Origin: Nonlabens ponticola
Lineage (GTDB): Bacteria > Bacteroidota > Bacteroidia > Flavobacteriales > Flavobacteriaceae
Assembly (NCBI RefSeq): GCF_003966335.1
Contig: NZ_CP034549.1
Span: 1,860,001-1,892,000 of the forward strand
DNA: 32,000 nt
Direction of reading: 5' to 3'
In this document: piece after piece, positions 1 to 32,000 of the stretch
Layout: every line of letters begins with the position of its first letter
Position numbering within the stretch: the stretch's first letter is position 1
The notes under the pieces: generated by a model
What the model was told of the DNA's origin: nothing
Seen by the model: only the letters and a program-made list of their open reading frames with translations
The model's database searches: none
Made by a program: the position numbers and the translations under genes

Positions 1-387
1 GGCAAAGTGTGACGCATCTGCATCACGCAGCATTTCTTCAAGCTTGCCATCAGGTTGATTATTAAATTTTGTAGCACGTATCAATTGCTGTACTAATTGA
101 ATAGTATCTGGCTCGACATTTTGAGATTCTAGGAAGGATTTTGCGATCTTGGCGCTTTCTTCTTCATGTCCATCAGCGCCTTTGATATAGCCAGTATCGT
201 GCAGATATGCTGCCAGCAATAGAGCCTTTTCCTCTTTAACATCTAATTGAGAGTTGTCAATGATTTCCTGTGTACTTTTAACAACTCTTTTAGTATGTGT
301 GTAATTGTGATAAACGTAGATTTCATCAAGCTCATCCTTAAAAAGATGTAGCACATAATCATCAGTCGCTTTAAATATATCGGCCAT
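1..387 (-). CDS. HD-domain metal-dependent phosphohydrolase, N-terminal part; the 3' end is cut by the left window edge
   Basis: Own reverse-strand translation from the ATG at 387..385 gives MADIFKATDDYVLHLFKDELDEIYVYHNYTHTKRVVKSTQEII...LLLAAYLHDTGYIKGADGHEEESAKIAKSFL..., with the H...HD signature. The frame stays open to position 1. It is missing from the ORF track because there is no stop in the window. Confidence 0.7.
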   Translation of the reverse strand, partial: MADIFKATDDYVLHLFKDELDEIYVYHNYTHTKRVVKSTQEIIDNSQLDVKEEKALLLAAYLHDTGYIKGADGHEEESAKIAKSFLESQNVEPDTIQLVQQLIRATKFNNQPDGKLEEMLRDADASHFA

Positions 388-415
388 AGAAATTTATTGA
401 TCGCATAAACTTACC

Positions 416-3400
416 ATGAATTCTTATTACATGAATAAAAATCCTCTTATTTTTTTGATAGCCGTATTTATCATTTCTAGCTGTGCTAGCTACAAAGCTC
501 AATATAAAGAAGGTGAAGAAAGTTTTAAGCCGTCGATCAATGACGATGATATCGTCAAATCATTTTATCTCATAGGCGATGTAGGCAAATCTCCCATAGG
601 TGGTAAGAGTGATGGACTGCTCGCACTCGAGGCATACATGAAAGGAAAGGATACTAAAAATGACCACCTAATTTTTTTGGGTGACAATATTTACCCTACG
701 GGTATGCCCAAAAAGGATACTGAATTTAGACCCATTGCCGAAAATCATCTAGATGCTCAGATAGCAGTTGCTAAACAATTTGAAGGGAAAACCATTTTCA
801 TTCCAGGTAATCATGATTATTACGACGAGAACCTAGACAATGTAGAGCGAGAAAAAAAATATATAGAAGAAGCTCTAGATAACAAAGACGTCTGGAGTCC
901 CAAAGTAGGCTGTCCCATTGATAGCCGTGAGATTTCAAAAGACATTCAATTGATTATCGTTGATAGTCAATGGTATCTGGCCAAATGGGATGAAATTCCT
1001 ACTATCAATGACAACTGTGATCAAATTAAAACTAGAGAGCAGTTTTTCCTTGAAATAGAAAGTGAACTCAAGAAAAACCAGGGTAAGACTATACTCATCA
1101 CAACGCACCACCCAATATTTACTAATGGTATCCACGGCGGTCAATATGCTGCCATTAAGCACCTTTATCCTACACAAAACAACATACCTATTCCTGTATT
1201 GGGATCACTTACCAGCCTTATACGTACTAGTGGTGGCGTGAGTGCACAAGACAAGCAAAACAAGCGATACCAGAGCTATGCAGATCGTATGACATCGCTT
1301 ATTGTAGCATCAGGTGCACCACGTGTGATGCTAGCCAGCGGTCATGAACATACCTTGCAGTATATTGTAAATGAAGGAGTTAGACAAATAGTATCTGGAT
1401 CTGGAGCAAAGAAAAGCTATGTAGCTCTTAGTGACGATGGGCTATTTGCATACGGTGGAAAGGGCTTTGCAAAAATGGATGTTCTCAAGGATGGCAGTTC
1501 TACCGTTACCTATTACGGTTTTGAGAACGGTACCTACAAAAGCCTTTATAGTAAAAATGCCATTGATGCGCCACCAGTGTTTGATATGAGTAGCTTGCCT
1601 GATAGTATTCCCGCTTTCGCGAAAGCTAACATATACAACGATGATCGCACCGATAAGTCTAAGTTTTATGAAGGTTTCTGGGGTGAGAAGTATCGTGAAC
1701 TGTACAATACTGATATTAATGCACATGTGGCATTGCTTGATACATTAAAAGGAGGCTTGAGTGTGGTTAGACCAGGTGGTGGACACCAGACACGTAGCTT
1801 GAGACTCGTCGATAAAGATGGTAAAGAATATAATTTAAGGGCTCTCAAAAAAAGTGCCGTACAATTTTTACAAACCACGGTATTCAAAGACAAAAACGTT
1901 GCCGATGGTTTTGATGACACCACTGCCGAGGATTTACTTTTTGATTTTTACACAGCAGCACATCCATATGGAGCACTGGTCATTCCCACATTAGCTGATG
2001 CTGTAGGTGTTTACCATACCAATCCTGAAATATATTACGTGCCTAAACAAGATGCATTAGGAAATTACAATACAGAATATGGCGATGAGCTCTATATGCT
2101 GGTTGAGAGACCAGAAGAGAATCACAAGGAATTGGAGAGCTTTGGTAAACCAGATAATATTGAAAGCACGGCCGATGTGATTGAAAAACTGCGTCGTGAT
2201 GAAAAATATAGTATCGATCAGGATGCATATGTCCGCGCTAGGATGTTTGACATGTTAATTGGTGATTGGGACCGTCATCAAGATCAATGGCGCTGGTCGG
2301 AATTTGATAATGAAGATGGAACGACAATTTTTAAACCTATTCCTAGAGATCGCGATCAAGTCTTTTCAAATTTTGATGGTGCGGTGTTCGCGACTTTACG
2401 CACGCTGGTAGGAATTACAAATCAGTTTGCAACGTATGGCGACGATCTGGATAATGTCAAGTGGTTTAATACGGCTGCGACTTATTTGGACCGCAGTCTA
2501 GGTCAAGAAGCAACGAGAGAAACTTGGCTGGCACAAGCTCGTTATATTCAGGATAATCTAAGTGATGAAGAAATTGACATCGCATTTAAAGAACTGCCAC
2601 CAGCCATATATCCGCATAAAAGCACAAAGATCATTATAGAGAGTATGAAAGCTCGCCGCGATAACCTTGTTGATATAGCAAGTAGATACTATGACGTTCT
2701 TGCTCGACTAGCTATCATTACTGGGACAGATAAAGATGATTATGTAATCGTTGATAGGATAGAAGCAGGCAAGACTAAAGTTTCTATATACCGCAATAAA
2801 GATGGCGAGATTGCAGATCTAGTTAGAGAGCGTGTATATGATAAGAAATATACCGATGAAATTTGGGTCTATGCTCTTGACGACGACGATATTATTAAAA
2901 CGACGGGTAACGCTCGCAATCCTATTAAGGTGCGCATAATTGGAGGACAGAACAATGATATTTATAAGTTGGAAACCGGTAAGGCAATTTCGGTATATGA
3001 TCATAAAACTAAGGACAATACTTTTGAGGAACTAGCTGGCGCTCGTTTGAGAAAGTCTGATAATTATGACGTCAATCTATACAATCCTCGTAAGAATATA
3101 CAGTCCAATAATGTGCTTACACCTGCCATAGGCTTTAATCCTGATGATGGAATACGTGTTGGATTGCAAAATGTGTATACAGTAAATGGATTTAATAGAA
3201 ACCCAAACACACGGGTACACAAGCTGACGGCTGGTTACTATTTTGCCACAGACGGTTATCAAATAGCTTATGAAGGTGAGTTTGCAGGAGTTTTTAGAGG
3301 CTTTAATCTGCTAGTTAAGGGTCGTTATACTGGGCCTACATTTGCAGTAAACTTCTTTGGTTTTGGTAATGAGACGCCCAATTTTGATGATGATTTAGGT

Positions 3401-4153
3401 TTTGACTTTAATCGTGTGCGATTGAGTAGGATAGAAGGTGGGTTAGGTGGCGTTTACCGTGGTGAATACGGTTCAATTTTACAAGTAGGCACAACCATTC
3501 AAGGAATCGAAGTTGAGCGAGATGCAGATAGATTTATTGCAGATTTTCCAGCGATGGAAAATGAAGAGGAATTCTTTGAGCGCAGCTGGTTTAGTGATGT
3601 AAATATCACCTATAGATATTCATCATACGATAACCCTATCAACCCGACTCGTGGGATGAAATTTGTTTTTGACAATGGTATAACCGCAGACGTTCAAGAT
3701 TTTGATGATGTGTTTTATTATATCAAGCCGCAGCTGGGTTTTCACAATGCGCTTACTCGGGATCGCAAACTAGTGTTGAAGACACTTGCGCAAGCTCACG
3801 TCATAGTTGGTGACGATTTTGAATTCTACCAGAGTGCTCAACTGGGTCAGAATACTGGTTTACGTGGATATAGAACTCAAAGATTCTCTGGAGAAAGTGC
3901 CTTTGCTACCAGTGCAGATGTACGATATAGCTTTGACCAATTCAAGACAGGTCTTATACCGTTACAAATGGGAGTTTTCCTAGGTGGTGATGTAGGCCGT
4001 GTGTGGTTGGATGGACAACGTAGCAAGCGCTGGAATAACGATTATGGTGGTGGTATATTCATCAACAGTGCCGAGGCTATTGGGGCGACCTTCAATTTAT
4101 TTACGGGTGATGACGGCCTGCGTTTTAGTTTTCAAGTAGGATTCAATTTTTAG
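416..4153 (+). CDS. Large outer-membrane lipoprotein: N-terminal calcineurin-like metallophosphoesterase, conserved central domain, C-terminal Omp85/surface-antigen-like beta-barrel
   Basis: 1245-aa ORF. The lipoprotein signal is LIFLIAVFIISSC, and the alternative start at 431 (MNKNP) is equally possible. Phosphoesterase motifs are present: GDVG, GDNIYP, GNHDYY, TTHHP, GHEH. The C-terminus has alternating aromatic beta-strand character and ends in F (FSFQVGFNF). A paralogue starts at 28742. Confidence 0.88.
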   Translation: MNSYYMNKNPLIFLIAVFIISSCASYKAQYKEGEESFKPSINDDDIVKSFYLIGDVGKSPIGGKSDGLLALEAYMKGKDTKNDHLIFLGDNIYPTGMPKKDTEFRPIAENHLDAQIAVAKQFEGKTIFIPGNHDYYDENLDNVEREKKYIEEALDNKDVWSPKVGCPIDSREISKDIQLIIVDSQWYLAKWDEIPTINDNCDQIKTREQFFLEIESELKKNQGKTILITTHHPIFTNGIHGGQYAAIKHLYPTQNNIPIPVLGSLTSLIRTSGGVSAQDKQNKRYQSYADRMTSLIVASGAPRVMLASGHEHTLQYIVNEGVRQIVSGSGAKKSYVALSDDGLFAYGGKGFAKMDVLKDGSSTVTYYGFENGTYKSLYSKNAIDAPPVFDMSSLPDSIPAFAKANIYNDDRTDKSKFYEGFWGEKYRELYNTDINAHVALLDTLKGGLSVVRPGGGHQTRSLRLVDKDGKEYNLRALKKSAVQFLQTTVFKDKNVADGFDDTTAEDLLFDFYTAAHPYGALVIPTLADAVGVYHTNPEIYYVPKQDALGNYNTEYGDELYMLVERPEENHKELESFGKPDNIESTADVIEKLRRDEKYSIDQDAYVRARMFDMLIGDWDRHQDQWRWSEFDNEDGTTIFKPIPRDRDQVFSNFDGAVFATLRTLVGITNQFATYGDDLDNVKWFNTAATYLDRSLGQEATRETWLAQARYIQDNLSDEEIDIAFKELPPAIYPHKSTKIIIESMKARRDNLVDIASRYYDVLARLAIITGTDKDDYVIVDRIEAGKTKVSIYRNKDGEIADLVRERVYDKKYTDEIWVYALDDDDIIKTTGNARNPIKVRIIGGQNNDIYKLETGKAISVYDHKTKDNTFEELAGARLRKSDNYDVNLYNPRKNIQSNNVLTPAIGFNPDDGIRVGLQNVYTVNGFNRNPNTRVHKLTAGYYFATDGYQIAYEGEFAGVFRGFNLLVKGRYTGPTFAVNFFGFGNETPNFDDDLGFDFNRVRLSRIEGGLGGVYRGEYGSILQVGTTIQGIEVERDADRFIADFPAMENEEEFFERSWFSDVNITYRYSSYDNPINPTRGMKFVFDNGITADVQDFDDVFYYIKPQLGFHNALTRDRKLVLKTLAQAHVIVGDDFEFYQSAQLGQNTGLRGYRTQRFSGESAFATSADVRYSFDQFKTGLIPLQMGVFLGGDVGRVWLDGQRSKRWNNDYGGGIFINSAEAIGATFNLFTGDDGLRFSFQVGFNF

Positions 4154-4172
4154 AAATTAATGTAACTCAGAC

Positions 4173-4358
4173 ATGCAATTCAATGTTAGAGGTAGTATAA
4201 TTCTCATCGCCCTAGGAAGCGTCATCGTGCTTTTAGGTATTATTATGTATTTTTTTGAAATCCTTGGTGCTACTGGAATGATAGGCTTTGGAATCGTGAT
4301 AGAAATCTTTGGAGCTATTTCTTTGTGGCGAGCTTTAAAAAAGAATCGCGCAAAGTAA
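4173..4358 (+). CDS. Possible small two-helix membrane protein (61 aa)
   Basis: The ORF has two hydrophobic stretches (IILIALGSVIVLLGIIMYFF and GMIGFGIVIEIFGAISLW) and a basic tail. It overlaps the 3' end of the convergent gene by 44 nt, which lowers confidence. Confidence 0.4.
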   Translation: MQFNVRGSIILIALGSVIVLLGIIMYFFEILGATGMIGFGIVIEIFGAISLWRALKKNRAK

Positions 4359-5187
4359 ACTGGTACATATTGCCACCGGTACCTTTCTTCAATTCATCAG
4401 CTAGATAAAGAGTACTGTCGTTTATATACGTCAAGCCCTCTTTTTGTGAGCTATGCTTTAGATCATAAACTTTAGGTACAACTAAAGATTTTTTAAGTTG
4501 ATTAAATGGATATGTAAATACATATCTACGTGATAGCAATGCGACTTGCCCAACATCGTTGATATCTGCCGCGGTGACCTTTTGTTTGTTTGGCAGATTT
4601 TCAATGCCTATTTCATATTGCTTTTTTAATTCCTTATCGCCCAATCTAGCTGCAAACACTTTACTGAAGAAATCATAACCTTTTTCTGATTCTTTTGAAA
4701 ATACAAAAACGGAATCATTGCGATAGATTACAGCTTCTGCATTGCGGCTTTTACCGTTTTTATAAGTCATATTATAGGTAGTTCCACTTATAGATTCTGG
4801 CATTATACCATCTTTAGGTAATGGTACTTTGATGAGCTGTATGTCATCTCGTGACTGGCTGTTATCGCCTATATCAGCAATAATGATATCAGTGGCATGA
4901 CCTGATCCATCTTTAATAACGGTCACATCTTCCCAATCTTTATTCTTGACGCCTTGTATAGTTATTGAATGAATCCTTGAATTATCCTGGTATAAGTAAA
5001 GGCTAGCGCTATTACCAGAATCATTGATTGCGGCAAGAAAAGGTTTGTCAAAGCCTTCTAATTTTACTAGTTGTAATCCACTAATCTCATCGAGCGAAGT
5101 TGGTACATTGTCGATCAGCTTTAAGTTACCAGGATCCATGCAGCCTAGTAAACAAGCTAAAAAGAAAAATGCAAACACGTATCTCAT
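4315..5187 (-). CDS. Hypothetical lipoprotein, possibly a beta-propeller (SdiA-regulated/phytase-like flavour)
   Basis: ORF-track entry 4315..5232. I moved the start to the internal ATG at 5187 (MRYVFAFFFLACLLGC lipobox), because the upstream 45 nt are occupied by the dps terminator hairpin. Motifs seen: EISGL, INDSGN, DWEDV, IADIGDN. The family assignment is tentative. Confidence 0.7.
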   Translation of the reverse strand: MRYVFAFFFLACLLGCMDPGNLKLIDNVPTSLDEISGLQLVKLEGFDKPFLAAINDSGNSASLYLYQDNSRIHSITIQGVKNKDWEDVTVIKDGSGHATDIIIADIGDNSQSRDDIQLIKVPLPKDGIMPESISGTTYNMTYKNGKSRNAEAVIYRNDSVFVFSKESEKGYDFFSKVFAARLGDKELKKQYEIGIENLPNKQKVTAADINDVGQVALLSRRYVFTYPFNQLKKSLVVPKVYDLKHSSQKEGLTYINDSTLYLADELKKGTGGNMYQFTLRDSFLKLATKK

Positions 5188-5198
5188 AAATCGGGTAA

Positions 5199-5230
5199 AC
5201 AAAAAAGCCGCAACTTTTGGTTGCGGCTTC
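5199..5230 (-). terminator. Rho-independent terminator of dps
   Basis: The minus strand reads GAAGCCGCAAC-CAAAA-GTTGCGGCTT followed by TTTTTGTTT, beginning about 17 nt downstream of the dps stop. Confidence 0.75.
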
Positions 5231-5246
5231 AATATTAAAATTAATT

Positions 5247-5738
5247 CTAGATCGCCTTATGCGTGTCGCTGGTTTTCATTCTCCAGGCGTCTAGCATCCA
5301 ACTAGTCGTCTCAAGTTCTCTTATGTAAGCACCAATTAAGTCAATAGTACCTTCATCGTCACATTTTCCAGCAACCTCAACTACTTTGCTCATTTGCTTG
5401 AGTAGTGTGCCATGATCCTCCAATAAATTGGTGACCATCGCCGTGTCATCAAGCTCTGACTTACTTTCCTTGATGTTACTCATCTTGATGTAATCACTAT
5501 AATTACTAGTTGGTTGATAACGCAATGTCAATATGCGCTCTGCAATCTCATCGATTTTTAATACAGCATCATCATACATTTCTTCAAATTTAACATGCAG
5601 GTCAAAAAATGATCTACCTACCACGTTCCAGTGATAATTTCTCAATTTTTGGTAATACATGTGGTAATCTGCGAGTAACACATTCAATTCCTTGCTGGTA
5701 TCCTGTGCTTTCTCGGTATTAAAATTCAAATAATTCAT
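5247..5738 (-). CDS. dps: Dps family DNA starvation/stationary-phase protection protein (ferritin-like)
   Basis: 163 aa. The stretch LNVLLADYHMYYQKLRNYHWNVVGRSFFDLHVKFEEMYDD is the typical Dps ferroxidase-site region. Confidence 0.92.
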   Translation of the reverse strand: MNYLNFNTEKAQDTSKELNVLLADYHMYYQKLRNYHWNVVGRSFFDLHVKFEEMYDDAVLKIDEIAERILTLRYQPTSNYSDYIKMSNIKESKSELDDTAMVTNLLEDHGTLLKQMSKVVEVAGKCDDEGTIDLIGAYIRELETTSWMLDAWRMKTSDTHKAI

Positions 5739-5866
5739 TTCTTGTCTTTTTCTTTATTTTTTTTATTAATGCTGTCGGTTCCTAAGTCAAAATCCTTCGG
5801 CTTTGAGCGATCGCCCAATTTTCCTAAGGGTGCCTCTTTATCTTTTCTTTCAAATTTGCGTTCCAT
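5735..5866 (-). CDS. Candidate 43-aa lysine-rich small ORF whose stop overlaps the dps start (ATGA)
   Basis: Own translation: MERKFERKDKEAPLGKLGDRSKPKDFDLGTDSINKKNKEKDKK*. The TGA at 5737..5735 overlaps the dps ATG at 5738..5736. It is below the ORF-track length cutoff, and there is no homology evidence. Confidence 0.25.
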   Translation of the reverse strand: MERKFERKDKEAPLGKLGDRSKPKDFDLGTDSINKKNKEKDKK

Positions 5867-5952
5867 GATACTTGTTTTATTTTAAAGATACCGTGCAATC
5901 ATGCCTGTTTATAGCAAATTCACGTTAAAACCTGTTGTCAAATCCTTAAAGG

Positions 5953-6819
5953 CTAGCGGCTCGCAACGATAAAGAATCGCTCAAAAGTTCCATCTGCCAG
6001 TTGCATCCAGATCAAAGGAGCAAACCCGCGTTGTAGGCTATCTATCGCTATGGGTAAACTTTGGGCGTGTGTGTAACTGCTTTCTAGTTCATGCGGTTGC
6101 ATCTTCCACGCATGCTTTTCTGGTAGGTAGTAGGTGTTTGAAGTTTCAGCTTTCGCGAAAGCTAACTCATCCATATAGTAACCAACAATACACCGTTTGT
6201 TGATGTATTTAGAGTCATCTTGCCAGTTTTGTCTAGGAATAAAAACGTGTGCGAGAAAGCACACCTGCTGCTGGACGGCACCAACATCGATTTGCTGCTC
6301 CTCAAGAAAAGTCGCAGTCTCTGGCTTGTAGAGTAGTGGTAATTGACGGGATTGCAAGTGGTCAAACTTCTTGATGAATGAATCACGCCTGTTAGGTCCT
6401 ATGTATCTAGAAAGATGCAAATTCTGGTCGGCACTTAGGAACTTTGACGTACGTTGATGCCCATCTTCAACGATGTAAAATTTATAGACCAACTCAACAT
6501 GCAGCACCTGCTGTGTCGCCTCTTCTCTGATTATATAATCCAGCTCGCCTATGGTAGTCTTATTCTTGAAGATTTGGGTGTTTGCCGCCAGCAATTCATA
6601 GTTAGCGCTTTGCTCTATGCAGAATTTAAAGAAGTATTCCGCACGTTTTCCTAGCACGGTTCCCATAGGAATTCTAGGAAGTTCTAGCGACTCTTCAGAT
6701 TCCTGTAAGTGCTTGAAATTCAATTGTGATAATTGAAACTGCTGCACGCCAGCAAGTTTTCCAGTCCATAGACTGGCGGTTTGTGCAAAAGCCTTGAACC
6801 TGTCATAGGTGCTATGCAT
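5953..6819 (-). CDS. DUF1853-like protein (PD-(D/E)XK-like motif)
   Basis: 288 aa. GELDYIIREE...VLHVELVYKFY fits a D...E-x-K nuclease-fold motif. The 8-nt overlap with the upstream WbqC-like gene suggests an operon. The family call is from memory of DUF1853 and is unverified. Confidence 0.6.
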   Translation of the reverse strand: MHSTYDRFKAFAQTASLWTGKLAGVQQFQLSQLNFKHLQESEESLELPRIPMGTVLGKRAEYFFKFCIEQSANYELLAANTQIFKNKTTIGELDYIIREEATQQVLHVELVYKFYIVEDGHQRTSKFLSADQNLHLSRYIGPNRRDSFIKKFDHLQSRQLPLLYKPETATFLEEQQIDVGAVQQQVCFLAHVFIPRQNWQDDSKYINKRCIVGYYMDELAFAKAETSNTYYLPEKHAWKMQPHELESSYTHAQSLPIAIDSLQRGFAPLIWMQLADGTFERFFIVASR

Positions 6820-7435
6820 GCCCAGTTGCTTTGAGCGATAGTTTTAATAAATACACACGGCTAGCAGCTCCTAAATTGAAAAGCAAATCTAGTATGCTCA
6901 AATGCTGTACAAACCCATGCTTTTCTTGAAAAACCTGGATGTAAGGTGGTAGTTTTTCCAGGTACTGTTTTTTGGCAGTAATCAAATAAGTTGCTTGACT
7001 ATCAAATTGATAAATTGGGTTTTGAACAATAGGCTGGTCCATATGAAGTTGCTTAGCCACCCAATGCACACAGGCAAGATTCCATTGCTGTAAAGAATTT
7101 ATTTCTTGATCATAAAGCTTGATCAAGTCATCCTGATAATATTCAAAATAAGGACTGCTCTTGTATGCGCTAGCAATACTTTTCAAATGCTGTGATTTCC
7201 ACGGCTGCGATTGATCTATATCAATATCAGCATATGACACAGACTCCTTTTTCCCTTGATGAACTATGGGAATATTAAGCGCCAGTTGACCGTTAGCAGC
7301 AGCGATGTAGCATCGATTGCGATAGGTTTGCTTGACATAGCTATCTCCTAGGTCTAAGGTGATGGTATCGCTGCGTATGAGTTTGCTCCATGTAAGCACA
7401 TCCATAAAATATCCAGGATGTACGATGGTATTCAT
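6812..7435 (-). CDS. WbqC-like family protein
   Basis: 207 aa. The N-terminus HPGYFMDVLTWSKLIRSD...YVKQTYRNRCYIAAANGQLALNIPI resembles the WbqC family signature. Its start overlaps the lepB stop by 1 nt. Confidence 0.75.
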   Translation of the reverse strand: MNTIVHPGYFMDVLTWSKLIRSDTITLDLGDSYVKQTYRNRCYIAAANGQLALNIPIVHQGKKESVSYADIDIDQSQPWKSQHLKSIASAYKSSPYFEYYQDDLIKLYDQEINSLQQWNLACVHWVAKQLHMDQPIVQNPIYQFDSQATYLITAKKQYLEKLPPYIQVFQEKHGFVQHLSILDLLFNLGAASRVYLLKLSLKATGHA

Positions 7436-9036
7436 TACTTCTTTTTTGCCTTACGTCGTTTGTAGATTTTCATCCCTACAAAATATGCGATCAAGACAAC
7501 AAGAAAGTAGACTAGATATGACTGTGGTGTACCGCTACCATTAACGGTCGTGAATAATCTTTCCCATCGTATAGAATCTGGGAACGATCTGTTCTGGTTG
7601 ACGCTCATCCATACAAAAACCGGTTTTCCTACCACGTGAGTTTCTGGCACATAACCCCATACACGGCTGTCCTCACTATTATGGCGGTTGTCACCCATCA
7701 ACCAATAGTAGTTTTGTTTGAAGGTATAGCTGGTGAGTGGTTTACCGTTGAGTAGGACATCGTTTCCTTGTAGATCGACTCTATTAAATGTGTCCATCTC
7801 TGATCCCTCATAAACCTCAATAATCCTACGGAAGTACGCGATATTGCGCGCTGTAATATCTACCGTCATTCCAGCAGCAGGAATAAGGAATGGACTCATA
7901 TTGTCGTATCCGTTCATCTCAAGACCAGTGTATGGGAAATATTTGCCCAGTCTTAATCCACCACGTGTGATATTCTCGTCATAGTCAAATCGGGTCGCTT
8001 GTTTGATGCGTCCGTTTTGTTCTAGCTTAGAAAGTGCCTCTTGAGATGCCGCACTGAAGTATATGGCAGGCTCACCTGTTTGAGGATCTTTTCCTTGCTG
8101 GACCTCATCAGTAATGTCATATTCCTCGATTAATTCATCTCTAGAGAACTGGCCACCGCTCATTTCTGCTACATAGGAATATTGAATCTTGGCCCGATCG
8201 GGTAATTCTAGCGGCTTGCCATTGATGTGAACTTTACCATCAATAATCGATAGTGTATCGCCTGGAATCCCAACGCAACGTTTTACATAGTTGGACTTTT
8301 TATCGATAGGCTTGTAGTGGTATTCTCCATCATTGTAAGGAAACGAATTGATGGTATCAGTAGGATAATTAAAAACCACTATATCATTGCGCTCAACATC
8401 AGTAAAACCTGGTAGTCTTAAATACGGTAGTTGTGGTCGTGCGAGATAACTCTTGACACCCATTACAGGAATAGTATCGTGAACCATAGGTGCTGCCACG
8501 GTTGTCATAGGAAATCTAGGGCCGTAATGAAATTTTGATACAAACAAAAAGTCGCCTGTCATCAAGGTTTTCTCCAATGATGGTGTAGGTATAATAAATG
8601 GCTGCATCACATAGGTATGCACTATGGTTGCGGCAACAACCGCAAACAAGATGCTACTCGTCCATTCACCAGCTGTAGATTCTGGCGTTAGCGATCGATC
8701 TTCTTTATAATTAAGTGGCTGTGTGTAATTTATGTAATAGATGTAAAATCCTAGTGTTACCACACCTAGAATGGTATCTATTAATCTATTGTATCTAAAG
8801 CTGCGCAGGATCTCTACCCAAACCACAATGAACATGATTAAATTCACTACTGGCAGGAACAGTAATATCGTCCACCAGATAGGTCGATTAATAATCTTCA
8901 TGAGAATAACAGCATTGTAGATAGGGGCAAAGGCTTCCCATGCCTGACGACCAGCCGCCTTGTAAATTTTCCACGTTCCTAGACCGTGAACTATTTGGAT
9001 GATTATAAATACTATTAGCCAGGCTGTCCAACTCAT
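7435..9036 (-). CDS. lepB: Signal peptidase I (long Bacteroidota type)
   Basis: 533 aa with N-terminal TM segments. It carries the catalytic Ser box PSLEKTLMTGDFLFVSKFHYG, the Lys box YVKRCVGIPGD, and GDNRHNSEDSRVWGYVP. Confidence 0.92.
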   Translation of the reverse strand: MSWTAWLIVFIIIQIVHGLGTWKIYKAAGRQAWEAFAPIYNAVILMKIINRPIWWTILLFLPVVNLIMFIVVWVEILRSFRYNRLIDTILGVVTLGFYIYYINYTQPLNYKEDRSLTPESTAGEWTSSILFAVVAATIVHTYVMQPFIIPTPSLEKTLMTGDFLFVSKFHYGPRFPMTTVAAPMVHDTIPVMGVKSYLARPQLPYLRLPGFTDVERNDIVVFNYPTDTINSFPYNDGEYHYKPIDKKSNYVKRCVGIPGDTLSIIDGKVHINGKPLELPDRAKIQYSYVAEMSGGQFSRDELIEEYDITDEVQQGKDPQTGEPAIYFSAASQEALSKLEQNGRIKQATRFDYDENITRGGLRLGKYFPYTGLEMNGYDNMSPFLIPAAGMTVDITARNIAYFRRIIEVYEGSEMDTFNRVDLQGNDVLLNGKPLTSYTFKQNYYWLMGDNRHNSEDSRVWGYVPETHVVGKPVFVWMSVNQNRSFPDSIRWERLFTTVNGSGTPQSYLVYFLVVLIAYFVGMKIYKRRKAKKK

Positions 9037-9087
9037 TCTTTTACTTTCTTTTTAATTGTTTCATAAGTGTCATATAACACATCGGCG

Positions 9088-9789
9088 TTACAATCCTAGC
9101 ACATCTTTCATGGTGAATACTCCTTTTTTATCCATGAGCCATTCTGCAGCAATGACGGCTCCTAATGCAAAACCATTGCGACTATGCGCCGTATGTTTAA
9201 TTTGGATTTGATCCACCTCACTATCATAATTGATGATATGTGTTCCCTTGACATCTTCTTCTCTCAAGGCTTCTATAGGTAATATATGATCCTGTGGTTC
9301 ACTACCTAATTCCCATGATTGTACATTGGTATTTGATATGATACCTTCTGCCAGCGTGATGGCAGTACCGCTGGGCGCATCTAGTTTTTGTGTGTGATGT
9401 ATTTCTTGCATGCTCACTTGATACTGATCAAACTTTTGCATCATTCTAGCTAGCTTTTTGTTAAGCTCAAAAAACAAATTCACACCTAGACTAAAATTTG
9501 ACGCATACACAAGACCGCATTTTTTCTCCTGTACATGATAACTTACATTACTCAATTCATCATTCCAACCGGTGGTACCACATACTATAGGTACACCTAG
9601 ATCGATACAGGTATTGATGTTATTGAGAACACTATCCGGTGTAGAGAACTCTATGACGACATGAGCCTTTGATACTTGATTAATATCATCGTTCCTGCCT
9701 ATGCGGGCGACGATTTCATGACCTCGTGATTGGGCGATAGCATCGATAACCTTGCCCATTTTACCATAACCTAGTAAAGCAATTTTCAT
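9088..9789 (-). CDS. dapB: 4-hydroxy-tetrahydrodipicolinate reductase
   Basis: 233 aa. It has the MKIALLGYGKMGK Rossmann N-terminus, EIHHTQKLDAPSGTA (the DapB E-x-HH-x-x-K-x-DAPSGTA motif), and HTAHSRNGFALGA. Confidence 0.93.
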   Translation of the reverse strand: MKIALLGYGKMGKVIDAIAQSRGHEIVARIGRNDDINQVSKAHVVIEFSTPDSVLNNINTCIDLGVPIVCGTTGWNDELSNVSYHVQEKKCGLVYASNFSLGVNLFFELNKKLARMMQKFDQYQVSMQEIHHTQKLDAPSGTAITLAEGIISNTNVQSWELGSEPQDHILPIEALREEDVKGTHIINYDSEVDQIQIKHTAHSRNGFALGAVIAAEWLMDKKGVFTMKDVLGL

Positions 9790-10389
9790 TTAGAAATTAT
9801 ATGAGAGAGAAAAGCCATAGCTCGTGCCTACGGCAGATTGATTGTAGTCCATATACGGCTTAAAGCTCAAATCGCGATCTACATTAAATTGACTCAGGTG
9901 TCCATCAACATTGGCATCAATAATTTGAACTGCATAGATCGCAGCCGCGATGAGCAAACTCAATTCTTTATTGCGTTGTGAGGTGCGTTGTGCGCGCTCC
10001 AGACCATCAGTACTGATGATAGGTGTTCCATCTTCTCTAGAAAATTCATCATTGGTACCTCCTTGTAATCTTATTTGGAATGCTTCTCGCAGTCCGTCAT
10101 ATTCTTCATCGTTAAGTATATAAGCATAAACGGCACCACCTAATGCTGCATACGCGATAGGAATTTTCCAATACTTCTTGTTGTATGCCTGCCCTAATCC
10201 TGGAATCACGGCACTATAAAAAGCCGCTCGTGATGGACGATTGGCATCATAGGCCTCTTGAACAGCATCGGCAGCGATGATGAGATCATCGGTTTTTGCA
10301 TCTACAATAATAGTGTCCTTAGGTTGTTGTGTCTGTGCGACAGCCCATCCAGAAACCAGCATTAATAAGATGATGAGAATCCTAGCCAT
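9790..10389 (-). CDS. DUF5683-like secreted/membrane protein
   Basis: ORF-track entry 9790..10419. The likely start is the internal ATG at 10389 (MARILIILLMLVSGWAVAQ signal peptide). It holds the conserved position between parB and dapB seen in Flavobacteriia, and carries FYSAVIPGLGQAYNKKYWKIP. Confidence 0.7.
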   Translation of the reverse strand: MARILIILLMLVSGWAVAQTQQPKDTIIVDAKTDDLIIAADAVQEAYDANRPSRAAFYSAVIPGLGQAYNKKYWKIPIAYAALGGAVYAYILNDEEYDGLREAFQIRLQGGTNDEFSREDGTPIISTDGLERAQRTSQRNKELSLLIAAAIYAVQIIDANVDGHLSQFNVDRDLSFKPYMDYNQSAVGTSYGFSLSYNF

Positions 10390-11278
10390 TGATAATTTTT
10401 GTGATGCGTTCCAGATCATCCTTTGAGGTGAAAGCTATCGTCAATTTTCCTTTTCCAGACTTGGTCGTAGTTGCCGTAACCTTTGTATTTAAGGCATCAC
10501 TTAGATAGCTAATGGACTTCTCAACATGTGCAGGAAGGCTTTTAGTTTTGTTCTGCTTTCGCGAAAGCTGACCACCCTTCAAACCCTTTACCAATGCCTC
10601 AGTATCACGTACTGATAAGTTGTCTGACAATATTTTTTGATAGATATCCAATTGATCCTCAAGACTCTCAACGCTTATGAGTGCGCGACCATGCCCCATA
10701 CTAATGAAGTTGTCGCGCATACCAGTCTGTATGATCGGGTCTAATTTTAATAGGCGCAAATAGTTGGCAATCGCGCTACGGCTCTTGCCCACACGATCAC
10801 TCATTTGTTCTTGAGTCAGATCAATTTCTTCAATCAATCGCTGGTATGATAAAGCAATTTCAATAGGATCTAAATCTTGACGCTGTATGTTCTCAACCAA
10901 GGCCATTTCCAACGATTCCTGATCGTTAGCAATACGCACATAAGCAGGAATGGTCCTGAGCCCCAATAATTTTGATGCACGGCATCGACGCTCACCTGAG
11001 ACCAGTTCAAACTTGCCAAAACCTTTCTTGCGCACCGTGATAGGTTGTATCACGCCTAATTCTTTTATAGAAGAGGCAAGTTCACGTAGCTGCTCCTCGT
11101 TAAAACTAGTTCTAGGCTGGAAAGGATTCATCTCAATATCATCCAGCGGTAAATCCACAACATTGCCTACAATCTTATCGGCATTCTTGTCTTTAACGCT
11201 ATTGATATCGTTGGTTGGATCTTTTAAAAGAGCCGATAAACCGCGGCCTAGGGCTTGTTTTTTAGTTGCTTTGGCCAT
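10382..11278 (-). CDS. parB: Chromosome partitioning protein ParB
   Basis: 298 aa. It has LGRGLSALL, IQPITVRK, the ParB box LVSGERRCRASKLLGL, and an HTH at TQEQMSDRVGKSRSAIANYLRLLKL. Confidence 0.93.
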   Translation of the reverse strand: MAKATKKQALGRGLSALLKDPTNDINSVKDKNADKIVGNVVDLPLDDIEMNPFQPRTSFNEEQLRELASSIKELGVIQPITVRKKGFGKFELVSGERRCRASKLLGLRTIPAYVRIANDQESLEMALVENIQRQDLDPIEIALSYQRLIEEIDLTQEQMSDRVGKSRSAIANYLRLLKLDPIIQTGMRDNFISMGHGRALISVESLEDQLDIYQKILSDNLSVRDTEALVKGLKGGQLSRKQNKTKSLPAHVEKSISYLSDALNTKVTATTTKSGKGKLTIAFTSKDDLERITKIING

Positions 11279-12047
11279 GTGATTGAGCGTTTTTTTGGAT
11301 TAATTCATTGGCAAGGCTCAGATAATTTTCTGATCCTTTACTGGATGCATCATAATTGATAATGCTCTCACCATAAGATGGCGCTTCACTCAAACGCACA
11401 TTACGCTGAATGATTGTATTAAAGGTAAGCCCTTTAAAATGTTGATTCACTTCTTCAACCACCTGATTTGATAGGCGCAACCTACTGTCATACATGGTAA
11501 GCAGCAAGCCTTCAATATCTAGATCGTCGTTATGGATGTTTTGCACGCTTTTAATGGTATTGAGCAGTTTGCCCAAACCTTCGAGCGCAAAATACTCACA
11601 TTGTATTGGGATTAGGACACTATCACTAGCCGTGAGCGCATTCAAGGTAAGTAGTCCCAATGATGGTGCGCAGTCAATAATAAGATAGTCATATTGATCC
11701 TTGATAGGTGCAAGCGCCTTGCGCATCATATATTCACGTTGCTCGACGTCCACTAACTCAATCTCAATCGCTACCAGATCAATATGTGCTGGTATGATGT
11801 CAAGATTGGGTGATTGGGTTTTTACAATGAGATCTGCAGCTGAGACGGTATGCTCTAGCAATTGGTAAGTTCCTTGCTCTACCTGATCAACGTCAATGCC
11901 TAGACCACTTGAGGCATTTGCCTGTGGATCTGCATCAATGAGCAGTACCGATTTTTCAAGGACACCTAATGATGCAGCGAGATTGACGGCAGTTGTTGTC
12001 TTTCCTACACCACCTTTTTGGTTTGCTATTGCAATAATTTTACCCAT
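11262..12047 (-). CDS. parA: Chromosome partitioning ATPase ParA/Soj
   Basis: ORF-track entry 11262..12104. The likely start is at 12047 (MGKIIAIANQKGGVGKTTTAVNLA, deviant Walker A). DCAPSLG and the rest of the sequence are typical ParA. Confidence 0.92.
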   Translation of the reverse strand: MGKIIAIANQKGGVGKTTTAVNLAASLGVLEKSVLLIDADPQANASSGLGIDVDQVEQGTYQLLEHTVSAADLIVKTQSPNLDIIPAHIDLVAIEIELVDVEQREYMMRKALAPIKDQYDYLIIDCAPSLGLLTLNALTASDSVLIPIQCEYFALEGLGKLLNTIKSVQNIHNDDLDIEGLLLTMYDSRLRLSNQVVEEVNQHFKGLTFNTIIQRNVRLSEAPSYGESIINYDASSKGSENYLSLANELIQKNAQSHGQSN

Positions 12048-12164
12048 GTAAACTGTCGAGAATTTAAGAATGCTAAAGTAAATATTATTGCGCTCTTTAT
12101 ACAATCAAACAACGCCGACTTATACAAACTCATTGTTTACAGCTAGCTTGACTATTTTTGACAC

Positions 12165-13406
12165 ATGAGCAAATTACTAGTCATAGGATTCACATGGCCA
12201 GAGCCACAACGCACCGCAGCCGGTTATAGGATGATGCAGTTGTTGAACATGTTTCAAGAAATGGGGCATGAGGTAGTTTTTTGCTGTGCAGCGCGATTGT
12301 TGGAACGACATGAAAACTATCTAGCAGCACTCAAAATAAAGCCACGACGTATTTCATTGACTGATGACAGTCTCGATCAAGTACTTGCTGGGTTTAATCC
12401 TCAATTGGTAATGTATGATAGGTATCTCATTGAGGAGCAATACGGCTGGAAAGTACGTGAGTACGACCATAAAATCATCCAGATCCTGGATACAGAGGAT
12501 TTACATTGCTTAAGACATGCTCGCGAGCAAGAATTAATACACGGTGTCGATATCAACGTAGCTCTGACGGATACGATTGCTCTACGTGAGATTAGTAGTA
12601 TCATGCGCTGTCAACTTACTTTGATAATATCAAGGTACGAGATGAAATTGTTGCATGATTTTTATGAAGTGCCATCTCATTTACTATTGCACGTTCCTTT
12701 TTTGTGTAAGAAAGAGACCATCGATGATGCTAGTGAAAAATTGGTAGGCTTCAATGATCGTAGGGATTATTGTGCTATCGGTAACTTCAAACATGCTCCC
12801 AATATGGATGCTGTGCGTCAACTCAAATACTATATCTGGCCCGCGATAAGGAAATTAGACCCTAATGTTCATCTATACATTTATGGAGCCAACCCAACCG
12901 CCGAGGCTATGGCTATGCACCATCCAGATGACCATTTTCATATTAGAGCACAGACACCAGATATTCATAAAGTTTTGAGCACTCATCGAGTGATGCTGGC
13001 GCCGTTGCGTTTTGGTGCTGGTCTTAAAGGTAAACTGTACGACGCACTACTTAATGGTTTGCCTACGGTAATGACGCCCATCGCTGCAGAGTCGATGTAT
13101 GTTGAGAATTTTATGCCTGGAGTCGTGGTGGATGATCTTGATCAATTTGCAACTGCTGCGGTGAGTCTTTACCGTGATGGAACTAGATGGAATCTTTATC
13201 AGCAATATTCTTCTTTTAATTTGAATACACTTTATGAGGATACTGCTTTCGCGAAATCGGTACAATTAAAAATTAATGATCTACAACGTGATCCATCTAG
13301 TAACGCTCAGACTTTTATACACGAGATGCTATCCTATCACGGTCAAGAACATTTCAAATTTAAAGGCTATTGGATACGATTGAAAAACGGCGCAAAATCT
13401 TCATAG
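12165..13406 (+). CDS. Glycosyltransferase (GT-B, family 1/4-like)
   Basis: 413 aa. The C-terminal motif APLRFGAGLKGKLYDALLNGLPTVMTP resembles the GT1/GT4 E/R-x-FG...A...G-x-P signature. The substrate is unknown. Confidence 0.7.
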   Translation: MSKLLVIGFTWPEPQRTAAGYRMMQLLNMFQEMGHEVVFCCAARLLERHENYLAALKIKPRRISLTDDSLDQVLAGFNPQLVMYDRYLIEEQYGWKVREYDHKIIQILDTEDLHCLRHAREQELIHGVDINVALTDTIALREISSIMRCQLTLIISRYEMKLLHDFYEVPSHLLLHVPFLCKKETIDDASEKLVGFNDRRDYCAIGNFKHAPNMDAVRQLKYYIWPAIRKLDPNVHLYIYGANPTAEAMAMHHPDDHFHIRAQTPDIHKVLSTHRVMLAPLRFGAGLKGKLYDALLNGLPTVMTPIAAESMYVENFMPGVVVDDLDQFATAAVSLYRDGTRWNLYQQYSSFNLNTLYEDTAFAKSVQLKINDLQRDPSSNAQTFIHEMLSYHGQEHFKFKGYWIRLKNGAKSS

Positions 13407-13721
13407 AAGAAGAACCTTTACCAAAGTGTATTACATCGATAAAATTTTATTAAATCCGTTTAAACGACGTTTTCAGCTCTTTTAATGTTAAAAATAACGT
13501 CAAAACAAGACTTTTAATCGATTATTTTATTTATCAAATGTTCTGAAAATCGATTAAATGCACTAGTTGTAAGCATTCAAAATTATATTATGCATGCATA
13601 AGACACTGTTTTTGAGTTGGTTATACTACTTGTATTTAATTTGATAATATTTGGTTACAAATCAGTTTGTAATTATTTAGAAGCCTGTTATCCTTGTTAT
13701 GTTACCCCTAAACGATATGAC

Positions 13722-16700
13722 ATGTCTAAATCTTTACTCTACTATCGATTTATTTTACTTTCTTCCATTCTATTAATTGGAGCTATCAGTCATGCCCAGC
13801 GCGTGGAAATTTTCAACGCGAATTTTAGTGATGACGTTGGTGATAACGCAGGTTGGTATCAACAATCGTCCTATATAAGTGGCGGTTATATTGTAAATAA
13901 AACTAACGCATGGATGAGAGGAGCAGATGCTGCTTATCCCGGAGCTGAGGGTAGTTTTTACCATTTACGTAGAGACTATAACTCCAATCGTACTTATAGA
14001 AGTTACATGTCTTCTTATTTGTATTCACCTATTATTAATCTCACGGGAAAAGATAAATTGTCCATGTCTTTTGAATGGTGGTTAGATACCTATCCAGGAA
14101 CTGGAGCTGAAGGTTTTAAGATAGAATACTCTATTGATGGTGGCACTACTTGGAGGGTTTTGGGTGATCACACTGATGAGTTAGCGGTAAATTGGTATCC
14201 TAGTCTAGCAAATGGTGTATTAGATGGGTATGATGAATTTGGGGACCCTATAGAAGAAGGCGGATGGACTACCGATACAGGTGCATGGGTTTTTTCTTCA
14301 ATTGATTTGCCAGCACAAGCTTTCAACGATAATTCCCAAACTCAGTTTAGATTTTATTTTGAAAGTGACGGTTATTTATCAAATATAGCTAAGGGTCTTG
14401 CCATAGATAATTTTAAAATTATTGGGGACGATATCAAAGTAAAAAATTATTCTGATTGTGGCTTGGGTATAGGTCAAAATTTGGAGCTATGGCTCAACGG
14501 TAGAACATTAGCTAGTTACAGCGATGGTGACAAAGTAGATCAGTGGACAAACATTTCATCCTTGGACCCTGCTGCTAATATTAGTAGTGAATGGACAAGT
14601 GCGACTTCTAAAGGTGCTGAAAGGCCAACCTATTATGATAACCCAACTGATAATGTGAATTTCAATCCAGTGGTTTCATTTGATGGTACAAACGCGATGT
14701 ATGGAAAGTCTGGTTTTTATAGTCAAGACATCTATATGGTCATTAATCCAGCACTAGGAATTACTGCATCAAGACCAACTGAGGATGTTTTTCATGGTGA
14801 CGATTATGAGACGGATATAGGTAGCCAGGACGTTACGGGAATCTCGATTAATAATACTAGCGCACGATACGGTGCGTTGCCAGATATCGCAGCTTACAAT
14901 CAAGGAGCACAAACAAGTTATGGTAAGGCCATTATACATCCTACACTATCTTATACACGACCAGTTCTATTTAATGCTCGTGTAAAAGCAGACGGTTCTG
15001 GAATGGATCTTTATCTAGATGGTATTGATTTAGGAGTTACGCTAAGTGCAAGTCTTTCAGACGAGCAAAATATCGAGACTTTCAAAGATATTCTCGATAG
15101 TAGATATTGGTTGGGAAGATCAGAATTTTGGGGAACATCTTTTACAGGAGACATCATGGAGGTTATGAGTTTTTCTGAAAGAAAAAGTGATGCAGATCGT
15201 GCGAGACTAGAATCTTATTTAGCCGTCAAATTTGGTATTACACTAGGCTTGTTCCCTGTGGATGAAATTGCATTACCGCATGTTCCAGGAGCGTACTTTG
15301 ATAGTGCAGGTAATGCTTTATGGAATGGGGCTTTACACCCAGGATTTACTTACAATGTGACTGGTATAGGTCGTGACGATTGTTCTTTATTGCATCAAAA
15401 ACAAGCAAAAAGTGTTGACCCTAATACATTCATTACCGTAGGTCTAGGAGATATTGCTGCGACAAATGCTCAAAACACCAATGCATTTCAATCTGATGGA
15501 GATTTCTTAATGTGGGGTAGCACACCATCAACATTAGTAGCACTGCCTACACCGTTAGTTGTGAATTTGGGTCCTAGCGTCGTGACAACCTTTACAGATG
15601 TCACAGAGCGCACATGGAAATTTAAAGAGATTTCATTAGTAGGAAATGACATTCCAGAAGTAAAGCTATCTGTTGAAACTAGTGGTTTGACCTCATTACC
15701 TGTCATCACAGGCAATGATGCATACGTGATGATTGTAGCAGACGATGCAGCATTTATTACCAATGTGGAAACCATATTCCTAAAAACAGTAGGTGACCGC
15801 CAGGAATGTAATTATGATTTTGACGGTGAGAAGTATGTGAAATTTGGAGTTGCTCATGAAGTAATCACGCCACGACATGTAAACTTTGACGGGACTAATG
15901 ATTATGTTGCGATGGATGATGAACTAGATATGACAGGAGACTTCAGCATATCGGCTTGGGTCTACACTACAGGATCCAACAGTAGTAATAATTCAAAAAC
16001 TATCGTATCAAAAAGAGCTGGGGTCAATGAAGGTTATCATTTCTTGATAAGAGATTCAAATGAGCTTCAAGTGAACTTTAGAGATGGTGTTTCAATTAGA
16101 TCAAACACTCGCATCAATAATAATGCATGGACTTATGTAGCATTTGTCTATGAAGGTGGTGAAGGAAGATTGTATATCGATGGAATTCTGGATACATCTA
16201 AATCAATGGCGGCTATGGTCGATAATGATAATAAGTTTTGTATTGGTGCTAGGTATATATCAAAGAATAATTTGAATAACTATTTTAAAGGTAGGTTAGA
16301 AGAAATCAGAATGTTTGATACTGCAATCACGGTAGATCAATTACGATTTATGATGAACCAAGAGATACTTAAAGATGGTACGGGTATCAAAGGGACAATT
16401 ATTCCTACTTCTGTAACTAAGAATGATTTATCCGGACTCCAAGAAACAAATCTTGCTGCTTACTTCAATATGAATACCTATATAGGAACGCATCTTAATG
16501 ATGCTTCAGGAAATGGACATAGAGGTAGCTTGAAGAGTCCTGAGAATTTTGAGATACAGGTGCAATCGGCACCGTTGCCTTACATCGCGATAGGTGATGG
16601 ACAATGGGATGATCCTAGCAACTGGATGAATGGAACTGAAGGGTATTTCCCAGGATTCACACGAGTTATCAATGGTAGAACGGAGAAAATAGACTGGAAC

Positions 16701-18425
16701 ATAGTACGCACAGCACAGGATATATCACTGACAAATGAAGATGTGACCTTATTAGGCCTTGAGGTCTTAGGAGGTGAATTGAGCGTTAAGAACGACCACG
16801 GTTTAACAGTGACGCATCATTTAATCCTCAACGGGACTATCGATCTAGAAGGAGAATCACAACTCGTACAAACAACAAACAGTGATTTGATCGCCACAGC
16901 ATTAGGAAAGATTGAACGCGATCAACAAGGAACATCTGATGGATTTAATTACAATTTCTGGTCATCGCCAGTAAGTAAATCATCTACTGGAGCCAACTCT
17001 GGCTTTAGTCTGGAAGACGTGCTGAGAGACGGCACAGACGTCAATAATATAAAACCTCTTAACTACACCAATTCTAGTGTAAATAATGGAGCACCAGCGA
17101 CAGCGACCAGTGCTGCTACCATATCTGGTAGATGGTTGTACAAGTATAGCAACTTTGCGAGTGGTACGTATTCAAACTGGTTGTATATGCCACCATCCAT
17201 GGACAATCTTACTGGTGAAGGCTGGACCATGAAAGGTACCTTTGCTAGTGGTGGTGAACAAAACTACACTTTTGTTGGTACGCCTAATAATGGTGATATT
17301 ACTTTACCAATAAGCAATGGCAGTGATTACCTGATTGGTAATCCATATCCTAGTGCTATCGACGCGCACCAATTTTTACAGGATAATCCAGATCTAGATG
17401 GTACCGTTTATTTCTGGGAACATTGGGGTGGCAATAGCCACACACTCAAGGAATATCAAGGCGGTTATAGCACGTACAATCTTTCTGGTGGTGTAGGTAA
17501 CGCTACGCTAGGAACATCACATCCATTGGTAAATTCTGGTGGTGTGGCTGTTAAGGTGCCTAAGAGATATATTCCTGTAGCACAAGGTTTCTTTGTCACA
17601 GGAACAAGCGATGGCACCATCACCTTCAACAATTCACAGCGACAGTTTGAGACTGAAGGTTCAGGTAACAGCATATTTACCGCGGCTCCTGGTAGCGGTC
17701 AAGTTACCGCAAGTGAATATCACGATACTAGTGACTCACGTGCCAAAATACGTCTAGGTTTCAATTCACCTAACAAGATTCACCGTCAGCTGTTGCTCAC
17801 GGTAGATAGCAGTGCCACCGCAGGATATGATCGTGGTTATGATGGTCTTATGTATGGTGAGCAGTATGATGATATGTCATGGGTGGTAGAGAACGAGAAA
17901 TACGTCATTCAAGGAATAGATGATTTAAAGGACGATACCGTTTTACCTTTACAGATCAAGTTGCGCGACGCTGGTCCAATAAGCATTGTTATTGACGAGT
18001 TATCCAACTTCCCTGTCGATCAAGACATATATATTTATGATAATAAAACAGGAGTATATTCCAACCTGAGAGATGAGGAGTTTACGGTGGACTATCTGTA
18101 TGGTGGAAAACACACTGATCGTTTCTTCCTAGTCTTTGAAGAACAAAGCACATTAAGTAACGATGATGTAGATGATCTAACCGTAGGGTTACAAGTTTAT
18201 AAGCCGGCAAGTCAATCACATATTGTTGTAAAAAACAACACGGGCTTAGGTATCAATCAAGTGCGATTGACCAATATGTTGGGACAGCAGGTTGCCCAAT
18301 GGGAAGCTGATAATCAACAACTACAGCAACAGTTCAATTACAGCGGTTTGAGTACTGGTAATTATATTGTTAGCGTTGTGATGCAGGATGACAGCGTGAG
18401 CAGTCATAAAATTCGCATAGAGTAA
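13722..18425 (+). CDS. Giant secreted protein with a LamG/concanavalin-like domain and a T9SS C-terminal sorting domain
   Basis: ORF-track entry 13617..18425 begins at a TTG. The ATG at 13722 gives the signal peptide MSKSLLYYRFILLSSILLIGAISHAQ. LamG-like segment: GDFSISAWVY...AWTYVAFVYEGGEGRLYIDG...GRLEEIRMFD. The C-terminus NQVRLTNMLGQQV...GNYIVSVVMQDDSVSSHKIRIE resembles a Por_Secre_tail. Confidence 0.85.
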   Translation: MSKSLLYYRFILLSSILLIGAISHAQRVEIFNANFSDDVGDNAGWYQQSSYISGGYIVNKTNAWMRGADAAYPGAEGSFYHLRRDYNSNRTYRSYMSSYLYSPIINLTGKDKLSMSFEWWLDTYPGTGAEGFKIEYSIDGGTTWRVLGDHTDELAVNWYPSLANGVLDGYDEFGDPIEEGGWTTDTGAWVFSSIDLPAQAFNDNSQTQFRFYFESDGYLSNIAKGLAIDNFKIIGDDIKVKNYSDCGLGIGQNLELWLNGRTLASYSDGDKVDQWTNISSLDPAANISSEWTSATSKGAERPTYYDNPTDNVNFNPVVSFDGTNAMYGKSGFYSQDIYMVINPALGITASRPTEDVFHGDDYETDIGSQDVTGISINNTSARYGALPDIAAYNQGAQTSYGKAIIHPTLSYTRPVLFNARVKADGSGMDLYLDGIDLGVTLSASLSDEQNIETFKDILDSRYWLGRSEFWGTSFTGDIMEVMSFSERKSDADRARLESYLAVKFGITLGLFPVDEIALPHVPGAYFDSAGNALWNGALHPGFTYNVTGIGRDDCSLLHQKQAKSVDPNTFITVGLGDIAATNAQNTNAFQSDGDFLMWGSTPSTLVALPTPLVVNLGPSVVTTFTDVTERTWKFKEISLVGNDIPEVKLSVETSGLTSLPVITGNDAYVMIVADDAAFITNVETIFLKTVGDRQECNYDFDGEKYVKFGVAHEVITPRHVNFDGTNDYVAMDDELDMTGDFSISAWVYTTGSNSSNNSKTIVSKRAGVNEGYHFLIRDSNELQVNFRDGVSIRSNTRINNNAWTYVAFVYEGGEGRLYIDGILDTSKSMAAMVDNDNKFCIGARYISKNNLNNYFKGRLEEIRMFDTAITVDQLRFMMNQEILKDGTGIKGTIIPTSVTKNDLSGLQETNLAAYFNMNTYIGTHLNDASGNGHRGSLKSPENFEIQVQSAPLPYIAIGDGQWDDPSNWMNGTEGYFPGFTRVINGRTEKIDWNIVRTAQDISLTNEDVTLLGLEVLGGELSVKNDHGLTVTHHLILNGTIDLEGESQLVQTTNSDLIATALGKIERDQQGTSDGFNYNFWSSPVSKSSTGANSGFSLEDVLRDGTDVNNIKPLNYTNSSVNNGAPATATSAATISGRWLYKYSNFASGTYSNWLYMPPSMDNLTGEGWTMKGTFASGGEQNYTFVGTPNNGDITLPISNGSDYLIGNPYPSAIDAHQFLQDNPDLDGTVYFWEHWGGNSHTLKEYQGGYSTYNLSGGVGNATLGTSHPLVNSGGVAVKVPKRYIPVAQGFFVTGTSDGTITFNNSQRQFETEGSGNSIFTAAPGSGQVTASEYHDTSDSRAKIRLGFNSPNKIHRQLLLTVDSSATAGYDRGYDGLMYGEQYDDMSWVVENEKYVIQGIDDLKDDTVLPLQIKLRDAGPISIVIDELSNFPVDQDIYIYDNKTGVYSNLRDEEFTVDYLYGGKHTDRFFLVFEEQSTLSNDDVDDLTVGLQVYKPASQSHIVVKNNTGLGINQVRLTNMLGQQVAQWEADNQQLQQQFNYSGLSTGNYIVSVVMQDDSVSSHKIRIE

Positions 18426-18449
18426 ACACAGCTAGCGTAATTAAATAAG

Positions 18450-18480
18450 AAACCCATCGTTATTGATGGGTTTTTGTTTT
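18450..18480 (+). terminator. Rho-independent terminator of the T9SS cargo gene
   Basis: AAACCCATC-gttatt-GATGGGTTT followed by TTTGTTTT, about 25 nt after the stop. Confidence 0.8.
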
Positions 18481-18503
18481 GTGATAAAGTTGGTCATTAT
18501 TAC

Positions 18504-18517
18504 GCTTTCGCGAAAGC
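18504..18517. repeat. Intergenic copy of the 14-bp perfect palindrome GCTTTCGCGAAAGC
   Basis: Exact match. Other exact copies are at 1613, 6149, 10555, 20437 and 27483, and a one-mismatch copy is at 13245. Confidence 0.95.
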
Positions 18518-18601
18518 AAAATTCTCAATCACCTTATGACTATTTAATAGTTCAAAGGTTCATCAAATCATTTTGCAAGCTGTGATTGGAGTTTCAACCA
18601 A

Positions 18602-18961
18602 TTACTGTCTATCCAGCAGCTTTTGAGATACTTTAAACTCTGCACGGTACAGCATGTTTTTGTGAGTTCTCTTGAATTTGCCAAATGCCGTCTTGTACCA
18701 TTGCGGCATAGTCGCTTTCTTGCGGTAAGCTTCATGATTGTCCGTTCTTACCAGCATTTTGTCCTTGTAGGCTTCGATTTTGTAAATGGCGATACCATAA
18801 TGTTCTGCTCTGATTAGGATGGTGGCAAAATCTGATTCAGAAAAATAGTTTTTATCCTGATCTAGGCCTTCATTGTGATTTTCCAGATCAAAGAAGACTT
18901 TCTCCACCAGAAAGCTTTGTTGTTTTTGCAGGTGATCGGTGTCGTTTGTATAGTCGCTCAT
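18602..18961 (-). CDS. Hypothetical protein (119 aa), probably co-transcribed with the upstream helicase
   Basis: The ORF lies 6 nt downstream of the helicase stop on the same strand. I recognised no motif. Confidence 0.55.
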   Translation of the reverse strand: MSDYTNDTDHLQKQQSFLVEKVFFDLENHNEGLDQDKNYFSESDFATILIRAEHYGIAIYKIEAYKDKMLVRTDNHEAYRKKATMPQWYKTAFGKFKRTHKNMLYRAEFKVSQKLLDRQ

Positions 18962-18967
18962 AGTGTT

Positions 18968-20284
18968 TTAATCTTCTAATAAAGAGATGCGCAATTTACG
19001 TTTCTTGATGCGGCTATTATTGAGTTTGTCGATTAATTCAATGGTCTTTTCATGCGGCACAGCTACAAAAGCACATTCTTGCTTAAGCTCAATAACACCC
19101 AACTCGTTCTTCTCAAGGTTACCCTGCTTGAAGAATAGGCCAGCGATATCACCCTTAGAAATTTTATCGCGCCTACCACCAGAAATGTAGAGGGTTTCCC
19201 ATTGAGGATTTTGTGATGCAGACTCACGAAGATTCATCGATAGAGTAGTGGCGCCGTCAATAAAATCAGGTAGTTCTCTTTCTTTGTCCTTGAGTAAAAT
19301 TGCCGTTCCTGTAGTATTCATCCTGGCAGTGCGACCGTTTCTATGAATAAATTCATCTTTTCTAGCTGGCAACTGGTAATGAATGATAAAGTCAAGTGCA
19401 GGAACATCGATACCACGAGCCGCAAGGTCTGTGGCAAGCAAAATGGTGTGTGTACCGTTTCTAAATTTGATAAGCGCCCGCTCACGATCTTGTTGTTCAA
19501 GCCCACCATAAAAAACGGAATGCCTCAAATCATTATTCCATAAATGATCACTTACCTCGCCAATGGTATCCTTAAAATTGCAGAATATTATACCGCGCTT
19601 ATTGCCCAATAGCCCTAACAAATTAGTCAATGTCTTGAGTTTATCATCTTTATATTCAACGAACTTAAGTTGTATTTCTGGACGCTGTTGATCCAGGAAA
19701 TTAAGTCGGGTAGGTGAGTTCATTTTCATGAATTTGGGTATGCCTACCTTTTGCGTTGCGCTGGTCAATATTTTGTTGGTTAGCTGTGGTAATGATCCTA
19801 CTATTTGGGACATTTCTTGTTCAAAACCAGTTTCTAGTGATTTGTCAAATTCGTCGAGAACGAGAACGGATAATTTGCCGGTGTCAACCTGGTCACGTCT
19901 TAAATGATCTGCCACGCGACCTGGTGTACCTATGAGAATCGCTGGTGGCGTTGTGAGTAATATTTTATCACTTGAACCAGATCTACCACCATATACCGCG
20001 TTGACCTTATAACCACTACCCATTTCTCGCACCACTTGTTCTATCTGTATGGCGAGTTCTCTTGAAGGCACAAGTATCAAGGCTTGTACTAGTTCTACAT
20101 CAGGGTTCAATAGCTCTAATAGCGGTAGCAAAAAAGCGACTGTCTTTCCAGATCCTGTTGGTGAGAGCAGTACAACTTCATCGTTATTCAATATCGCTTG
20201 TTGGGTAGCGAGTTGCATCTGGTTGAGCTGCTCGATATTAAGTTTGGCTAGTAATTCTTTATTAGTCTTTAGAGAGTTGGTCAT
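18968..20284 (-). CDS. DEAD-box-type ATP-dependent RNA helicase with a DbpA-like C-terminal RNA-binding domain
   Basis: 438 aa. Motifs: I SPTGSGKT, Ia PSRELA, TPGR, II DEFD (a variant of DEAD), III SAT, VI HRNGRTAR. The C-terminus YISGGRRDKISKGDIAGLF...IGVIELKQECAFVAV resembles the DbpA domain. Confidence 0.88.
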   Translation of the reverse strand: MTNSLKTNKELLAKLNIEQLNQMQLATQQAILNNDEVVLLSPTGSGKTVAFLLPLLELLNPDVELVQALILVPSRELAIQIEQVVREMGSGYKVNAVYGGRSGSSDKILLTTPPAILIGTPGRVADHLRRDQVDTGKLSVLVLDEFDKSLETGFEQEMSQIVGSLPQLTNKILTSATQKVGIPKFMKMNSPTRLNFLDQQRPEIQLKFVEYKDDKLKTLTNLLGLLGNKRGIIFCNFKDTIGEVSDHLWNNDLRHSVFYGGLEQQDRERALIKFRNGTHTILLATDLAARGIDVPALDFIIHYQLPARKDEFIHRNGRTARMNTTGTAILLKDKERELPDFIDGATTLSMNLRESASQNPQWETLYISGGRRDKISKGDIAGLFFKQGNLEKNELGVIELKQECAFVAVPHEKTIELIDKLNNSRIKKRKLRISLLED

Positions 20285-20436
20285 GCCGCAAAGGTAACGC
20301 GATTAGGCGGTAGATGTCGACCTGTTCATATACCGGTGGTTATCCATACATCTTAATAATGAGTAGAAGGCTTTCTTGCAAATAGTTTGAATTATTGGAT
20401 AAACAAATTATTGAGATAGTGATTTGTGAGAATTAT

Positions 20437-20450
20437 GCTTTCGCGAAAGC
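20437..20450. repeat. Intergenic copy of the GCTTTCGCGAAAGC palindrome
   Basis: Exact 14-mer in the divergent helicase/LuxR spacer. Confidence 0.95.
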
Positions 20451-20545
20451 GTAACAGAGAAAAACCTTACAGGTAAATTAATAACAGTAACATGTAATAT
20501 TTATATGTTTGTTAACAAACGCTCTCCCTAGAAACGTAGGAATAT

Positions 20546-21295
20546 ATGAAGTCATTATTAGAGATTCATCAAGATCTATTGCGCAATCAGCAGGCAATCG
20601 ATAAAGATGAAGTTGAGCAATTCCTGTCAAGGTTTGAGCAAAATGTAATGGCGACGGCACCGCGCAATTCCCTAAGCTATGCGCTGGATCTCAAAACAAT
20701 GAAATATGTTTACGTTAGTGCCAATTGTAGCATTTTTACTGGGAAAACGGTAGAGGATTTTAAGAATAAGGGAATGGACTTGCTGCTAGAGATCATGCAC
20801 AAAGCAGATTTTAAAGCGTTGTCGTATGATTTGTTTCCCGCAATGCAGGAAAAGTATCTAGAACTCTCACTTGAGGATCGCAAGAATACTGTTTTTGAAT
20901 TGTATTACCGGTTGATACACGCCGGTACTGGAATGGAAACGCCGGTTGTAGAATACAGCAGTTATGCCCGATATGATGATGAAGGATCGCCTACTTTTTC
21001 TACTGGTGTGATTTATGAATCACCCTTAGCAATGGATGGTGTGCGAGGTATTGTGCGCCATATTGATAGTGACGCTCAAACTACATTGTTTGATCGCTGC
21101 GATTTTCATGCGCTTGATGTACTTACCAAAACGGAGAAAGCCATTGTGCAATCCTTCATTAAAAATCAATCCAGAGATTGTATCGCTGCAGACTTGAATA
21201 TCTCTATCCACACGGTACGCACGCATTTTAAAAATATCTACAAGAAGCTCGATATCAATAAGGAAGCAGATTTACTGGGTGTGGTGAAAATCTAA
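20546..21295 (+). CDS. LuxR-family transcriptional regulator with an N-terminal PAS-like sensor region
   Basis: 249 aa. The C-terminal HTH is LTKTEKAIVQSFIKNQSRDCIAADLNISIHTVRTHFKNIYKKLDI (GerE/LuxR type). Confidence 0.85.
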   Translation: MKSLLEIHQDLLRNQQAIDKDEVEQFLSRFEQNVMATAPRNSLSYALDLKTMKYVYVSANCSIFTGKTVEDFKNKGMDLLLEIMHKADFKALSYDLFPAMQEKYLELSLEDRKNTVFELYYRLIHAGTGMETPVVEYSSYARYDDEGSPTFSTGVIYESPLAMDGVRGIVRHIDSDAQTTLFDRCDFHALDVLTKTEKAIVQSFIKNQSRDCIAADLNISIHTVRTHFKNIYKKLDINKEADLLGVVKI

Positions 21296-21354
21296 TAAGC
21301 TTTTATCATTTCAAGCAATATTGCCTTGATGTGATAAAGGATATTTTTAAATGA

Positions 21355-21488
21355 AGACAACGGTCTGAGATATAAGTAGTTGCGTGGGTTAGCGTTAAAC
21401 TTTGCAAGTACATGCCAAACTGAAAATCCGCTAGGATTTTCAGAAGTAGGCGAGAACAAGCAATTACTTATAGCTATTGTTGTAAAAC
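21355..21488 (-). repeat. attC-like imperfect palindrome, unit 1 (~134 bp), directly after the stop of the 287-aa ORF
   Basis: The minus strand reads TTTTACAAC-AATAGC-[TATAAGTAATTGC ... inner hairpin CTGAAAATCC-TAGC-GGATTTTCAG ... GCAACTACTTATA]-TCTCAGACC-GTTGTCT. The 13-bp outer stem pairs 21371..21383 with 21460..21472 and contains one G:T. It is homologous to unit 3 at 24009..24140. Confidence 0.6.
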
Positions 21489-21489
21489 G

Positions 21490-22353
21490 TTATTTGTCTT
21501 CTTTCGATTTAATTTCAAAGTATTTCTCTATGTAAAGTATGATGTCTCTTTTACGAGGTATAAAGTTACTTTGATTACTTACTTCTTCACTTATAATGTC
21601 TACAAATCCATTCTTGATGTCTTCATAGGTCAAATGACTATTCTTGTCTAAAAATTCATATACTAGTTTTCGAGTTCTCATTCTTCTCGTTAACGGACTT
21701 ATTTCTCTTTGAACAACTTCCTCGTTTATTCCGTTTTGTTCCAATCTCATCAACATTAATTCTTTAGATAAATTATCAAGCTTTGAAAGTATATATTTGC
21801 TTTCAGCAATTTCAGTCTGATTAATTTTTGCGGGAACTATAGTTTTACCGAAACTTTTTAAGAATGGCGAATAATTTGCTTCAGATTTTGCTTTATCATA
21901 AGTAGCATTAATCCTTTTTACCAATTCAGATTTGAATTCTACAATTTTATTAAATCTTAAAGATGATGGATAGTTTAAATGTTCAATAACTCCAGTATCA
22001 AATGAATACCCTGTCTTTTCGTCCTTTATAATAATTGTTGGCTTGTCAAATGCTAATCTCAATCCAAGTTCAAACATAACATTAGGATTTTTAGAACTAA
22101 CATCACAAATAACAATTTCATCATTATAAATATTATTTACTATTCTTTCGTGTATTAAACCAATAGCAACATCATCACTAACAAGTCTTGGCTCAAATTC
22201 TGTTTGTTTCACAGTATCAACTAAAATCGACAGAACCTCTTTCCAGTGTTCTTTAGAATATTCTGGATGTGAGGCAATGGGCATAATTATACCACATTTT
22301 TTTTGTTGCTTCTTAAGTACTTCTTTCTTTACTGCTTCTTTTTTCTCTGGCAT
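21490..22353 (-). CDS. Cassette ORF 1: nucleoside 2-deoxyribosyltransferase-like (Rossmann/SLOG-like) N-terminal domain plus a helical C-terminal domain
   Basis: 287 aa with AT-rich codon usage. CGIIMPIAS...IVICDVSSKNPNVMFELGLRLAFDKPTIIIKD resembles the D-x-(S/G)-x-x-N/D-x-G/V-x-x-E-x-G-x-A-x-x-x-x-KP-x-I signature of the deoxyribosyltransferase-like fold. The family call is unverified. Confidence 0.75.
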   Translation of the reverse strand: MPEKKEAVKKEVLKKQQKKCGIIMPIASHPEYSKEHWKEVLSILVDTVKQTEFEPRLVSDDVAIGLIHERIVNNIYNDEIVICDVSSKNPNVMFELGLRLAFDKPTIIIKDEKTGYSFDTGVIEHLNYPSSLRFNKIVEFKSELVKRINATYDKAKSEANYSPFLKSFGKTIVPAKINQTEIAESKYILSKLDNLSKELMLMRLEQNGINEEVVQREISPLTRRMRTRKLVYEFLDKNSHLTYEDIKNGFVDIISEEVSNQSNFIPRKRDIILYIEKYFEIKSKEDK

Positions 22354-22387
22354 TGGTTATTATGTTTTACGACGACAAAGGTATAAT

Positions 22388-22570
22388 GCGCCTCAGGCGT
22401 CCCAAACTTTTTATGGTCGTTTATATTGATATTGTTTTGTTGAATATAGCGATTACTTTGATTATATTGAGCCTTATGGGAAGTAGCTTGAATTCAAGAA
22501 ATGAAGAATGAGCGAGAGAAAGACATCAAGACGCGCATGAAGGCAACTGGCTCGAACGGTCTTATTTAAG
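22388..22570 (-). repeat. Conserved inter-cassette module, copy A (X-Y-Z parts), upstream of cassette ORF 1
   Basis: It aligns base for base with 23542..23683 (gcgcNtcaggcgtc...attatattgagcc...gaagaatgagcgagagRaa). Its right end, gagagaaagacatc...aggcaactggctcgaacggt, aligns with 23972..24018. Confidence 0.85.
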
Positions 22571-22658
22571 AAAAGTAGTGGATTAAACTCTTCCTAACCA
22601 TCAGTTTTAAAAAAGACCGCTAATTGGTTCCTATTGTTGCGATTGAGAGTTTAAACTG

Positions 22659-23501
22659 CTATTTCTTATAAATGGGTGTCCGTTTGGCTAAAAATGCTAA
22701 AGTTATTTTGTAGGCATCTTGGGTTTGCCAAAAAGACGCATGCTCTTTACTAAATAGATTGTCGCCTTTGTCATTATAAATATTCATAGTTATGTTGGTA
22801 GAAAAATTTTGAGTTGAAGAACTATACGTGCTGCTTGAACTAATCCTTTTATTATCATTCCAAATATCACCGATTATATGACCTTTTTTATCTACGTGCG
22901 CTGTAGTGGATTGAGATTTTGTCGCGGTATTACTATAATTGGTGACGGTAGATTTTTCAATAGAGACTAAACCTTGTACCAAATATTCCACACCTAGAAT
23001 ATTGCTTATTTCACCCATAGTATATCCTGCGAGATTATTGTTGTCTAGACCAGCTTTCGCTAATAAAGCATTCGTGGTGGTTGGATCTTGAAACTCAAGA
23101 TTCTGAGATTTCTTTTTAAAAATAGTATAGGTTTCCTGTTGGATTTTTCTGGTCATTAAAGCATTACTTGTTTCGAGATCTTTTATGTAACCAAAAGGTA
23201 GAATTGCGACCTTATTATGGTGATCTTCTAGGTTCAAATCTGAATTTTTAGTAGCATTATTATAAAATTCAACTCGTCCAGACGCAAAGGTAATTTTTGC
23301 TATATCAGATTTCTCCACAGTATATTCAATTGTTTCATTTTGATAGATAAATTGAAGGTCGGCTGAATTAATTTTAATGACTTTCCCTTTCATCTCATCG
23401 CCATTAACTTTTAAAATAACATCACTTTGAGCTGCAGCTAGGTGTATAAGTAATAGGCACAATGTAATTAGCGATACTTGTTTTGAACAAATTTTAGACA
23501 T
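22659..23501 (-). CDS. Cassette ORF 2: secreted hypothetical protein
   Basis: 280 aa. Signal peptide MSKICSKQVSLITLCLLLIHLAAAQS. Ser/Thr/Asn-rich C-terminal half. No confident family. Confidence 0.75.
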   Translation of the reverse strand: MSKICSKQVSLITLCLLLIHLAAAQSDVILKVNGDEMKGKVIKINSADLQFIYQNETIEYTVEKSDIAKITFASGRVEFYNNATKNSDLNLEDHHNKVAILPFGYIKDLETSNALMTRKIQQETYTIFKKKSQNLEFQDPTTTNALLAKAGLDNNNLAGYTMGEISNILGVEYLVQGLVSIEKSTVTNYSNTATKSQSTTAHVDKKGHIIGDIWNDNKRISSSSTYSSSTQNFSTNITMNIYNDKGDNLFSKEHASFWQTQDAYKITLAFLAKRTPIYKK

Positions 23502-23541
23502 AATATTTGGTATTAGTGATTTGTTATGTTGAAGATTAAAA

Positions 23542-23683
23542 GCGCGTCAGGCGTCTCAACCTTTGTATAGTCGGTTAGATTGATGTTGTTTTGGTATGTT
23601 GAAGATAGCGATTAGTTGGATTATATTGAGCCTAGCAGGAAGCCGCTAGCATCCGACGAGCGAAGAATGAGCGAGAGGAATGC
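23542..23683 (-). repeat. Conserved inter-cassette module, copy B (X and Y parts), upstream of cassette ORF 2
   Basis: See copy A. Similarity starts about 35-40 nt upstream of each ATG, at the GCGC(C/G)TCAGGCGTC hairpin. Confidence 0.85.
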
Positions 23684-23788
23684 ATTATCTTTCATTTATA
23701 CATTGTTCGCTCCAGTTGGTTGTGGCGACCTTGACCGTGCCAAGTATGCACTAGCTAACCTTAAGGCGTTTCACACCTTTGCCGACTT

Positions 23789-23983
23789 GTCTCCGACGAG
23801 CCGCTAGGCGAGAGGAAGACACACCAATTGAGTAGATCGGGAGTCTTGAAAATCAGATTTTATCTGACGCTCGCTTTGCTTTTGAATTGAGTAGTGTATA
23901 TCTGTTTCAGGTCCTTGCTTGCGGATCAAAATCTGATTTTCATATTGTCTCCGACGAGTGAGTTTGCGAACGAGAGGAAGACA
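23789..23983 (-). repeat. Two direct Y-part copies bracketing a 94-bp hairpin
   Basis: GTCTCCGACGAG...CGAGAGGAAGACA occurs at 23789..23821 and again at 23947..23983. Between them is a perfect 14-bp inverted repeat: GAAAATCAGATTTT (23848..23861) and AAAATCTGATTTTC (23928..23941). Confidence 0.8.
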
Positions 23984-24008
23984 TCTAGATACGTCCGCAG
24001 GCAATTGG

Positions 24009-24140
24009 CTCGAACGGTTATGTATAAATATAGTTGCGGGTTTGCGTGCGAAGAATTTCCGAAGGAAATTTAGATGTAGCAAATACGCAACTGCCTTTAT
24101 TTTAGCACTAAACCGCAATTATTTTTATACGGTGTTGTGC
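24009..24140 (-). repeat. attC-like imperfect palindrome, unit 3 (~132 bp), directly after the stop of the 129-aa ORF
   Basis: The minus strand reads GCACAAC-ACC-[GTATAAAAATAATTGCGGTTTAGTGC ... inner hairpin AATTTCC-TTC-GGAAATT ... GCACGCAAACCCGCAACTATATTTATAC]-ATAACC-GTTCGAG. The arms are at 24022..24049 and 24105..24130, with bulges. Confidence 0.6.
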
Positions 24141-24147
24141 ATAGTTT

Positions 24148-24537
24148 TTATTCACATACTTTATTTTTTTCAATCCACGGATTAATAAATTTCCTTTCAG
24201 TTCCGAGTATTGTTTTCATTTCGGGTTCGTCGAAAATTAGATAGAAATTTTTGTCTTTTTCCACGTATTTAAATTTCAATTCAGTACAATATTTTCCAGT
24301 GCCGTGATTTACGAGCATACTTATAATTCCATCTTCAATTTTTATGTCTTTCACGGATTCCACCATAATAAAATTAACTTTTATATCAGAAGGAATTTCT
24401 TTTTCACTATAATTTCCAAGGTCATTCATTTCAATCATTTCGTCAACGATTTCTTGAATCCATTTGTCAATAGATTTTTCTTGGTTGATTTGGATGTTTG
24501 AAATTCCAATCAAAAATGTCAGTAAAATTATTTTCAT
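24148..24537 (-). CDS. Cassette ORF 3: small secreted hypothetical protein
   Basis: 129 aa, very AT-rich, with the hydrophobic N-terminus MKIILLTFLIGISN. It is flanked by a perfect 10-bp inverted repeat (24134..24143 and 24554..24563). Confidence 0.65.
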   Translation of the reverse strand: MKIILLTFLIGISNIQINQEKSIDKWIQEIVDEMIEMNDLGNYSEKEIPSDIKVNFIMVESVKDIKIEDGIISMLVNHGTGKYCTELKFKYVEKDKNFYLIFDEPEMKTILGTERKFINPWIEKNKVCE

Positions 24538-24553
24538 ATTCTGTTTCTCAAAT

Positions 24554-24759
24554 TATGCACAACGGCCAGATATATGAACCGTAGCATCTAAAGATAGAGA
24601 AATCTTCGATTTTGCAGGCAGCCAATTTTATCAAATCTTGCGAACGACCTTTTATATATCGGTAGCCAAATTTGATAAAATTTGGCGGAAACCGGTTGAA
24701 ACAGAACCCAGCAATCCAATCCAAGCGATAGCTATGGTTTATATATGTTGTTGTGAAAC
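24554..24759 (-). repeat. Inter-cassette structured repeat, unit 4
   Basis: The ends are TATGCACAACGGCCAGATATATG ... TTTATATATGTTGTTGTGAAAC, inverted copies of each other. The internal hairpin pairs CCAATTTTATCAAAT (24622..24636) with ATTTGATAAAATTTGG (24670..24685). The stretch gcaggcagccaatt...gcgaacgacc is a diverged copy of the Z part aggcaaYtggctcgaacggt. Confidence 0.7.
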
Positions 24760-25067
24760 GTGGTAGAAGATTGATGCGAGCGCAGGCGATCACGTAAAAA
24801 TGGCGGCTCAAAACACCAGCTTTCAATGTTTGAAATACAACCGACCGATTTGCACGAACAGAACGTGCAAACGTATCAAGACGCAACCGCTTTAAAAACC
24901 CAAACCAAAGCTCTTTTGATTCCCAAACCGAACTGTCGCCATTTTTTCAAAACACAGAACTCGCTGGAATTTGAAGTCGAAGAGTAGATCAGTCAAGCCG
25001 ATGGAAGCGGAAACCTAAAGCCGTAAAACCAAGGTCGTCAAGCTCAACCACCATGTTTCACAACGGT

Positions 25068-25180
25068 TATATAAACAAACCTAAGCCAAATCTTACCACT
25101 TTACAATACTGATTATAGGGTATATACAAACCTTTTGAGGTGGTTGGGTAAATTTCCCAATTGGGTTGTATATGCAAACC
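25068..25180. repeat. Three direct repeats, TATAT(A/G)-CAAACCT, spaced about 50 bp apart at the dnaK-proximal end of the array
   Basis: tatataaacaaacct (25068..25082), tatatacaaacct (25121..25133) and tatatgcaaacct (25169..25181). The first abuts the GTTTCACAAC box at 25055..25064. Confidence 0.7.
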
Positions 25181-25260
25181 TTTACGATTTTAAACGTTTA
25201 ATGTACTTCAAGAGACTAACCAGCTCAATTGCAATAATAACAATCGCGTTTCAACTTTCG

Positions 25261-25283
25261 GGCCTGCCTGCCGCGGGCAGGCC
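25261..25283. repeat. GC-rich palindrome GGCCTGCC-TGCCGCG-GGCAGGCC
   Basis: An 8-bp perfect stem in an AT-rich spacer, with no adjacent U-tract. Function unknown. Confidence 0.6.
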
Positions 25284-25306
25284 AGCAAAACCCAAAAACA
25301 ACCAAC

Positions 25307-25340
25307 AAAAAAAGACCCTGAAATCAATCAGAGTCTTTTT
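25307..25340 (-). terminator. Rho-independent terminator downstream of dnaK
   Basis: The minus strand reads AGACTCTGA-TTGATT-TCAGGGTCT followed by TTTTTTTGTT. The hairpin sequence is related to the GACCCTGAA..TTCAGGGTC repeats upstream of dnaK. A second, weaker hairpin (AAATAAGC-GCA-GCTTATTT on the plus strand) lies at 25386..25404. Confidence 0.7.
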
Positions 25341-25444
25341 CATATTTACAGTTACCTATTAACTAATAACAGAAATCCAATAACTAAATAAGCGCAGCTT
25401 ATTTCACTTCTTCAAAGTCTATGCTTCGACAAGCTCAACACAGG

Positions 25445-27346
25445 CTACTTGACTTCTTCGAAATCTACGTCTTCAACATCGCTGGTGTCATCTGCACTCG
25501 TAGCATCAGCACCTGCATCTGCTCCGGGCGCGCCAGCCGCATCGGCCTGCGCTTTGTACATCTCTTCACTAGCTGCTGTCCAGACGGTATTAAGCTTCTC
25601 AAGAGCTGGATCGATCTTCTCGATCTCCTTAGTCTCATAAGCCGCTTTCAACTCGTCTAGAGCCTCAGTAATTGGCGCCTTCTTGTCGTCACTTAGCTTA
25701 TCGCCAAATTCTTCCAACTGCTTCTCAGTTTGGAAAATCATCTGGTCAGCTGCGTTCAGCTTATCTACTTTCTCTTTGGCTTTTGCATCAGCTTCAGCGT
25801 TTGCCTCAGCTTCCTGCTTCATCTTTTGGATTTCTTCTTCAGTCAATCCAGACGATGCCTCGATGCGTATGTCCTGCTTCTTATTAGTCGCTTTATCCTC
25901 GGCACTTACCTTGATGATACCATTGGCATCAATATCAAAGGTTACTTCAATCTGCGGTGTACCGCGACGTGCTGGTGGTATTCCATCTAGGTGAAATCTA
26001 CCTATCGTCTTATTATCGGTCGCCATAGAGCGCTCTCCTTGCAGTACATGGATCTCAACACTTGGCTGATTGTCTGCTGCTGTAGAGAACACCTGTGACT
26101 TCTTGGTTGGGATCGTGGTATTGGCCTCGATCAACTTAGTCATCACGCCACCCATGGTCTCGATACCTAGAGATAACGGAGTCACATCTAATAAAAGAAC
26201 ATCCTTAACATCACCAGTCAATACACCACCTTGGATCGCTGCACCTACGGCAACCACTTCGTCAGGATTCACACCTTTTGATGGCTTCTTGCCAAAGAAT
26301 TTCTCAACAGCTTCCTGCACGGCAGGAATACGAGTAGATCCACCAACTAGGATAATCTCATCGATATCGCCTGTTGATAGTCCAGCAGCTTTAAGCGCTG
26401 TTTGACATGGCTCGATAGTTCTTTTTACAAGGTCGCTGATCAATTGCTCAAACTTTGAACGAGTCAATGTTTTTACAAGGTGTTTAGGACCGCTGGCCGT
26501 TGCCGTTACATAAGGCAAGTTAATTTCAGTCTGTGCACTAGATGATAGCTCAATTTTGGCTTTCTCTGCCGCTTCTTTCAAACGCTGTAACGCCATGGCA
26601 TCTTTGCGTAAATCGATATCCTCATCTGCCTTAAACTCATCTGCTAGCCAGTTGATGATTTTCTCATCTACATCGTCACCACCTAGGTGCGTGTCACCAT
26701 CAGTTGATAGTACCTCAAATACACCATCACCCAATTCTAGGATAGATACATCGTGTGTACCACCACCAAAGTCAAATACCACAATCTTCTGGTCGGTATC
26801 CTTCTTGTCCATACCATAAGCAAGCGCTGCTGCAGTAGGCTCATTGATGATACGCTCTACTTTCAATCCAGCGATCTCACCAGCTTCTTTAGTCGCCTGG
26901 CGCTGGCTATCGTTAAAGTAGGCAGGTACCGTGATCACGGCGCCAGTTACTTCTTGACCTAGGTAATCCTCGGCCGTTTTCTTCATTTTTTGCAGGATCA
27001 TCGCACTCAATTCTTGCGGCGTGTACAAGCGACCGTCAATGTCCACACGTGGCGTGTCGTTATCACCTTTTACCACTTTGTACGGTACACGTTCTGCCTC
27101 CTTTTGAGACTCGCTGTACTTGTTACCCATAAAACGTTTGATCGAGTAGATCGTTTTCTCTGGGTTCGTTACCGCTTGACGCTTTGCAGGATCACCTACC
27201 TTGATCTCACCACCTTCTACAAAGGCAATGACAGATGGCGTCGTGCGCTTTCCTTCTGCATTAGGGATCACCGTAGGCTCGCTACCTTCCATTACAGATA
27301 CACAGCTGTTGGTCGTCCCTAAATCAATTCCTATGATTTTACTCAT
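25445..27346 (-). CDS. dnaK: Molecular chaperone DnaK (Hsp70)
   Basis: 633 aa. [21 protein letters not shown]-like ([12 protein letters not shown]), [11 protein letters not shown] and the remainder are canonical Hsp70. Confidence 0.97.
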
Positions 27347-27420
27347 TATATATACTTTTAGTTAAGATTCATTTTTAAACTCAACTCAAATAGTCAATGT
27401 TTGTGCCACCACAATCCCAG

Positions 27421-27454
27421 TGACAAGCTGTCAGAATCTTGCTCAAAATGACAG
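27421..27454. promoter_or_regulatory. TGACA/TGTCA half-site cluster 75-108 nt upstream of the dnaK ATG; possible operator
   Basis: TGACA-agc-TGTCA at 27421..27433, plus CTGTCA-N15-TGACAG at 27428..27454. No CIRCE element was seen. Confidence 0.25.
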
Positions 27455-27482
27455 TTTCATGCACAACGATGGTCACGATACC

Positions 27483-27496
27483 GCTTTCGCGAAAGC
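27483..27496. repeat. Intergenic copy of the GCTTTCGCGAAAGC palindrome
   Basis: Exact 14-mer upstream of dnaK. Confidence 0.95.
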
Positions 27497-27599
27497 AAAA
27501 TGCATAACAATTCACCAAAAGAAAAACAGTTCACAACCACCATAAATTATCCTGCAAGATGGCACTTGAACTCATGCACCAAGGTTTTCCATAGCACTT

Positions 27600-27967
27600 G
27601 TCATGCTGAATTTATTTCAGCATCTCACTAAAGTCAAAAACTTGCACAGACCCTGAAATCAATTCAGGGTGACAATAACAAAAACCTTGTCATGCTGAAC
27701 TGGTTTCAGCATCTAACTATATTTTGTAAACTCTAGGAAACCATTTCGAGCGACAGTCGAGAAAAGGTGGTTAGTCTATCCCAGCATCTCACCAACGTCA
27801 GAACCTAGCAAAGACCCTGAAATAAATTCAGGGTGACAATAACAAAAACCGTGTCATGCTGAACTAGTTTCAGCATCCTACAAGAGTCAAAACCTTGCAA
27901 AGACCATGAATCAAGTTCAGAGTGGCAATCGTAAGTTTCTCTGTCATGCTGAATTCATTTCAGCATC
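27600..27967. repeat. Array of alternating hairpin repeats (REP/MITE-like), left block
   Basis: Type 1, GTCATGCTGAA-N5-TTCAGCATC, is at 27600, 27689, 27853 and 27943. Type 2, GACCCTGAAAT-N-ATTCAGGGTGAC, is at 27649 and 27813, with a degenerate copy at 27901. The linkers between them are also conserved. Confidence 0.9.
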
Positions 27968-28037
27968 TCATAGCAGATCATAACTTCCTTAAAACTCAAT
28001 CCAATCATTTATCTTTAAATCAAACAAACCAAACCCA

Positions 28038-28343
28038 TTGCCACGCCGCCACTACCACAACTACACTGTATATATTCTCACAAACAAAAAGAATGGTGTT
28101 CTATACATAGGCGTCACAGGTGGCATCGATGATCGCATGGAACGACATCCTTCGGGAACTGGCTCAAAGTTCACGGCTAAGTAAAACACCAAAAGACTCG
28201 TTTATTTTGAAGAATTTCAATACATCAACGATGCGATCGCAAGAGAAAAACAGCTCAAAAACTGGCGCCGACAATGGAAGATCAATCTAATAGAAAAAGA
28301 AAATCCCGAATGGCTTGATCTGTATAAACCGCTGGATAAATAA
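28038..28343 (+). pseudogene. GIY-YIG nuclease family gene (UPF0213/YhbQ-like) with an in-frame stop and no ATG start
   Basis: Own translation in the frame of 28068: VYILTNKKNGVLYIGVTGGIDDRMERHPSGTGSKFTAK*NTKRLVYFEEFQYINDAIAREKQLKNWRRQWKINLIEKENPEWLDLYKPLDK*. The TAA at 28182..28184 sits where family members have Tyr. The only in-frame start candidate is the TTG at 28038. Confidence 0.75.
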
Positions 28344-28349
28344 ACTACC

Positions 28350-28643
28350 GTCATGCTGAACTAATTTCAGCATCTCACAAGAGTCAAAATCTAGCACAGG
28401 CCCTGAAATAAATTCAGGGTGACAATAACAAAAACCTTGTCATGCTGAACTGGTTTCAGCATCTCTCGTAAGTCAGACTCTAGCACAGACCCTGAACCAA
28501 GTTCAGGGTGACAATCGTGAGTTTCTCTGTCATGCTGAACTGGTTTCAGCACCTCAACAAAGCAAGAGCATTGCACAGACCCTGAAATCAATTCAGGGTG
28601 ACATTCAAAACCACCACTGTCATGCTGAACTGGTTTCAGCATC
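28350..28643. repeat. Array of alternating hairpin repeats, right block
   Basis: Type 1 copies are at 28350, 28439, 28529 and 28619. Type 2 copies are at 28399, 28488 and 28578. The composite unit repeats about every 90 bp. Confidence 0.9.
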
Positions 28644-28741
28644 TCACCAATGAATAATTGCACCATCAAAACCGTACACCTTTTGTTAAACCTTACGGCT
28701 CATTTCACGATAATTATATTTTTGCGCTATACATATGTTGC

Positions 28742-31700
28742 ATGAATCAGATTTACAAGATTGTCGCCACTTTACTACTGTTAATTATTCTCAGCGCCTG
28801 CGCAAGACGCGCCGTACAGATTTCAGGCGACCAAGTCAATATCCAGAACGAGAAGCCTTTCCAACGATTTTATCTTTTTGGAAATGTAGGTGTCAATGAC
28901 CCAGACTCGCCAGCAGCCTTTGACGCGATGTTGCAGCATATTAATGAAAATTCAAAAAAAGATGATTATCTATTATTACTAGGAGATAATGTCCTTGCTA
29001 ATTCTATCAGGAAAGATGATGAAGATAATAAGGATGCCAATCAATTTAAAAAGCAGCTAGAACAAATTGCCAAAATCGATATCAATACGCTCGTGCTACC
29101 AGGAGATCACGATTGGAATGACGAGGGCATGGACGGCCTCAAAAAGATAGAAGAGTTTACTGAGGAGTATCTGGATAACGACGAGGCTTTTCAACCAGAA
29201 AATGCCTGTCCATTAGAAGAATTAAACATAAGCGATCAAGTAGAAATGCTTATCGTGGATAGTCAATGGTATATTGAAGATTGGGATAAAAACCCCAACT
29301 TTAATGACGAGTGCGAGATCAACACAAGAGAAAAATTTATCAAAGTGTTGGCAGATGAATTGCGCAAGGCAAGACACAAAACAATTATACTCGCCATGCA
29401 TCATCCTTTATATACCAATGGTGTACATGGTGGTCAATTGGGTATGCGTATGGTTACCACACCCAAACAGGAGAATGCCTACATTCCTGGATTGGGTTTT
29501 GCCTATAGTTTTGTACGCTCTCAGGCTGGTCTATTTCCGCAGGATAGATACAATCCATTGATGAATGATTTGATGCGCGAGATTGAAACCGCTGGATCTG
29601 GTATCGATAGACTATTGGTAGTATCGTCTCATGAGGAAAGTCTACAATACATAGATCGCGATAATATTAAGCAAGTAGTTTCTGGAGCGACCGTTTCTCA
29701 AAACATTGTCTCTTTAGGTAAAAAGGGAAAGTTTGCGGCTGGAAAAATAGGTTTCAGTGAGGTGCGCGTGTTTGAGGATCAAAGTTCGCAAGTATTGTTC
29801 TACTTAGTTGATGAGCAAGGTAATCTTGAGCAAGTATATTCTAACAAGCTTTTTGACGAGAAAAAACCTTATGATATTGATGGGATCACCGTCACTAATA
29901 AGGATGCCATCGCTGCCAGTATTTACAGCAAAGAAGAAACTGAAATGTCTGCAAAAGATGAGGAGTTTTACGGCAAGCATTACCGGGAACTTTACGGCAT
30001 TGATGTCAAGGCACCAGTAGTAATGCTGGACACGCTATACGGTGGTTTGAGAGTTGAGCGGGCTGGTGGTGGTAATCAAACGCAAGGACTTAGACTAATA
30101 GGAAAAGGAGATCGCGAATACAACATGCGTGCACTTGAAAAGGATGCATTACAATTCTTAAAAAGCGCCGGTTTTAATGAGCTTGATGCCGAGAGATATT
30201 TTGGCGAGACGTTACCTCAAGAACTTATAAGGGATTTTTACACTTCAGCACATCCGTATGGCGCATTTGCAGTACCCAGATTAGCTGGCGCCATAAAACT
30301 TAATCATACACACCCTAAGTTATTCTGGATACCTAAGCAACCTGTTTTAGGTGATTTTAATGACATTCATGGTGATCGTTTATACATGATTGTGGAGAAA
30401 CCAGATGATTCTTTTGACTCGCCACACATGTTCGGTTACAACAAAGACGTGGAGAGCACAGACGACTTGTTTGCTAAAATCAGGGAAGACGAGAAATATA
30501 CGGTAGATGAGGAAATGTACATACGTGCTCGCGTATTTGACATGTTGCTAGGCGATTGGGATCGCCATGAGGATCAATGGCGCTGGGCAGAAATTAAAGA
30601 TAGTGAAGACTCAGAGAAAAGTCGCTTTGTCGCGGTGCCGCGAGATCGTGATCAGGTTTTTGCTAGGTTTGATGGTAAACTATTGGAGTTTTTAAACAGC
30701 ACCATTGGCGTGACTAAACAGTTCGGTAATTATGGACCTGACATTGAGCACATCAATGAATTCAGTCAGAGTGCTAAATATTTAGATCATGCCGTGCTAC
30801 AAAGAACCACTCGCGAGGACTGGCTTACCGCTGTAAACTATATACAGAAGAATATAGATGAGAACGTGGTAAAAATGGCCTTTAACGAGATGCCAAAAGA
30901 AGTTAAAGATGACTTATGGCAACAGACTCAAGAAGATTTACTTGCTAGAAAATCAAATTTGGAAAACATTGTCAATCGCTATTATGATAACTTCATATTG
31001 TTTCAAACCTTGAAAGGAACTGACAAGGATGATATATTCTTCATTGAGCGTCTCGATAAGGAAACCACAGTAAAAGCCTACCGCAATAAGGATGGAGAAG
31101 CGGCAGATGTACTTTTTGAAAGAAGTTTTAAGGATAATAAAACTGAAGAAATTTGGATTTACGGTCTTGACGATGACGATGAGTTTACCATAAGCGGTTC
31201 TGGTAATTCAAAAATTCAAATAGTAATCGTTGGAGGAAAAGGCGATGATAAATACACTATTGAGAATGGCAAGAATGTAAAGATCTATGATTTTGAAAGT
31301 GAGAAGAATGAGGTTGAAAAACGAAACGGTGCTAGTGTCGTACTGCGCGATGATTATGATATTAATCATTACAACCATAGAAAAGCACCAACTAGCAAAT
31401 TGGGTTTTGGTGCTCAGGTAACCTACAATCCTGATGACGGCGTGAGACCACAAATAAGCATTTCAAAATCAGTGTTGGGTTATGAACGCAATCCATACAG
31501 TTTAAAATATGGCATTGAGGCAGACTACAGATCCCTAACTCAAGCAGCCATTTTTCAAGGACATCTTGCCAAGGCAAATATTCTAGGTCACTGGAACCTG
31601 CGAGCAGATGCCTTGATCACGACAAACAATTATACCCAAAACTTCTTTGGTTACGGCAACAACACCACATTTGATGGCGACACAGATTTTGACGACAATC

Positions 31701-32000
31701 GCGTGCTAATGCAAAGACAAGAGGCGAGTCTTTCTATTTACAAGCATGGTGATTATGGTAGCGATTTCCAATTCGGTATCCAGTATAGAGGTATAGAGGT
31801 AGAACCTGATATCACCAGATCAGCATTAATTGATAACCAGCGAGATGATTATCTCGACTATACCTTTAAATATCTATTTGACAGCTACGACAACGAGCGT
31901 TTTAAGACTCGTGGTATGCATCTAGAAAACGTTTTGTCCTTTACAGACAATCTGGCAAATGGCGAGAATTTTTTGAGCATAGATCCATCACTAACCTTTT
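28742..32000 (+). CDS. Paralogue of the 416..4153 metallophosphoesterase / Omp85-like lipoprotein; the 3' end is cut by the window edge
   Basis: Own translation from the ATG at 28742: MNQIYKIVATLLLLIILSAC..., then GDNV, GDHDWN, AMHHPLYTNGVHGG, SSHEESLQY, FYTSAHPYGAF, DMLLGDWDRHEDQWRW, VPRDRDQVFARFDG, and so on. It is collinear with the first protein. The frame is open to 32000, so it is absent from the ORF track. Confidence 0.88.
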   Translation, partial: MNQIYKIVATLLLLIILSACARRAVQISGDQVNIQNEKPFQRFYLFGNVGVNDPDSPAAFDAMLQHINENSKKDDYLLLLGDNVLANSIRKDDEDNKDANQFKKQLEQIAKIDINTLVLPGDHDWNDEGMDGLKKIEEFTEEYLDNDEAFQPENACPLEELNISDQVEMLIVDSQWYIEDWDKNPNFNDECEINTREKFIKVLADELRKARHKTIILAMHHPLYTNGVHGGQLGMRMVTTPKQENAYIPGLGFAYSFVRSQAGLFPQDRYNPLMNDLMREIETAGSGIDRLLVVSSHEESLQYIDRDNIKQVVSGATVSQNIVSLGKKGKFAAGKIGFSEVRVFEDQSSQVLFYLVDEQGNLEQVYSNKLFDEKKPYDIDGITVTNKDAIAASIYSKEETEMSAKDEEFYGKHYRELYGIDVKAPVVMLDTLYGGLRVERAGGGNQTQGLRLIGKGDREYNMRALEKDALQFLKSAGFNELDAERYFGETLPQELIRDFYTSAHPYGAFAVPRLAGAIKLNHTHPKLFWIPKQPVLGDFNDIHGDRLYMIVEKPDDSFDSPHMFGYNKDVESTDDLFAKIREDEKYTVDEEMYIRARVFDMLLGDWDRHEDQWRWAEIKDSEDSEKSRFVAVPRDRDQVFARFDGKLLEFLNSTIGVTKQFGNYGPDIEHINEFSQSAKYLDHAVLQRTTREDWLTAVNYIQKNIDENVVKMAFNEMPKEVKDDLWQQTQEDLLARKSNLENIVNRYYDNFILFQTLKGTDKDDIFFIERLDKETTVKAYRNKDGEAADVLFERSFKDNKTEEIWIYGLDDDDEFTISGSGNSKIQIVIVGGKGDDKYTIENGKNVKIYDFESEKNEVEKRNGASVVLRDDYDINHYNHRKAPTSKLGFGAQVTYNPDDGVRPQISISKSVLGYERNPYSLKYGIEADYRSLTQAAIFQGHLAKANILGHWNLRADALITTNNYTQNFFGYGNNTTFDGDTDFDDNRVLMQRQEASLSIYKHGDYGSDFQFGIQYRGIEVEPDITRSALIDNQRDDYLDYTFKYLFDSYDNERFKTRGMHLENVLSFTDNLANGENFLSIDPSLTF

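Follow-up and report, generated by a model that had tools for sequence, protein, structure and literature searches.

The interval between a luxR-type gene and dnaK in the genome of Nonlabens ponticola raises the question of whether a row of unrelated genes, each followed by a structured repeat, is an integron-like cassette array, and what could move its cassettes when no recombinase gene lies nearby. In the 32,000-nt stretch of DNA that we analyzed (hereafter the window), the luxR-type gene ends at 21295, dnaK ends at 25445 and the dnaK terminator lies at ~25305–25338. Four cassettes occupy 21351–25064, all on the minus strand, in the gene order ORF-less, ORF3, ORF2, ORF1. A first-pass annotation had described three unrelated minus-strand ORFs of 287, 280 and 129 aa, and their coordinates were confirmed:

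21490–22353, minus strand: ORF1, 287 aa
22659–23501, minus strand: ORF2, 280 aa
24148–24537, minus strand: ORF3, 129 aa

None of the three matches a Pfam family above cut-off, and the signal-peptide-like N-termini assigned to two of them are a by-eye judgement. The AT-richness ascribed to the interval holds for the ORFs (GC 0.28–0.35 versus ~0.40 in the flanks) but not for the spacer at 23501–24000 (0.44). As had also been stated, the window encodes no intI-like recombinase: no tyrosine recombinase was found across the whole 32 kb (tblastn best E = 1.8), nor any recombinase remnant. The interval is variable: in N. marinus it spans only ~730 nt and holds one unrelated gene.

Each cassette ends in an imperfect hairpin of 125–210 nt with the layout R″(..AAC), 3 nt, stem, loop, stem, 6 nt (..CC), R′(GTT..). 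The four hairpins (sites a–d), a half-site (e) and a short repeated motif are positioned as follows:

21351–21490, minus strand: site a, last in the array; R″ AAC at 21481–21479, right after the ORF1 stop, and R′ GTT at 21361–21359
22548–22687, minus strand: site b, weak; R′ GTT at 22557–22555, R″ triplet ambiguous and not a clear AAC
24005–24145, minus strand: site c; R″ AAC at 24136–24134 and R′ GTT at 24015–24013
24553–24761, minus strand: site d, a long-class site whose variable loop measures 145 nt; R″ AAC at 24752–24750 and R′ GTT at 24563–24561
25050–25088, minus strand: half-site e, TTAGGTTTGTTTATATAACC|GTTGTGAAACATGGT, with the crossover G at 25064; the array's left boundary in gene sense
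25183–25163 and 25135–25118, minus strand: two further direct copies of AGGTTTGyaTATAyaaCC, upstream of half-site e

Two covariance models, R1 and R2, were built only from sites of other genomes. The R2 matches in the window are exactly sites a–d, all on the minus strand, with nothing else at E < 4: site a (43.9 bits, E = 2e-8; with R1, 25.9 bits, E = 8e-5), site b (20.3 bits, E = 0.0067), site c (59.7 bits, E = 3.9e-12; with R1, 37.6 bits, E = 8e-8) and site d (42.3 bits, E = 4.7e-8). An independent family model bears out the observation that every unit is followed by an imperfect palindrome with an AAC...GTT core. The terminal boxes originally read as TTACAAC/GCACAAC...GTTGTCT/GTTCGAG are better written nnnCAAC and GTTGnnn, with an asymmetric 3-nt/6-nt spacer. 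The proposal of a single repeat family holds for structure and short motifs but not for overall sequence within the window, and e is a half-site only. The 5′ arm of site b falls within the last codons of ORF2, and the site contains a 28-nt inverted repeat (22564–22591/22646–22673). Hairpin z-scores on the plus strand are −4 to −5.6 for sites a, c and d (a, −5.6; d, −4.6); for site b, the hairpin z-score is only −1.7. The bottom strand is the better folder in sites a, c and d; for site d, the plus strand reaches −32.9 kcal/mol versus −25.6 for the minus strand.

Three of these sites have relatives in arrays of other genera. Site a is 88% identical over 132–137 nt to L062:20593–20724 and L092:20169–20304, site b is 71.5% identical over 116 nt to L101:16163–16275 and site c is 85% identical over 137 nt to a Polaribacter site (L106:11384–11520) and 82% identical to a Lacinutrix site (L077:11915–12051). 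The genera with recombinase-linked arrays that match sites a, b and c (71–88%) are Ulvibacter, Winogradskyella, Polaribacter and Lacinutrix. A homolog of ORF1 with 70% amino acid identity is itself a cassette between two sites in a Christiangramia array (L035:5982–6834).

If crossover takes place at G|TT, each cassette would run from the TT of one crossover to the G of the next, and its start would complement the R″ flank of its own site. Drawn in this way, the cassettes are:

24563–25063, minus strand: cassette 1, ORF-less, 501 nt including site d; body at 24765–25049
24015–24562, minus strand: cassette 2, 548 nt, comprising a 25-nt leader, ORF3 (24148–24537) and site c
22557–24014, minus strand: cassette 3, 1458 nt, comprising module B, a 283-nt insert, ORF2 and site b
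21361–22556, minus strand: cassette 4, 1196 nt, comprising module A, ORF1 and site a

The body of cassette 1 contains no ORF of more than 53 aa, in line with the earlier report of an ORF-less segment, and the spacing of sites (501–1458 nt) compares with a median of 729 nt for the family as a whole. To score complementarity, the decamer that begins with the GTT of site i was compared with the reverse complement of the decamer that closes with the AAC of site i+1. The score is 10/10 for cassettes 1 and 2, where the match extends to 14–15 nt with one mismatch each: nucleotides 1–15 of cassette 1 complement 24750–24764, the R″ flank of its own site d, and the start of cassette 2, GTTGTGCATAATTT, is complementary to AAACTATGCACAAC at 24134–24147 (14 nt, 1 mismatch). 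Cassettes 3 and 4 fail this test (~4/10), the start of cassette 3, TTCGAGCCAATTGCC, showing no complementarity to the R″ flank of site b. The integron-cassette-like architecture proposed at the outset is thus upheld by two cassettes with the diagnostic 14–15-nt start/R″ complementarity.

Cassettes 3 and 4 contain related leader modules:

22556–22354, minus strand: module A, ahead of ORF1, in cassette 4
24014–23968 and 23685–23502, minus strand: module B, in cassette 3, split by the 283-nt insert at 23967–23686

The modules are 72–80% identical, occur in only two copies in the window, and module A bears a Bacteroidetes-type promoter motif (TTTG-N19-TAccTTTG). The description of a ~170-bp module between each palindrome and the next ORF was abandoned, because modules precede only two ORFs.

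The same class of sites is abundant beside recombinase genes elsewhere. Across 84 loci, with 660 kb upstream and 303 kb downstream of recombinase genes searched, the family model returned 236 matches at E ≤ 1e-3; every one lies on the recombinase strand, 235 downstream and 1 upstream. Of 41 Flavobacteriaceae loci for which at least 1.5 kb downstream was available, 40 have a site match, in co-oriented arrays. The integron hallmark, reverse complementarity between a cassette's start and its own site's R″ flank, scores at least 9/10 in 169 of 189 cassettes (mean 9.26/10) versus 2.8% of random pairs. Stems covary, with 90% of cells paired and compensatory changes present, compared with 22–39% for slid partners, and in 215 of 228 sites folding favors the bottom strand (mean difference 2.9 kcal/mol, p = 1e-35). 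Both triplets could be located in 229 sites, among which AAC and GTT do not vary, by construction, as the sites were anchored on them. Public data contain at least 547 confirmed species-level loci and more than 3400 recombinase-related proteins (E ≤ 1e-60).

These distributions make it hardly credible that the repeats are non-mobile intergenic hairpins (REP/BIME-like elements or terminators) or TIR-bounded MITEs that chance to flank genes. The hairpins do lie just past stop codons, where they could terminate transcription, and cassettes 1 and 2 resemble elements with 14–15-nt terminal inverted repeats. However, searches with the family model turned up no copy in the remaining 28 kb of the window or in L001, L002 and L032, and the single upstream match came from 660 kb. 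The sites are also strictly co-oriented and chained, each 'TIR' being common to both sides of a G|TT junction; no T-run follows the hairpins, and there is no transposase.

In 66 of 80 loci, the recombinase gene is followed by a primary (attI-like) site, ..GATATAACcA|GTTG.. (..GATATAACCA|GTTG..), whose G|TT crossover lies a median of 36 nt past the end of the recombinase protein match. Two Christiangramia strains with recombinase genes 93% identical in nucleotide sequence are collinear up to the primary-site junction; past it, the first cassette of one is the third/fourth of the other and the rest are unrelated, which places new cassettes at the primary site. Half-site e of N. ponticola has neither a 5′ arm nor a hairpin and gives no significant covariance-model match, and it resembles the 3′ half of this primary site. 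Against a position weight matrix of 66 primary sites, on which true sites score at least 22.5 bits and window junctions a–d score −22 to +4, it reaches 13 bits (core 24.6), a score that depends on allowing a 1-nt gap. Upstream of the N. ponticola array, where the recombinase gene sits in recombinase-linked arrays, are dnaK and its terminator. We conclude that the luxR–dnaK interval probably consists of four mobile cassettes of an integron-like system that occurs widely across Flavobacteriaceae. Weighing against this reading are the missing recombinase, the failed complementarity and shared leader module of cassettes 3 and 4, the weakness of site b, the gapped match of half-site e and the lack of a family-wide extrahelical base. 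Because no recombinase lies within 32 kb, the locus would be a satellite array, the analog of a CALIN.

The recombinase linked to the arrays is a 385-aa, XerA-like tyrosine recombinase with an N-terminal extension of ~90 aa. It aligns with XerA in one piece, and its best solved relatives are 5hxy and 4a8e, over 264 residues. The additional domain specific to IntI comprises ~35 residues near patch III (PMC4889954). Alignment of the linked recombinase to VchIntIA breaks into two pieces, with 11 aa in place of residues 190–246 (57 aa), and its match to TIGR02249 is split into two stretches and scores 193.8 against a cut-off of 265. R3, a model built from 14 attC sites of class 1 integrons, served as a stand-in for the canonical attC model; four further sites of that class, withheld from its construction, were recovered (E = 2e-11 to 7e-3). 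Over 86.5 kb containing more than 40 family sites, R3 matched no site of the window, L035, L092 or L062 (best E = 0.36, elsewhere), and the reciprocal search of canonical attC sites with the family-specific model detected none. Under the CALIN definition (a cluster of two or more attC sites within 4 kb that lacks an integrase), the family model finds four sites in 3.4 kb, and the canonical-type R3 finds none in the window.

These results bear on whether the locus is a classical CALIN, that is, the decayed remains of a canonical integron, with a true IntI encoded elsewhere acting on its attC sites. The AAC/GTT triplets, R/L boxes, variable loop and start/R″ complementarity are as in integron cassettes, and the NCBI family model that names the linked recombinase reads 'site-specific tyrosine recombinase/integron integrase'. 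We nevertheless regard a classical CALIN as improbable, given that the recombinase linked in 40 of 41 loci stays below the integron-integrase cut-off and lacks the IntI insertion, and that neither site model detects the other's sites. For Bacteroidetes, the text of the IntegronFinder 2.0 survey mentions a single complete integron, that of Salinibacter, besides In0 elements from earlier work (PMC9024848). The two options of the first-pass annotation, a CALIN-type cluster with divergent attC sites and an undescribed cassette-shuffling system, both find support in the site family, the array architecture and the recombinase linkage elsewhere; the sites are attC-like and divergent, and the system is not a classical integron.

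The flavobacterial arrays share with integrons and CALINs their co-oriented, mostly single-gene cassettes and, with CALINs, the existence of satellites without a recombinase. Further features in common with integrons are imperfect-palindrome sites in which AAC/GTT triplets and R and L boxes combine with a variable loop and an unpaired spacer; a G|TT crossover, each cassette start complementing its own site's R″ flank; a putative primary site beside the recombinase gene, where new cassettes seem to enter; a bottom-strand folding bias; and toxin–antitoxin cassettes, which occur in recombinase-linked arrays. Unlike integron integrases, the flavobacterial recombinase lacks the ~35-residue IntI domain and is closest to XerA, and its gene is co-oriented with the array and directly upstream of it, whereas that of an integron integrase is divergent. 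The sites are longer (~125 nt, with a second class of ~200 nt) and conserve an asymmetric 3-nt/6-nt spacer ending in CC. No conserved extrahelical base was seen: Christiangramia sites have one bulged base, but neither the family consensus nor window sites a and c retain it.

'Inverted' integrons of the Treponema denticola type also carry the integrase gene on the same strand as the cassettes, but they encode genuine IntI proteins that have the additional domain, which the flavobacterial recombinase lacks, and standard models detect their attC sites. Xer systems (XerA/dif of archaea and the pdif modules of Acinetobacter plasmids, in which genes bounded by recombinase sites move as modules) likewise use an Xer-type recombinase. 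Xer sites are 28-bp duplexes with two arms and a 6–8-bp center, whereas the boundaries here are 125–210-nt hairpins with G|TT junctions, and we know of no Xer system with chained cassette arrays that show start/end complementarity. No description of the present system was found in the literature searched. On balance, we lean toward the view that Flavobacteriaceae harbor widespread, previously undescribed integron-like platforms with an Xer-like recombinase devoid of the IntI domain and their own class of attC-like sites, of which N. ponticola would provide the first satellite array to be noticed.

Complete platforms, as found in other genera, comprise on one strand the 385-aa Xer-like recombinase gene, the primary site and the cassette array, and their sites read R″(..CAAC), 3 nt, L″ stem, variable loop, L′ stem, 6 nt ending in CC, R′(GTTG..). 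That the window sites are of the type lying downstream of Xer-like recombinase genes elsewhere suggests integron-like gene capture, the link between recombinase and sites resting on genomic association. By analogy with the action of IntI on attC and attI, the recombinase may recognize the sites as bottom-strand hairpins, cut at G|TT and release cassettes as circles, which would be re-inserted at the primary site. At the N. ponticola locus, the recombinase may have been lost, or the array may have been seeded at a secondary site; its cassettes would then be mobile only with a recombinase supplied from elsewhere in the genome.

It is possible, although we doubt it, that the locus is instead an inert fossil, a dead array remnant of ordinary accessory genes and leftover hairpins that no longer recombines. 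The missing recombinase, the degenerate site b, the loss of start/R″ complementarity in two cassettes and the reduction of the primary site to a half all point that way, as does the acquisition by two cassettes of a leader with a promoter-like motif, which is expected if array-level transcription was lost. Yet sites a, c and d score like many sites of complete arrays, and the near-perfect complementarity kept in cassettes 1 and 2 argues against long decay. The fossil reading bears on present activity only and is compatible with an integron-like origin.

To our knowledge, integrons are regarded as nearly absent from Bacteroidota, and the ability of a tyrosine recombinase to read attC sites in folded form is attributed to the IntI-specific domain. 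If the integron-like platforms are real, a second recombinase lineage would do the job of an integron without that domain or, alternatively, integron-type recombination would be older and broader than the IntI clade. How hairpins are recognized and a strand chosen without the IntI domain, and where cassettes originate, would become directly testable. An Xer-like recombinase without the IntI domain, paired with its own class of folded sites, would let these platforms escape standard integron detection, which would amount to a blind spot in current integron finders. Abundant marine bacteria would also harbor a large hidden pool of mobile accessory genes, including toxin–antitoxin cassettes and possibly defense-type genes.

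A real cassette array, statistically solid and belonging to an integron-like system, occupies the interval between the luxR-type regulator gene and dnaK. On the minus strand, running from dnaK toward luxR, it is ordered as half-site e, an ORF-less cassette, site d, ORF3, site c, a long leader with ORF2, site b, a leader with ORF1 and site a, where sites a–d are attC-like hairpin sites and R1 and R2 are covariance models built from sites in other genomes.

25064, minus: crossover G of half-site e, the dnaK-side end of the array
24553–24761, minus: site d; R2 42.3 bits, E = 5e-8
24148–24537, minus: ORF3, 129 aa
24005–24145, minus: site c; R2 59.7 bits, E = 4e-12; R1 E = 8e-8
22659–23501, minus: ORF2, 280 aa
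22548–22687, minus: site b; R2 20.3 bits, E = 0.007
22354–22556, minus: module A, the leader of cassette 4
21490–22353, minus: ORF1, 287 aa
21351–21490, minus: site a; R2 43.9 bits, E = 2e-8; R1 E = 8e-5

R2 returned exactly four matches in the window (c, a, d and b), all on the minus strand, and nothing else below E = 4; R1, derived from 12 Christiangramia repeats, matched at c and a only. Independently of the models, blastn found site a to be 88% identical to sites in an Ulvibacter MAG and in Winogradskyella, site c 82–85% identical to Polaribacter and Lacinutrix sites, and site b 71.5% identical to one Polaribacter site. Long imperfect hairpins form at a, c and d (z = -4.0 to -5.6 on the plus strand), with the plus strand folding 2–7 kcal/mol more stably than the minus strand; site b forms a weak hairpin (z = -1.7). 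On the gene strand, each of the five junctions has the sequence ..CC|GTT.., and every window site opens with ..CAAC, which 3 nt separate from the stem. The idea, taken from the bulge side, that the plus strand is the cassette top strand was rejected, as model matches, ORFs and half-site polarity all favor the minus strand.

Cassettes 1 and 2 carry the integron hallmark of complementarity between the cassette start and R'', the outer site box that ends in AAC. In each, the first 14–15 nt past the crossover match, with one mismatch, the reverse complement of the stretch that runs up to the AAC of the site belonging to that cassette; by a rough estimate, the chance of these matches is well under one in a thousand for the search space used. 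The co-oriented, cassette-like units with palindromic sites proposed in the first-pass annotation are borne out by the R2 matches at exactly sites a–d and by this hallmark.

Cassettes 3 and 4 failed the same test and open with a shared leader that extends from the crossover to the ATG. A conserved module had been described between each palindrome and the next ORF; it does lead these two cassettes, whole in cassette 4 and split by a 283-nt insert in cassette 3 (module B), and is missing elsewhere. ORF1 has a weak internal match to its own R'' flank at 22362–22373, which is not significant alone and may mark the original cassette start. By eye, module A contains the motif TTTG-N19-TAccTTTG just upstream of ORF1. 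A blastn search of 84 recombinase loci found no copy of either module. Scanning viral sequences for module 16-mers gave 29 matches, all attributed to chance, and an 18-mer scan of metagenomes gave 103 stretches, against which blastn of the modules yielded one 25-nt match that we took as chance.

The insert in module B (23686–23967) may be a small inserted element. It holds repeated units (GTCTTCCTCTCG..CTCGTCGGAGAC), with a third, similar one in the module proper, as well as a perfect 15-nt inverted repeat (23847–23861 / 23928–23942) and a 14-nt direct repeat (23787–23800 / 23945–23958). Both modules also include a short upstream ORF with the same ATG (22500–22535 and 23660–23690, minus sense). 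The encoded peptides, of 10 aa (module A) and 16 aa (module B), have the conserved residues M-x-[FS]-S-R-S-F-F.

The same site family occurs behind a tyrosine recombinase gene in other Flavobacteriaceae. In Christiangramia sp. OXR-203, an ORF1 homolog lies within such a co-oriented array, which contains 12 copies of a ~126-nt repeat. In 11 of 11 consecutive pairs, the sequence after GTT is the reverse complement of the sequence preceding the AAC of the next repeat. Pairing in the repeat stem reaches 90%, with compensatory changes, versus 22–39% for slid partners. Scanning genomes with the recombinase gave at least 547 confirmed relatives, the best 80 of which are Flavobacteriaceae loci; R1 matches in these 80 loci amounted to 105 sites, from which R2 was rebuilt. 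At E ≤ 1e-3, R2 detected 236 sites across 84 loci. All share the strand of the recombinase gene; 235 are downstream of it and one upstream, even though the search covered twice as much upstream sequence. At least one site was present in 40 of the 41 loci having at least 1.5 kb downstream. Start/R'' complementarity averaged 9.26 of 10 positions and reached at least 9 in 169 of 189 pairs, compared with 2.8% of random pairs. The median cassette is 729 nt, and 40 sites belong to a long class (>190 nt), like site d of the window. Folding favors the bottom strand in 215 of 228 sites (mean 2.9 kcal/mol, p = 1e-35), a bias consistent with recognition of sites folded from single-stranded DNA.

Between two Christiangramia strains, collinearity extends to the junction at the primary site, an attI-like site after the recombinase gene, and is then lost: HigBA is the first cassette of one strain and the third or fourth of the other, and the remainder is unrelated. 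This turnover is what insertion at the primary site predicts. In the OXR-203 locus, the cassette immediately following the primary site is an apparent second copy of a deeper cassette of the same array (878–1460 and 6958–7540), both copies beginning with GTTATATAC and having a 29-nt segment in common; excision followed by re-insertion at the primary site would be expected to produce such a duplication. This array also holds a reverse-transcriptase gene (RVT_1; 11191–12462) that may belong to a group II intron; attC-targeting group II introns are known in integrons. The sole family site upstream of a recombinase gene (locus L070, 5379–5519, 73 bits) could, like those of the window, be a further satellite site. 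Many recombinase loci (within L038–L117) stop within ~1 kb downstream of the gene, at a contig end, which suggests that assemblies from short reads break at the repeated sites and that draft genomes under-represent the arrays.

The linked recombinase is a 385-aa protein with SAM-like and catalytic domains and an N-terminal extension of ~90 aa. Its best family match is the XerA-type NF040815 (224.9 versus a cut-off of 220), which NCBI names 'tyrosine recombinase/integron integrase'; the integron-integrase model TIGR02249 scores 193.8, under its cut-off of 265, in a match split in two. XerA structures align to the recombinase in one piece and VchIntIA in two, and 11 residues stand in place of the IntI-specific region (IntI residues 190–246). 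Public names for the protein vary among XerD, integrase and integron integrase. With a Winogradskyella recombinase as protein query, no Nonlabens entry was among the best 120 matches, which is no evidence of absence.

The primary site, ..TATATTnGTTTGGATATAACcA|GTTGnnnnCAA.., is conserved in 66 of 80 recombinase loci, its G|TT crossover lying a median of 36 nt past the point where the recombinase protein match ends. A mini-hairpin at this site was dropped as a candidate, with support in 9 of the 66 sites only. Half-site e needs a 1-nt gap to fit the primary-site profile and scores lower than any true site, and a fixed-spacing position weight matrix found no primary site in the window (top score -3 versus ≥22.5 for true sites). 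Two further direct copies of the half-site e core lie upstream of it. The window contains no recombinase gene, as the first-pass annotation had stated, and no recombinase remnant. The shared leader module, the fit of half-site e and the missing recombinase are points that do not fit the array reading.

To represent canonical sites, we used a stand-in covariance model, R3, built from 14 aligned attC sites of class 1 cassettes drawn from seven plasmids. R3 recovered all four held-out sites (cmlA1, blaOXA-2, aadA5 and dfrA27) and untrained sites too. Across the 86.5 kb of the window and three array loci, which contain >40 family sites, its best E value was 0.36 and no match overlapped a family site, the four window sites matched by R2 included; conversely, R2 found none of the canonical attC sites. 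Canonical attC sites, as represented by R3, and the Flavobacteriaceae sites have an architecture in common but are distinct site classes. This agrees with a survey text in which In0 elements and one Salinibacter integron are all that is mentioned for Bacteroidetes (PMC9024848). In the limited collection of literature that we searched, arrays of this kind were not described for Flavobacteriaceae.

ORF1 is a member of a large family in Bacteroidota (4644 homologs at 50–87% identity). Its N-terminal domain is predicted to adopt a nucleoside 2-deoxyribosyltransferase/DNPH1-like fold (model pLDDT 72; Foldseek E = 1e-4, target TM 0.63), and PADLOC gave a weak TIR match; the public NCBI label 'RNA helicase' for this family seems unfounded. 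Among 29 family sequences from many genera, 83 columns are invariant, and many members lie on ~1-kb contigs, as expected of a mobile cassette gene. One homolog, in Chryseobacterium joostei (L032, 5971–6905, adjoining groES/groEL), sits in a run of small co-oriented ORFs between the arms of an 18-nt inverted repeat (GTTAGCTGGCATATTAT / ATAATATGTCAGCTAAC); neither R1 nor R2 matched at this locus, and there may be another site class in Weeksellaceae. ORF2 and ORF3 look secreted by eye, and neither matched an informative family.

Around the array, the window is ordinary Flavobacteriaceae chromosome (parAB, dapB, lepB, a T9SS protein, a DEAD helicase, the PAS-LuxR regulator and dnaK), and both the LuxR-type protein and ORF1 show 100% identity to N. 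ponticola proteins. N. marinus has the same neighbors, with a luxR–dnaK gap of ~730 nt that contains one unrelated small gene, and the dnaK terminator is the sole part of the interval that aligns between the two species; the 4-kb interval is therefore variable and not conserved gene for gene between them. With the terminator alone aligning, insertion boundaries could not be defined. Rfam searches of the window at gathering and permissive thresholds found nothing relevant, and the window has no tRNA genes. Beyond dnaK, a 90-nt unit is repeated in 3.3 tandem copies (28350–28647), each with two hairpins (GTCATGCTGAAC..GTTTCAGCATC and ACCCTGAAAT..ATTCAGGGT), and the 'MLKPVQHD' pseudo-ORF at 28391–28669 is a translation of this repeat. 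Few ORFs are listed after dnaK because a plus-strand frame of at least 1114 aa (28658–32000) runs past the right end of the window.

The first-pass annotation offered a CALIN-type cluster (integron cassettes without an integrase) with divergent sites or an undescribed shuffling system, and this description holds: R2 matches sites a–d, R3 matches none, and the linked recombinase is XerA-type. We infer a putative mechanism from analogy and from the strand asymmetry. Both the sites of the array and the linked recombinase are distinct from their counterparts in classical integrons, and the N. ponticola locus is a satellite array, recombinase-less as far as the window reaches.

Follow-up and report, generated by a model that had tools for sequence, protein, structure and literature searches.

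We propose that positions 21351-25201 of the window, the whole 32-kb stretch of Nonlabens ponticola chromosome analysed here, hold on their minus strand a chromosomal integron-type cassette array that has lost its own recombinase gene to deletion, except for a short stub. This explanation, taken together with the mechanism proposed below, is in our judgement well supported. The copy in the window is a decayed, integrase-less array of a marine flavobacterium, and no description of such elements was found in the searchable literature.

Overall organization of the array

The array is flanked by a LuxR-type gene and dnaK. It consists of an attI-like site, the recombinase stub, four attC-like hairpins of 137-206 nt, the cassettes and a leader of ~200 nt (leader X) in two copies. 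The cassettes carry ORFs of 129, 280 and 287 aa, and one has no ORF. The observed parts are as follows, the limits of cassette 1 being set by R'/R'' logic.

25172..25201, plus strand: recombinase gene stub, ATGCAAACCTTTACGATTTTAA..., reading MQTFTILNV*; homology to intact genes covers the first ~23-25 nt only
25065..25181, minus strand: attI-like site with three direct repeats GGTTTGnnTATAnnACC (25165-25181, 25118-25132 and 25065-25081)
25055..25064, minus strand: R' box of the attI/cassette 1 junction, GTTGTGAAAC, complementary at 10/10 positions to R'' of cassette 1 (24750-24759)
24563..25063, minus strand: cassette 1, cargo without an ORF of at least 60 aa, own attC-like site included
24554..24759, minus strand: attC-like site a, 206 nt; R'' GTTTCACAAC, L'' ATATATAAACCATAGC, L' GCTACGGTTCATATAT, R' GTTGTGCATA
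24015..24562, minus strand: cassette 2, a 129-aa ORF (24148-24537) with hydrophobic N-terminus, plus attC
24006..24143, minus strand: attC-like site b, 138 nt; R' GTTCGAGCCA; fold z = -3.5; matched by motif scan and model
23502..24014, minus strand: leader X', 5' of the 280-aa ORF, homologue of leader X
22659..23501, minus strand: 280-aa cassette ORF; N-terminus resembling, by eye, a secreted/lipoprotein signal
22548..22684, minus strand: attC-like site c, 137 nt, decayed; R'' triplet ACC, not AAC; overlaps the ORF stop codon
22354..22556, minus strand: leader X, 5' of the 287-aa ORF; begins exactly at R' GTTCGAGCCA
21490..22353, minus strand: 287-aa cassette ORF with weak TIR-like similarity
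21351..21488, minus strand: final attC-like site (d) of the array, 138 nt; R'' GTTTTACAAC, R' GTTGTCTTCA

The stub aligns with the recombinase gene starts of loci L031 and L032 (MQTFGDF.. and MQTFYDF..). The attI-like site aligns with the stretch of these loci that runs from the recombinase start codon to the first cassette, identity stopping at ..AACC|GTTG. Its first repeat overlaps the start codon of the stub and its last adjoins the crossover. By this alignment 25065-25181 qualifies as an attI, with only a stub of the gene beside it. No recombinase ORF was found in the 32-kb window, an integrase gene being absent for 21 kb on one side and 7 kb on the other, and a tblastn search of the window with recombinase P0200 revealed no remnant besides the stub.

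Compared with leader X, leader X' has ~280 nt extra with three hairpin units TGTCTTCCTCTCG..CTCGTCGGAGACA (score 126 versus 18.6 in shuffles). The 3' end of leader X consists of an L' (TTATAC), a spacer (CTTTGTC) and a degenerate R' GTCGTAAAAC (22364-22373), and the leader X elements do not fold into hairpins (z about 0), a point against the array reading. By eye, leader X also contains TTTG-N19-TACCTTTG, in agreement with the Bacteroidetes promoter consensus. Two of the four cassettes look immobilised, one with an R'' reading ACC and the other with an R' reading GTC, both fused to leader X. The 280-aa ORF has no Pfam family. The 287-aa protein matches a TIR effector of PADLOC (E 8.6e-6) and belongs to a widespread Bacteroidota family labelled 'RNA helicase' by NCBI; homologues of its gene elsewhere are not cassette-borne, which counts against the array reading. 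A second repeat-rich intergenic region of the window was noted at 27347-28650.

Complementarity between cassette ends

An earlier note had described seven short boxes in the array, and the coordinates and sequences of all of them were confirmed, as were the 10/10 matches of the pairs 24134-24143/24554-24563 and 24750-24759/25055-25064. These two are the sole perfect GTTG-anchored inverted pairs, 100-1500 nt apart, in the 32 kb, and GTT-anchored perfect pairs number three in the window against a shuffle mean of 1.04. By count alone the two pairs are weak evidence; their significance comes from the context, since the 4-kb array contains both of them, a long hairpin site starts directly beside each box and the sites occur in the array only.

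A third pair, described as matching at 9/10 positions (21479-21488/22364-22373), exists at these coordinates with the reported sequences but by itself is at chance level, since the window has nine pairs with one mismatch. It is supported by a homologous TARA contig, where the same L'-spacer-R' layout ('...TTATACCTTTGCCATTGTAAAAC') is followed by a different ORF ending in R'' GTTTTACAAC. At both loci the GTT triplet has changed, becoming GTC in the window and ATT in the contig. The pair involves a decayed site. The unpaired 'left box' GTTGCGATTG (22636-22645), in contrast to what had been suggested, is probably no boundary box: it falls inside the site of the 280-aa cassette (model 22548-22684), whose end triplet is ACC instead of AAC. 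The segments had been described as bounded by short inverted repeats; the boxes are not their only boundaries, each segment having a hairpin site of 137-206 nt.

The outer halves of the boxes are unlike between segments. Each cassette's end box (NNNNNNNAAC) complements the start box (GTTNNNNNNN) of the same cassette. The partner in this cassette-specific pairing is thus the box where the cassette begins and not the one that closes the cassette's hairpin in the array. This is the signature of a G|TT crossover, and is expected of a crossover in a folded site. In cassette 2, R' GTTGTGCATA and R'' TATGCACAAC match at 10/10 positions. Perfect own-end complementarity was found in two of the four window cassettes; the other two showed none with the preceding boundary defined by the model, which counts against the explanation. 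Over ten arrays, complementarity at 6 or more of 7 variable positions was observed at 16/27 consecutive boundaries versus 14/702 non-self pairs. Pairing is thus far better within than between segments, whereas pairing no better within a segment than between segments had been named as grounds for refutation. The earlier proposal was that a single recombination site gave rise to both segment ends, in the manner of the R'/R'' boxes of a circularised integron cassette, or that the ends must base-pair. It holds in both its parts, the boxes being the outer stems of attC-like hairpins.

Junctions in relatives and the associated recombinase

The same architecture was found beside an intact tyrosine recombinase of 267-283 aa in N. 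tegetincola, Aequorivita, an Allomuricauda MAG and metagenome contigs. Strains of N. tegetincola are collinear with ~98% identity over 18.3 kb, up to the attI GTT, where divergence begins with the G, and are unrelated beyond; Aequorivita loci L017 and L018 likewise diverge at the attI GTT. Relatives in which the motifs had no link to insertion boundaries would have spoken against the proposal, and this is not what the strain breakpoints show. In nine of ten distinct recombinase loci inspected, the small recombinase lies ~100-150 nt or less from the first crossover; no GTT junction could be identified in locus L033. Next to the crossover, the attI spacer (AAACTA, ATAATA) differs from the attC spacer (GAGACC, AAAACC). 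The strain-level turnover of cassettes is indirect support for excision and insertion of circular cassettes, integrase-dependent excision and insertion themselves being inferred.

N. ponticola encodes a recombinase of this kind, P0200, elsewhere on its chromosome and thus possesses two or more platforms, of which one has decayed. P0200 could act in trans on the array, a link that rests on homology of the window attI to the attI of recombinase relatives that are 64-67% identical to P0200. Six invariant residues of the family (R124, K149, H213, R216, H239 and Y248) form a candidate active site, which is our own assignment from invariant alignment columns. The IntI-specific insertion (I2) was observed to be absent from this family. 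When aligned to VchIntIA (2A3V), the query leaves out IntI4 residues 189-244 and has only 11 residues in their place, and the AlphaFold model shows a mere loop, with no helix, at the I2 position. IntI HMMs match in two stretches and below their cut-offs (TIGR02249, 168-179 bits versus 265; PRK15417, 105-107 versus 435). The XerC/XerD equivalogs score 160-182 bits, about half of their cut-offs of 330-335, and the closest solved sequence match is archaeal XerA (179.6 bits). We infer that the acting enzyme is a compact, Xer/XerA-like recombinase of 267-283 aa lacking the IntI-specific insertion. Dimer resolution by XerC/XerD at a unique, dyad-symmetric dif site was considered and rejected on these scores, on a right half of the site that changes with each cassette and on the presence of at least two platforms.

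Single-recombinase Xer systems such as XerS and XerH are encoded beside their own dif sites, and CALINs are common. It is conceivable that the locus is a decayed canonical integron or CALIN of a normal I2-bearing IntI, the small recombinase of the relatives being an uninvolved neighbour or else a housekeeping Xer beside its dif; integrons or parts of them have been reported in Bacteroidota (PMC8618304, PMC9024848). We regard this as very unlikely, because the small recombinase lies close to the first crossover in nine of ten loci, the strain breakpoints fall at its own attI and, among the loci with inspected gene tables, none showed an IntI-type gene. Furthermore, the equivalog scores are those given above, ordinary dif sites have been predicted in Bacteroidetes (PMC3025954), and two or more platforms in N. 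ponticola, one decayed, do not fit a unique dif. As a point against the inferred enzyme, I2 has been stated to be necessary for cassette capture and single-strand recombination (PMC7790495); an I2-less recombinase in the role of an integrase is therefore unproven.

Folding, covariation and strand asymmetry of the attC-like sites

A scan for motif plus pairing found sites in the window only within the array (3 sites, 5 overlapping hits versus 0.1 in shuffles), and a covariance model scan gave the same array-only result. Control loci, ~200 kb in total, gave one motif match, whereas recombinase loci gave up to six each on the cassette strand, except for two short loci with none. The sites share the layout R''(..AAC), 3 nt, L''...L', 5-6 nt (RARACC), R'(GTT..), with AAC and GTT invariant in 15/15 sites.

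Site a has a DNA fold z of -2.7, its bottom strand beating the top by 7.3 kcal/mol; it was found in the motif scan and matched the covariance model partially (23 bits). Site d folds on the bottom strand with -23.8 kcal/mol (z = -5.5), was found by both motif scan and model, and by eye has close relatives at L020, L022, L024 and L032. The arms of decayed site c (L'' 22646-22673, L' 22564-22591) are 75% complementary, and this site, outside the training set, matched the model with 33.3 bits (E 5.5e-7). Site types b and c also occur at L013:21746-21884 and L017:9224-9362, respectively, and identical site types recur across genera with different ORFs. A search of Rfam, which has no attC family, gave no match.

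In the 15 sites, 87% of the cells of the hairpin stem are paired compared with about 28% (26-31%) in slid controls, 12 of the 16 pairs of the L stem show compensatory changes, and none of 500 shuffles reached the covariation score. That the boxes are chance matches or plain intergenic hairpins (terminators, REP elements or MITE ends) without relation to recombination is scarcely tenable and is already contradicted by the control loci, this covariation, the strain breakpoints and the own-end pairing. Shuffled sequence does yield roughly one perfect 10-nt inverted pair per 32 kb, the 9/10 pair does not exceed background and the window has its other repeat-rich region (27347-28650). Nevertheless, the sites are 137-206 nt long, lack a T-run, are conserved across genera with compensatory changes and are confined to arrays beside one recombinase family, and strain homology stops at GTT. 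Their inverted repeats differ from cassette to cassette instead of repeating a single TIR, and the window has no transposase and, by eye, no target duplications. On the latter two grounds, and on outer box halves that differ between segments, the terminal inverted repeats of a MITE or IS were rejected.

The two strands of the sites are not equivalent. Column pair 25/117 is A.C in 15/15 sites and 20/123 in 10/15. Pairing in the L stem amounts to 97.5% for the bottom strand compared with 84.6% for the top, and the bottom strand gives the better fold in 16 of 18 sites. Read on the opposite strand, the invariant A.C mismatch of the ORF strand becomes a G.T wobble, an indication that a single strand folds. 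Alternatively, the same cassette array might recombine through duplex sites in the style of Xer/dif or the pdif modules of Acinetobacter, the hairpins and complementarity being by-products of half-site symmetry. The recombinase is indeed as close to XerA as to XerD or IntI and has no I2, the insertion specific to single strands, and in the sites a spacer of 5-6 nt separates a conserved arm that includes TATA from an arm with GTT. We consider this unlikely. The bases beside AAC/GTT vary between cassettes and are complementary within them, indicating pairing instead of sequence-specific recognition of half-sites; the invariant A.C/G.T asymmetry has no obvious meaning in duplex DNA; and the 16-bp stem covariation extends well past the footprint of a protein on a half-site. 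Moreover, all sites are direct, not alternating as in pdif modules, and exchange of both strands between the differing attI and attC spacers would, by inference, leave mismatches.

Proposed mechanism

We propose that the cassettes were once circles, each with a single attC-like site. The strand opposite to the ORFs would fold into a hairpin, and a tyrosine recombinase would exchange one strand between the folded hairpin and attI at G|TT, the product being resolved by replication. Such a crossover would split R', leaving its last nine bases at the cassette start, where they would still be complementary to the cassette's own R''; this complementarity would be the covariation of own ends that was noticed at first reading. 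The anatomy, the covariation, the strand asymmetry, the junction breakpoints in relatives and the lack of I2 are observations; the identity of the acting enzyme, single-strand exchange and current activity are inferred only. Excision and circular cassettes are without experimental evidence.

Comparison with known systems

Canonical attC sites have the R-box consensus RYYYAAC/GTTRRRY and extrahelical bases in the L box. Similar to integrons, an integrase gene diverges from attI (co-directional in more distant relatives) and is followed by cassettes in the same orientation. The cassettes end in an imperfect palindrome R''-L''...L'-R' with conserved AAC/GTT; a G|TT crossover makes the R'' of a cassette match the R' at its own start, and the better-folding strand is opposite to the ORFs. 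Site families common to cassettes and hosts, toxin-antitoxin and defence-like cargo and fast turnover between strains are further likenesses. Unlike in integrons, the 267-283-aa recombinase lacks I2 and scores below the IntI family cut-offs. The R boxes (GCACAAC, GGGTAAC, TGGCAAC etc.) do not meet the consensus, spacers are 3 nt compared with 5-6 nt, the L box has a conserved YTATAR motif and most sites are 137-206 nt long. Two fixed G.T/A.C positions and an occasional 1-nt bulge stand in place of the extrahelical bases.

We tentatively suggest, without holding it to be established or even probable, that Flavobacteriaceae and distant metagenome-only lineages carry a widespread undescribed lineage of integrons with a minimal, I2-less Xer/XerA-like integrase. 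In this lineage, the strand choice of the folded attC would be set by the two conserved G.T wobbles, not by extrahelical bases read by I2. If true, the lineage would either be the I2-less link so far missing from integron evolution or have arrived at the same cassette logic independently.

With four sites in 4 kb (21351-24759) and no nearby integrase, the array resembles the CALINs of Neron et al. (2022), and meets the definition of at least two clustered attC sites without an integron integrase nearby, with the caveat that the sites are non-canonical. CALINs have been interpreted as decayed integrons (PMC9024848). Besides its non-canonical sites, the window array differs in that its attI can still be recognised and the initial codons of the integrase gene are retained.

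In CTX phage, an IMEX, folded single-stranded attP is recombined by XerC at dif (PMC7790495). Similarly, an I2-less Xer-like enzyme would here act on a folded single-strand hairpin with exchange of one strand and resolution by replication. However, the recombinase scores below the XerC/XerD equivalog level, its target is a dedicated attI by its own gene instead of dif, and the products are tandem arrays of single-gene cassettes, not one integrated phage.

The pdif sites of Acinetobacter plasmids are 28-bp duplexes that flank modules in alternating inverted orientation. The array shares with them discrete gene modules bounded by short Xer-type sites, whereas its sites are all direct, long and hairpin-forming, with an outer stem specific to each cassette.

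Genomic setting

The window is ordinary Flavobacteriaceae chromosome, and its genes include those for ParA, ParB, DapB, a DbpA helicase and a protein with a type IX secretion sorting tail. The region 21300-25400, flanked by a PAS/LuxR regulator and DnaK, is AT-rich (G+C 30-38%), with all of its ORFs on the minus strand. No recombinase gene was found in the entire 32 kb. Rfam gave no match on the window at either the gathering or the permissive threshold, and neither tRNA nor tmRNA was detected. A scan of genome contigs with the LuxR/PAS neighbour returned distant HTH matches only. Upstream of dnaK, a 1.3-kb non-coding stretch (27347-28650) contains at least seven copies of a unit of about 89 nt, each with two short hairpins, GTCATGCTGAAnnnnTTTCAGCATC and GACCCTGAAATnAATTCAGGGTGAC; the copies resemble a REP-type repeat family. 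On the plus strand, 28658-32000 is taken up by an open frame (>1,114 aa) that continues past the right end of the window.

Features of the array and its borders
25445-27346, minus strand, DnaK
25181 to 25065, minus strand, three direct repeats GGTTTGnnTATAnnACC, the last abutting GTTGTGAAAC (attI-like site)
24759-24554, minus strand, long imperfect palindrome (site a)
24143-24006, minus strand, long imperfect palindrome (site b)
22684-22548, minus strand, long imperfect palindrome (site c)
21488-21351, minus strand, long imperfect palindrome (site d)
20546-21295, PAS/LuxR regulator

Hairpin sites of the array

The sites are laid out as R'' (NNNNNNNAAC), 3 nt, L'' (NNYTATAR...), a variable centre, L' (...YATANN), 5-6 nt (RARACC) and R' (GTTNNNNNNN). 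As single-stranded DNA, good folds were obtained for sites a, b and d (z-scores of -2.7 to -5.5). Scanning both strands of the whole window for the motifs together with pairing recovered only these three sites (five overlapping matches), compared with 0.1 in shuffles, and across twelve unrelated control loci, about 200 kb in all, the same scan gave a single match.

An alignment of fifteen 138-nt-class sites, drawn from five organisms, served to test the proposed 16-bp L stem with its AAC/GTT triplet. Of the cells at these stem positions, 87% were paired, against 26-31% with slid partners; 12 pairs were changed on both sides, and the covariation score was not reached by any of 500 shuffles. One A.C column pair is present in all fifteen sites and a second in ten of them. 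These pairs are read as G.T wobbles on the complementary strand, so that the L stem is paired to 97.5% on the bottom strand and to 84.6% on the top strand. The bottom strand also gives the more stable fold in 16 of 18 sites, by 2.7 kcal/mol on average. This fixed asymmetry argues for a folded single strand, the substrate being the strand opposite to the ORFs, as in classical integrons.

A covariance model built from the fifteen-site alignment was run on the window without filters. It found the two training sites in the window, part of site a, and the decayed site c of the 280-aa cassette (22548-22684; 33 bits, E 5.5e-7), whose R'' triplet is ACC in the model match. At E <0.1 the window held no further match except weak opposite-strand echoes of these two training sites. 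In 98 other loci the model made 40 matches at E <=0.01, including non-training sites in the TARA contig L032 and sites adjoining recombinases 35-48% identical to P0200, the tyrosine recombinase that N. ponticola encodes outside the window. The earlier note had used an unpaired left box, GTTGCGATTG (22636-22645), as a boundary of the 280-aa segment; the model match places this box inside site c. Taken as the R'' of the 280-aa cassette, the same box had a weak fold, and it was replaced by 22548-22684 after the model match and on site-type homology.

Boxes and their pairing

The inverted boxes that the earlier note reported at the segment ends were all recovered in place. Its two pairs matching at 10 of 10 positions are the only perfect inverted pairs anchored on GTTG and 100-1500 nt apart in the window. 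In all, the window has three perfect GTT-anchored pairs (shuffle mean 1.04) and nine one-mismatch pairs, the type to which the first pair of the earlier note belongs. By themselves the box pairs are not striking, and the case rests on the structures attached to them.

The partner complementary to the R'' of a cassette is the R' at the start of that cassette, which belongs to the upstream site, and not the R' closing its own hairpin. We attribute this complementarity to a crossover at G|TT of the site carried by the circular cassette; the junction of such a circle would restore R' as G + TTNNNNNNN. The proposal that boxes pair better within a segment than between segments was borne out. With boundaries set by attI or by model matches, complementarity not being used, and self pairs defined as consecutive boundaries, complementarity at six or all seven of the variable positions was seen in 16 of 27 self pairs and in 14 of 702 non-self pairs. 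Most self failures had an undetected leader-type element in between, or coordinates 1-3 bases off. The integron reading of the boxes was essentially right: this is a decayed integron-like cassette array.

Leaders of the 280-aa and 287-aa ORFs

Both the 280-aa and the 287-aa ORF are preceded by a homologous leader of about 200 nt (X' and X, respectively) that starts exactly at R' GTTCGAGCCA. The leaders fold no better than shuffles. Leader X was considered as a short attC; it folds like shuffles and has no covariance-model match. No homology was detected between leader X and the ORF-less element of N. tegetincola. A leader of this kind is also found in L032, ahead of a different ORF; it ends ...TTATACCTTTGCCATTGTAAAAC, the R'' of that cassette being GTTTTACAAC; the window leader ends ...TTATACCTTTGTCGTCGTAAAAC, with the same R''. 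Based on this likeness, the first box pair of the earlier note (21479-21488 and 22364-22373, 9 of 10 positions) is a conserved L'-spacer-R' remnant in which GTT has mutated to GTC in the window and to ATT in L032. In our reading, leader X was an ORF-less cassette and has become joined to the cassette downstream of it. By eye, the 3' end of the leader also resembles the Bacteroidetes promoter consensus TTTG-N19-TAnnTTTG, a predicted promoter:

About 22377-22410, predicted leader X promoter, TTTG-N19-TACCTTTG, by-eye match

Leader X' contains three extra hairpin units. The unit, TGYMTTCCTCTC..N..CTCGTCGGAKRCA, lies in the leaders at 23983-23945, 23821-23787, 23684-23647 and 22525-22490 (minus strand), and it is also central in some attC-like sites of N. 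tegetincola (L013:20251-20386 and L014:21105-21240).

A platform that has lost its recombinase

P0200 is a protein of 267 aa encoded on the N. ponticola chromosome, 51% identical to the N. tegetincola enzyme; its nearest metagenomic relatives are those of L032 (67% identity) and L031 (64%). The alignment of their attI regions with 25065-25181 of the window begins at the recombinase start codon and is lost after ..AACC|GTTG. Only ATGCAAACCTTTACGATTTTAA, about the first eight codons and frameshifted, remains of the recombinase in the window; beyond this stub lie unrelated sequence and the dnaK terminator. The attI alignment and the gene stub indicate that the window once held a complete platform whose integrase gene has since been deleted. 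The window array is a CALIN still holding its attI.

Arrays in relatives

At N. tegetincola loci around a near-identical DnaK, the gene for a tyrosine recombinase of 274-275 aa lies about 5.5 kb beyond dnaK. It is divergent from an array whose small ORFs differ in each of four strains. Inspection by eye and by script revealed an AT-rich attI with TATATACC-type repeats followed by cassettes, each with 9-10 nt of own-end complementarity (for example GTTACCCAAC / GTTGGGTAAC and GTTGCCATTA / TAATGGCAAC), and its hairpin sites are built like those of the window. The four strains are about 98% identical and collinear over 18.3 kb, and homology ends at 18314-18320, at the G of the attI GTT. Two Aequorivita nionensis contigs (L017 and L018) with an identical recombinase likewise lose homology at the attI GTT. 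Similar arrays adjoin homologous recombinases on the metagenome contigs L020/L021 and L022, the array of L022 starting with a HigB/HTH toxin-antitoxin pair, and in an Allomuricauda MAG (L024/L025). Site types are common to several genera while the ORFs differ; site d of the window is close to sites in L020, L022, L024 and L032.

A conserved ORF-less element of about 270 nt, which starts with a 77-nt hairpin GTTGCTGGAC...GTCCAGCAAC, is found immediately behind attI and again at further positions in the arrays. A regulatory or promoter cassette associated with the platform is a possible identity for it.

Copies of the ORF-less element of about 270 nt
L015:18317-18590, 19993-20260 and 20871-21140, N. 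tegetincola
L016:18317-18590 and 21020-21290, N. tegetincola
L022, about 1650-1945, minus strand, different MAG

In L032, about 115 nt past the 3' end of the recombinase gene, the opposite strand carries an attC-like site (87.6 bits) together with the beginning of a leader-X-like element (1020-1261), so that cassettes flank that gene on both sides. Five further loci (L034, L035, L058, L062 and L094) encode recombinases 35-48% identical to P0200, and in these attI and the attC-like sites follow the recombinase gene on its own strand; the own-end boxes are perfect and the L boxes lack the TATA motif. The recombinase family appears wider than Flavobacteriaceae, with an 'inverted' gene arrangement included.

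The recombinase family

Candidate active-site residues, by our own assignment, are invariant in 37 family members. The top family match was the archaeal XerA/'integron integrase' model NF040815 (188-193 bits against a cut-off of 220), followed by IntI TIGR02249 in two stretches, then XerD and XerC, every match falling below its cut-off. Compared with solved structures, the enzyme matched XerA end to end and VchIntIA in two pieces, skipping IntI4 residues 189-244, a stretch represented by 11 residues in the query. The AlphaFold model (pLDDT 82) shows a loop in place of the helix of I2, the IntI-specific insertion, and its best structural matches are XerA and VchIntIA with similar E-values. By these comparisons the enzyme is a simple two-domain tyrosine recombinase without I2. 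A housekeeping Xer/dif role was considered and judged unlikely, the XerC and XerD matches being below cut-off.

The 287-aa cassette protein

The 287-aa protein (21490-22353, minus strand) has a weak PADLOC match to a TIR effector (E 8.6e-6) and could be the product of a defence gene. The large Bacteroidota family of which it is a member carries the NCBI label 'RNA helicase'. No cassette context was found for its homologues in L026-L030, save one possible unrelated cassette in Chryseobacterium L029. There, at L029:5161-6164 of C. joostei, a 318-aa ORF has GTTGTACGA and TCGTACAAC as its exact flanks and is part of a series of small ORFs, all on one strand, that follows groEL. The locus may be a further cassette array, with a site type unrecognised by the motif scan.

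Comparison with known systems

IntegronFinder surveys report almost no Bacteroidetes integrons: the earlier one found In0 elements only, and the later one added one complete integron, in Salinibacter ruber, with no other Bacteroidetes integron mentioned (PMC9024848). Reviews name Bacteroidota among the integron-bearing phyla without detail (PMC8618304, PMC9668308). No description of Flavobacteriaceae cassette arrays served by an I2-less recombinase was met in the literature searched, and this absence does not prove that they are new. The literature describes I2 as required for cassette capture and as conferring recombination of single strands, with no evolutionary intermediates known (PMC7790495); in integron biology it is regarded as the innovation that enabled single-strand attC recombination. 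The single-strand mechanism that we propose has a precedent in the CTX phage, where a folded single strand is recombined by a Xer enzyme without I2 (PMC7790495).

The element is real as a decayed integron-like cassette array. Its mechanism, meaning the acting enzyme, single-strand exchange and current activity, is inferred and has not been shown. As a decayed copy, the window is chiefly valuable as a pointer to the family. An I2-less family with full integron logic would bring cassette-based gene capture to a major marine phylum, and would demonstrate that searches relying on the IntI insertion overlook such systems. It would also allow a tractable experimental test of whether I2 is truly required and of how a strand is selected without it.

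As integrons are currently defined, the arrays fail on the integrase criterion, the canonical R-box consensus and the extrahelical bases. Their architecture and logic are those of the integron, with attI, hairpin attC sites, a G|TT crossover and strand asymmetry, and the definition of a CALIN fits the window copy.

Follow-up and report, generated by a model that had tools for sequence, protein, structure and literature searches.

The closest described systems are the integrons, in which the crossover falls between the G and the TT of the GTT box, so that the right half of the box goes with the cassette downstream (PMC8876359), and whose integrases are held to be defined by an IntI-specific insertion that is considered essential (PMC9668308; PMC8138268). 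In Bacteroidetes, IntegronFinder surveys have reported In0 elements only and, later, one complete integron, in Salinibacter (PMC9024848), and a literature search for cassette arrays or attC in Flavobacteriaceae, Gramella/Christiangramia and Nonlabens found none (its coverage was incomplete and a prior description is possible). Here, we describe a short gene array in Nonlabens ponticola, the repeated units of which are very probably attC-type cassette recombination sites of an integron-like gene-capture platform in Flavobacteriaceae, the N. ponticola array itself being orphaned and partly decayed.

The array lies in a 32-kb window (the whole stretch of DNA that was analysed, in which window positions are counted) of ordinary flavobacterial chromosome, with parAB, dapB, signal peptidase, DUF5683/5684 and ferritin genes. 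Read along the minus strand, dnaK (25445-27346), which is the upstream neighbour of the array, is followed by its terminator (25341-25308, the sole terminator-like site near the array), by ~250 nt, by the cassette array, by a convergent luxR/PAS gene (20546-21295, plus strand) and by a DEAD-box helicase gene; a search of genome contigs for synteny with the luxR/PAS neighbour returned distant HTH matches only. What lies on the minus strand 3' of dnaK is one attI-like simple site, four attC-like units and three ORFs, and domain searches detected no recombinase domain in any long ORF of the window. Since there is no recombinase gene within 32 kb, the array is orphaned and CALIN-like; the recombinase gene has presumably been lost at this locus, and the array could be mobilisable solely in trans, if at all. 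The same window also holds another, REP-like, family (27600-28700).

An earlier note on this DNA had held that two of the units look like attC sites, which the layout, the arrays of relatives, a boundary signature and strand folding all support. The features on which that view was built, i.e. an ACAAC box shortly past the stop codon of two ~130-bp units, the unit 1 stem, a ~26-bp bulged unit 3 stem, both inner hairpins and the GTT boxes, are all read in the sequence where they had been placed. Unit 3 (24009-24140, minus strand, 132 nt) has the form GCACAAC-ACC-stem ... stem-ATAACC-GTTCGAG, with GCACAAC (24140-24134) 9 nt past the TAA of the ORF at 24148-24537, GTTCGAG at 24015-24009 and, in between, the ~26-bp bulged stem and the inner hairpin AATTTCC/GGAAATT. 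Unit 1, the last of the array (21355-21485, minus strand, 131 nt), has the form TTACAAC-AAT-stem ... stem-CAGACC-GTTGTCT, with TTACAAC (21485-21479) 5 nt past the stop of the ORF at 21490-22353, GTTGTCT at 21361-21355, a stem that contains TATAAGTA(A/G)TTGC (the inverted repeat spans 19 nt and is 84% complementary) and the inner hairpin CTGAAAATCC/GGATTTTCAG. The two units are thus laid out alike (AAC, a 3-nt spacer, stem ... stem, a 6-nt spacer with CC at its end, GTT), in the R-spacer-L ... L-spacer-R arrangement that had been claimed for them, and the 3-nt and 6-nt spacers recur in unit d and in relatives. Units 1, 3 and d all have AAC and GTT but follow the RYYY/RRRY consensus around these boxes only loosely, GTTCGAG and TTACAAC being departures from it, and an extrahelical base on the 5' arm is placed in unit 3 by model alignment, units 1 and d having mismatches instead.

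The two more degenerate relatives that had also been proposed fared differently. Unit d (24557-24756, minus strand; TCACAAC-AAC-ATATATAAACCATAGC ... GCTACGGTTCATATAT-CTGGCC-GTTGTGC), which closes an ORF-less cassette (25063-24564), stood, with a length of 200 nt and a folding z of -4.2. Unit 2 (22551-22681, minus strand, ~131 nt) did not stand on its fold, which shuffled sequences equal (z -1.6 and -1.2); the last part of ORF2 runs into its 5' arm, its 28-nt arms are 75% complementary and its R' end, AAGACC-GTTCGAG, is intact. The total length of attC sites is roughly 57-141 nt, a range outside which unit d falls. Five copies of the 3'-end motif R-V-CCGTT-S-K occur in the window, each of them on the minus strand and within 21365-25068; as the motif was derived from these very sites, the result speaks for the absence of further copies and no more. 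Of the five GTT ends so defined, four close palindromes (units d, 3, 2 and 1) and the fifth, at 25064, closes a non-folding region (z ~0). A hand-made scanner for AAC, stem and GTT was dropped, as it gave ~45 matches in shuffled sequence, equal to the window.

Folded as single-stranded DNA (with DNA parameters, against shuffles), both strands of units 1 and 3 form structures, as had been anticipated, and the minimum-energy fold of the bottom strand joins the AAC and GTT boxes in units 1, d and 2. Unit 1 reaches -24.0 kcal/mol on the plus strand (z -5.1, with 0 of 200 shuffles as good) and -17.3 on the minus strand (z -2.9); unit 3 reaches -22.0 kcal/mol (z -3.6) and -19.9 (z -3.0), respectively; and the bottom strand of unit d folds at -32.9 kcal/mol with its AAC/GTT box closed. 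Stability favours the strand opposite the ORFs in all four window units and in 40 of 41 units of relatives (mean -18.7 vs -15.7 kcal/mol). Such a bias is expected neither of a terminator, which should be more stable on the transcribed strand, nor of a duplex site, which should prefer neither strand, so that an integron mechanism, carried out by an enzyme without the canonical domain, is the most likely. An alternative, named in the earlier note as a possible refutation, is that the units are plain transcription terminators or intergenic repeats of the REP/MITE type that take no part in cassette exchange; hairpins after stop codons, together with the REP-like family elsewhere in the window, speak for it. 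Against this stand the window terminator scan, in which none of the units had a G+C-rich stem followed by a T tract, the better folding of the non-transcribed strand, and the matches in relatives, which are confined to arrays and to one strand; the cassette-specific R'/R'' complementarity described below would also go unexplained. This reading, which we hold to be extremely improbable, is therefore largely refuted. Rfam gave no family match to the units, and it contains no family for attC.

The comparison with other genomes started from three homologs of ORF1 on long contigs, which were fetched, followed by recombinase homologs. In Christiangramia sp. OXR-203 (locus L017), the ORF1 homolog sits among co-oriented small genes split by twelve ~133-nt repeats laid out like the window units (RYYYAAC, AAC or ATC, GGTT.A.CGC ... 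GCG.TAACC, GARACC, GTTRRRY), and a tyrosine recombinase gene lies just upstream of the array. C. forsetii KT0803, Salegentibacter chungangensis and Gillisia sp. Hel_I_86 have the same ~385-aa recombinase gene, again followed by co-oriented arrays, the cassettes of which encode toxin-antitoxin pairs, barstar, PycTM, PLD nuclease and RelA/SpoT; these three arrays also hold an IS110 transposase and an antisense group II intron RT. In relatives, therefore, the arrays are linked to a recombinase. The window units likewise sit at the 3' end of cassette ORFs, in co-oriented tandem, an arrangement matched in loci L017, L020, L022, L023 and L144-L148.

A crossover at G|TT implies that the bases past GTT are the reverse complement of those before the next AAC (PMC8876359), and this is what the relatives have. 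Boundary complements in OXR-203 include GTTGGCAGC / GCTGCCAAC and GTTGTGCCAA / TTGGCACAAC, and complementarity averages 6.0/8 in 36 adjacent unit pairs vs 2.9/8 in 348 non-adjacent pairs. The signature (at least 5/8) is present at 34 of the relatives' 36 junctions, and the two exceptions fall at an IS and at a gap with an intron in it. Cassette boundaries thus lie at GTT.

Two covariance models connect the window to these arrays. The first (R1) was built from 11 units of the OXR-203 array only, with the AAC/GTT pairs and the stem as structure, and the second (R3) from nine Nonlabens tegetincola units only. Run without filters, R1 finds on the minus strand of the window 24009-24140 (33.2 bits, E 3e-6), 21355-21485 (21.3 bits, E 2e-3) and 22551-22642 (E 0.84), which makes units 3, 1 and 2 its top three matches, everything else having E>2. 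R3 finds, also on the minus strand, 24009-24140 (75.8 bits, E 2e-18) and 21355-21485 (51.6 bits, E 5e-12), then, more weakly, 24639-24756 (the 5' part of unit d, E 0.11) and 22551-22681 (E 0.33), with noise from E>=1.4. Units 3 and 1 are thus matched end to end by both models, units d and 2 only at E 0.11-0.84. Elsewhere, R1 recovers 40 units in L017, L020, L022 and L023, all on the plus strand and all downstream of the recombinase gene, and none at E<=0.1 in controls that total ~685 kb (190 kb from unrelated loci and 495 kb from mostly random metagenome loci). The metagenome loci, used as negative controls, had been fetched by a recombinase 3'-end pattern (YTRCGTTTATCCCGNAA) and are mostly chance matches, in which R3 later found two plausible units. 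R3 also recovers units of Christiangramia, Salegentibacter and Gillisia, matches the unit after the ORF1 homolog in Flavobacterium psychrolimnae (E 4e-3) and finds nothing in control loci L001-L012. A 'mini' model (R2, two arms joined by GAAA) was rejected, since it did not bridge long centres and missed even units 1 and 3.

Homology extends beyond the arms. Unit 3 is ~75% identical over its whole length to an N. tegetincola array unit, and N. tegetincola has full-length homologs, centres included, of unit 3 (L144, 21749-21881) and unit 1 (L147, 20289-20420); an IS-interrupted N. tegetincola unit (L148) likewise matches unit 1, the homology of which includes the inner hairpin. The window units are homologous to the repeats of recombinase-linked cassette arrays in five other flavobacterial genomes.

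The structure is also conserved, with compensatory changes: an alignment of 41 units has AAC and GTT in every unit and 96% paired cells (80% in shuffles), and 88 double-sided changes are counted vs 27 in shuffles, a number reached by 0 of 500 shuffles, while pairing falls to 23-40% in a slid-partner control. Covariation in an inverted repeat would equally fit symmetric recognition of a duplex, and the units could in principle be used by the same recombinase family as double-stranded palindromes, much as Xer acts on dif, all the more so since the recombinases are closest to XerA and are without the domain that IntI uses on extrahelical bases. However, stems of 15-30 bp around a variable centre of 60-140 nt go far beyond a duplex core site, a duplex site would not select for the higher stability of one strand that 40 of 41 units show, and Christiangramia-type units retain a bulged base at a constant column of the 5' arm. 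We consider a duplex site very improbable, and folded attC-type sites remain the preferred reading.

Strain variation in N. tegetincola amounts to a natural experiment. This species has the DnaK closest to that of the window (94% identity), which is identical on ten contigs. After dnaK in this species come mscS and further housekeeping genes and, ~5.5 kb on and on the opposite strand, the gene for a 275-aa tyrosine recombinase, divergent from small plus-strand ORFs that form a set varying between strains. All strains have in common ~110 nt that run from the recombinase start codon to ...TTGCTTATATAAAC(TA/AC)G|TTG, after which five sequences (TTGTGCACAAG, TTGGGTTTAATG, TTGCTGGACGAT, TTGTAGCCAATA and TTGTAACACATT) lead into differing gene sets. 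That strains with identical DnaK diverge at the GTTG of attI points to exchange at the GTT of a fixed site beside the recombinase, i.e. to cassette turnover between strains of this sister species. Units that carry the boundary signature occur in these arrays too (for example GTTACCCAC / GTGGGTAAC).

The head of the window array can be set beside this attI. A simple site (25059-25184, minus strand) consists of three direct repeats, T[GT][CT]ATATA[CA], at 25176, 25128 and 25075 (spaced by 48 and 53 nt; these are the only three copies on the minus strand of the 32 kb), followed by the core TTTATATAACC-G|TTGTGAAAC, with the G at 25064 and the TT at 25063-25062; it does not fold (z ~0). The attI of N. 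tegetincola has two boxes that match these repeats, at a distance of 47 nt from each other, and then the core CTTATATAAAC-TA-G|TT, and in five genomes with a co-oriented enzyme GTATATT-N6-GATATAAC-NN-G|TT, which the window core resembles, is found directly past the recombinase stop. The identity of the head site to the N. tegetincola attI region is 58% overall and not significant by BLASTN, so that it is from motif arrangement and position that we infer an attI-like head of the array. Within the stretch of 85 nt that separates this site from the dnaK terminator, 28 of 43 positions are identical to the first codons of the recombinase, after which the likeness fades (BLASTN is not significant); this may hint at a vestige of the 5' end of a recombinase gene.

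The first two junctions of the window array carry the boundary signature. From the head site to unit d, GTGAAACA after GTT and CGTTTCAC before the next AAC are 7/8 complementary (the R'' of unit d, GTTTCACAAC, complements the preceding GTTGTGAAAC at 7/8 positions beyond GTT). From unit d to unit 3, GTGCATAA and CTATGCAC are again 7/8 complementary (the R'' of unit 3, ATGCACAAC, complements GTTGTGCAT of unit d), and this pair is identical to one in Salegentibacter. The two cassettes with 7/8 junctions, one ORF-less (25063-24564) and one with ORF3 (24562-24015), are therefore well-formed. From unit 3 to unit 2 and from unit 2 to unit 1, CGAGCCAA and CGAGCCAG, respectively, follow GTT with no match before the next AAC (<=3/8 in both), and the ORF2 and ORF1 segments both begin with TTCGAGCCARTTGCC, without the signature. 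Since it is missing in two of four cassettes, the array is partly decayed.

The cassettes themselves are of mixed content. ORF3 (24148-24537, minus strand, 129 aa) is small, has an N-terminal hydrophobic segment and sub-threshold family matches only, and follows a 24-nt leader that begins with TTGTGCAT immediately past G|TT. ORF2 (22659-23501, minus strand, 280 aa) is predicted to be secreted or a lipoprotein, with only a weak N-terminal domain match, and is preceded by an ORF-less leader of 513 nt (leader A, 23502-24014, minus strand) that starts with TTCGAGCCAATTGCC at the crossover point. ORF1 (21490-22353, minus strand, 287 aa) is annotated 'RNA helicase' and has weak TIR-effector similarity (PADLOC TIR match, E 8.6e-6); its leader of 203 nt (leader B, 22354-22556, minus strand) contains, at 22406-22376 and 23 nt before the ORF1 ATG, TTTG-N19-TAnnTTTG, which we take to be the Bacteroidetes-type promoter consensus and which is one of three matches on both strands of the window. 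The ORF1 protein, like the DnaK of the window, is 100% identical to a protein of N. ponticola, whereas exact look-ups of four window proteins found no record. The ORF1 family has >4600 homologs, among them cassettes in Christiangramia, Chryseobacterium and Flavobacterium. These cassettes, at three further chromosomal locations in as many genera, have GTTAG.. and ..CTAAC at their ends, which read GTTAGC.. / ..GCTAAC in the cassettes after groEL of Chryseobacterium joostei and after hflX of F. psychrolimnae. No homologs of ORF1-3 were found in the N. tegetincola arrays. The three orphan window ORFs would accordingly be seen as accessory cassettes and not as core genes.

The two long leaders are homologous to each other (77% over 142 nt). 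Their hairpin modules, GTCTTCCTCTCG..CTCGTCGGAGAC and GCATTCCTCTC..CTCGTCGGATGC, are also found in an element of ~370 nt without an ORF, which occurs repeatedly in the arrays of N. tegetincola and is bounded there by G|TT junctions. We read leaders A and B as probable decayed copies of this element, fused to the next ORF cassette; no inner junction between leader element and ORF cassette was found. BLASTN of the leaders against other loci found nothing outside Nonlabens, and a group II intron or riboswitch in them has no Rfam support.

The recombinases linked to the relatives' arrays come in two types, with 40% identity over the core, of which the Christiangramia type has an extra, confidently modelled, beta-rich N-terminal domain of ~95 aa that the Nonlabens type is without. 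Both are closest to archaeal XerA and to VchIntIA, XerA being best in sequence and predicted fold. Compared to VchIntIA, the region of residues ~190-245, i.e. the IntI-specific insertion, is missing from the array-linked recombinases, and this holds in every related array examined: Christiangramia (two genomes), Salegentibacter, Gillisia (two genomes) and N. tegetincola. TIGR02249 scores them at 168-213 (cutoff 265) and matches them in two pieces, skipping profile positions ~181-239; they fall below the cutoffs of both integron-integrase models and around that of the XerA model, and the integron-integrase model gives them better scores than the XerC and XerD models do. With partner recombinases that lack the IntI-specific domain, the system is best called integron-like and not a demonstrated canonical integron, and with the insertion that contacts extrahelical bases in VchIntIA missing, recognition of a folded strand is not assured.

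These enzymes also bear on whether the window is simply an ordinary CALIN, the remnant of a classical integron with canonical attC sites and a true IntI encoded elsewhere or lost. The layout, the order of cassettes, the G|TT crossover and the bottom-strand bias are all as in classical integrons (PMC8876359, PMC8352920), and CALINs without nearby intI are common (PMC4889954), but every array-adjacent recombinase examined is without the insertion and below the integron-integrase cutoffs, and IntegronFinder surveys report almost no integrons in Bacteroidetes (PMC9024848), all of which makes a classical remnant very improbable.

In the integron-like platform that we favour, each cassette ends in a ~130-nt imperfect palindrome, a single strand of which, preferentially the one opposite the ORF, would fold in such a way that the outer AAC and GTT boxes pair, the 3-nt and 6-nt spacers stay unpaired and a long bulged stem follows beyond. 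An Xer/IntI-like tyrosine recombinase would then exchange strands between the G and the TT of the GTT box, the partner being either the simple attI beside the recombinase gene (insertion) or another unit (excision). Both the recombination of single strands and the assignment of these sites to the linked enzyme are drawn from the analogy with integrons and should be read as probable. Whether all this amounts to an undescribed chromosomal integron lineage, present in Nonlabens, Christiangramia, Gillisia and Salegentibacter, and probably in Flavobacterium and Chryseobacterium, with a compact integrase without the IntI domain, folded attC-type sites, a G|TT crossover and, in N. ponticola, a recombinase-less relic, is in our eyes an even call; in that case, standard tools would miss the system because they are keyed on the IntI-specific domain.

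If enzymes without this domain serve integron-like arrays, the absence of integrons from large clades may partly be a search artefact. Furthermore, how a folded site is read becomes testable with a minimal 275-aa enzyme, natural sites and natural strain variation, and the arrays are a source of cassettes in abundant marine bacteria that is still to be explored, with toxin-antitoxin, TIR-like, Pycsar-like and PLD nuclease genes.

How, then, does the system compare with those that are known? Like a CALIN (Cury et al. 2016, PMC4889954), the window array has at least two sites in one orientation and no recombinase gene within 4 kb, but it keeps an attI-like head, and it is defined via R1/R3 whereas CALINs are defined via the IntegronFinder attC model. 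The 'integron-like' simple tyrosine recombinases (Smyshlyaev et al. 2021, PMC8138268) are akin to the flavobacterial enzymes, although that study described no cassette arrays or sites for the insertion-less members of the subgroup. As for Xer, archaeal XerA (of the XerA/dif system) is the best match of the flavobacterial recombinases, but Xer acts on one 28-bp chromosomal site and builds no cassette arrays. XerCD integrates the folded single-stranded CTX phage genome, which means that an Xer enzyme without the IntI domain can use a folded strand. From sedentary integrons, the arrays differ in that (i) the flavobacterial recombinase is without the IntI-specific insertion, (ii) the CC before GTT is nearly invariant, (iii) the recombinase of Christiangramia, Gillisia and Salegentibacter is co-oriented, with attI directly past its stop codon, and (iv) the host clade is reported to be almost integron-free. 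The R''-L'' spacer measures 5 nt in attC(aadA7) and 3 nt in the flavobacterial units. What they share with sedentary integrons are toxin-antitoxin and defence-like genes, as well as units invaded by IS110-family elements and an antisense group II intron, and the units resemble attC sites such as the repeats of the Vibrio cholerae superintegron. In both, imperfect palindromes of ~130 nt follow ORFs that run in one direction and for the most part have no promoter of their own; they are bounded by AAC and GTT boxes, have two spacers of different length and an inner stem (with a bulged base kept in the Christiangramia-type units) around a centre that varies, and have their crossover at G|TT. Cassettes begin with the complement of their own inner box, and unit subfamilies are conserved within lineages.

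Two cassettes of the array have a long 5′ leader, leader A (window 23502-24014, minus strand) and leader B (22354-22556, minus strand), and both leaders are homologs of an element of about 370 nt that has no ORF. In the N. tegetincola arrays (L144-L147) this element is repeated between G|TT junctions, the inferred crossover points, and it often takes the first position after the attI site; possibly the element is a cassette that bears a promoter or has a regulatory role. Leader A carries an insertion of about 290 nt, which is bordered by a 14-nt direct repeat and contains a perfect 15-nt inverted repeat, TGAAAATCAGATTTT, with arms at 23847-23861 and 23928-23942 separated by 66 nt. Leader B has a full match to the Bacteroidetes-type promoter consensus, TTTG-N19-TAnnTTTG (22376-22406, minus strand), which lies 23 nt 5′ of ORF1. 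A small palindrome between its two boxes, GACGCCTGAGGCGC, is kept in both leaders.

ORF1 itself (21490-22353, minus strand) is annotated as an 'RNA helicase'. No Pfam domain was found in its product, residues 60-131 of which gave a weak match to a TIR effector in PADLOC (E 8.6e-6), and at least four genera carry the gene as a travelling cassette. ORF1 may be a defence gene. In the Christiangramia arrays, entire ORF-less cassettes occur in duplicate within an array (848-1593 and 6965-7669 in Christiangramia sp. OXR-203, L017), and one such cassette has four copies in C. forsetii (L020, starting at 11190, 15115, 16430 and 21075).

Between the dnaK terminator and the attI-like site lies a candidate remnant of the 5′ end of the array recombinase gene (25186-25270, plus strand). 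Its alignment with the start of the N. tegetincola recombinase gene has 28 identities in 43 positions and the start codon is gone; neither BLASTN nor BLASTP gave a significant match between this segment and the recombinase. Further along the window (27600-28700), several copies each of two REP-like palindromes, GATGCTGAAAnnnGTTCAGCATGAC and GTCACCCTGAAnnnnTTCAGGGTC, alternate and enclose a GIY-YIG nuclease pseudogene (about 28040-28345, plus strand), which is interrupted by an in-frame TAA and, with X in place of this stop, matches Pfam GIY-YIG with an E of 1.6e-16. This stretch gave no match to R1 or R3 (covariance models of the Christiangramia sp. OXR-203 and N. tegetincola units, respectively), and its palindromes are a second family, unrelated to the attC-like units.

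Two metagenome contigs, retrieved with a pattern for the 3′ end of the recombinase, have R3 matches (L057, 5500-5633, plus strand; L064, 51-246, minus strand), and since these lie on the side and strand expected of an array, they suggest that the system has more members in marine metagenomes.

In related arrays, IS110-family transposase genes have inserted into units so that they separate the inner stem from the GTT box; they were seen in N. tegetincola (L145, 19708-20700; L148, 19327-20319 and 20949-21905) and C. forsetii (L020, 19198-20184). The Gillisia array (L023) has an antisense group II intron RT (13945-15204). In classical integrons, attC sites are known targets of elements that resemble these IS110 genes and the Gillisia group II intron RT.
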